24,000 bases of DNA from assembly GCA_020831965.1 (NCBI GenBank), contig JAFIFP010000013.1, positions 9,431-33,430 on the forward strand, in the 5' to 3' direction. The position numbers and the translations under genes are program-made. The DNA is from Idiomarina sp. Its GTDB lineage: Bacteria > Pseudomonadota > Gammaproteobacteria > Enterobacterales > Alteromonadaceae. The notes under the pieces are model-generated. The model made no database searches, was not told where the DNA came from, and saw nothing but the letters and a program-made list of their open reading frames with translations. Of this stretch, positions 1 through 24,000 are shown piece by piece. The number at the start of each line of letters is the position of its first letter. Positions within the stretch are counted from its first letter, which is position 1.

Positions 1-39
1 GCCAGACAGAACGGTTACGGGGAGTTTTGATACGGGCAT
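1..39 (-). CDS. COG0523/CobW-family metallochaperone GTPase, first 13 codons only (gene continues off the left edge)
   Basis: The reverse complement of 1..39 reads ATG then MPVSKLPVTVLSG. This is the lead-in to the LPVTVLxGFLGxGKTT P-loop typical of COG0523 GTPases. GGAGG lies on the minus strand at 48..52, 8 nt upstream of the ATG. A Zur-like palindrome lies 27 nt upstream. The gene is absent from the ORF track because it is truncated. Only 13 aa are visible, so the call is tentative. Confidence 0.45.
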   Translation of the reverse strand, partial: MPVSKLPVTVLSG

Positions 40-65
40 GAGAATAACCTCCAATGAACTATGGA

Positions 66-79
66 TATGTTATAACATA
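66..79. promoter_or_regulatory. Zur-box-like perfect palindrome TATGTTATAACATA upstream of the COG0523 gene
   Basis: 14-bp perfect palindrome with core ATGTTATAACAT at 67..78. The same 12-mer recurs at 17191..17202 between two other zinc-starvation-associated genes. The half-sites TGTTAT/ATAACA match those of proteobacterial Zur boxes, but the spacing differs from the E. coli 23-mer. Confidence 0.5.
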
Positions 80-231
80 ACAATTACTGTATTTAAATCT
101 ATCCTCTTGGACGCACCCAGTCACAGTACCTCACCTTGGGAGGGAATAGTCTTTAAGCGCGCTAACGTACAGACACCTTTCGCCCCCACTTTCATACTTG
201 CCGCTATGTTGATTTCCACAACATACGTGGG

Positions 232-260
232 TTGGATATACCCCGTATCCATATATCCAA
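232..260 (+). promoter_or_regulatory. 9-bp perfect inverted repeat (TTGGATATA-N11-TATATCCAA) abutting the ribosome-binding site of the 275 gene
   Basis: TTGGATATA at 232..240 and its exact reverse complement at 252..260. The right arm overlaps the AAGGA Shine-Dalgarno at 259..263, 11 nt before the ATG at 275. Confidence 0.4.
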
Positions 261-274
261 AGGATTAATCGCTC

Positions 275-712
275 ATGCGCCCTACAATATTTAATTGGTC
301 CAGCACGCCGAAATGGCTGCTGCTGGCGATCATTAGTACCTTCATCGTTGCCTGTAACGACAATGGGCGTGATCCTATTCTTGGCAACGACCGCAATGTG
401 GGCCAACTACCCGCAGTCACTGCTGTGACTCCAGCCAACAACACCATGAATGTTGGCTTGATGAATCCGTCCATTACGGCGGAATTCACTGAAGCTGTCA
501 CAGCCTTAGCGGCCGGAGACTTCACCGTCACATGCGCATCACCCTGCACCAGCCCAACTGGCACAGTCTCGATGAACAGCACAAATACGGTAGCAACCTT
601 TAATTTGGCAGCTCCTGCTGTATTAAATGAACTAACGCTCTATACGGCTACGGTTCACAATGCAACAAGTCGCGCCACTGGCCTTGCCATGCAAGACCCC
701 TACATTTGGTAG
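275..712 (+). CDS. Ig-like domain lipoprotein (N-terminal fragment of the interrupted gene)
   Basis: Lipoprotein signal with lipobox (LLLAIISTFIVAC). It is followed by one bacterial Ig-like repeat: PAVTAVTPANNTMNV...ITAEFTE...FTVTC...ATFNL...YTATV. SD AAGGA at 259..263. Confidence 0.6.
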   Translation: MRPTIFNWSSTPKWLLLAIISTFIVACNDNGRDPILGNDRNVGQLPAVTAVTPANNTMNVGLMNPSITAEFTEAVTALAAGDFTVTCASPCTSPTGTVSMNSTNTVATFNLAAPAVLNELTLYTATVHNATSRATGLAMQDPYIW

Positions 713-751
713 TTCACCACCGACCGGGCACCTGACACAACGCGCCCACGT

Positions 752-2248
752 GTGGCAGCAACACAACCGCTCACCACAATTCCAGGTCCTACCCTTGATG
801 TCCCAGCAAACACCGCTATTACTGCTGTGTTCACGGAAGATATGTTGGCATCAACAATCACTAGCACAAATTTCACCCTCACTTGTGAAACGCCTTGCGT
901 CGATCATGTGGGTGCCGTGTCTTATGTGTCGGGCTCAAAAAGTGCGGTGTTTACACCTGAAGAAAATCTTGAAGAAGGTGCAACTTACACAGCGATTATC
1001 TTTAGCGACGTTACTGACCTAGCCGGTAACCACTTAGCCGGAAATCAAGGTCCTGTGCTTAGCGCTAGCAACTATGTCTGGACCTTCACGACAGTGGCGG
1101 CTATCCCAGCAGCGAACATATTTGTTCAGTCCACCGACCCAGTTGATATGGGATTCCTTGAGACTTGTCCAAATACGACTATTAATGCCACGTTTGAGAT
1201 TCCTTCAGGAACTCGACTGAATCCAAACACAGTCAACAACATGACGTTCCTCGTGGTTGAGAACAACGACCCAGAAAATAGTGTTGTCGCTGAGTCTATT
1301 GCCCTTGATGTGGATACCGGCACCATCATGACCTTTATCCCGCAAACCCAGCTTGCTGAAAACATGACCTATCGTGTCACCATTAAAGGTGGGCCTGATG
1401 GCGTAAAAGACCTGATTGTCCCAGGCAATGAAATGCTTGAAGACTACGTTTGGACTTTTACAGCTGAAGAGCCTATCCAGAGCTGTCTATTGCCTGCCAA
1501 CCTCGGAACTGCGGCTCCTTTCGGTTCATTTGGCGGTAGTGCCGGAGTTACAAACCAAGGCTTGCTGACCGTTATTAATGGCGATTTGGGAACGACTGGA
1601 ACCTCTACCTTAGTGACAGGCTTCGTTTCTGAGCCAGGTTGTGAATACACAGTGACTACGCTCAATGAAGGTCAGGTGAATGGCAAAATCTTTACCGCCC
1701 CACCGGCGCCAACCGTTGCCTGTCCACAAGAAGGTACTGCGGCCACCGAAGCTGTTGCTTCACAAGCTCGCCTCGATGCTGAAGCAGCTTACATCTCAAT
1801 GGTCCCAGCGAACATGCCCGGCGGGCAGAGCCCTGGTAACGATAACCTCGGTAGTTTGACCTTAACTCCAGGTGTGTATACCGCGCCAAATGGTTCATTC
1901 CGCATTCATGGTGGTGACCTCACGCTCGACGCGCAAGGCAATCAGAATGCAGTGTGGGTCTTCCAAATGGCTACCACGCTGACAGTAGGTGGACCAGGCG
2001 CGGACTTCCCGCAAAGTGTCATCCTGATTAACGGCGCACAAGCCAAGAATATCTTCTGGCAAGTGGGTAGTGCGGCCACGATTAATGCCGCAGGTGGCGG
2101 CTTTATGAAAGGCACCATAATTGCTCAAGATAGCATCAGTTTTTCGACCGCTGACAACGTGAATATTGTGACCTTAGACGGTCGCGCGCTGTCTCTGACC
2201 GCGTCAGTCACAGTAGTAAACACTGTGATTAACGTACCCGCAGAGTAA
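752..2248 (+). CDS. Ig-like repeats + DUF3494 (ice-binding protein family) domain protein (C-terminal part of the interrupted gene; the GTG start at 752 is only nominal)
   Basis: Two further Ig-like repeats precede the DUF3494 domain, which starts at about nt 1500. DUF3494 signature motifs: LGTAAPFGSFGGSAGVTNQG..VINGDLGTTGTS, LGSLTLTPGVYT, GDLTLDAQGNQNAVWVFQ, ILINGAQAKNIFWQVGSAATI, KGTIIAQDSISF, LDGRALS. Confidence 0.8.
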   Translation: MAATQPLTTIPGPTLDVPANTAITAVFTEDMLASTITSTNFTLTCETPCVDHVGAVSYVSGSKSAVFTPEENLEEGATYTAIIFSDVTDLAGNHLAGNQGPVLSASNYVWTFTTVAAIPAANIFVQSTDPVDMGFLETCPNTTINATFEIPSGTRLNPNTVNNMTFLVVENNDPENSVVAESIALDVDTGTIMTFIPQTQLAENMTYRVTIKGGPDGVKDLIVPGNEMLEDYVWTFTAEEPIQSCLLPANLGTAAPFGSFGGSAGVTNQGLLTVINGDLGTTGTSTLVTGFVSEPGCEYTVTTLNEGQVNGKIFTAPPAPTVACPQEGTAATEAVASQARLDAEAAYISMVPANMPGGQSPGNDNLGSLTLTPGVYTAPNGSFRIHGGDLTLDAQGNQNAVWVFQMATTLTVGGPGADFPQSVILINGAQAKNIFWQVGSAATINAAGGGFMKGTIIAQDSISFSTADNVNIVTLDGRALSLTASVTVVNTVINVPAE

Positions 2249-2259
2249 TGGAGAACGTC

Positions 2260-3714
2260 ATGAAAAAGAATAGAATCACACAAGCGATCGGCACACTTGC
2301 GCTACTGAGCATGTCCGTACCGGCTATCGCTACCGAACACTCAGGATGGTTTATCGGCGGCTCAGGTGGACGTTCGTTCTCCACTATCGCCGAAAGCGAT
2401 ATCATTGCGGACTTACTGACTTCAGGTTTCCAAACGACTGACTTCAGCAAGAACCAATCTGATTACGGATATAAGCTGTTCTTTGGTTATCAGTTCAACA
2501 CCAACTTTGCACTCGAAGGCGGTTACTTTGACCTCGGTAGCTTTGACTACACCGCAACAACAGTTCCTGCTGGCAGCCGCTTTGGCGAACTGAGTTTTAG
2601 CGGCTGGAATATCGACATGGTTGCGACCATGCCAATCACTCGGCGCGCAGCCATTATTGCGCGCTTGGGTGTGCATGAAGGCAAGAGCACAGTTGACTTC
2701 GTCGGCACCGGTGCGGTGAACGTCCTCAACCCAAACTTCCGTAGCAAGAATAAAGACTTCAAAATCGGGATTGGTTATCAGTATCAGTTTAGCGATGCGA
2801 TGACGGCGCGTTTAGAAGCCGAGCGCTATCGCATGGACGATGCTTTAGGCAACCAAGGTGATATCGACTTACTGTCACTCGGCTTGGTCTATCGCTTTGG
2901 TGGTCGTACGCACGCTCCCGTCATCGCCGAACCGGCACCGACGCCAGCCCCGGCGCCTAGACCAGCCCCAGCTCCTGCACCAGCGCCTACCGAGCAATAC
3001 TGTAGCGCTCTGGAACTGCAATTCGAGATAGGTCAGAACAATATTGAGCGAGTGAATCGGGAGCACTTACAAGTACTCGCGACCTTCCTTGCCAAATATC
3101 CAGATACGAAGGCCACTATCGAAGGACACGCGGATAACGTAGGAACTCATGCCGAGAACCAACGCTTATCAGAACAGCGTGCACAAAGTGTTGTTGACTT
3201 CTTAGTGCGCGAACATCGCATTGCTCGCAGCCGTCTAACTGCAGTGGGTTATGGTGAGACACGACCTATTGCAACCAATAGTACGGTTGCTGGCCAGCAA
3301 GCGAATCGACGGATCAATGCAGTTATTGATTGTGCCCGAGACGTTGCTGGACTCAGTGCCCTACCTGCTCGTACGACATTGGCGATGGCACTTGAGTTTG
3401 ATACCGACAGTGCGGTGGTCAACCCAAGATATCGCATGCAGCTCGCCACCGTGGCTCGCTACCTGCGTGACAACCCATCACTGATAGTGACCATCGAAGG
3501 TCATACGGACAACGTGAACCCTGCAACTGCGCAAGCAATCTCTGAGCAACGGGCGAAGAACGTGGCGGACTACTTAGTCACGCAATTCCAAGTCGACCGT
3601 TCACGCTTGAATATTGAAGGTTTCGGTGCGACACGTCGTGATACTTACAACATCACTGCGGCACAGCGTCAAGATAACCGTCGCGTGCACATTATACTTG
3701 GCTATCCGAAGTAA
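2260..3714 (+). CDS. OmpA-family outer-membrane protein: N-terminal beta-barrel, Pro/Ala hinge, two tandem OmpA C-terminal (peptidoglycan-binding) domains
   Basis: Signal peptide MKKNRITQAIGTLALLSMSVPAIA. Beta-barrel-type alternating aromatic/Gly strands (YKLFFGYQF, LEGGYFDLG, IGIGYQYQF, LSLGLVYRFG). Two OmpA_C cores: ATIEGHADNVG..NQRLSEQRAQSV..GYGETRP..NRR and VTIEGHTDNV..ISEQRAKNV..GFG..NRR. GGAG lies 6 nt before the ATG at 2260. The alternative ATG at 2248 overlaps the upstream TAA (TAATG). Confidence 0.85.
   Translation: MKKNRITQAIGTLALLSMSVPAIATEHSGWFIGGSGGRSFSTIAESDIIADLLTSGFQTTDFSKNQSDYGYKLFFGYQFNTNFALEGGYFDLGSFDYTATTVPAGSRFGELSFSGWNIDMVATMPITRRAAIIARLGVHEGKSTVDFVGTGAVNVLNPNFRSKNKDFKIGIGYQYQFSDAMTARLEAERYRMDDALGNQGDIDLLSLGLVYRFGGRTHAPVIAEPAPTPAPAPRPAPAPAPAPTEQYCSALELQFEIGQNNIERVNREHLQVLATFLAKYPDTKATIEGHADNVGTHAENQRLSEQRAQSVVDFLVREHRIARSRLTAVGYGETRPIATNSTVAGQQANRRINAVIDCARDVAGLSALPARTTLAMALEFDTDSAVVNPRYRMQLATVARYLRDNPSLIVTIEGHTDNVNPATAQAISEQRAKNVADYLVTQFQVDRSRLNIEGFGATRRDTYNITAAQRQDNRRVHIILGYPK
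2929..2989 (+). repeat. Low-complexity Pro-Ala coding repeat (hinge EPAPTPAPAPRPAPAPAPAPT) inside the OmpA-family gene
   Basis: Directly visible CCN/GCN dipeptide periodicity. It lies between the barrel and the first OmpA_C domain, as in other OmpA-like proteins. Confidence 0.8.
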
Positions 3715-3738
3715 ATAGTTAAGATTGTTCGTTCTCAT

Positions 3739-3776
3739 GCGTGTGTCTGGTCTCGTGTACAGGCACACGTTTTTTA
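3739..3776 (+). terminator. Rho-independent terminator after the OmpA-family gene
   Basis: Stem GCGTGTGTCTG (3739..3749) pairs with CAGGCACACG (3760..3769), with one G-U/mismatch. It is followed by TTTTTT (3770..3775). The T-run overlaps the stop codon of the convergent Crp-family gene. Confidence 0.6.
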
Positions 3777-4577
3777 TTGCCTGCTTGAACGTCCAGCTTT
3801 GTAGTGGATTAAGCGCTCACACTCGGTTTTGACAACCTCGTAACATTCACAACATCTCGCCTCCAATTTCACCCTATCATTAATTGTCAGCTTCCCTCTG
3901 TGGTACTCGATGATGCCTAGCTTCTGGAGTTTTCCTGCCGCTACAGACACCCCCTCTCTGCGCACTCCCAACATATTGGCGATTAACTCTTGTGTCATCG
4001 TGAGCACATTACTTGGAATACGATCGAGTGAGAGCAACAACCAACGACACAATTGCTGATCGACACTGTGATGGCGATTGCACACGCCAGTTTGAGCCAT
4101 TTGCGTCATTAATGACTGGGTGTAACTTAGAAGTAGCGCACGAAAATGGCTATCGCGGGCAAACTCAGCTTTTAGTATTGAGGCTGGCACACGATAGGCA
4201 CTGCCCGCGCTCTGCACGACGGCACGATGTGCTGTGCTGTCTCCACCCAAAAATAAGGATGTGCCGAGCACTCCGTCATTGCCGATCACTGAGATTTCCG
4301 CTGAATCGCCATTTTCCATGACATAGAGCAGCGAAATAATAGAGTTCGTTGGGAAGTATGCGTGGTGTAACTTGTCGCCCGCTTCGTAAATGGCGCTACC
4401 GAGAGGCAACTCAATTAACTGGAGATGCGGCGTTAAACGCGCCATCAACTCGCCAGAGAGCGCATTGAGTAGGTAGTTCTGCCCACATGTAGTTGGTGGA
4501 AGTTTTCCGCACGTCATTTGTTTAATTGAGTGCATTGCACACCTGTCCCTATGATTATTATGTATCCAACTCATCAT
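3774..4577 (-). CDS. Crp/Fnr-family transcriptional regulator (cNMP-binding-like domain + C-terminal HTH, Cys-rich C-terminal tail)
   Basis: Effector-domain pattern: LIELPLGSAIYEAGDKLHHAYFPTNSIISLLYVMENGDSAEISVIGNDGVLG. HTH: MTQELIANMLGVRREGVSVAAGKLQKLGIIEY. Tail: LEARCCECYEVVKTECERL. The true start is uncertain because there are several in-frame Met codons (MHSIKQ, MTCGK). Confidence 0.8.
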   Translation of the reverse strand: MMSWIHNNHRDRCAMHSIKQMTCGKLPPTTCGQNYLLNALSGELMARLTPHLQLIELPLGSAIYEAGDKLHHAYFPTNSIISLLYVMENGDSAEISVIGNDGVLGTSLFLGGDSTAHRAVVQSAGSAYRVPASILKAEFARDSHFRALLLSYTQSLMTQMAQTGVCNRHHSVDQQLCRWLLLSLDRIPSNVLTMTQELIANMLGVRREGVSVAAGKLQKLGIIEYHRGKLTINDRVKLEARCCECYEVVKTECERLIHYKAGRSSRQ

Positions 4578-4655
4578 AGTAGCGGTTAAACGACGTTTGC
4601 GCGGGATTATCGTGGTAACTCGAAAGTTACCAGGACCATATGCGTCCTTTTTTAA

Positions 4656-6014
4656 CTACTGGAGTGTGTTCTTATACACCACACCATTTTTCATAATAAC
4701 TGAGAAATTATCTGTGGGGTTCGAGATCAGCTGGATGTCTTCTAGAGGATCACCTTTCACGAGTATTAAATCTGCAAGCGCACCTTCTTCAATTACCCCT
4801 AAACGCCCTGGATATGGGTTACGCGGGCCAGCGAGACTAAGCAGTTCAGCATTCGTCGAGGTTGCCATGCGAAGGACTTCTGCGGGTGTAAACCAGCGTG
4901 TCATCTTAGCGAGCATTGCGCCCTGATTGTGTGTATTGGCTGCGTTGAAAAGAATGTCTGTTCCCCACGCGAGTTTTACCCCATGTTCGCGAGCTAACTC
5001 GACCGCGCGATCTGTTCCGCGTGCCACTTGCAGCTGCTTCAAGCGTGACTCCCCGACTTGCGGATTCGAGTGTTCGTCGTCAAGAAATGGCTGCAAACTC
5101 CACCAAACATCATTCTCGGCCATCAGGCGCGCGGTTTCCTCGTCAGCCAACTGACCATGCTCAATACTTCTTACACCCGCCTCAATTGCCATGCGAATGG
5201 CGCGTGGGGTATAGGCATGCACCATCACGTACGTTCCCCAGTTTTCGGCCGCTTCGACCGCGACCCGAAACTCTTCCACGGAATATTGAGACACATCCAG
5301 TGGGTCGTAAATAGAAGATACGCCACCACCAGCCATTAACTTGATTTGTGAGGCACCTAGCATCAACTGCTCACGTGCGCTGCGCCGCACTTCATCAACC
5401 CCATCAGCAATCCGAGTAATACCCGTTTGCTCTAAATGCGATAAAGGTGTTGAGTCGGTGCGCGGAACCTCATGGCGCAGCCGAAAGTCGCCATGACCAC
5501 CCGTTTGTGAAATCGTTGCGCCGGAAGGAAAAATGCGAGGGCCTGGCGTAATTCCCTCGTCGATCGCTAACTTCAATCCAAACACTGGGCCACCCACATC
5601 TCGTACTGTAGTGAATCCCCGTAAAAGCGTCGCTTCGGCTTGCCGAGCAGCAACAATGTGAACGTAGCTTGCATCCACTGTCATTGCTTTCATCATGGGG
5701 ATTGCAGCCATCGTAGCGTGCCAATGAGCATCAATCAGCCCCGGCATCAAGGTGTGCCCCTCGCCGTTAATCAAGGTGCTCTCGGCCCGCACTTGCGCTG
5801 AAGGTCGGCGCGAACTCACTTGCTCAATTGTGTTACCACGAATCACCACATAAGAAGGCCCGGAGAGGGTATCACTCTGTCCATCAAAAATACGGACGTT
5901 CTCAATGATGATAGTTGGGGTTGCTTCCGCCGTGGTGCATGCGCTGATAAAGAGCAGACTAAAGGACAAAATAACGACCCACAGGGTTTTTACGGTGGGG
6001 AAATTCAAGAACAT
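4656..6014 (-). CDS. Secreted/lipoprotein amidohydrolase-family metallohydrolase (COG1228-like)
   Basis: Signal peptide with LLFISAC lipobox. HxH metal motif (GLIDAHWHA). Later conserved HAYT, IEHG and AWGTD segments are typical of the amidohydrolase superfamily. RBS GAGAGGG lies upstream of the ATG at 6014. Confidence 0.8.
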   Translation of the reverse strand: MFLNFPTVKTLWVVILSFSLLFISACTTAEATPTIIIENVRIFDGQSDTLSGPSYVVIRGNTIEQVSSRRPSAQVRAESTLINGEGHTLMPGLIDAHWHATMAAIPMMKAMTVDASYVHIVAARQAEATLLRGFTTVRDVGGPVFGLKLAIDEGITPGPRIFPSGATISQTGGHGDFRLRHEVPRTDSTPLSHLEQTGITRIADGVDEVRRSAREQLMLGASQIKLMAGGGVSSIYDPLDVSQYSVEEFRVAVEAAENWGTYVMVHAYTPRAIRMAIEAGVRSIEHGQLADEETARLMAENDVWWSLQPFLDDEHSNPQVGESRLKQLQVARGTDRAVELAREHGVKLAWGTDILFNAANTHNQGAMLAKMTRWFTPAEVLRMATSTNAELLSLAGPRNPYPGRLGVIEEGALADLILVKGDPLEDIQLISNPTDNFSVIMKNGVVYKNTLQ

Positions 6015-6210
6015 CGGCTACCCTCTCACTTTCATTCGGTTATTTGTGATGCCAAAACGCCTAGCACCCGTAAACAGCGTAGGCAAAGTCTGTGCGTTCG
6101 GCGAGAAATTTACGCTTGGGAGCGCTTCAGCTTTTTGCGAGCAAACCAACCTGATTGTTTTTACGTAACAATGAGTTAATAAGTTCTAAAAAAGGAAGCA
6201 ATGCACAGCG

Positions 6211-7047
6211 ATGGTGATTGAGGACACTCTCCAAGCCAGTGAGCGATTGGTACAAACTCTGCGCCAGCATGGGCCCATGACCGTCTTAACTGGCGCCGGC
6301 ATCAGTACCGATTCGGGTATTCCAGCCTACCGTGATGACACGGGTGCTTGGAAAAGTAGTCCACCAATGCAACACCAAGAGTTTATGCGCAGCGCCGCTG
6401 CGCGACAGCGCTATTGGGCAAGAAGCCTCCATGGCTGGCCACGGCTCTTCTACGCGAAGCCCAACATCGCGCACCAAACCCTCGCGAATTGGCAGCACCA
6501 AGGCCTAATTGGCACCATCATTACACAGAACGTCGATGGCTTGCATCAGCGTGCCGGTAGCGGAAATGTCATCGACCTGCATGGTGATGCCAACATGATG
6601 GTCTGCATGCAGTGCGGAGATAAAACGCCGCGGTTAGAAATGCATCAACGATGTTTAGCACTAAATCCTAACTACAGCGACCATACTCCACCACCAAATT
6701 CGGATACCCGACCCGATGGCGATGCTGCACTTGAGGGCGACTTCAGCGACTTCGAAGTACCTGCCTGCACCCGTTGCGGAGGCATTTTAAAGCCGGACGT
6801 CGTGTACTTCGGCGACAACGTACCGCGCGAGCGCGTTGAATCGGCGCAAGCAGCGCTTCGCAATAGTGACGGTTTAATAGTGATTGGCTCGTCACTCATT
6901 GTGTTCTCTGGCTATCGCTTTGCCCGCCAAGCACATCAAGCAGGACAACCCCTCATTCTACTTAATCTTGGTACCACCCGCGCCGATGATCTTGCCACGC
7001 TGCGATTACGCACACCTATTGCACAAACCTTGGGGTATGGCTTTTGA
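6211..7047 (+). CDS. NAD-dependent protein deacylase, Sir2 family (class II / SIRT4-like)
   Basis: GAGISTDSGIPAYRD, TQNVDGLHQRAGS, catalytic-His segment VIDLHG, Zn ribbon CMQCG...CTRCGG, KPDVVYFGDNVP, GSSLIVFSGYRF. Confidence 0.85.
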   Translation: MVIEDTLQASERLVQTLRQHGPMTVLTGAGISTDSGIPAYRDDTGAWKSSPPMQHQEFMRSAAARQRYWARSLHGWPRLFYAKPNIAHQTLANWQHQGLIGTIITQNVDGLHQRAGSGNVIDLHGDANMMVCMQCGDKTPRLEMHQRCLALNPNYSDHTPPPNSDTRPDGDAALEGDFSDFEVPACTRCGGILKPDVVYFGDNVPRERVESAQAALRNSDGLIVIGSSLIVFSGYRFARQAHQAGQPLILLNLGTTRADDLATLRLRTPIAQTLGYGF

Positions 7048-7050
7048 GTG

Positions 7051-7752
7051 CTAGATCAAAGTTACCCAATCCGGTAAGTACTGAATCGCTATAGTTTCAA
7101 GTACCTTGTCAAAACCAGTAAATATCATGGCTGCGATGAGCAATAACGCATAGCCCAGAATAAGTCGAGCAAGCTTCGCCGGTGCCCCCAGATCGCGTAT
7201 ACGCTTACCTGCAGCATAGCCAATACCAATGAGCGGTAACGCCGTGCCGACGCCGAACCCTAGCATCACTAAGAATGCCATTCCTAGGTTGCTTCCGGTT
7301 GAGGCTAACGCGATTGCCGCACCGAGTGTCGGCCCCACGCAAGGAAGCCAAACCAACCCCAAAGAACCGCCAATAACAAACTGAAAAGCTGGGTGCGACG
7401 AATCTCGTTCTACATTCCCGCTATTAGGTAGGAAGCTCAAACCTCGCGATAGCAAAATGGACATATATTGGTTGAGCCATGCATTGACTAAGGCCAACCC
7501 CATGAAAAGCATAAGGCCCGCAGCGAAGTAACGAAGGGCGTCTGGAGATAGTCCAGCATTCATGAACAAATAGGTGAGTATCGATCCACCCAATGCAAAA
7601 GTAAGTGCCAAGCCTCCCGCAAGGAACCATAACCCAGCCTTCGAGGCTCGCATAGCGGACGCAGTTACTGCCGGTACCATGGGCAAAACACAGGGTGATA
7701 GCAGGCTTAAAACGCCCGCTATCATCGCTAATGGAATGGCTGTCCATTCCAT
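7051..7752 (-). CDS. ccdA: Cytochrome c biogenesis protein CcdA / DsbD-family thiol:disulfide transmembrane electron transporter
   Basis: Six-TM profile with the two conserved Cys motifs LSPCVLPMVP and WLPCVGPTLG. The start lies 2 nt after the stop of the upstream thioredoxin gene (operon). Confidence 0.8.
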   Translation of the reverse strand: MEWTAIPLAMIAGVLSLLSPCVLPMVPAVTASAMRASKAGLWFLAGGLALTFALGGSILTYLFMNAGLSPDALRYFAAGLMLFMGLALVNAWLNQYMSILLSRGLSFLPNSGNVERDSSHPAFQFVIGGSLGLVWLPCVGPTLGAAIALASTGSNLGMAFLVMLGFGVGTALPLIGIGYAAGKRIRDLGAPAKLARLILGYALLLIAAMIFTGFDKVLETIAIQYLPDWVTLI

Positions 7753-7754
7753 GG

Positions 7755-8186
7755 TTATTCAGCGCCTATGTCATGTTTTGACAACTCGGAATTGATAACC
7801 CGCTGTCGAGTTTGGGCGACAGCAAACCAAAGCTGCTCTTCACCGCGATAAAGTGCGAACGTAGACTGACGCGGTGCGTTAAAGTAACTCACCCACTCTT
7901 TTTGAGAGTCGAAGTCTACTTCGAACACGACAATCTCACTGTCAGGATTGTTCTCAAAATAGCTGTTCAGTGCCCGTTGCTGTCTGGCGCACGTAGAGCA
8001 CCAAGTCGCATAAACGTCGACCAAGATTAACTTGTTCTCTTGTTGAGCGTTTCGAAATGCTGATTCAGTGAAAGGTTGTTTGAATTCCGCGAGATGTGTC
8101 GTCGACGCATTCACCGAGCTGATGTAGAGGAAAGTTCCAACGACGGCTAAGCTCGTCGCGGTAAGAATTGCGATAAGGTATTTCAT
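7755..8186 (-). CDS. Membrane-anchored/periplasmic thioredoxin-family protein (WCSTC active site)
   Basis: N-terminal signal/anchor MKYLIAILTATSLAVVGTFLYI. Thioredoxin-fold motif LVDVYATWCSTCARQ. GGAGG lies about 6 nt upstream of the ATG at 8186; the ORF-track start at 8198 lacks an RBS. Confidence 0.75.
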   Translation of the reverse strand: MKYLIAILTATSLAVVGTFLYISSVNASTTHLAEFKQPFTESAFRNAQQENKLILVDVYATWCSTCARQQRALNSYFENNPDSEIVVFEVDFDSQKEWVSYFNAPRQSTFALYRGEEQLWFAVAQTRQRVINSELSKHDIGAE

Positions 8187-8282
8187 AAAGACCTCCAAGG
8201 TAAGTTGACCTTGTCAGTCTATGGGAGCCGACCTAACTACACATTAACCAAAACACTTGTCTAGTGTACCGAAACAACGGCA

Positions 8283-9215
8283 TCAGGCATGGCGGTTACG
8301 ATATTCTCCTGGTGCACACGCTTCACGTTGTTTAAAAAAACGAATGAAAGCTGTGGCGGATTGGTATCCCAATGCCTCGGCGATTTGATCAAGAGTTTGT
8401 TGACTGTGAATAAGTAACTGCCGCGCTCGCTGCATCCTCAAAGTATCAACGATGGCTTTGGGGGACATAGACAATAACTTCTGACATCGATCAGCAAATG
8501 CACTGCGAGACAGATAAGCCAATGCTGCCATGCTATCCACCGACCAGTCCGCAGCGAGATCCGTCATCACAGCCACTAGTACTTTCCTCAACACGTCATC
8601 TCTCAGGGCCGCCAACAGACCACTCGTAATAGTTTCATCTGACAGAACTTGCCGAAGTAAGTGCAACACAATCACGTCACTCAACCGACTCACAGCAACC
8701 TGATAGCCCGGTCGCTGAGTGGCCGCTTCATCACGAACGATGGCGATGAGCTGGCTCAACTGTGTTGATTGTCGACTCGCCGGCAAGTGAATCACATCGG
8801 GCATGAGCTGAAACAAGGTTTCGGTGAGTGCGGAACCCACGTCAATGTCATAGCACACCAACCCGCGTTCTAGATGCGCTGGTATGCACAATGCGTCGAA
8901 GTCGTTTTGTGTTGTAGTCTCTGTGATGGGCTGATCACTCAACCAATGACGCAAGCCATGACTAAGAAACAAAGCATCACCCGCTACCATTTGAAACTGC
9001 TGCTCCAGTTGACCTGGCACAGCAACCCAAAGCTGCCCTTGCGTCACAACATGCAGGGCTGCCTTATTGGATTTCTCGGTAAGCAAGTTCCAATCTTCGC
9101 AAAATCCCGACTCAAAGTGCAATCGTGAACCAAAGGCCAGTTGTTCGAGTAACCTATCAACTCCCTCAGTCGTTTTAGTTGATTGCGCCGTCGTTTTGGT
9201 CATTGTGGTAATCAA
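8283..9215 (-). CDS. AraC-family transcriptional regulator (cupin-type N-domain + C-terminal double HTH)
   Basis: The C-terminal LSRSAFADRCQKLLSMSPKAIVDTLRMQRARQLL..SQQTLDQIAEALGYQSATAFIRFFKQ is a classic AraC HTH. The gene is divergent from the 9286 operon. The start could be 9215 or 9203. Confidence 0.85.
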   Translation of the reverse strand: MITTMTKTTAQSTKTTEGVDRLLEQLAFGSRLHFESGFCEDWNLLTEKSNKAALHVVTQGQLWVAVPGQLEQQFQMVAGDALFLSHGLRHWLSDQPITETTTQNDFDALCIPAHLERGLVCYDIDVGSALTETLFQLMPDVIHLPASRQSTQLSQLIAIVRDEAATQRPGYQVAVSRLSDVIVLHLLRQVLSDETITSGLLAALRDDVLRKVLVAVMTDLAADWSVDSMAALAYLSRSAFADRCQKLLSMSPKAIVDTLRMQRARQLLIHSQQTLDQIAEALGYQSATAFIRFFKQREACAPGEYRNRHA

Positions 9216-9285
9216 CCTAAATTACTAAAGTAGATATGAGAGCCACAAGTTTGCACCGCTAACCCATGCATTAAAAGGAAAAGTT

Positions 9286-9822
9286 ATGCCCGAGGATCTT
9301 TCCAGCAACAGTTTTACTGCACTAATCTCCGGGAATGTGGACCAGCTCGACCGTCTTCAAAATCTGATTAAAAACCTATCCAATGCCCAATACTCAAAGC
9401 CTTCGCGCCTGCCTCATCAGCCAAGCGTAGGACGACATGTCCGACATGTGATTGAGCACTATTTGCAGCTCTTGTTAAGCCTAACATCGGGCGTTCTCGA
9501 TTACAGTTTAAGGTCTCGAGATGTGCAATTTGAAGAATCCCTAGCAATGGCCATCGAGCAAATTTCAGAGATCCAAGAAAAACTCACTTCACTCTCTATC
9601 CCCTCTACAGGGTCTGCGGTCCAAAATCAGAACATTATTTTTCAGGCAAATAACCAGAAATTCTCGACAAATCTTGCGAGAGAGCTCGATTTCTTGAACA
9701 GTCATACGGTTCATCATTTGGCCTTGATACAAATTATTACGCAGGAATTTGGTATTCCAGCGGATCGCAGAACAGGCATTCACCCCACAACACTAGAGCA
9801 CCTCGACGCATGTGCACGATAA
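9286..9822 (+). CDS. DinB/YfiT-like superfamily protein (putative metal-dependent, possibly thiol-transferase-like)
   Basis: Four-helix-bundle-type pattern with a His triad: SVGRHVRHVIEHY and NSHTVHHLALI. RBS AAAGGAAAAG lies before the ATG. The assignment rests on motif recall only. Confidence 0.5.
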   Translation: MPEDLSSNSFTALISGNVDQLDRLQNLIKNLSNAQYSKPSRLPHQPSVGRHVRHVIEHYLQLLLSLTSGVLDYSLRSRDVQFEESLAMAIEQISEIQEKLTSLSIPSTGSAVQNQNIIFQANNQKFSTNLARELDFLNSHTVHHLALIQIITQEFGIPADRRTGIHPTTLEHLDACAR

Positions 9823-11414
9823 GCTGGTGCTTCGAGCACGAGCGTATGCACATTCTCGTGAATCGTGATGAGCAACGCGATCGTGATCATGCGCTCCCGC
9901 CCACACGCGTAACCAACAATACTGTCCAAGCAATGATGCCCATTGATCCTGAGGGTGGCGGGAGTTGGGTTGCCGCAAATGACCATGGGTTTGTGTTTTG
10001 CATTCTTAATCGCTATTCGCGCCTCGCATCAGTGGAACAGTCATGGCAAAGCCGGGGCGAACTGGTTCGTCAACTTTCTCAATGTGAGAACTGGAGCGCA
10101 GTACATGAGCTATTGCAACCTGGGAAGCTCGCACTCTATCGCCCATTCTCGCTGCTCGTATTTCATGGCAACAATGAACCCGAGCAATTTTCTTGGAGTA
10201 CCACTGTACTGACACAAACAGTAGCGCCTCGTTCTCCGGTCTCAAGCTCCAAAGTGTTGCCGCGATTCGTGCCTTGGATGAGAAAACGATGGGCCCAACT
10301 CACGTTACCGAAGCACCCGCAGCTTAGCGACCTAGAGAAGTATCACTTGGCGAGTCAACCCATTTGCGCGCACTTTGGCGTCAACATGAGTCGGCCAACG
10401 AGCCAAACCGTGAGTATCACCCGTGTTGAACTGACGACCTCGCAAGTAACCATGAGCTATTGGGCGGGTAACTTAACGGCTCTTAATACGGCGCAGAGTG
10501 AGTCAACTACATTGCAGCTGCGCGTTCCCCTGCATCTCTCCTCTTCTCATGTGAGTCGCATCAACTTAAAAACGTTAATGGCACAATATAATCCGAGTCT
10601 TGCTAAGGCTCTTCGTGGATGGCAATGGCGGTTGTTAACTTGGTTAGTTGATGAACCGGGGTTGAACCACCGGCTAACACAATTAGACAAATTACCAGTA
10701 GACACATTTTTCAGCCGTGCACTCAGTCAACTGCGAATAACCCCTGAGGTCCATGCCTTTCGCTGGCCAACCACGACCGCCCGACCAGTATTTCTTTGTA
10801 ATCATCCCACGGGCGGTATTGATGGTGTAATGACCCTCGCAATTCTCCTTAAGCGCTTCCCGAACCTCAAAGTCATTGCTAATGATGCACTCGCGACCAT
10901 CGAGCCCTTGGCCTCTAGAATCATTCCGATCAATGTGTTCGGCGACTCCCGTCAGTCCATACACAGGCTGATGAGCGCATTTTCTAGCGATGACCCGTTA
11001 TTGATTTTCCCCGCAGGAAAAACGGCACGATTTACTATAAAAGGGCAACTTGATGACGGCGATTGGCCTAAAAGTCTGGCAGCACTCATCCGGCGCTCTC
11101 AACGTCCTGTAGTTCCGCTGTTTATTCAGTCACGTAACTCGATACTGTTTTATTTGCTGCATGCACTTCGCCGCATGCTTCGCGTGTCGACTAATCTCGA
11201 AATGCTTCTCTTACCGAGAGAGACATTGAAGCCAGTGATTCGATCGCCGCAACTTTTTGTCGACTTGCCAATAAGTCCAACTGAAGTGGAAGCCTGTGCG
11301 GTAAATGATGAAAAACGCATCAACTGGTTACGCACTCGTTCATACTCGCTACCTAGCCAATTTGCCGAGGCCAATAATGACAAGTCCAGTTCCTCTTGCT
11401 CAAGCCGAAAATAG
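9810..11414 (+). CDS. Fusion protein: N-terminal NRDE (TANGO2/DUF833, Cys-Ntn-hydrolase-like) domain + C-terminal lysophospholipid/OlsA-type acyltransferase domain
   Basis: The protein starts with Met-Cys (MCTISW). The NRDE motif ILVNRDEQRDR is at nt 9861..9872, followed by IDPEGGGSWVAANDHGFVFCILN. C-terminal half: FLCNHPTGGIDG (His codon 10803, Asp codon 10821) and LLIFPAGKTAR acyltransferase blocks. The ATG overlaps the upstream gene by 13 nt (ATGTGCACGATAA). Confidence 0.7.
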   Translation: MCTISWCFEHERMHILVNRDEQRDRDHALPPTRVTNNTVQAMMPIDPEGGGSWVAANDHGFVFCILNRYSRLASVEQSWQSRGELVRQLSQCENWSAVHELLQPGKLALYRPFSLLVFHGNNEPEQFSWSTTVLTQTVAPRSPVSSSKVLPRFVPWMRKRWAQLTLPKHPQLSDLEKYHLASQPICAHFGVNMSRPTSQTVSITRVELTTSQVTMSYWAGNLTALNTAQSESTTLQLRVPLHLSSSHVSRINLKTLMAQYNPSLAKALRGWQWRLLTWLVDEPGLNHRLTQLDKLPVDTFFSRALSQLRITPEVHAFRWPTTTARPVFLCNHPTGGIDGVMTLAILLKRFPNLKVIANDALATIEPLASRIIPINVFGDSRQSIHRLMSAFSSDDPLLIFPAGKTARFTIKGQLDDGDWPKSLAALIRRSQRPVVPLFIQSRNSILFYLLHALRRMLRVSTNLEMLLLPRETLKPVIRSPQLFVDLPISPTEVEACAVNDEKRINWLRTRSYSLPSQFAEANNDKSSSSCSSRK

Positions 11415-12267
11415 AGACCAACTGCGTCACGAGTTGACCCAGTTAACGCCACTTTCGCATGTCCGTGGATTGCAAGTTTTTACTTTTAAAGCGGAGGAAG
11501 CACCGACAGTAATGAGAGAGGTCGGTCGTATTCGAGAGCTGATTTTTCGAGACGCCGGCGCAGGAAGGAACCTTGAGCGAGATCTCGATCCACTTGATTT
11601 TGGCCCCAACTGTTATCAACAGCTCTTAGTATGGGACCCAAAGCGGTCCGAAGTGGTTGCTCTGTATCGATTCAAATTGGGGGTTGAGGCAATTCAAGAT
11701 CTGCCATCCCTAAGAACTACGCAGCTATTCAATTACACCGAAGAATTCAAGGCGAATATTCTTCCCTTTGCCATAGAGCTTGGCCGTTCGGTCGTGAATC
11801 ATGAGGCTAAAGCAGCACGTTTCGGCTTCTTTGCGTTGTGGGTTGGACTCGAAGCGCTATTACACAAATACCCTCACGTCGAATTCTTTTTTGGCAATGT
11901 GTCACTCTACAAAACTCTGGGGCAAGCTCCGTTAAATCTGTTAGTGAGCTTTTGTCAGCTGCACTATCGACCACCCACACGTTTTCTTGCAGCGAAGCCA
12001 GAGCTCATTCTACACGCTGAGTGGCCAAATAATCAGAACTACCTCAATGCCAATGCTCGAGAACGAATTCAAGCACTACAAGGTCACTTAGACCACTACC
12101 ACATCAAAATTCCCAAAATACTGCAATCCTACTTGTCCTTAAGTACGGACATCTGGTTCGACGACGCAGCCCGCGACGCGGACTTTGGCGAAGCTTATGA
12201 GCTCAGTATTATTGTGCCCGTTAAGGCCATAGCGAAAGACCGCAGACTCAAGTTGGCGGGGGATTAA
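11377..12267 (+). CDS. OlsB/GlsB-like GNAT-fold N-acyltransferase (N-acyl amino acid / lyso-aminolipid synthase family, so-called hemolysin-like)
   Basis: Family blocks: IRELIFRDAGAG...DLDPLDF..CYQQLLVWD...VVALYRF and ELGRSVVNHE...FALWVGLEALL....FFFGNVSL. GAGG lies 6 nt before the ATG at 11377 (alternative ATG at 11305). The gene overlaps the upstream gene end at 11414. Confidence 0.7.
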   Translation: MTSPVPLAQAENRDQLRHELTQLTPLSHVRGLQVFTFKAEEAPTVMREVGRIRELIFRDAGAGRNLERDLDPLDFGPNCYQQLLVWDPKRSEVVALYRFKLGVEAIQDLPSLRTTQLFNYTEEFKANILPFAIELGRSVVNHEAKAARFGFFALWVGLEALLHKYPHVEFFFGNVSLYKTLGQAPLNLLVSFCQLHYRPPTRFLAAKPELILHAEWPNNQNYLNANARERIQALQGHLDHYHIKIPKILQSYLSLSTDIWFDDAARDADFGEAYELSIIVPVKAIAKDRRLKLAGD

Positions 12268-12414
12268 CTTCTGTTTTAAAAGCTTAAAGGCTGATTAAGA
12301 GGATATCGAGGCCGAAAGTTTCCGAGAAGATTTGTCTTATTGTGGTCAACTTTAGGTTGCGCTGCGTAGTGGATGGACAGATTAACTTTATGCTCTTACC
12401 CAAGGAACTACCAA

Positions 12415-12804
12415 ATGACGCATTTACTGACGACTTTGTTCATTGTGATGCTCTTGCCAATACTGGCTAAAGCACCGTTGGTAATGATGTTGATTAAGCA
12501 AAAGGGGGGCTATGACAATAACAACCCTAGGGCGCAGCAGCGCAATCTGAAAGGATTTGGTGAGCGCGCCACTGCAGCTCATTACAATAGTTTTGAAGCA
12601 CTGATCATGTTTGCTTCAGCGGTACTTATCACGGGCTTGTCAGGCGACATTGACCAAGGCAGCATCGCGTTGGCATACACTTTTGTTATTGCACGCGTGG
12701 CCTATCTGTTCTGTTATTGGTACGACAAAGCCACACTGCGCTCTTGGGTCTGGTTAGTGGGTGTCATTGCTCTCTTTGTCATGGCGGCTCGAGCCATTTG
12801 GTAA
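12415..12804 (+). CDS. MAPEG-family membrane protein (glutathione-transferase-like superfamily)
   Basis: About 130 aa with 3-4 TM segments. Characteristic segment: GYDNNNPRAQQRNLKGFGERATAAHYNSFEALIMFA. AAGGA lies 8 nt before the ATG at 12415; the ORF-track start at 12373 adds a non-hydrophobic extension. Confidence 0.7.
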   Translation: MTHLLTTLFIVMLLPILAKAPLVMMLIKQKGGYDNNNPRAQQRNLKGFGERATAAHYNSFEALIMFASAVLITGLSGDIDQGSIALAYTFVIARVAYLFCYWYDKATLRSWVWLVGVIALFVMAARAIW

Positions 12805-12820
12805 TGGCTGTTTTGCTGCG

Positions 12821-13765
12821 CTAGCCGTACCAATAGGACAACTGCTGCGCCGCAAACGGAATGTACAAAATCACGTTGAGCGGGAAGGTAATACCGAGCG
12901 CCGCAAGCATGGCTTTACTAATATCCGCACTCGGAATTGCTGCTCGTATGGCCGCCGGCGCCGCGATATATGATGCACTTGCGGTAAGTCCGCCCAAAAT
13001 CAAAATACTTCCCGTCGGCAATCCCAAATAGAAGCCCAACAGCAGACCGGGCCAGATCAACACCAAGGGCGCTAAGGCCGCAAACAAGATCAACCGCCAA
13101 TGCGCCATGGGTAATGGACGGCAAATGCGGGCGGTTGTTAAACCCATTTCAAGCAGAAACAATGCGAGTAGCGCGGTAAAGCCGTCAATGACTAAACTCT
13201 TCATTGCGCCCAAGCCTTCCGGCCCGTAGAGCCAGCCAATCACTACGCCACCCATCAACAGAATGACGCCTCGACTAGTGAAGGCCTCGTGCCAGATGGC
13301 GGACATCTTCGCGCCCTCACCTGTGTCACCATTTTTCCAGTGATAAAAAGCCAGCATGAGAATAATCGCTGGGAGTTCCAGTAACACCAGATAGAGTGTC
13401 GCATCCGCGGAAATAGTTAACCGATAGCTTTCGGCAAAGGCCCACGCCACAGCAAAAGTACCGGCGCTCACCGAACCATAATGGGCCGCAATACTAATGG
13501 CATCGGAAGAAGGTAACCGCACAATACGCCGAAGAATCGGCAAAATGGCCACGGGAATAATCAGCCCCAGTGACATAATGGCGAGTAAATGGCTCCAAAC
13601 AATAGATTGTGCGTCTCCGTGCAGGGCTAAACCGCCCTTAATCCCGATACTGAGCATCAAAAGGATTGTCAGGATTTCATAAATCTGGCCCGGAACTTTC
13701 AAGTCAGACTTCACAATTCCTGCAACGACACCTAGCACAAAGAAGGCAATCACGATGTCCGGCAT
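12821..13765 (-). CDS. Sodium-dependent bicarbonate transporter family (SbtA-like/DUF897) permease
   Basis: The polytopic membrane protein starts IAFFVLGVVAGIVKSDLKVPGQIYEILTILLMLSIGIKGGLAL, the conserved N-terminal block of this family. Confidence 0.65.
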   Translation of the reverse strand: MPDIVIAFFVLGVVAGIVKSDLKVPGQIYEILTILLMLSIGIKGGLALHGDAQSIVWSHLLAIMSLGLIIPVAILPILRRIVRLPSSDAISIAAHYGSVSAGTFAVAWAFAESYRLTISADATLYLVLLELPAIILMLAFYHWKNGDTGEGAKMSAIWHEAFTSRGVILLMGGVVIGWLYGPEGLGAMKSLVIDGFTALLALFLLEMGLTTARICRPLPMAHWRLILFAALAPLVLIWPGLLLGFYLGLPTGSILILGGLTASASYIAAPAAIRAAIPSADISKAMLAALGITFPLNVILYIPFAAQQLSYWYG

Positions 13766-13942
13766 GGCAATTCTCGCTTATTTAAAATGAGCTGGTCGAC
13801 GGTCGCGCAAATATATCACAGTCATTTACTCGCTCGCAGAGATATCAGCTCGTACCACAACAGTCGCGATACTTGATCTAACGCACTCCAAAAGCCTCAA
13901 TCGCCGACTACACTAAGACTCGGTATAGTGAGGGAGAGTGTT

Positions 13943-16597
13943 ATGCGCAGCAATAGTTTTCATGATCGAGAAGGCGAAGCAATTGGCGCTGCACTTGAGA
14001 CCGACCTAACTCATGGGCTAACACAAGCCCAAGTGCATGCACGACTATCTGAATACGGTGAGAACAAGTTACCCGAACGCCGCCCTGAACCCACTTGGCA
14101 GCGTCTCTTCCGTCAATTTCATAACTTGTTGATTTATGTTTTGCTGGTCGCAGCTAGCCTTGCGGGAATACTCCAAGAGTTTATCGACATGGGGGTTATT
14201 CTCGCCGTAGTTGTCGTTAATGTAATCATCGGGTTTGTCCAAGAAGGCCGAGCCGAAAAAGCGTTACGCGCCATTCAAGGGCTCCTCTCAAGCCAGGCCA
14301 CTGTCGTTCGAGATAGGCGTCGCCAACGCATTAACTCCACTCATTTGGTTCCCGGCGATTTAGTTATTCTAGAAGCTGGAGACCGTGTCCCAGCAGACTT
14401 ACGCCTTATCAAGGTTCGTAACCTAGCACTGCAAGAATCGGCATTAACAGGTGAGTCAATGCCGGTGGAAAAACAAACCGGAAGCCTCGCTGCTGATACG
14501 CCTTTAGCTGCACGCTCCAATTTGGCGTTTTCCGGCACACTCGTAACCCAAGGACAAGGTATTGGCATCGCTTACGGGACTGCTGAATCGACCGAGCTCG
14601 GCCGAATTAACCAGATGTTGACGCAGGTGAGTGAGCTGACTACACCACTTCTGCAACAGATGGCAAGATTTGCACGAATACTCACGTTTATAATTCTCTC
14701 CCTCGCCACCTTGGTGTTTGTCCTGGGCTGGTGGCGAGGCTACGAGTTGATGTACTTATTTATGGCGGTCGTCAGCCTAGTTGTCGCCGCAATTCCAGAG
14801 GGACTTCCGACCATCCTGACCGTTGCTTTGGCGATTGGTGTGATTCGAATGGCCAAGCGCCGAGCCATTATTCGCCGCTTACCTGCGGTTGAAACCTTAG
14901 GCGCGGTATCCGTGATTTGCTCTGACAAGACAGGCACCCTGACGCGTAACGAAATGACCGTCACTACCATTGCCACGCCCAGTGGCGAAAGCACAGTAAC
15001 GGGCGTAGGATACGCTCCCTCTGGCACCATTAGCGAGTCTCCTGAGCAAGATCAAGAAACCCTCACTTGGCTATTTCGCACCGCCGCACTCTGTAACGAC
15101 GCTTCGCTAACAAAAAAAGGTGAGCATTGGCAAGTCGATGGCGACCCCATGGAAGGCGCTCTTCTAAGTGTCGCCATGAAAGCAAAAACCCAGTTAGAAG
15201 CCCTCAGTGCAAGTTGGCCACGCGTCGATGTTATACCATTCGACTCTCGGTATAAGTTCATGGCGACCCTGCATCAAACGCCAGCAGGCAATTGGGTCGC
15301 TTTAATTAAAGGTGCTCCAGAGGCAGTTCTTGGTTTATGTGACGACTCGTCAGATTGGTCCACTCGAATCGCTAGTATTGCTGAGAGAGGTGAGCGCGTG
15401 CTCGGCTTCGGATATGCAGAATTCAGCGAGCGCCCCAACCAATTGCAGACGGAACATCTTCGCGGTAAATCCACATTTCTTGGCTTGATGGGGTTTATTG
15501 ATCCACCGCGCGAAGAAGCCAAAGAAGCCATACGAGCCTGCAAATCTGCTGGAGTGCGAGTGGTCATGATTACCGGTGACCACCAGATTACCGCACAGGC
15601 TATTGGTCGCGATTTAGGATTAACGACAGAACATGGCGTACTTACTGGCTCAGAGCTCGATCAACTTGACGATACAGAACTAGATTTGCGCTTAGAACGC
15701 GTCAGTATTTTCGCACGTACCACCCCCGAGCAAAAACTGCGCTTAGTGACTTTGTTGCAAGCGAAGGGGGCGGTTGTCGCTATGACGGGAGACGGTGTCA
15801 ATGACGCGCCAGCTCTTAAAAGAGCAGATATCGGGATTGCCATGGGATTGAAGGGCACCGACGCGGCTCGCGAGTCCAGTGAAATGGTACTCACTGACGA
15901 TAACTTTGCCACCATAGTGAACGCAGTTCGTGAAGGCCGTACCGTTTACGACAACCTAAAGAAAGCAATCGCGTTCTTATTACCCGTCAATGGAGGTGAA
16001 TCTTTAGCCATCATACTCGCGCTACTCTTGGCACTGACTCTCCCTATTCTGCCTCTGCAGATTCTCTGGGTAAATATGGTCAGCTCCATCGCGCTTGCAC
16101 TCGCCTTAGCATTCGAAGTTGCCGAGAAGGATGTCATGAATCGTCCCCCTCGCACTCCCCGCGAGCCATTACTTTCAGGATTTCTGCTCTGGCGTGTCAT
16201 TTTGGTTTCCATCCTATTTACTATCGGTATCTTTGGTGTCTTCGAATGGGCTCTTGCGCAGGGTGCTGATGACGCCTATGCGCGTACTATGGCCGTTAAT
16301 ACGCTCGTAGCGATGGAAGTGTGGTACCTCTTCAGCGTGCGTTACCTTCGCCGAGGTTCATTCTTTAAGGAGGGATTAAAAGGCAATGGACCTGTCTTGT
16401 TAGCAGTCAGCCTTGTGTTCCTGTTACAACTGGCTTTTACTTACGCGCCGCCACTGCAGCAGCTTTTCAGTACAGCAAGCCTAAGCTTGGCTCATGGCTT
16501 TATTTGCGTGAGCATTGGCGTCGGGGTGTTCGTGATACTTGAGGTTGAGAAAGCGCTATTTGGGCGACTCCGAACTCGACCTCAGTCGCCTGGCTGA
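13943..16597 (+). CDS. Cation-transporting P-type ATPase (P2-like)
   Basis: N-terminal cation-ATPase domain (GLTQAQVHARLSEYGENKLPE). Motifs TGES (ALTGESMPVEK), PEGLP (AAIPEGLPTILT), phosphorylation site CSDKTGTLTRNEM, hinge TGDGVNDAPALKRADIGIAMG. GGGAGAG RBS lies before the ATG at 13943. The transported ion cannot be read from the sequence. Confidence 0.9.
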   Translation: MRSNSFHDREGEAIGAALETDLTHGLTQAQVHARLSEYGENKLPERRPEPTWQRLFRQFHNLLIYVLLVAASLAGILQEFIDMGVILAVVVVNVIIGFVQEGRAEKALRAIQGLLSSQATVVRDRRRQRINSTHLVPGDLVILEAGDRVPADLRLIKVRNLALQESALTGESMPVEKQTGSLAADTPLAARSNLAFSGTLVTQGQGIGIAYGTAESTELGRINQMLTQVSELTTPLLQQMARFARILTFIILSLATLVFVLGWWRGYELMYLFMAVVSLVVAAIPEGLPTILTVALAIGVIRMAKRRAIIRRLPAVETLGAVSVICSDKTGTLTRNEMTVTTIATPSGESTVTGVGYAPSGTISESPEQDQETLTWLFRTAALCNDASLTKKGEHWQVDGDPMEGALLSVAMKAKTQLEALSASWPRVDVIPFDSRYKFMATLHQTPAGNWVALIKGAPEAVLGLCDDSSDWSTRIASIAERGERVLGFGYAEFSERPNQLQTEHLRGKSTFLGLMGFIDPPREEAKEAIRACKSAGVRVVMITGDHQITAQAIGRDLGLTTEHGVLTGSELDQLDDTELDLRLERVSIFARTTPEQKLRLVTLLQAKGAVVAMTGDGVNDAPALKRADIGIAMGLKGTDAARESSEMVLTDDNFATIVNAVREGRTVYDNLKKAIAFLLPVNGGESLAIILALLLALTLPILPLQILWVNMVSSIALALALAFEVAEKDVMNRPPRTPREPLLSGFLLWRVILVSILFTIGIFGVFEWALAQGADDAYARTMAVNTLVAMEVWYLFSVRYLRRGSFFKEGLKGNGPVLLAVSLVFLLQLAFTYAPPLQQLFSTASLSLAHGFICVSIGVGVFVILEVEKALFGRLRTRPQSPG

Positions 16598-17145
16598 TAA
16601 CGACGCATAGAACGAAGTTCCATTGCATAGGCGGCAGTACCCAGCTCGTTTTCTTCAATATCGATACGCAGCACGCCAGTAATCCAGTACGGATAGTACA
16701 TATCGTTCACTGAAATGTTCGTGCCACGAGGTACTTCATGAATATAGATAAGCTGGTAAGGCGGCGGTGGTGGCACATGAATGCAGGCACCGTAGTAGGG
16801 CACAAAGAAAAAGCTGCGCACGTTTTGGCGGTCATCATAATCAAGCGGCACAATATACCCCGGTAAGCGCACTAACTTACCTTCATAGTCACTTACGGTG
16901 TCCGTTGAATTCAAAATCGCATTCCACTGCGCGGCTGCGGGATGGTCCCACTCGTCGGTAAAAGGGTCTGGGGCTGATTCAGAGTAGTCATGTTCTAACT
17001 GCGGGAGTGCGTCGAGCTGCGTCATAATGTGGTCGGGAATCAAATCGATCCAATCAATGGTACGGGGCAACTGTCCCGCGACCGCAGTTGTGCTGACTGA
17101 GCAAACCATCAGCCAGAAAGCTAGCGCTCGACCTAGGTACTTCAT
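16582..17145 (-). CDS. DUF3299-family secreted protein
   Basis: Signal peptide MKYLGRALAFWLMVCSVSTTAVAG. Hallmark block: VRLPGYIVPLDYDD..VRSFFFVPYYGACIHVPPPPPYQLIYI. GGAGAA RBS. The 3' end overlaps the ATPase 3' end by 16 nt. Confidence 0.7.
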   Translation of the reverse strand: MKYLGRALAFWLMVCSVSTTAVAGQLPRTIDWIDLIPDHIMTQLDALPQLEHDYSESAPDPFTDEWDHPAAAQWNAILNSTDTVSDYEGKLVRLPGYIVPLDYDDRQNVRSFFFVPYYGACIHVPPPPPYQLIYIHEVPRGTNISVNDMYYPYWITGVLRIDIEENELGTAAYAMELRSMRRYQPGD

Positions 17146-17190
17146 CGCAATTTCTCCACAGCAGGATAGAACTTTTTGAGCGTGAGTGTT

Positions 17191-17202
17191 ATGTTATAAC
17201 AT
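17191..17202. promoter_or_regulatory. Zur-box-like perfect palindrome ATGTTATAACAT in the DUF3299/DUF1826 divergent intergenic region
   Basis: 12-bp perfect palindrome identical to the core at 67..78. It lies 16 nt upstream of the DUF1826 ATG and 45 nt upstream of the DUF3299 ATG. Confidence 0.5.
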
Positions 17203-17218
17203 TATTAGGAGGCGCACC

Positions 17219-17881
17219 ATGAAATCCTCGTCACACATCGCATCGCAACACAGTCCGTACGTTCGCTTTGAGCGTGATGACCATGTTGCTGCAGGCATAG
17301 ACCACTTAGTGTTGCCGGAAGTTCTCAACGAACATATTAACTTAGCGATTTGGCAACGCGCGCTCCCTCATGAAGTGACGACATACGCACAATTCCTGCA
17401 GCGTACTCAATGGCCACAACAAAGGTTTTTGACCACAGCGCAAAATGTTGCTGACATTCTTTCGGACGCATTACCGAGTGACAGCGCGTCAGCAGCGACC
17501 AGAACTGCGTTTATTCGCGACGTTGCCTTGCTTGCCGAAATGTATAGCTGCCTGTTCGATGTGCAAGACGTTGGCATTCGGCTCGCGCGATTAAGTACGG
17601 CGATGTGTCCTAAATTTCATACGGACAAGTTGGGTTGTCGCTTGATCACCACATATGCTGGCTTAGGCACCGAATGGTTAGCCAACGACGTGATTCAACG
17701 CACTACCAGCGGTAAAGTTATGACTTCCGTAGATGCGCCAGTTCAACACCTGAACGCTGGAGACGTCGCGTTGTTTAAAGGCGACGGTTGGGCGGATGCG
17801 GCTTTCGGGGGAATAGTGCATCGTTCTCCAGCGGTACCAGAAAGCGATGCGCGCGTGGTACTCACCATAGATGGATTCTAA
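17219..17881 (+). CDS. DUF1826-family protein
   Basis: Block MCPKFHTDKLGCRLITTYAGLGTEWL matches my recollection of the DUF1826 signature. AGGAGG at 17207..17212 lies 6 nt before the ATG at 17219. Confidence 0.6.
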   Translation: MKSSSHIASQHSPYVRFERDDHVAAGIDHLVLPEVLNEHINLAIWQRALPHEVTTYAQFLQRTQWPQQRFLTTAQNVADILSDALPSDSASAATRTAFIRDVALLAEMYSCLFDVQDVGIRLARLSTAMCPKFHTDKLGCRLITTYAGLGTEWLANDVIQRTTSGKVMTSVDAPVQHLNAGDVALFKGDGWADAAFGGIVHRSPAVPESDARVVLTIDGF

Positions 17882-17898
17882 AGGGCGGTGTTCTGGCG

Positions 17899-18339
17899 CT
17901 AGCTCGTTCCACCAAAGTTGCAGACTTCATTTGCTTCGTACCACTGGTCTCCACCACCTTCGACTTCAAAGCTTAGTTTTACCGTTGTTAGTATTGGCCG
18001 CTTTTCCGCGTTCCAATCAGTATGGGTGTAGCGCCATTTGGACAACGCGCTCATAGCCGCACGATCGAACATCCCCTTGGGATAAGATTCAAGTACTTGT
18101 GGCCTAACGACTCTACCATTCTGGCTAATACCAAATGCAAGCTCTACGCAGCCGGACGTCGAATTCACGCTCGCACTCGCTGGATAAGTGGGCGCCACTC
18201 GACTTACGACAATCCAATAATCATTGGCATTCATCGGATCCGTACTTAAATCAAGAAACTCCTCCATTGAGGAATTATTGGTACTAGCGCATGCTCCAAG
18301 AGCGAGCAGTGGAAATAGAGCGATTAACTTCCTTTTCAT
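17899..18339 (-). CDS. Lipoprotein with TonB C-terminal-type domain
   Basis: Lipobox LLALGAC. C-terminal APTYPASA....GCVELAFGISQNGRVVRPQVLESYPKGMFDRAAMSALSKWRY resembles TonB_C. GGAGG RBS. Confidence 0.65.
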   Translation of the reverse strand: MKRKLIALFPLLALGACASTNNSSMEEFLDLSTDPMNANDYWIVVSRVAPTYPASASVNSTSGCVELAFGISQNGRVVRPQVLESYPKGMFDRAAMSALSKWRYTHTDWNAEKRPILTTVKLSFEVEGGGDQWYEANEVCNFGGTS

Positions 18340-18392
18340 GAGGCCTCCATGGTCTCTTTATTCGTATTTTTATTTTCTAACTACTTAAATGC

Positions 18393-18821
18393 TTACTGCC
18401 CCTGAGTGTTTTGGAGCTTCGAACCCAACCAAATTGCCAACCAGGCCATCGGAATGTACGCAATCACTAAATCTAATGTAATGAACCACAGCGGAGCAGG
18501 AACCATAAGGCTTGCAGCAATACCACCCATTAAAAAGAACGCACCAACCCCATAGGCAAGTTGCGTCTTGTAAGAGGTCGCAATCAAATATGCCACAAGA
18601 CTACCAACAAGGGTACCTATGGCATGAGCCAGAAATGGCGCCAGAAAATGCCGAGGTTCAAGCAAAGGCATGGCTTGTGCCACCCCCTCTGCGGTAGTCA
18701 TATCCACACCCTCGGGTGGTGGAATCAGGATAGGCCCAAACGTCACGATAACCATGTTGAGGCCACCACCGAGAATGACGCCGAGTAAAATAGCAAAGGC
18801 ATTTCGAATGAACACAGGCAT
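18393..18821 (-). CDS. Hypothetical integral membrane protein (about 4 TM)
   Basis: Long ORF with clear hydrophobic segments. GAGGAA RBS. Tightly spaced with flanking same-strand genes. No family recognised. Confidence 0.55.
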   Translation of the reverse strand: MPVFIRNAFAILLGVILGGGLNMVIVTFGPILIPPPEGVDMTTAEGVAQAMPLLEPRHFLAPFLAHAIGTLVGSLVAYLIATSYKTQLAYGVGAFFLMGGIAASLMVPAPLWFITLDLVIAYIPMAWLAIWLGSKLQNTQGQ

Positions 18822-18849
18822 GGTAATTCCTCACATTAAGTGGGCTCAG

Positions 18850-19161
18850 TTATAGCACTAACCAGAACAATAATGCACCCCAATACACCAAGGCGAGGAT
18901 AGCGTTAGCCAAGCATAAAAAGTAATCCTGCCAGCCATGCAAGCCGTAATCCTCCCGCGCTTTTGCACGCAGAAGCTGCAATGAGGATAAAGTCGAAAAT
19001 AGCATGGAGGCGAAGAGCAGCGGGACACACAGCATCACCATGAGTAACGCCGCACCCTGGTTCTCGGTCGCGGCACTATGACTTGCCTGAGTTTGAATTA
19101 GCCATGCTAAACCCACGGCTATGGCCGCAGTAATTAGGGCAATTCGTTGAATTTCTCGCAT
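18850..19161 (-). CDS. Hypothetical small membrane protein (about 3 TM)
   Basis: Hydrophobic ORF; first gene of the same-strand trio 19161->17899. No family recognised. Confidence 0.45.
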   Translation of the reverse strand: MREIQRIALITAAIAVGLAWLIQTQASHSAATENQGAALLMVMLCVPLLFASMLFSTLSSLQLLRAKAREDYGLHGWQDYFLCLANAILALVYWGALLFWLVL

Positions 19162-19304
19162 GAATTCATGACTTCTTGGTATTTGCTCTTCAAGCTAATG
19201 CTTGTCTTTATATCACTATTCGCTATATCAAATAGAAATTGGATCGTTCTCGCCCTTCACCATAGCTCATATACTGCTGACTGGTCATAACTAGAGCGCA
19301 ATCG

Positions 19305-20309
19305 ATGAGTAGCCCATCACTACCGATTCTTGATTATTCCGCACTATTAGCGGGCGGCACACGTAAAGCCGCCTTTTTACGTGAGCTTGCTGAAGCGGCA
19401 AGAACAGTTGGGTTCTTTTACCTGCGTGGTCATGGCCTGTGTGAGAAACAACGCGAAGTGCTGACGCAAGCGCAGCACTTTTTAGCGTTGTCCCCGATTG
19501 AGAAAGAGCGCGTGCACATGCGTTATTCACCGCACTTTCGGGGTTATACCGAAGTACTTGGTGAGCTAACCCAGGGACAGCCTGACCGCCGTGAGCAATT
19601 CGATATTATGGATGAGAGTTTGGCAGTATCTCCCCATGCTGGCGATGCCCCTTGGCTTAAACTGTATGGCCCGAATCAATGGCCGAGCATGCTGCCCTTA
19701 TTCAAGCCAACAGTGCTCGGTTATCAGCAGGCGCTGACCGCACTCACCACGGATCTTATTCGAGCTTTTGCCGAGTCGTTAAAACAACCTGCCAATAGTT
19801 TTGATGCCACACTTGAGCAGCCCTATACCCATATGAAGCTCATTCGTTATCCCGGGGCAACGCCACAACAAGACGCTTCTCGTCAAGGCGTGGGAGCGCA
19901 TAAAGATCCGGGATACATCACGATAGTGACTCAAGACGAACAATCGGGGTTAGAAGTACTAAGAGACGGCCAAGGCTGGGTTGCTGTCCCACCACTAGAA
20001 GGTGCCGTTGTGGTTAATATTGGCGAGTTACTTGAGTTGGCGTCAGACGGTTATTTGCGCGCTACGTTGCACCGCGTAGTCTCGCCCCCAGCCGGAGTCG
20101 AACGCTACTCTTGTGCATTCTTCATTGCGCCGCAGCTCGACAGCACAGTGCCGGTACTTGACCTGCCCGAAGCCCTCAAGGCACAAGCTTTGGGGCCATC
20201 CAGTGATCCCGACAACCCGCTACTCCATCAAGTGGGCGAGAACGTACTAAAAGGACGGCTACGTTCCCACCCGGAAGTCGCAAAGCGTTATTACCATTCG
20301 GCGGCCTAA
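19305..20309 (+). CDS. 2-oxoglutarate/Fe(II)-dependent oxygenase (isopenicillin N synthase family)
   Basis: N-terminal non-haem dioxygenase pattern (LPILDYS...FFYLRGHG). Facial-triad region: GVGAHKDPGYITIV ... ATLHRV. RYSCAFF is typical of the family. Confidence 0.8.
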   Translation: MSSPSLPILDYSALLAGGTRKAAFLRELAEAARTVGFFYLRGHGLCEKQREVLTQAQHFLALSPIEKERVHMRYSPHFRGYTEVLGELTQGQPDRREQFDIMDESLAVSPHAGDAPWLKLYGPNQWPSMLPLFKPTVLGYQQALTALTTDLIRAFAESLKQPANSFDATLEQPYTHMKLIRYPGATPQQDASRQGVGAHKDPGYITIVTQDEQSGLEVLRDGQGWVAVPPLEGAVVVNIGELLELASDGYLRATLHRVVSPPAGVERYSCAFFIAPQLDSTVPVLDLPEALKAQALGPSSDPDNPLLHQVGENVLKGRLRSHPEVAKRYYHSAA

Positions 20310-20338
20310 GCCGCCTCAGTAACTTTCTTCAACTGTAC

Positions 20339-21241
20339 CTAAGGCCGGCGACGACTTGTTGGCTTTCCCGCTGCAGGACCGCGTTTCTTAGCGAAACGAT
20401 TCGACTCTTGCGGGCCAGAACGGCGGGCTTTACCCGCTGTTTGGTTTGAACTCTTTGGCGAGGTTTTGTGTGGCGACTTTTGCTGAGACTTGGCACGTCG
20501 ATGGCCCGGGGGTGCTTCTGAAGAGGAATGCTCAATCGACTTTAGCAAGATACTCAGCTCTTTCTCATTGAGATCCCGCCATTCACCTACTTTTAGACCT
20601 TTAAGCTCTACATTCATAATGCGAATGCGTTCAAGCTTTCGCACACGGTAATCGAAATGCTCACACATGCGGCGGATCTGTCGGTTTAAGCCTTGAATAA
20701 GAATAATCCGAAACACAAAACGCGAGACCTTCTGCACTCGGCACTTCTTTGTCATTTGACCTAGAATCGGCACACCAGAGGCCATGCCGCGAATAAACTC
20801 ATCCGTAATCGGTTTGTCTACTGTGACTATGTACTCCTTCTCATGCTGGTTGCCCGCACGCAGAATTTTGTTCACTAAGTCACCGTTACTGGTCAAGAAA
20901 ATGAGACCTTGAGAGTCTTTGTCGAGACGACCAATCGGGAAAATCCGCTCCGGGTGGCGAATGAAGTTCACCATATTGTCTTTTTCTGCGGGATCCGTCG
21001 TACTAACAATGCCAACGGGTTTATTCAGTGCGATAAACACAAACTTCTCTTTGTCTTGTGGTTCAATGACCCGACCATTCACCGTCACCCGATCGGCAGC
21101 CGTAACCTTCTCGCCCATTTCCGCAGGGCGACCGTTGATCAAGACCAAGCCTTGCTCAATAAAACGGTCTGCCTCGCGTCGCGAACAGATGCCACTCTCA
21201 CTGATGAATTTATTTAAACGAACGGTCGGCATGTCAGACAT
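20339..21241 (-). CDS. rluF: 23S rRNA pseudouridine synthase F
   Basis: Near-collinear similarity to E. coli RluF as I recall it: [25 protein letters not shown] (S4 domain), [74 protein letters not shown], and a basic C-terminal tail. Confidence 0.85.
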
Positions 21242-21369
21242 GAAGTACGTAGTTCCTCGCAGGTAAACTCAGGCTCTTTATATCATAGGTGGCGTCGGCT
21301 GCGCGCCCTTAACGTTGATTACTGCTGACACTTCAATGGTGTATTGAAGCCCTTACTTGATAAAAGCTG

Positions 21370-21663
21370 TTAGTCGCCAATGTGGTAAGTGCCAATCACA
21401 GTCGTCCACTCGCGTACCTGCCAGCGCCCCACGAGCCCATGACGCACGTATGGGTCAGTCTTCGCAAAGTTCTCAGCTACCGACTTAGAGGCGCCTTTAA
21501 ACAGCAACACAGCGCCATCAACCGGGTCGGCTAACGCACCACCAAGCATCAACTCGCCCCGCTCAACCGCCGCTTGCGCTAGCGCAAGATGTTCCTTTCG
21601 AAAGGCTTCCCGCTTCTCCACATAGTTGTCCGTCAATTCACTGTATAGTAGTAAAAAGTGCAT
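21370..21663 (-). CDS. YciI-family protein
   Basis: 97 aa. Motifs: FLLLY...REAFRKEHLALA....GELMLGGAL.DP.DGAVLLF and DPYV..GLV..W.VREW. Confidence 0.75.
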   Translation of the reverse strand: MHFLLLYSELTDNYVEKREAFRKEHLALAQAAVERGELMLGGALADPVDGAVLLFKGASKSVAENFAKTDPYVRHGLVGRWQVREWTTVIGTYHIGD

Positions 21664-21703
21664 GAGCCATCTCCGCTCTAGTCATAGGATTCAACAACCA
21701 AGC

Positions 21704-21712
21704 TGATATAAT
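21704..21712 (+). promoter_or_regulatory. Extended -10 element (TGATATAAT) for the DUF2058 gene
   Basis: TGnTATAAT match about 33 nt upstream of the ATG at 21745. No good -35 is seen, which is compatible with an extended -10 promoter. Confidence 0.35.
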
Positions 21713-21744
21713 CTAATTTTTCCCACCGAATAGGAAGCAAGTCC

Positions 21745-22290
21745 ATGGCGAAGTCACTAGCCGAACAACTTCTCGGTGCTGGGTTGGTCGACGAGAAGAA
21801 AGCCAAACAACTCAAGCATGAGCGCAAGCAGGTACAGAAAAAGAAACGCCAAGGCGCATTTGTGGACGAAACCGCTGAGCGTAAAGTTGAAATTTCGCGC
21901 GAGAAGGAAGCTCAAGCGGCTCGTGACCGCGAGCTTAATAAGCAACGCCTCGAAGCAGAGCGTGCGAAAGAACTCCAAGCGCAAGTAAGACAAATGCTCA
22001 CCCAAAGCGAGCAAACCTGTGACGGCGAGATCAAGTTCAACTTTGCCGACCCGCGCTCCAATAAAGTAAAACACCTCTATGTGAACGCGAAGGTACAAAG
22101 CGGCTTAGCAAAAGGTCAGCTGAGTATTTGCGCGCTCGGTGAACAATATTTCGTAGTGCCCGCACATGTGGCTGACAAAGTCGCTGAGCGCGATCCGCAA
22201 TCCTTAATTTTCCGTGCCGCTGAAGAGCAACGCGATACAGAGGATGATCCGTACAAAGACTTCCCAATTCCTGATGACTTGATGTGGTAA
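21745..22290 (+). CDS. DUF2058 (YaiL-like) protein
   Basis: N-terminus MAKSLAEQLLGAGLVDEKKAK resembles the E. coli YaiL N-terminus. Highly charged Lys/Glu-rich coiled region. C-terminal DDPYKDFPIPDDLMW. Confidence 0.7.
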   Translation: MAKSLAEQLLGAGLVDEKKAKQLKHERKQVQKKKRQGAFVDETAERKVEISREKEAQAARDRELNKQRLEAERAKELQAQVRQMLTQSEQTCDGEIKFNFADPRSNKVKHLYVNAKVQSGLAKGQLSICALGEQYFVVPAHVADKVAERDPQSLIFRAAEEQRDTEDDPYKDFPIPDDLMW

Positions 22291-22300
22291 CTCTCTTCAC

Positions 22301-22352
22301 TTGACACTATGGAAAGTGAAGGCTATTCTTACTTTCCACATTGGAAAGTAAG
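22301..22352 (+). promoter_or_regulatory. Sigma70-like promoter (TTGACA-17-TATTCT) overlapped by three copies of TGGAAAGT/ACTTTCCA (putative operator)
   Basis: TTGACA at 22301..22306 and TATTCT at 22324..22329. TGGAAAGT at 22310..22317, ACTTTCCA at 22331..22338 and TGGAAAGT at 22342..22349. Positions 22328..22352 form a perfect 11-bp-arm palindrome (CTTACTTTCCA-CAT-TGGAAAGTAAG) just before the GGGAGG RBS. Confidence 0.5.
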
Positions 22353-22367
22353 CCTTGGGAGGCTGTC

Positions 22368-22820
22368 ATGTCATCAAATGAACATCAACAAGCAAAAGAC
22401 GCGTTACAGGGTGTTGCAGACGCAAAACGTCATGTCGCCAAAAGTTTCACACCCCCTTGGTGGCATGACCCGGTATTAGGTCTCCTCTTGGCCATGTTAG
22501 TTGTGCACCACGCAGCGCCGATGCCGTTCTACATTCTTATTGTCGCAATTGGGGTAATAGGTATCGCCCTCATTACTCGGCACTACACCAGCCAGGAAAT
22601 CTGGGTTGACGGCTGGCGCACAGGCAAAACATTACCCTACACCATAGCCTTCGCTGTCATTTACTTGATTATCTATGGTGGGAATGCCGCACTCTATCAT
22701 CTATTCGGAGTCACCTGGATTGTGCCCGTCGCTGCGATTCTGATGTTCGTGCTCACCATCGTCTTCGGGAAGGTATGGATGCATGTGTGGCGCAAAGAGA
22801 TGAATTCTGATGATGCATGA
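22368..22820 (+). CDS. Hypothetical membrane protein (about 4 TM), partner of the downstream winged-helix regulator
   Basis: GGGAGG at 22357..22362 lies before the ATG at 22368. Hydrophobic segments are present. The stop overlaps the next gene's start (ATGATGCATGA). Confidence 0.6.
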   Translation: MSSNEHQQAKDALQGVADAKRHVAKSFTPPWWHDPVLGLLLAMLVVHHAAPMPFYILIVAIGVIGIALITRHYTSQEIWVDGWRTGKTLPYTIAFAVIYLIIYGGNAALYHLFGVTWIVPVAAILMFVLTIVFGKVWMHVWRKEMNSDDA

Positions 22821-23100
22821 TCAGTTAGACCCCATTATTCATCCGCCGAAGCGCCTGCAGATATGCGCCTTACTTGTGGGCGTGACTGAGATGGATTTCT
22901 CAACCTTGCGTGAAACGCTCGATGTGTCTGATTCGGTTCTGTCAAAACAATTGAAGTATCTAGAAGACGCAGACTATGTTGCTGCTCGAAAGGTACTTCA
23001 AGATGGCCGTCAACGCACTTGGCTCACCTTAACGAAGCAAGGTCGCGCGGCTTTTGCGGCTCATGTACAAGCCTTAAGGGCTATTGCTGACATAGCTTAA
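22810..23100 (+). CDS. Small winged-helix (MarR/ArsR-like, HTH_34-type) transcriptional regulator
   Basis: 96 aa. Motifs: IHPPKRLQICALL......FSTLRETLDVSDSVLSKQLKYLEDADYV...........RTWLTLTKQGRAAFAAHVQAL. Confidence 0.7.
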   Translation: MMHDQLDPIIHPPKRLQICALLVGVTEMDFSTLRETLDVSDSVLSKQLKYLEDADYVAARKVLQDGRQRTWLTLTKQGRAAFAAHVQALRAIADIA

Positions 23101-23161
23101 CTCCCTGACAAATCAGCTAATTCGGTCTATCTTTAAAGGAATTAGTCAATAGGAGACAGCT

Positions 23162-23545
23162 ATGACAGCCACAATGGCACTTGGACTCGCTAGTATCTTA
23201 TTCTTACTCGCTATTATCCTTGGTGTAATGTTGGGTTTTGCGCGTTTCGGTAAATCCGTCAACCCACCGCCCGTCTTGGTCTGGTGGCATGGCGGCTTTG
23301 CCTTTATCGGCTTCCTCATCTTGCTCTACGGCAGTTTCTTTGTGGGCTATCCCACGGTTGCGAACTATGGTGTGTTACTGATCGCGTTGGCTGCTGTCGG
23401 CGGGGTCTGGATGTATATGGCCTTTCATCGTAAACAAAAGTTACTCCCTGTCCCTATTGTTTGGGCACATGGTGTCGCGGCAGTCATCGGGTTTGTTATG
23501 ATTCTCTACGCGATGCTGAATATCGCCGAAACCACCCAATTATAG
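23162..23545 (+). CDS. Hypothetical membrane protein (4 TM, internal 2+2 duplication)
   Basis: RBS AGGAGA lies before the ATG. The two halves share P-x-[LI]-V-W-x-H-G-x-x-A-x-I-G-F-x-x-x-L-Y (PVLVWWHGGFAFIGFLILLYG versus VPIVWAHGVAAVIGFVMILYA). Confidence 0.55.
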   Translation: MTATMALGLASILFLLAIILGVMLGFARFGKSVNPPPVLVWWHGGFAFIGFLILLYGSFFVGYPTVANYGVLLIALAAVGGVWMYMAFHRKQKLLPVPIVWAHGVAAVIGFVMILYAMLNIAETTQL

Positions 23546-23555
23546 GACGACAACT

Positions 23556-24000
23556 TTGCAGTATTGGTTAATGAAAACCGAGCCGGACGAATGCAGTATT
23601 GACGACTTCCGGCTCGCACCAAGCCGCCCTTTGCAGTGGGACGGTGTGCGCAACTACCAGGCACGTAACTTTATGCGATCTATGGAGGTTGGCGACCAAG
23701 TCTTGCTCTATCACTCAAGCTGCAAAAATATTGGCGTCGCCGGACTGATCAGAGTGGCCAAAAGCGCCTACCCGGACCCGAAGCAGTTTGATGACAAATC
23801 GCCCTATTTCGATCCCAAAAGCACTAAAGACAAGCCCCGTTGGGATGCTGTGGATCTCGTATTCGAACAAAAGTTTGAGCAGGTTATTTCGTTAGACAAG
23901 CTGAAAGGGTGCGAAGCTTTGGTGGAAAATCCGTTGGTTAAAAAAGGAAACCGCCTGTCCGTCATTCCATTTTCAGAAGACGAGTTTCAGGCGGTTTTAG
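23556..24000 (+). CDS. EVE-domain (DUF55/THYN1-like) protein, 3' end beyond the window; probable TTG start
   Basis: Translation from the TTG at 23556: (M)QYWLMKTEPDECSIDDF....WDGVRNYQARNFMRSMEVGDQVLLYHSSC...GVAGLIRV...YPDP.....SPYFDPKS....PRW..VDL..........LK......NPLVKKGNRLSVIPFSEDEF. The conserved YWLMK lies upstream of the first ATG (23571). The gene is missing from the ORF track because no stop falls inside the window. Confidence 0.8.
   Translation, partial: MQYWLMKTEPDECSIDDFRLAPSRPLQWDGVRNYQARNFMRSMEVGDQVLLYHSSCKNIGVAGLIRVAKSAYPDPKQFDDKSPYFDPKSTKDKPRWDAVDLVFEQKFEQVISLDKLKGCEALVENPLVKKGNRLSVIPFSEDEFQAVL

Follow-up and report, generated by a model that had tools for sequence, protein, structure and literature searches.

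Three plus-strand genes in the DNA analysed here form a single operon, which is predicted to encode a split synthase of the OlsF type, for an acyloxyacyl amino-acid lipid, together with a DinB/YfiT-like protein and an NRDE/TANGO2 domain. The latter two represent a widespread gene pair that is often translationally coupled. Our preferred joint reading, to which we give a probability of roughly 0.4, is that the DinB/NRDE pair is an accessory module acting on the fatty-acyl linkage of the lipid made by the split synthase. The human disease protein TANGO2 is a relative of the NRDE domain in this operon, and for TANGO2-type enzymes the association with aminolipid synthases offers a testable clue to their substrates.

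Organization of the operon and its surroundings

The window, i.e., the whole 24-kb stretch that was analysed, comes from a metagenome-assembled genome of Idiomarina sp. On the basis of ORF calls and Pfam matches, the operon starts with the gene for a DinB/YfiT-like protein of 178 aa (9286–9822, + strand), followed by an NRDE::acyltransferase fusion gene encoding 534 aa (9810–11414, + strand) and a gene for a GlsB/OlsF-C-type GNAT N-acyltransferase (11377–12267, + strand). The last protein has 296 aa, or 320 aa if translation begins at 11305; the start at 11377 appears better because it is preceded by a GAGG ribosome-binding site and because alignments to homologues begin at residue 1–6 of this version. 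The first two genes overlap by 13 nt, read directly as ATGTGCACGATAA, and the fusion and GNAT genes by 38 nt with the 11377 start or 110 nt with the 11305 start. A 70-bp intergenic region (9216–9285) separates the operon from a divergent gene for an AraC-family regulator of 310 aa (8283–9215, − strand; ORF call and Pfam), for which the ATG at 9203 may be the true start. The translational coupling, the overlaps and the 70-bp gap given in the original prediction were all reproduced by the recomputed ORFs. The intergenic sequence, as read, contains an AAGGA ribosome-binding site ahead of 9286, and a consensus scan of 9216–9285 found no sigma-70-like promoter; from its position alone, this region is presumed to serve as promoter/operator.

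The AraC protein consists of Cupin_6 (110 bits) and HTH_18 (76 bits) domains in Pfam and is distantly RclR-like, with 92.6 bits against the NCBIfam RclR model, far below the cut-off of 400. An AraC gene is located divergently upstream of the DinB operon at 15 close-clade genome loci, with one or two genes intervening at 10 of them, and at one metagenome locus (L082), and outside the close gammaproteobacterial clade such co-conservation is confined to two or three distant cases. Membership of this gene in the system is probable, not proven, and it probably controls the operon in the close clade.

On the other side of the operon, a MAPEG gene (12373–12804, + strand; 143 aa; ORF call, and 87 bits in Pfam) begins 105 nt after the GNAT gene according to the ORF call, and the originally reported distance of 147 nt is obtained only from the ATG at 12415. 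Since none of 161 related loci carries a MAPEG gene, it was rejected as a part of the system, and the earlier argument that two thiol-transferase superfamilies meet at this locus loses its second leg.

Predicted split aminolipid synthase

The GlsA/OlsF-N-type O-acyltransferase domain occupies residues ~251–534 of the fusion protein (10560–11414, + strand), an assignment based on Pfam, NCBIfam and identity to OlsF. Residues 257–514 match Acyltransf_2 (PF19576, 124 bits), PF01553 is also matched (27.9 bits), and the NCBIfam models give 146 bits for GlsA (positions 2–266 of 267) and 113 bits for OlsF. This domain contains the invariant motif N331-H332-P-T-G-G-x-D338-G339 and is 30% identical to the N-terminal half of Vibrio cholerae OlsF (locus L080; E = 7e-22). 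The GNAT protein belongs to Acetyltransf_5 (PF13444, 34.7 bits), scores 178.6 bits against GlsB (positions 7–297 of 303) and 158 bits against OlsF in NCBIfam, and is 32% identical to the C-terminal half of V. cholerae OlsF (E = 6e-24). Matches to GlsA and GlsB extend over nearly the full length of these models, and those to OlsF over the corresponding half, all of them scoring under the NCBIfam equivalog cut-offs. Because an OlsB/GlsB-type N-acyltransferase is paired here with an OlsA/GlsA-type O-acyltransferase, an aminolipid synthase is predicted, in which the GNAT protein would N-acylate an amino acid using a 3-hydroxy fatty acid and the Acyltransf_2 domain would esterify a second fatty acid to the 3-hydroxyl. 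Ornithine and glycine are the obvious candidate head groups, between which sequence alone cannot discriminate.

NRDE/TANGO2 domain and DinB-like protein

The NRDE/TANGO2 domain comprises residues 1–~221 of the fusion protein (9810–10472, + strand), as delimited by Pfam, conservation, the structure model and Foldseek, and is joined to the O-acyltransferase by a linker of residues ~222–250 (10473–10559, + strand) that is poorly conserved and variable in length in the family alignment (A1) and coincides with blocks of lower pLDDT at 221–250; the model of the whole protein has a pLDDT of 80.5 and a pTM of 0.83. Residues 1–134 match TANGO2/NRDE (PF05742, 41 bits in Pfam). The domain begins with Met-Cys2 and contains N18-R19-D20-E21; the MCT(L/V/I)SW and NRDE motifs are conserved both in the fusion family alignment and in standalone homologues, and conservation of Cys2, R19-D20-E21, N67 and R82 is 90% or more whether the domain is fused or free. 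The top Foldseek matches include human TANGO2 (9bwa, 8sv7), CV2077 (3gvz), penicillin V acylase, bile-salt hydrolases and acyl-CoA:isopenicillin N acyltransferase, the last being among the best fold matches with a low rmsd of 3.8 Å, and a profile search of the PDB detected TANGO2 at E = 0.005. It is thus modelled as a putative cysteine N-terminal-nucleophile enzyme with a Cys-Ntn fold. In the fusions, NRDE is invariably the N-terminal domain, in keeping with the free N-terminus that an Ntn nucleophile requires. Human TANGO2 binds C16 and C18 acyl-CoA through its NRDE motif, and its authors report that acyltransferase activity was ruled out (PMC11867700); another proposal is that it hydrolyses fatty-acid derivatives as a Cys-Ntn enzyme (PMC13044924).

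The DinB-like protein matches DinB_2 marginally in Pfam (25.1 bits versus a cut-off of 24.8), and a sequence-level search against solved structures gave no match. Its AlphaFold2 model (pLDDT 89.4) resembles YfiT (1rxq) best among PDB folds (E = 1.5e-4, TM 0.65). Residues R53, H54, Y73, R76, R78, (E83), R132, E133, H140, H143 and H144 are invariant in the alignments (A2, A3) of this family, which has 1,779 representatives at E <= 1e-30. These features suggest a YfiT-like four-helix-bundle protein, predicted to be a metalloprotein with an invariant His/Arg/Glu site.

Distribution and gene neighbourhoods

Fusion-type loci were represented by 29 genome loci from gammaproteobacteria and Balneolales/Cyclonatronaceae, 28 of which have an intact NRDE::acyltransferase (AT) gene, the remaining one (L027) having a degenerate NRDE half. 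A DinB-like gene is present upstream in 21 of the 29, and 23 of the 27 loci that could be evaluated have a GlsB-like gene directly downstream; the three plus-strand genes are co-conserved and, in the close clade, show identical overlaps. At 57 of 77 NRDE loci a DinB-like gene is found, mostly directly upstream, and the same 13-nt overlap (ATGTGCAC) is shared by 27 loci across phyla. Standalone NRDE genes have synthase genes within 6 kb at 17 of 48 genome loci and lack them at 31. In an independent metagenomic sample seeded with DinB, 51 of 66 evaluable cases had NRDE on the same contig. Of 80 contigs, 41 carried a synthase gene, as did 14 of the 20 contigs that extended 3 kb or more in both directions.

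Three independent fusions involve the O-acyltransferase and never the GNAT, namely NRDE::AT, DinB::AT (Natronospirillum operosum) and AT(PF01553)::DinB (P0306). DinB is also embedded between two synthase genes in approximately a dozen loci, and at L116 it lies between split AT and GNAT genes. The association extends to synthases of both the OlsF type and the unrelated OlsB/OlsA type, and to at least five phyla. Eight Balneolales fusion loci have no DinB (two of them with too little upstream sequence to judge), and Natronospirillum has kept DinB with NRDE lost or degraded; because each occurs with the acyltransferase without the other, NRDE and DinB need not form an obligate complex. VTT/DedA and ATP-grasp genes accompany the pair at 26 of 48 genome loci and 16 of 20 well-flanked metagenome loci; fused VTT::ATP-grasp genes are present at L050 and L116, and YHS, DoxX/MauE-like and Rieske/ferric-reductase proteins are other frequent neighbours. 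Clusters of eight genes also occur, such as L072 (Rieske/ferric-reductase, c20, OlsB, OlsA, DinB, NRDE, VTT, ATP-grasp).

The OlsB-like GNAT, acyltransferase, NRDE and DinB assignments of the original prediction are all supported by Pfam, NCBIfam and structure models (in Pfam, marginally for DinB), and its three genes are co-conserved in related genomes. The extra parts regarded there as unusual form a widespread pair that recurs beside synthases and are not a peculiarity of this locus. Its statement that no aminolipid pathway of such composition had been described agrees with our literature searches, which returned no papers joining TANGO2 with aminolipid, DinB with TANGO2, or DinB with ornithine lipid; a 2026 review of aminolipids mentions neither a DinB-like nor an NRDE/TANGO2 protein.

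Comparison with Vibrio cholerae

The vca0649–0646 cluster of V. cholerae, whose vca0646 was identified as locus L080, has counterparts of all four families of the window and is an operon already published and functionally unexplained. VCA0646 is a proven ornithine-lipid synthase. On its own in E. coli it yields ornithine lipid (PMC12186959), which would make the DinB/NRDE pair accessory and not required. HapR co-regulates the genes of the cluster as one operon. A low-salt promoter of its own serves vca0646, the vca0649 promoter fusion is weak without salt response, and the sole phenotype tested required neither vca0648 nor vca0649.

Proposed function and alternatives

In the preferred reading, the DinB/NRDE module would be dispensable for lipid synthesis and would most likely act on a fatty acyl group held in amide or thioester linkage, serving remodelling or turnover. 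Cys2, as the free N-terminus of NRDE, may attack the amide bond of a lyso-aminolipid or aminolipid, or an acyl thioester, giving an acyl-enzyme that is then hydrolysed or passed on, with the DinB-like metalloprotein acting on the same substrate. Several arginines of the DinB-like protein are invariant, which suggests that it may bind the head-group carboxylate or phosphopantetheine/CoA. The outcome would be the removal of excess lyso-lipid, or remodelling or turnover of the lipid when conditions change. As a counterpoint, a hydrolase fused to the synthase whose product it would undo is unusual, and the VTT/DedA, ATP-grasp, YHS, DoxX/MauE-like and Rieske neighbours hint at head-group or redox chemistry over simple turnover.

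DinB/YfiT enzymes activate thiols, and both CoA and phosphopantetheine are thiols. The module could feed the synthase instead of editing its product, NRDE with the help of DinB taking acyl groups over from acyl-CoA, perhaps in the form of a Cys2 thioester, and handing them to the fused O-acyltransferase. Such a role, which we regard as unlikely, is consistent with acyl-CoA binding by TANGO2 (PMC11867700), with the similarity to acyl-CoA:isopenicillin N acyltransferase, the closest well-understood fold relative using CoA thioesters, and with the restriction of fusions to the O-acyltransferase, and the DinB arginines could bind CoA or phosphopantetheine phosphates; however, OlsF-type enzymes function in E. 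coli without the module, TANGO2 showed no acyltransferase activity, PlsC-type acyltransferases bind thioester donors directly with no obvious need for an extra carrier, and some lineages retain the acyltransferase with just one of the two proteins. It is similarly doubtful that DinB (metal centre) and NRDE (amidase) convert the primary aminolipid to a complex undescribed lipid, in other genomes with the VTT/DedA–ATP-grasp partner, e.g., by ATP-dependent amidation of the head-group carboxylate and then trimming. The ligase, DinB domain and Ntn amidohydrolase recall EgtA/EgtB/EgtC of ergothioneine synthesis, a lead only. The frequent VTT and ATP-grasp neighbours, their fusions and the eight-gene clusters favour such modification, as does the taurine transfer that yields cerilipin, an ATP-dependent step for which no gene is known (PMC12971839). 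Nevertheless, the window contains no ATP-grasp, VTT, YHS or Rieske gene and keeps both DinB and NRDE, which implies that these two have some function by themselves; in addition, no modified ornithine lipid was reported in V. cholerae under VCA0646-inducing conditions (TLC only), and the DinB-like protein, with its 178 aa, is without the second domain by which the active site of EgtB is completed.

That the two proteins are a thiol, redox or xenobiotic stress pair sharing only regulation or location with the synthase, in the manner of DinB-type S-transferases followed by an amidase, and that in the window the RclR-like AraC might co-control them with the thioredoxin and DsbD-like genes, seems quite improbable. 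The YfiT-type fold, the distant RclR likeness of AraC, the thioredoxin and DsbD-like genes flanking AraC in the window, the standalone pairs lacking a nearby synthase, and the YHS and DoxX/MauE-like neighbours suggestive of metal/thiol chemistry would fit it, but the three fusions to aminolipid O-acyltransferases, the embedding of DinB between synthase genes and the association across synthase types and phyla argue against it, and at six close-clade loci other genes replace the thioredoxin/DsbD flank while AraC–DinB–NRDE::AT–GNAT stays. Finally, the GNAT and acyltransferase might produce an N-acyl amino acid for secretion or signalling ("hemolysin-like"), with NRDE maturing or degrading it. 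Although some sources annotate homologues as "putative hemolysin" and the GlsA, GlsB and OlsF scores fall short of equivalog level, this is very unlikely indeed: the two halves align almost end to end with the GlsA and GlsB models and with the corresponding halves of the OlsF model, each can also be aligned with a proven ornithine-lipid synthase, and there is an O-acyltransferase with an intact catalytic motif, which would convert the lyso form to a diacyl lipid able to form bilayers.

Gene Organization of the Locus

Three overlapping genes on the forward strand of the window encode a DinB-like protein of 178 aa (9286-9822), a 534-aa protein in which an NRDE domain is fused to an O-acyltransferase (AT) domain (9810-11414), and a GNAT N-acyltransferase of 296 or 320 aa, depending on whether its start lies at 11377 or 11305 (end at 12267). 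They are preceded by a divergent AraC-family regulator gene (8283-9215, reverse strand, 310 aa), from which the DinB-like gene is separated by a 70-bp intergenic region, and are followed by a MAPEG gene (12373-12804, forward strand, 143 aa). It is very likely (probability of approximately 0.85) that this locus codes for an aminolipid synthase and for a DinB/NRDE accessory module dedicated to it.

The overlap between the DinB-like and fusion genes is 13 nt (ATGTGCACGATAA), and that between the fusion and GNAT genes is 38 nt from the 11377 start or 110 nt from the 11305 start. The former start is preferred because it is preceded by a GAGG ribosome-binding site and because homologues align from its first residues. 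ORF calling and direct reading of the sequence reproduced all gene coordinates, both overlaps and the 70-bp gap of the original prediction, and Pfam searches recovered every domain it had proposed: Cupin_6 and HTH_18 in the AraC protein, TANGO2/NRDE (aa 1-134) and Acyltransf_2/PF01553 (aa 257-514) in the fusion protein, Acetyltransf_5 in the GNAT, MAPEG in the downstream protein and, only marginally, DinB_2 in the first protein of the operon. A promoter scan of the 70-bp intergenic region found no promoter-like site. The C-terminal tail of the fusion protein, ending in ...(K)PSCSRR(AG), is conserved in the gammaproteobacterial clade (window 11330-11414 and the matching region of related loci L001-L013). 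This stretch falls where the fusion gene overlaps the 5' end of the GNAT gene, and its conservation may stem from the second reading frame and not from a role of the tail itself.

A Predicted Split OlsF-Type Synthase

The two acyltransferases were compared with Pfam and NCBIfam models and with the OlsF protein of Vibrio cholerae. The GNAT matches PF13444 (34.7 bits, cut-off 22.4), the GlsB model (179 bits over positions 7-297 of 303, cut-off 300) and the matching half of the OlsF model (158 bits, cut-off 620), and is 32% identical to the C-terminal half of V. cholerae OlsF. Similarly, the AT domain matches PF19576 (124 bits), the GlsA model almost end to end (146 bits, cut-off 260) and the matching half of the OlsF model (113 bits, cut-off 620), with 30% identity to the N-terminal half of V. 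cholerae OlsF. Its NHxxxxxD motif (N331, H332, D338, followed by G339) is invariant in an alignment of 20 homologues. Since all the GlsA, GlsB and OlsF scores are under the NCBIfam equivalog cut-offs, the locus was filed as a family relative and no head group was assigned. The AT and GNAT activities are encoded together, and this arrangement, with a GlsB-like gene directly downstream of the fusion-type gene, is retained in 23 of 27 evaluable loci.

Thus classified, the synthase adds a new and divergent member to a family already known. Its pair of catalytic domains (PF19576/PF01553 and PF13444), arranged as in OlsF, is also found in OlsF of Serratia proteamaculans and V. cholerae and in GlsA/GlsB of Bacteroides. 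The two activities are fused in OlsF, whereas in the window they are carried by separate, overlapping genes, and, in contrast to both OlsF and GlsA/GlsB, the O-acyltransferase of the window is preceded by an extra NRDE domain of ~250 aa. The locus is therefore predicted to encode an aminolipid synthase of the OlsF type in split form, with a head group that the sequence does not reveal.

The DinB-Like Protein

Pfam scores of the DinB-like protein are borderline (DinB_2, 25.1 bits against a cut-off of 24.8; DinB, 21.3 bits against 23), and many members of its family carry no precomputed Pfam hit. A word-indexed homologue search with this protein alone returned only itself, and searches of PDB sequences with the protein and with its profile gave no meaningful match. 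Homologues were found by using a profile built from locus-derived sequences, which revealed a family of 1,779 cluster representatives at E <= 1e-30. The protein was placed by fold comparison only: its AlphaFold2 model (pLDDT 89.4) has YfiT (1rxq) as the top match (E = 1.5e-4, TM 0.65), followed by many DinB-family structures, and is consistent with a four-helix-bundle DinB fold.

Residues R53, H54, Y73, R76, R78, R132, E133, H140, H143 and H144 are invariant in alignments of the family, and H51 is nearly so. The arrangement of these histidines would fit a metal-binding triad like that of YfiT, in which an early helix supplies one histidine and the final helix an HxxxH pair. The predicted four-helix bundle is shared with the YfiT/BstA-type DinB metalloenzymes (bacillithiol/mycothiol S-transferases), among which YfiT is closest, and with the DinB domain of EgtB, and the invariant histidine set (H...HxxHH) may be a further common feature. 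The window family differs from these proteins in its own invariant arginine cluster (R53, R76, R78 and R132) and in its constant association with genes for NRDE proteins, aminolipid acyltransferases or both.

The NRDE/TANGO2 Domain

The N-terminal domain of the fusion protein matches PF05742 with 41.2 bits (cut-off 22.6), over the N-terminal half of the profile only (positions 1-140 of 257). All or nearly all of 20 fusion proteins have M1-C2, N18-R19-D20-E21 and N67, and Cys2, R19-D20-E21 and N67 are conserved at >=90% in 32 mostly standalone homologues. The active-site residues of this putative cysteine-Ntn domain are intact. AlphaFold2, run with an alignment of 20 sequences, produced a confident two-domain model (pLDDT 80.5, pTM 0.83), whose best PDB matches in Foldseek all fall on the N-terminal domain. 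They include human TANGO2 (E = 1e-8), CV2077 (3gvz; target-normalised TM 0.66), penicillin V acylase, bile-salt hydrolases and acyl-CoA:isopenicillin N acyltransferase (rmsd 3.8 Å). The model points to a four-layer αββα Ntn fold like that of TANGO2. In the fusions, the NRDE domain invariably comes first, which is the position demanded by catalysis through an N-terminal nucleophile.

The public annotation of an Idiomarina sp. MAG contains the identical protein, listed as an 'NRDE family protein' of 522 aa (P0001). This annotation begins at Met13 and hence omits the Met-Cys2-Thr N-terminus with the putative catalytic nucleophile (window 9810-9845). Homologues support the 534-aa ORF from 9810.

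Human TANGO2 (PF05742; 8sv7, 9bwa) shares the family, fold, Met-Cys2 N-terminus and NRDE motif with the window domain, at about 15% identity over the structural alignment. Unlike human TANGO2, the window domain is joined to an acyltransferase and has a DinB-like protein as partner. In humans, TANGO2 deficiency causes severe metabolic disease, and the function of the protein is disputed, with haem transfer, acyl-CoA binding and Cys-Ntn hydrolysis having been put forward (PMC11867700, PMC13044924). Acyl-CoA binding via the NRDE motif is the only activity shown for human TANGO2 (PMC11867700), hydrolase activity is a proposal only (PMC13044924), and a lipid-related or acyl-CoA-related role has been proposed (PMC11867700, PMC13044924). 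The αββα fold and N-terminal cysteine nucleophile predicted here are also those of Cys-Ntn enzymes such as bile-salt hydrolase, penicillin V acylase, acyl-CoA:isopenicillin N acyltransferase, acid ceramidase and NAAA, all of which act on N-acyl amides or acyl-CoA with lipophilic acyl groups (PMC13044924). The operon GNAT forms the same class of bond on which these amide hydrolases and transferases act, whereas the enzymes themselves belong to another Pfam family and are only 10-13% identical to the window NRDE domain.

Distribution and Co-Conservation of the Module

Gene neighborhoods were analyzed in two independent samples. The first sample, seeded with the fusion family and limited to one genome per species, comprised 79 loci. 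DinB neighbors were counted on stop-to-stop translations, since overlapping antisense ORFs had displaced true genes in an ORF-filtered count. A fusion-type gene is present in 29 of the 79 loci, including one in which the NRDE half is degenerate, and was found in Alkalimonas, Arsukibacterium, Alishewanella, Rheinheimera, Aliidiomarina, Bacterioplanes, Salinispirillum, Natronospirillum and Balneolales/Cyclonatronaceae; many of these taxa and samples are presumably haloalkaline, judging from their names. A DinB-like gene lies directly upstream of the fusion-type gene in 21 of these 29 loci. The remaining loci contain standalone NRDE genes. Overall, a DinB-like gene was observed at 57 of 77 NRDE loci, usually immediately upstream, and the 13-nt DinB/NRDE overlap is repeated in 27 loci of several phyla. 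An aminolipid synthase lies <=6 kb away in 17 of 48 standalone-NRDE loci: OlsF-type synthases in Vibrio, Enterovibrio, Pseudoalteromonas, Kiritimatiellae and Opitutales, OlsB/OlsA-type genes (PF13444 and PF01553) in Gemmatimonadota and Thermoanaerobaculia, and an Acyltransf_2 gene alone in Salinispira.

The second sample, a metagenome scan seeded with the DinB-like family only, yielded 80 loci. Of 66 evaluable contigs, 51 also carry NRDE, and a synthase gene was found on 41 of the 80 contigs, or on 14 of the 20 contigs flanked by 3 kb or more on either side. The DinB-like gene is located between separate O-acyltransferase and GNAT genes in about a dozen metagenome loci, and one of these loci (L116) was checked at the ORF level. 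Phyla and lineages with the module include Gammaproteobacteria, Balneolales, Verrucomicrobiota, Kiritimatiellae, Gemmatimonadota, Acidobacteriota and Spirochaetes. The NRDE::AT fusion is rare, forming only about 27 full-length clusters (90% identity) in 5.8 billion proteins; the DinB/NRDE module is widespread, and both are uncharacterised.

Additional domain combinations were observed. Natronospirillum operosum has a 486-aa DinB::acyltransferase protein with no NRDE domain (L030, 5398-6858), a related MAG has a degenerate NRDE domain in which Cys2 is lost and NRDE is changed to SRDS (L027, 5848-7341), and a 442-aa protein (P0306) is a fusion of a PlsC-type acyltransferase to DinB. These variants indicate that the DinB-like protein stays with the O-acyltransferase despite NRDE decay. 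In the NRDE::AT, DinB::AT and AT::DinB proteins, each accessory protein has thus been joined to the O-acyltransferase in separate fusion events, and neither is ever joined to the GNAT.

A larger conserved cluster around the DinB-like and NRDE genes was seen in many phyla (L072, L091, L097, L101, L157, L080 at 5198-10941 and L116 at 2537-7546). Its members are a VTT/DedA membrane domain and a membrane-anchored ATP-grasp-like enzyme, a secreted YHS-domain protein and a DoxX/MauE-like membrane protein. The VTT/DedA and ATP-grasp parts are fused in L116 (603 aa) and, together with an α/β-hydrolase, in another locus (L050, 869 aa). Clusters of Gemmatimonadota and Acidobacteriota add a Rieske and ferric-reductase membrane protein and an uncharacterised protein of ~250-320 aa. 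All of these genes adjoin OlsB/OlsA-type or OlsF-type genes, and nothing comparable is present in the window.

The Counterpart in Vibrio cholerae

On a V. cholerae contig (L080), the gene order is VTT/DedA, ATP-grasp-like, DinB-like (180 aa), NRDE (248 aa), YHS, a 149-aa membrane protein and OlsF (581 aa). The match of the published 'vca0649 upstream' reporter primer lies 258 bp ahead of the DinB-like gene, as the paper describes, which identifies this gene as vca0649; vca0648 is then NRDE by gene order. Two published primers match the contig at the expected positions with 2-3 mismatches, and three others had no match within 3 mismatches in this divergent strain. Another locus (L079), from a record titled Vibrio cholerae BI-5D, could not be linked to vca0646, since none of three published primers matched it within 3 mismatches. 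It carries a Vibrio-type cluster with an OlsF that differs from that of the former contig, and the record may fall outside V. cholerae sensu stricto.

The four families of the window (DinB-like, NRDE, O-acyltransferase and GNAT) are all encoded by the vca0649-vca0646 genes, which follow each other on one strand as in the window, with E-values of 3e-14 to 4e-33 between counterparts and identities of only 24-32%. In Vibrio, NRDE is a free protein and the two acyltransferases are fused, whereas in the window NRDE is fused to the split-off O-acyltransferase. Vibrio also has inserted YHS and DoxX/MauE-like genes and the upstream VTT and ATP-grasp genes, all of which the window lacks.

VCA0646 alone makes ornithine lipid in E. 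coli, is responsible for low-salinity ornithine-lipid synthesis and has its own salt-responsive promoter (PMC12186959). OlsF-type synthases therefore make the lipid without the accessory module. All of vca0646-0649 are HapR-activated as an operon, and overexpression of vca0646-0647 leads to cell death, for which vca0648 and vca0649 are dispensable (bioRxiv 10.1101/2024.09.23.614608). The functions of all four proteins were stated as unknown in that quorum-sensing preprint (bioRxiv 10.1101/2024.09.23.614608), VCA0646 being assigned later (PMC12186959), and neither paper assigns a function to vca0648 or vca0649 (PMC12186959; bioRxiv 10.1101/2024.09.23.614608). The present analysis provides these genes with a functional frame, in an operon tied to low-salinity ornithine lipid, polymyxin tolerance and quorum-sensing-controlled cell death.

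Possible Roles of the Accessory Module

A search of one literature library found no paper joining TANGO2 or DinB with aminolipids, in agreement with the original prediction that no aminolipid pathway of such composition had been described. A 2026 aminolipid review lists three synthesis routes and five modifications, and includes no turnover enzyme, DinB protein or NRDE protein. As the module is conserved across many phyla, it marks a missing piece of the aminolipid pathway.

We tentatively favor the view that the module acts where the fatty acyl group is attached to the lyso-aminolipid or aminolipid, and so edits, remodels or turns over the lipid. In such a scheme, the GNAT would create an N-acyl amide and the AT domain fused to NRDE would consume an acyl thioester; NRDE would act on the fatty-acyl linkage of the resulting lyso-aminolipid or aminolipid, and the DinB-like metalloprotein would have that lipid as its substrate too. 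This role is favored because Cys-Ntn enzymes cleave or transfer lipophilic N-acyl groups and TANGO2 binds acyl-CoA, and because the operon itself has a GNAT making an N-acyl amide and a fused AT using an acyl thioester. The acyl-CoA binding of TANGO2 would also suit a supply of acyl donors from acyl-CoA, which we consider less probable. A pathway to a modified head group, acting together with the VTT/ATP-grasp enzyme of other genomes, appears no more probable than donor supply; the ATP-grasp enzyme of the larger cluster is a candidate for ATP-dependent head-group amidation, e.g., taurine transfer, and the gene for the taurine transfer that makes cerilipin is not yet identified (PMC12971839), while the window has neither VTT nor ATP-grasp genes.

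Each accessory protein can occur without the other, and redox- or metal-flavored neighbors (YHS, DoxX/MauE-like and Rieske/ferric-reductase proteins) are frequent, both of which weaken any simple model, including that of acyl-linkage handling. Such neighbors are what an unrelated thiol or redox stress pair might be expected to keep, and this explanation seems improbable beside the recurrent fusion of both proteins to O-acyltransferases. It is most improbable that the operon, in which an O-acyltransferase accompanies the GNAT, makes a secreted N-acyl amino acid instead of a membrane lipid.

A more specific and rather speculative version of acyl-linkage handling is that the DinB-like and NRDE proteins constitute the first known system deacylating, transacylating or remodelling bacterial aminolipids: Cys2 of NRDE would form an acyl-enzyme from an N-acyl amide or acyl thioester, the DinB metalloprotein would resolve or direct it, and the TANGO2 family, including the human protein, would be N-acyl-amide/acyl-thioester lipid hydrolases or transacylases. 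Bacterial fusions and neighborhoods tie this family to N-acyl/O-acyl amino-acid lipid enzymes and suggest concrete substrates. The contested function of the family is thereby directly testable in bacteria, and, if the proposal is true, the operon would be the experimental system in which its substrate class comes to light.

Regulator and Neighboring Genes

The MAPEG gene, whose position downstream of the operon had been noted as unusual, has to be excluded from the system, since it was found in none of 161 related loci (79 genome, 2 Vibrio and 80 metagenome loci), and its association is local to the Idiomarina sp. genome of the window. A terminator scan detected none between the GNAT and MAPEG genes, so read-through into MAPEG is possible. 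An anti-phage defence system was also considered and rejected, as PADLOC gave no hits.

With its Cupin_6 and AraC HTH architecture, the 8283-9215 product is classed by sequence as an AraC/Cupin_6 regulator that does not reach the RclR equivalog score (92.6 bits, cut-off 400). The AraC gene is divergent and upstream in the 15 genome loci of the close clade, where it is retained while the outer flanks vary, and also in one metagenome locus. The AraC protein probably regulates the operon in the close clade only. One or two genes, including one for an HD-domain protein, lie between AraC and DinB in 10 of the 15 loci. In L001 (3887-5290) and eight or nine other close-clade loci, from several genomes of Alkalimonas, Arsukibacterium and Alishewanella, the insert encodes a 150-aa protein and an HD_5 (HD-GYP-like) protein, both in the orientation of the operon.

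Directly downstream of the AraC gene and on the same strand are genes for a thioredoxin-like protein (147 aa) and a DsbD-transmembrane-domain protein (233 aa) (window 7051-8198, reverse strand). The AraC/thioredoxin/DsbD trio is present in about half of the close-clade loci, with other genes in the rest, and this redox pair might be a target of the distantly RclR-like regulator, in addition to the lipid operon or in its place. Elsewhere in the window, the forward-strand gene at 752-2245 encodes a 498-aa protein with Big_5 Ig-like and ice-binding-like (PF11999, 181 bits) domains, and is followed by a gene for an OmpA-family outer-membrane protein with two OmpA domains, both being unrelated to the operon.

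Follow-up and report, generated by a model that had tools for sequence, protein, structure and literature searches.

An NRDE/TANGO2-acyltransferase fusion paired with a DinB-like gene in a predicted aminolipid operon of Idiomarina sp.

We analyzed a window of 24,000 nucleotides from a metagenome-assembled genome of Idiomarina, in which three consecutive genes overlap one another on the forward strand. The first gene (9286..9822, +) encodes a DinB/YfiT-like four-helix-bundle metalloprotein of 178 aa. The second (9810..11414, +) is a single open frame in which 534 codons precede the stop (11412..11414); it fuses an NRDE/TANGO2-family domain to an O-acyltransferase domain. The third (11377..12267, +) encodes an amino-acid N-acyltransferase of the GlsB/OlsF-C type (PF13444), in agreement with the first-pass annotation, which had placed an N-acyl-amino-acid synthase directly downstream of the fusion. 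Reading from the sequence, the stop of the DinB-like gene and the Met-Cys-Thr start of the fusion share 13 nt (ATGTGCACGATAA; 9810..9822, +), an overlap which, on this reading, is translational coupling of the two genes. An overlap of identical length was found in 45 of 78 DinB-like/NRDE pairs. The DinB-like gene and its overlap with the fusion start were missing from the first-pass annotation. The N-acyltransferase gene lies in a separate frame and overlaps the 3' end of the fusion by 38 nt, with ATG 11377 as its likely start (GAGG is located 6 nt upstream) and 11305 as an alternative; homologous N-acyltransferase genes overlap their fusions by ~41 nt.

The unit is flanked upstream by a divergent AraC/Cupin_6 (RclR-like) regulator gene (8283..9215, -; Pfam Cupin_6 and HTH_18), whose best NCBIfam match is RclR at a score far under the cutoff. 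This gene adjoins the operon at 59-72% identity in clade A loci and is absent elsewhere. It is a candidate to regulate the unit solely within the Idiomarina/Alkalimonas/Alishewanella clade. Downstream lies the gene of a MAPEG-family membrane protein (12373..12804, +; Pfam MAPEG, 87 bits). Because this gene is on the same strand and a terminator-like hairpin is found at 12792..12809, it may be co-transcribed with the unit; an internal promoter-like site is located at 12185..12212. None of the 37 other fusion loci possesses the MAPEG gene, which thus falls outside the conserved core of the cluster. We detected no heme, ccm or cytochrome genes in the window or in the related loci inspected.

Could the fusion result from an assembly error or a frameshift joining two genes? 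The window comes from a metagenome-assembled genome, where such errors occur, but nothing else speaks for this explanation. The frame had been described as uninterrupted, and neither a stop nor a frameshift is present across 9810..11414. The junction is conserved in homologues down to ~30% identity. Both domains are present in 27 near-full-length database proteins, each with a precomputed PF05742 match, and 31 species-representative genomes carry the fusion with a match across both halves; isolates of Alkalimonas, Alishewanella, Arsukibacterium, Salinispirillum and Aliidiomarina are among the sources. The probability of an artefact is thus practically nil. The NRDE-acyltransferase fusion is a genuine gene. 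A database search returned an identical protein on record from 3 contigs, for which the NCBI model is only 522 aa long since it starts at M13 and thereby loses Cys2. The alignment of homologues shows that the true start is 9810 rather than M13, and automated start-codon calls can thus remove the putative catalytic Cys2.

The N-terminal part of the fusion (residues 1-236; 9810..10517, +) is an NRDE/TANGO2-family domain with a Cys-Ntn-type fold. It was assigned to this family on its Met-Cys, LVNRDE, GGSW and ILN hallmarks, and the profile match agrees: PF05742 (TANGO2) aligns to residues 1-134 with 41.2 bits against a gathering score of 22.6 (E 2.7e-10), a match that spans profile positions 1-140 of 257 only. 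The protein starts with M-C-T-I-S-W (Cys2 codon at 9813..9815, +), followed by LVNRDE (N18-E21; NRDE motif at 9861..9872, +), GGGSW (49-53) and ILN (65-67). MCT[LVI]SW and NRDE are found without exception in both homologue alignments, the residues C2, N18, R19, D20, E21, R25, D46, N67 and R82 are invariant, and all 119 NRDE domains possess an M-C-[T/S] start with Cys2. An AF2 model (pLDDT 84.6, with a confident NRDE region) adopts a four-layer alpha-beta-beta-alpha fold nearest to the solved TANGO2 structures. Foldseek ranked human TANGO2 first (9BWA/8SV7, E 6e-10 to 2e-9), and also matched the bacterial NRDE protein CV2077 (3GVZ; TM 0.66, rmsd 4.4 A), followed by isopenicillin N acyltransferase, penicillin V acylase, bile-salt hydrolases and acid ceramidase. 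Matches to the Cys-Ntn structures 2X1D, 3PVA, 6UFY and 5U7Z ranged from E 1.6e-8 to 3e-6, and acyl-CoA:isopenicillin N acyltransferase came out as the nearest enzyme (E 1.6e-8, rmsd 3.7 A). Together with the position of the cysteine at residue 2, these matches support the Cys-Ntn-like fold that had been suggested from the sequence.

By alignment, C2, N18, R19, D20 and N67 of the domain correspond to C2, N25, R26, D27 and N75 of human TANGO2, and R25 and R82 to its anion-binding R32 and R88 (roles of the human residues from PMC13044924). The sequence alignment to 8SV7 ends at ~residue 116, short of the equivalents of Asn157 and Lys166; S145-S147 and R158 are candidate counterparts, but these are guesses. 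No propeptide was found upstream of Cys2, as the frame opens with Met-Cys. Exposure of Cys2 as a putative nucleophile would therefore depend on methionine aminopeptidase.

A linker of variable length and sequence (residues 237-252; 10518..10565, +) connects the two domains. This region is gap-rich and unconserved among homologues, and its pLDDT falls to ~63 at residues 241-250. The pTM of the two-domain AF2 model (0.86) suggests a defined arrangement of the domains. The remainder of the protein (residues 253-517 and a short C-terminal tail; 10566..11414, +) is an O-acyltransferase domain of the OlsF-N/GlsA lyso-aminolipid type, whose predicted N-terminal helices are directly tethered to the NRDE domain in the AF2 model. 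PF19576 (Acyltransf_2) matches residues 257-514 over profile positions 3-259 of 266 (124.4 bits against a gathering score of 27, E 5e-36), and NCBIfam GlsA matches residues 251-513 over positions 2-266 of 267 with 146.3 bits against a cutoff of 260. The N-terminal half of OlsF gives 112.9 bits against a cutoff of 620. Since these scores are below the equivalog level, we file the domain as a family relative and neither as GlsA nor as OlsF. The catalytic motif NHPTGGIDG (10800..10826, +) and the motif FPAGKTAR (residues 400-407; 11007..11030, +) are invariant in 25 homologues, as NHPTGGxDG with HX5D spacing (H332...D338) and FPAGKTAR; N331, H332, P333, T334, G335, G336, D338, G339, P396...G403, T405 and R407 are invariant or nearly so in these sequences. 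A pattern search found [CAS]NHPTGG[ILV]D to be shared with the GlsA-like genes of Bacteroidales and Spirochaetes. Of the earlier description of this half, a complete HxxxxxD/FPAG acyltransferase remains; its identity as a lysophospholipid acyltransferase was replaced, based on the PF19576 and GlsA profile matches, by the lyso-aminolipid type. The downstream N-acyltransferase is likewise a relative under the cutoffs of both families, with 178.6 bits to NCBIfam GlsB and 158 bits to the C-terminal half of OlsF.

The DinB-like protein matches Pfam DinB_2 marginally (25.1 bits against a cutoff of 24.8). Its AF2 model (pLDDT 87.2) finds YfiT (1RXQ) as best Foldseek match (TM 0.65, E 2.5e-4) and then thiol S-transferases that share this fold. 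Among the hits, the characterized members of the fold are such S-transferases and a mycothiol-dependent isomerase. Ten residues (R53, H54, Y73, R76, R78, R132, E133, H140, H143 and H144) do not vary across sets of 33 and 38 homologues, among them a His triad formed by H54, H140 and H143/H144.

The 31 species with the fusion belong to the Gammaproteobacteria, the Balneolales and one Polyangiaceae, such that the architecture is found in three phyla, well beyond the single assembly in which it was first noted; soda lakes are the source of many of these genomes. In 24 of the 31 species loci, the N-acyltransferase gene immediately follows the fusion, whereas a subclade of Balneolales carries the fusion without an adjoining DinB-like or N-acyltransferase gene. 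NRDE genes were sampled from metagenomes, yielding 31 loci flanked by 6 kb or more that were picked by similarity to one stand-alone protein and not at random. In this sample, the DinB-like gene is the most constant partner, located directly upstream of NRDE in 29/31 loci. PF13444 N-acyltransferases are found in 16/31, both an N- and an O-acyltransferase in 15/31, and ATP-grasp ligases in 10/31, while ~40% of the loci have no lipid gene within 4 kb. Some DinB-like/NRDE loci (Amphritea) present ATP-grasp ligases without N- or O-acyltransferases.

Three enzyme forms were observed near NRDE: the PF19576-NRDE fusion, a bifunctional OlsF-like protein, and an OlsB-like protein accompanied by a PF01553 PlsC-like gene. 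Because stand-alone DinB-like > NRDE pairs adjoin complete N-/O-acyltransferase pairs, the link to lipids is wider than the fusion. This strengthens the guilt-by-association argument that had been drawn from the fusion, as stand-alone relatives also adjoin N-acyl-amino-acid synthases and O-acyltransferases in several arrangements. The order NRDE > AT+NAT is present at loci L128 and L137, and the choice of an O-acyltransferase as fusion partner may derive partly from gene order rather than from a specific link to O-acylation. Conversely, no NRDE or DinB-like gene was found near GlsA-like genes in 48 loci of Bacteroidales and Spirochaetes. Since GlsA-type acyltransferases operate in these loci without such neighbors, the DinB-like + NRDE module is accessory and dispensable for the chemistry.

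These results indicate that the three genes form a translationally coupled unit predicted to synthesize an acyloxyacyl amino-acid lipid, a reading to which we assign a probability of about 0.9. N-acylation by GlsB/OlsB followed by O-acylation by GlsA/OlsA is an established pathway. By analogy with GlsB/OlsB, the N-acyltransferase would link an amino acid to a 3-hydroxy fatty acid, whose 3-hydroxyl would then receive a second fatty acid in ester linkage from the C-terminal domain of the fusion, as in the GlsA/OlsA reaction.

The contribution of the other two components is more tentative. We propose, at somewhat less than even odds, that the NRDE domain and its DinB-like partner form an acyl-Cys2 thioester that feeds or edits the acylation of the lyso-aminolipid. 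Removal of Met1 would free Cys2 as the N-terminal nucleophile, and the hydrophobic pocket of the domain would accept an acyl-thioester donor, most likely acyl-CoA, giving an acyl-S-Cys2 intermediate. This step is proposed because acyl-CoA:isopenicillin N acyltransferase, structurally the closest characterized enzyme, proceeds likewise. The NRDE domain could thereby supply, select or edit the acyl chain for the tethered membrane acyltransferase. The DinB-like partner, with its 3-His metal site and invariant Arg cluster, would bind CoA or a phosphopantetheine and activate this thiol as it departs from or returns to the thioester exchange, a role suggested by the activation of low-molecular-weight thiols by characterized members of its fold. 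Any mechanism has to include this partner. The fusion would then represent one fixed form of an older partnership of DinB-like and NRDE proteins with aminolipid synthases. Human TANGO2 binds C16:0- and C18:1-CoA via its NRDE motif and lysophospholipids build up upon its loss, but the protein alone has no lysophospholipid acyltransferase (LPLAT) activity (PMC11867700). We counted the latter against the acyl-Cys2 mechanism, as well as the cleavage of amides that is typical of Ntn hydrolases, the GlsA-type loci devoid of NRDE and DinB-like genes, the Amphritea loci, the loci with no lipid gene, the gene-order account of the fusion partner and the Balneolales subclade.

The main alternative, which we consider less likely, is that the NRDE domain works as a hydrolase or transamidase of N-acyl amides, like bile-salt hydrolase, NAAA or acid ceramidase, and acts on the N-acyl amino acid (lyso-aminolipid) itself. 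Such an enzyme would clear or proofread detergent-like or mis-acylated intermediates lacking O-acylation, or swap the amino-acid head group via acyl-Cys2. Penicillin V acylase, bile-salt hydrolases and acid ceramidase, which cleave lipid or steroid amides, match the domain at E 1e-5 to 1e-7; all Ntn enzymes catalyze amide hydrolysis and bile-salt hydrolase is also an amine N-acyltransferase (PMC13044924). Furthermore, an N-acyl-glycine-type lyso-lipid resembles a glycine conjugate, and amide-bond-forming partners are frequent (PF13444 in 16/31 loci and ATP-grasp ligases in 10/31). It would be an odd design, however, to destroy the substrate of one's own fusion partner. The DinB/YfiT-like partner indicates thiol rather than amide chemistry, human TANGO2 binds acyl-CoA (PMC11867700), and the counterparts of the oxyanion Asn157 and of Lys166 fall beyond the end of the 8SV7 alignment (~residue 116).

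Another alternative, which we consider improbable, is that the domain is a non-catalytic binder of lipid or acyl-CoA that would gather or present a hydrophobic ligand, be it acyl donor or lyso-lipid, for the acyltransferase at the membrane. Acyl-CoA binding is the sole demonstrated biochemical property of TANGO2, the searched literature reports enzymatic activity for no TANGO2 homologue, and the NRDE domain is tethered straight to the helices predicted for the acyltransferase N-terminus. However, Cys2 (119/119), NRDE and several polar residues are conserved beyond the needs of a binding pocket, and the tightly coupled metalloprotein partner suggests catalysis. There is a similarly small chance that the DinB-like and NRDE proteins constitute a separate module for thiol/redox or electrophile stress, or for HtpA-type heme trafficking, merely co-regulated with the lipid genes; the fused domains would then have no chemistry in common. 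The TANGO2 homologues of C. elegans are induced by oxidative stress (PMC12782551) and HtpA is reported to bind heme (PMC10470608), but the heme role of TANGO2 is contested (PMC12782551, PMC13044924) and neither the window nor related loci present heme or cytochrome-maturation genes. Clade A loci do have a redox character, with genes for the RclR-like AraC regulator, thioredoxin, DsbD and a CMD/AhpD-like protein, and the ~40% of well-flanked DinB-like/NRDE loci devoid of lipid genes would also be in line with a stress module. Co-regulation alone nevertheless poorly explains why three sets of aminolipid enzymes that are not homologous accompany the pair, in several gene orders, or why the covalent fusion is kept in three phyla.

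TANGO2 deficiency is a life-threatening childhood disorder. The function of the protein is disputed between heme trafficking, acyl-CoA binding and lipid homeostasis, and Cys-Ntn hydrolysis (PMC11867700, PMC12782551, PMC13044924). Our literature search yielded no paper linking TANGO2/NRDE proteins to aminolipid synthesis, and the open literature says little about polar lipids in the host genera. A TANGO2-family domain fused to a lysolipid acyltransferase in a three-gene lipid operon offers an independent evolutionary argument for an acyl-lipid role, and this operon constitutes a simple and tractable bacterial system to test the function of TANGO2-type proteins. It also extends acyloxyacyl aminolipid synthesis by an unreported accessory module, DinB-like + NRDE, and its distribution among soda-lake organisms and alkaliphiles may relate to membrane adaptation. 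More speculatively, and with odds clearly against it, this pair might be a new two-protein module for acyl-thioester transfer or editing that ancestrally served lyso-lipid-acylating enzymes. The TANGO2 family would in that case be a Cys-Ntn acyl-enzyme handing CoA-activated fatty acids to LPLAT-type acyltransferases, and such a hand-over would account for the lysophospholipid build-up in human TANGO2 deficiency.

The components of the unit resemble several known systems. YfiT/BstA and the mycothiol S-transferases share the four-helix bundle and the positions of the His triad with the DinB-like protein, which differs by its low identity to YfiT (19%), an extra invariant Arg cluster, a Y-D-x-R-x-R motif and its obligate pairing with NRDE. 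Isopenicillin N acyltransferase (2X1D), bile-salt hydrolase, penicillin V acylase, acid ceramidase and NAAA have the fold, the position of the N-terminal Cys and hydrophobic acyl substrates in common with the NRDE domain, and isopenicillin N acyltransferase itself uses acyl-CoA and an acyl-Cys intermediate. Identity to these enzymes is ~9-13%, and they expose their Cys by autoproteolysis, in contrast to the predicted loss of the initiator Met here. Shewanella HtpA (SO0126) is alike at the level of the Pfam family (DUF833/TANGO2); it was proposed to traffic heme and its gene adjoins a metal-transporter gene (PMC10470608). HtpA has no reported lipid or DinB-like context, whereas our locus is devoid of heme and cytochrome genes. 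Human TANGO2 (8SV7, 9BWA) and CV2077 (3GVZ) share PF05742, a fold of alpha-beta-beta-alpha type, Met-Cys and NRDE with the window domain, in which the (T/L)N asparagine and the arginines matching R32/R88 of the human protein are conserved too. Relative to human TANGO2, only the N-terminal half is alike in sequence (~15% identity), and the window domain belongs to a shorter bacterial subfamily whose stand-alone members have ~245 aa and whose C-terminal half shows conservation of its own (SPVSSS, TVS, Y217). Unlike both proteins, it is paired with a DinB-like protein and continues into an acyltransferase domain.

The closest parallels to the whole unit are found among aminolipid synthases. GlsA and GlsB of Bacteroides thetaiotaomicron (NF053697/NF053696; bioRxiv 10.1101/371807) are the best-scoring curated families for the two halves (146 and 179 bits, full-length), and the glycine-lipid pathway follows the same two-step logic of N-acylation then O-acylation; our proteins nonetheless score under the equivalog cutoffs of 260 and 300, and both the gene order and the fusion differ. 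OlsF (NF052615), a bifunctional ornithine lipid synthase, combines the same families in the same order, PF19576 then PF13444, and the two proteins of the window align to positions 5-268 and 268-565 of its 570. With 113 and 158 bits against the OlsF cutoff of 620, the head group need not be ornithine. Compared with OlsF, the two activities are split over two overlapping genes instead of a single polypeptide, and the O-acyltransferase carries an additional N-terminal NRDE/TANGO2 domain of 250 residues and is preceded by a DinB-like gene.

The open frame at 9810..11414 (+) runs uninterrupted for 534 codons, as the first-pass annotation had stated, and encodes two domains. Residues 1-134 match the TANGO2/NRDE profile of Pfam (PF05742) with 41.2 bits against a gathering score of 22.6, and residues 257-514 match Acyltransf_2 (PF19576) with 124 bits over profile positions 3-259 of 266, beside a weaker match to PF01553. 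This second half had been described as a complete lysophospholipid acyltransferase; the completeness stands but the type does not. Among NCBIfam models, the lyso-glycine-lipid O-acyltransferase GlsA aligns end to end with residues 251-513 (146 bits, cutoff 260) and the N-terminal half of OlsF, the bifunctional ornithine-lipid synthase, aligns with residues 254-517 (113 bits, cutoff 620). Based on these alignments and on scores below both cutoffs, the domain is classed by sequence as a lyso-aminolipid acyltransferase and as an equivalog of neither GlsA nor OlsF.

The N-acyl-amino-acid synthase placed directly downstream was recovered as a PF13444 N-acyltransferase (NAT; 11377..12267, +), which aligns with GlsB (179 bits against a cutoff of 300) and, at 158 bits, with the OlsF C-terminal half. 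The most likely start of the NAT gene is the ATG at 11377, which has a GAGG 6 nt upstream and from which the gene overlaps the fusion by 38 nt (about 41 nt in homologues). The fusions of the gammaproteobacterial clade share a C-terminal ...SCS(R/S)R... tail in our alignment of 25 fused homologues (window 11361..11411). Because this stretch overlaps the NAT start in another frame, it may be the NAT gene with its ribosome-binding site, and not the function of the fusion protein, that accounts for the conservation.

An identical protein of an Idiomarina sp. MAG is found on three contigs in the protein database, and 26 more database proteins (523-539 aa, 31-48% identity) present both Pfam domains. 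The junction contains many gaps in the homologue alignment, yet it is always in frame, with motifs kept in both halves, so that no frameshift or stop divides the frame into two genes. Nor is the architecture confined to this assembly: beyond the 27 database proteins, both halves were matched in 31 genomes in a scan of one genome per species. These hosts are Gammaproteobacteria (Alkalimonas, Arsukibacterium, Alishewanella, Rheinheimera, Aliidiomarina, Bacterioplanes, Salinispirillum, Saccharospirillum and Natronospirillum), Balneolales, Balneolaceae, Cyclonatronaceae and one member of the Polyangiaceae. Given the three contigs, the in-frame junction and the 31 species genomes, we rejected an assembly artefact, whose probability is practically nil. 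Two variant fusions were also observed: P0186 (418 aa), whose NRDE domain ends near residue 165 and is directly followed by the acyltransferase, and P0044 (605 aa), with long insertions in the N-domain and linker. Many of the hosts among the 31 species genomes (L007-L037) come from soda lakes or alkaline habitats. Most carriers of the fused gene are haloalkaliphiles or soda-lake organisms, namely Alkalimonas, Arsukibacterium, Aliidiomarina, Natronospirillum, Cyclonatronaceae and Balneolales 'CSSed' MAGs, and fusion-bearing metagenome contigs (L089-L092, L103) are named SL_3KL/SL_8KL. This skew could represent membrane adaptation to high pH or sampling bias.

The NCBI gene model of the identical protein (P0001, 522 aa) begins at Met13, 12 codons late (window 9810..9848), and therefore omits the MCTISW N-terminus including the putative nucleophile Cys2. 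Since 22 of the 25 aligned sequences begin with MCT[LVI]SW, the other three being cut off like the NCBI model, sequence comparison identifies 9810 as the correct start. An M-C-T or M-C-S start was present in 119/119 NRDE domains from all loci, including two with alternative start codons.

The AlphaFold2 model of the whole protein (mean pLDDT 84.6, pTM 0.86) loses confidence only at the linker (residues 241-250) and in the last nine residues. Foldseek ranked human TANGO2 first against the PDB (9BWA and 8SV7, E 6e-10 to 2e-9), followed by the bacterial NRDE protein CV2077 (3GVZ, TM 0.66), which, with the PF05742 score, agrees with the NRDE assignment of the N-terminal half. Cys-Ntn enzymes came next, as expected from the Cys-Ntn-hydrolase-like fold proposed earlier; acyl-CoA:isopenicillin N acyltransferase matched at E 1.6e-8 with an rmsd of 3.7 A, followed by penicillin V acylase, numerous bile-salt hydrolases and acid ceramidase. 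By sequence, the family profile matches 8SV7 weakly (E 0.005-0.009) and only over residues 11-117. In that alignment, invariant family residues fall on human ones: C2 with C2, N18-R19-D20-E21 with N25-R26-D27-E28, R25 with R32, N67 with N75 and R82-G83 with R88-G89. The 2026 crystal-structure paper assigns these human residues to a putative catalytic set and, in part, to a triad that binds anions; pathogenic variants affect several of them (PMC13044924). Sequence mapping placed no equivalents of human N157 and K166, the 8SV7 alignment spanning residues 11-117.

The earlier description of the neighbourhood was right about the NAT gene but overlooked an upstream gene that overlaps the fusion start. 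This ORF (9286..9822, +) ends in D-A-C-A-R-stop within the first 13 nt of the fusion (ATGTGCACGATAA), and its protein has a marginal DinB_2 score in Pfam. R53, H54, Y73, R76, R78, R132, E133, H140, H143 and H144 are invariant both in an alignment of 33 locus-derived homologues and in one of 38 homologues from the database, which, by sequence, amounts to a DinB-type His triad with an arginine cluster. The AlphaFold2 model based on alignment A5 of DinB-like proteins (pLDDT 87.2) is a four-helix bundle, with B. subtilis YfiT as its top hit in the PDB (TM 0.65); other DinB-like proteins, the bacillithiol transferase BstA, mycothiol S-transferase and mycothiol-dependent maleylpyruvate isomerase were also matched. 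Characterised DinB/YfiT enzymes activate low-molecular-weight thiols, and the PDB titles of the matches agree. A homologue search with the single protein returned itself alone and the profile of alignment A4 returned 383 clusters, the sole label of the family being 'DinB family protein'. Apparent 'DinB' fusions of 420-462 aa (L107, L111, L129, L158) were rejected as over-extended ORFs of high-GC contigs with Arg-rich nonsense upstream; the stretch beneath them encodes a genuine PlsC-type acyltransferase.

Among the 31 species loci, the NAT gene lies directly downstream of the fusion in 24 and the DinB-like gene directly upstream in 21; three of the seven loci without NAT lie on truncated contigs. 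All Gammaproteobacteria have the DinB-like gene upstream, as does the Polyangiaceae genome and one Cyclonatronaceae genome, and in a Balneolales subclade the fusion stands alone, adjoining a divergent peptidase U32 gene. No promoter-like site was found upstream of the DinB-like gene in a scan that was uninformative (1 site in total, 6.7 expected). The same-strand gene after NAT encodes a MAPEG-family (membrane glutathione-transferase-like) protein (12373..12804, with a terminator-like hairpin at 12792..12809) and is probably a local addition, because none of the 37 other fusion loci has it. The window's AraC/Cupin_6 regulator, thioredoxin-like and DsbD-like genes are conserved only in the Idiomarina/Alkalimonas/Alishewanella clade. 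These redox-type flanks, with a divergent, RclR-like regulator (window 7051..9215, -; also L004, L009-L011, L016, L018, L019, L025 and L032), hint at regulation by oxidative or chlorine stress; some genomes of this clade additionally encode HD-domain and CMD/AhpD-like proteins. In Alkalimonas amylolytica and Alishewanella longhuensis, the region immediately upstream of the AraC gene contains a bufferin-type RiPP cluster (BufA1, MbnB/TglH/ChrH-like, HvfC_N, DoxX; L001:306-2863, L003:1-1880), which is probably unrelated to the lipid genes. The stretches 275..7047 and 12821..20309 are ordinary chromosomal context without tRNA genes: a Big_5/ice-binding-like surface protein (752..2248), an OmpA-family protein (2248..3714), a Crp-like regulator (3774..4577, -), an amidohydrolase (4656..6014, -), a SIR2 deacylase (6211..7047), an Sbt_1 transporter (12821..13765, -), a P-type cation ATPase (13928..16597), DUF3299 and DUF1826 proteins and a 2OG-Fe(II) oxygenase (19305..20309).

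Searching with the N-domain profile yielded 5,999 cluster representatives, and 1,426 of these had E <= 1e-30. The majority were stand-alone proteins of 235-265 aa matching the whole domain, with 17-18 fused forms among the best 150 matches, and the nearest stand-alone relatives likewise have a DinB-like gene directly upstream. We retrieved 80 metagenomic loci with patterns taken from stand-alone members (alignment A3) and annotated them by six-frame searches and by HMMs derived from the fusion loci. Since similarity to a single stand-alone protein determined the ranking of these loci, they are a non-random sample, in which seven loci are fused. For 45 of the 78 DinB-like/NRDE pairs, the overlap between the DinB-like stop and the NRDE start measures exactly 13 nt. 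In the 31 metagenomic loci flanked by 6 kb or more, a DinB-like gene adjoins NRDE in 29, PF13444 N-acyltransferases occur in 16, PF19576-type and PF01553 PlsC/OlsA-type O-acyltransferases in eight each, and N- plus O-acyltransferases together in 15. ATP-grasp ligase-like proteins (10/31), VTT/DedA domains (5/31), alpha/beta-hydrolases (3/31) and a small YHS-domain protein of ~150 aa (6/31; e.g., L102:6522-7010, L132:4760-5197, L169:1775-2239) were also found. The ATP-grasp, VTT/DedA and hydrolase domains sometimes form one ~850-aa protein (examples of the set: L159:4745-7288, L132:1716-3436, L170:2456-4146, L169:2873-4641). Besides DinB-like > NRDE-AT (fused) > NAT, gene orders include DinB-like > NRDE > OlsF-like (AT+NAT), DinB-like > NRDE > NAT > PlsC-type AT > YHS, NAT > PlsC-type AT > DinB-like > NRDE and, on a Marinomonas-like contig, VTT > ATP-grasp > OlsF-like > DinB-like > NRDE. 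Amphritea japonica presents the pair with the ATP-grasp version and without N- or O-acyltransferases. In a crude neighbour-joining tree, most fused forms fall in one region, within which stand-alone clades are nested, and a few lie elsewhere, a pattern that suggests more than one fusion or fission event. N-acyl-tyrosine clusters (thalassotalic acid/stieleriacine) were rejected as relatives; their partners are ThiF and a nitroreductase.

In aminolipid synthesis, an enzyme of the GlsB/OlsB type first uses a 3-hydroxy fatty acid to N-acylate an amino acid, and O-acylation by a GlsA/OlsA-type enzyme follows (PMC12479983, PMC12971839). Human TANGO2 binds acyl-CoA via its NRDE motif, and its loss leads to higher lysophospholipids, TANGO2 itself being no LPLAT (PMC11867700). 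We tentatively favor, with a probability of roughly 40%, a model in which the NRDE domain would take an acyl group from an acyl-thioester donor, forming an acyl-Cys2 thioester, and would supply or edit the acyl chain for the acyltransferase to which it is tethered; the thiol (CoA or phosphopantetheine) would be handled by the DinB-like metalloprotein. This inference is limited by the fusion to the O- and not the N-acyltransferase, which may simply be gene order, and by GlsA-type enzymes, which clearly work without a DinB-like/NRDE module; neither gene was found at the 48 GlsA-like loci from Bacteroidales and Spirochaetes. The main rival, an N-acyl-amide hydrolase or transamidase acting on the lyso-lipid, is favoured by Ntn chemistry and by the partners that form amides, ATP-grasp ligases among them, but we consider it less likely. 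The domain identities, the conservation of catalytic-type residues, the translational coupling and the recurrent occurrence beside complete two-step aminolipid enzyme sets are observed directly. It is very unlikely that the NRDE domain is a non-catalytic binding domain, and equally so that an unrelated thiol/redox or heme module simply shares the locus.

Full-text searches yielded no paper pairing TANGO2, NRDE or DUF833 with aminolipid, ornithine lipid, OlsF or DinB and no enzymatic activity demonstrated for any TANGO2 homologue, and almost nothing was found in the open literature on the polar lipids of Alishewanella, Alkalimonas, Arsukibacterium, Aliidiomarina and Rheinheimera. A 2026 aminolipid review does not mention DinB-like/NRDE-type accessory genes, and public databases label the fused proteins only 'NRDE family protein' or 'putative acyltransferase'. 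The main value of the fusion locus is that of a Rosetta stone and an experimental handle on TANGO2 function. By analogy, the ATP-grasp/VTT/hydrolase set might represent a second, ATP-dependent route to an amino-acid lipid. In the planctomycete pathway, OlsH carries out ATP-dependent N-acylation and OlsI is an alpha/beta-hydrolase O-acyltransferase, which parallels the candidate ATP-grasp plus alpha/beta-hydrolase route beside DinB-like/NRDE. The fusion locus itself belongs to a known kind of system, the OlsF/GlsAB-type aminolipid synthases, of which, because the searches yielded no such paper and the database labels are generic, it constitutes a new variant.
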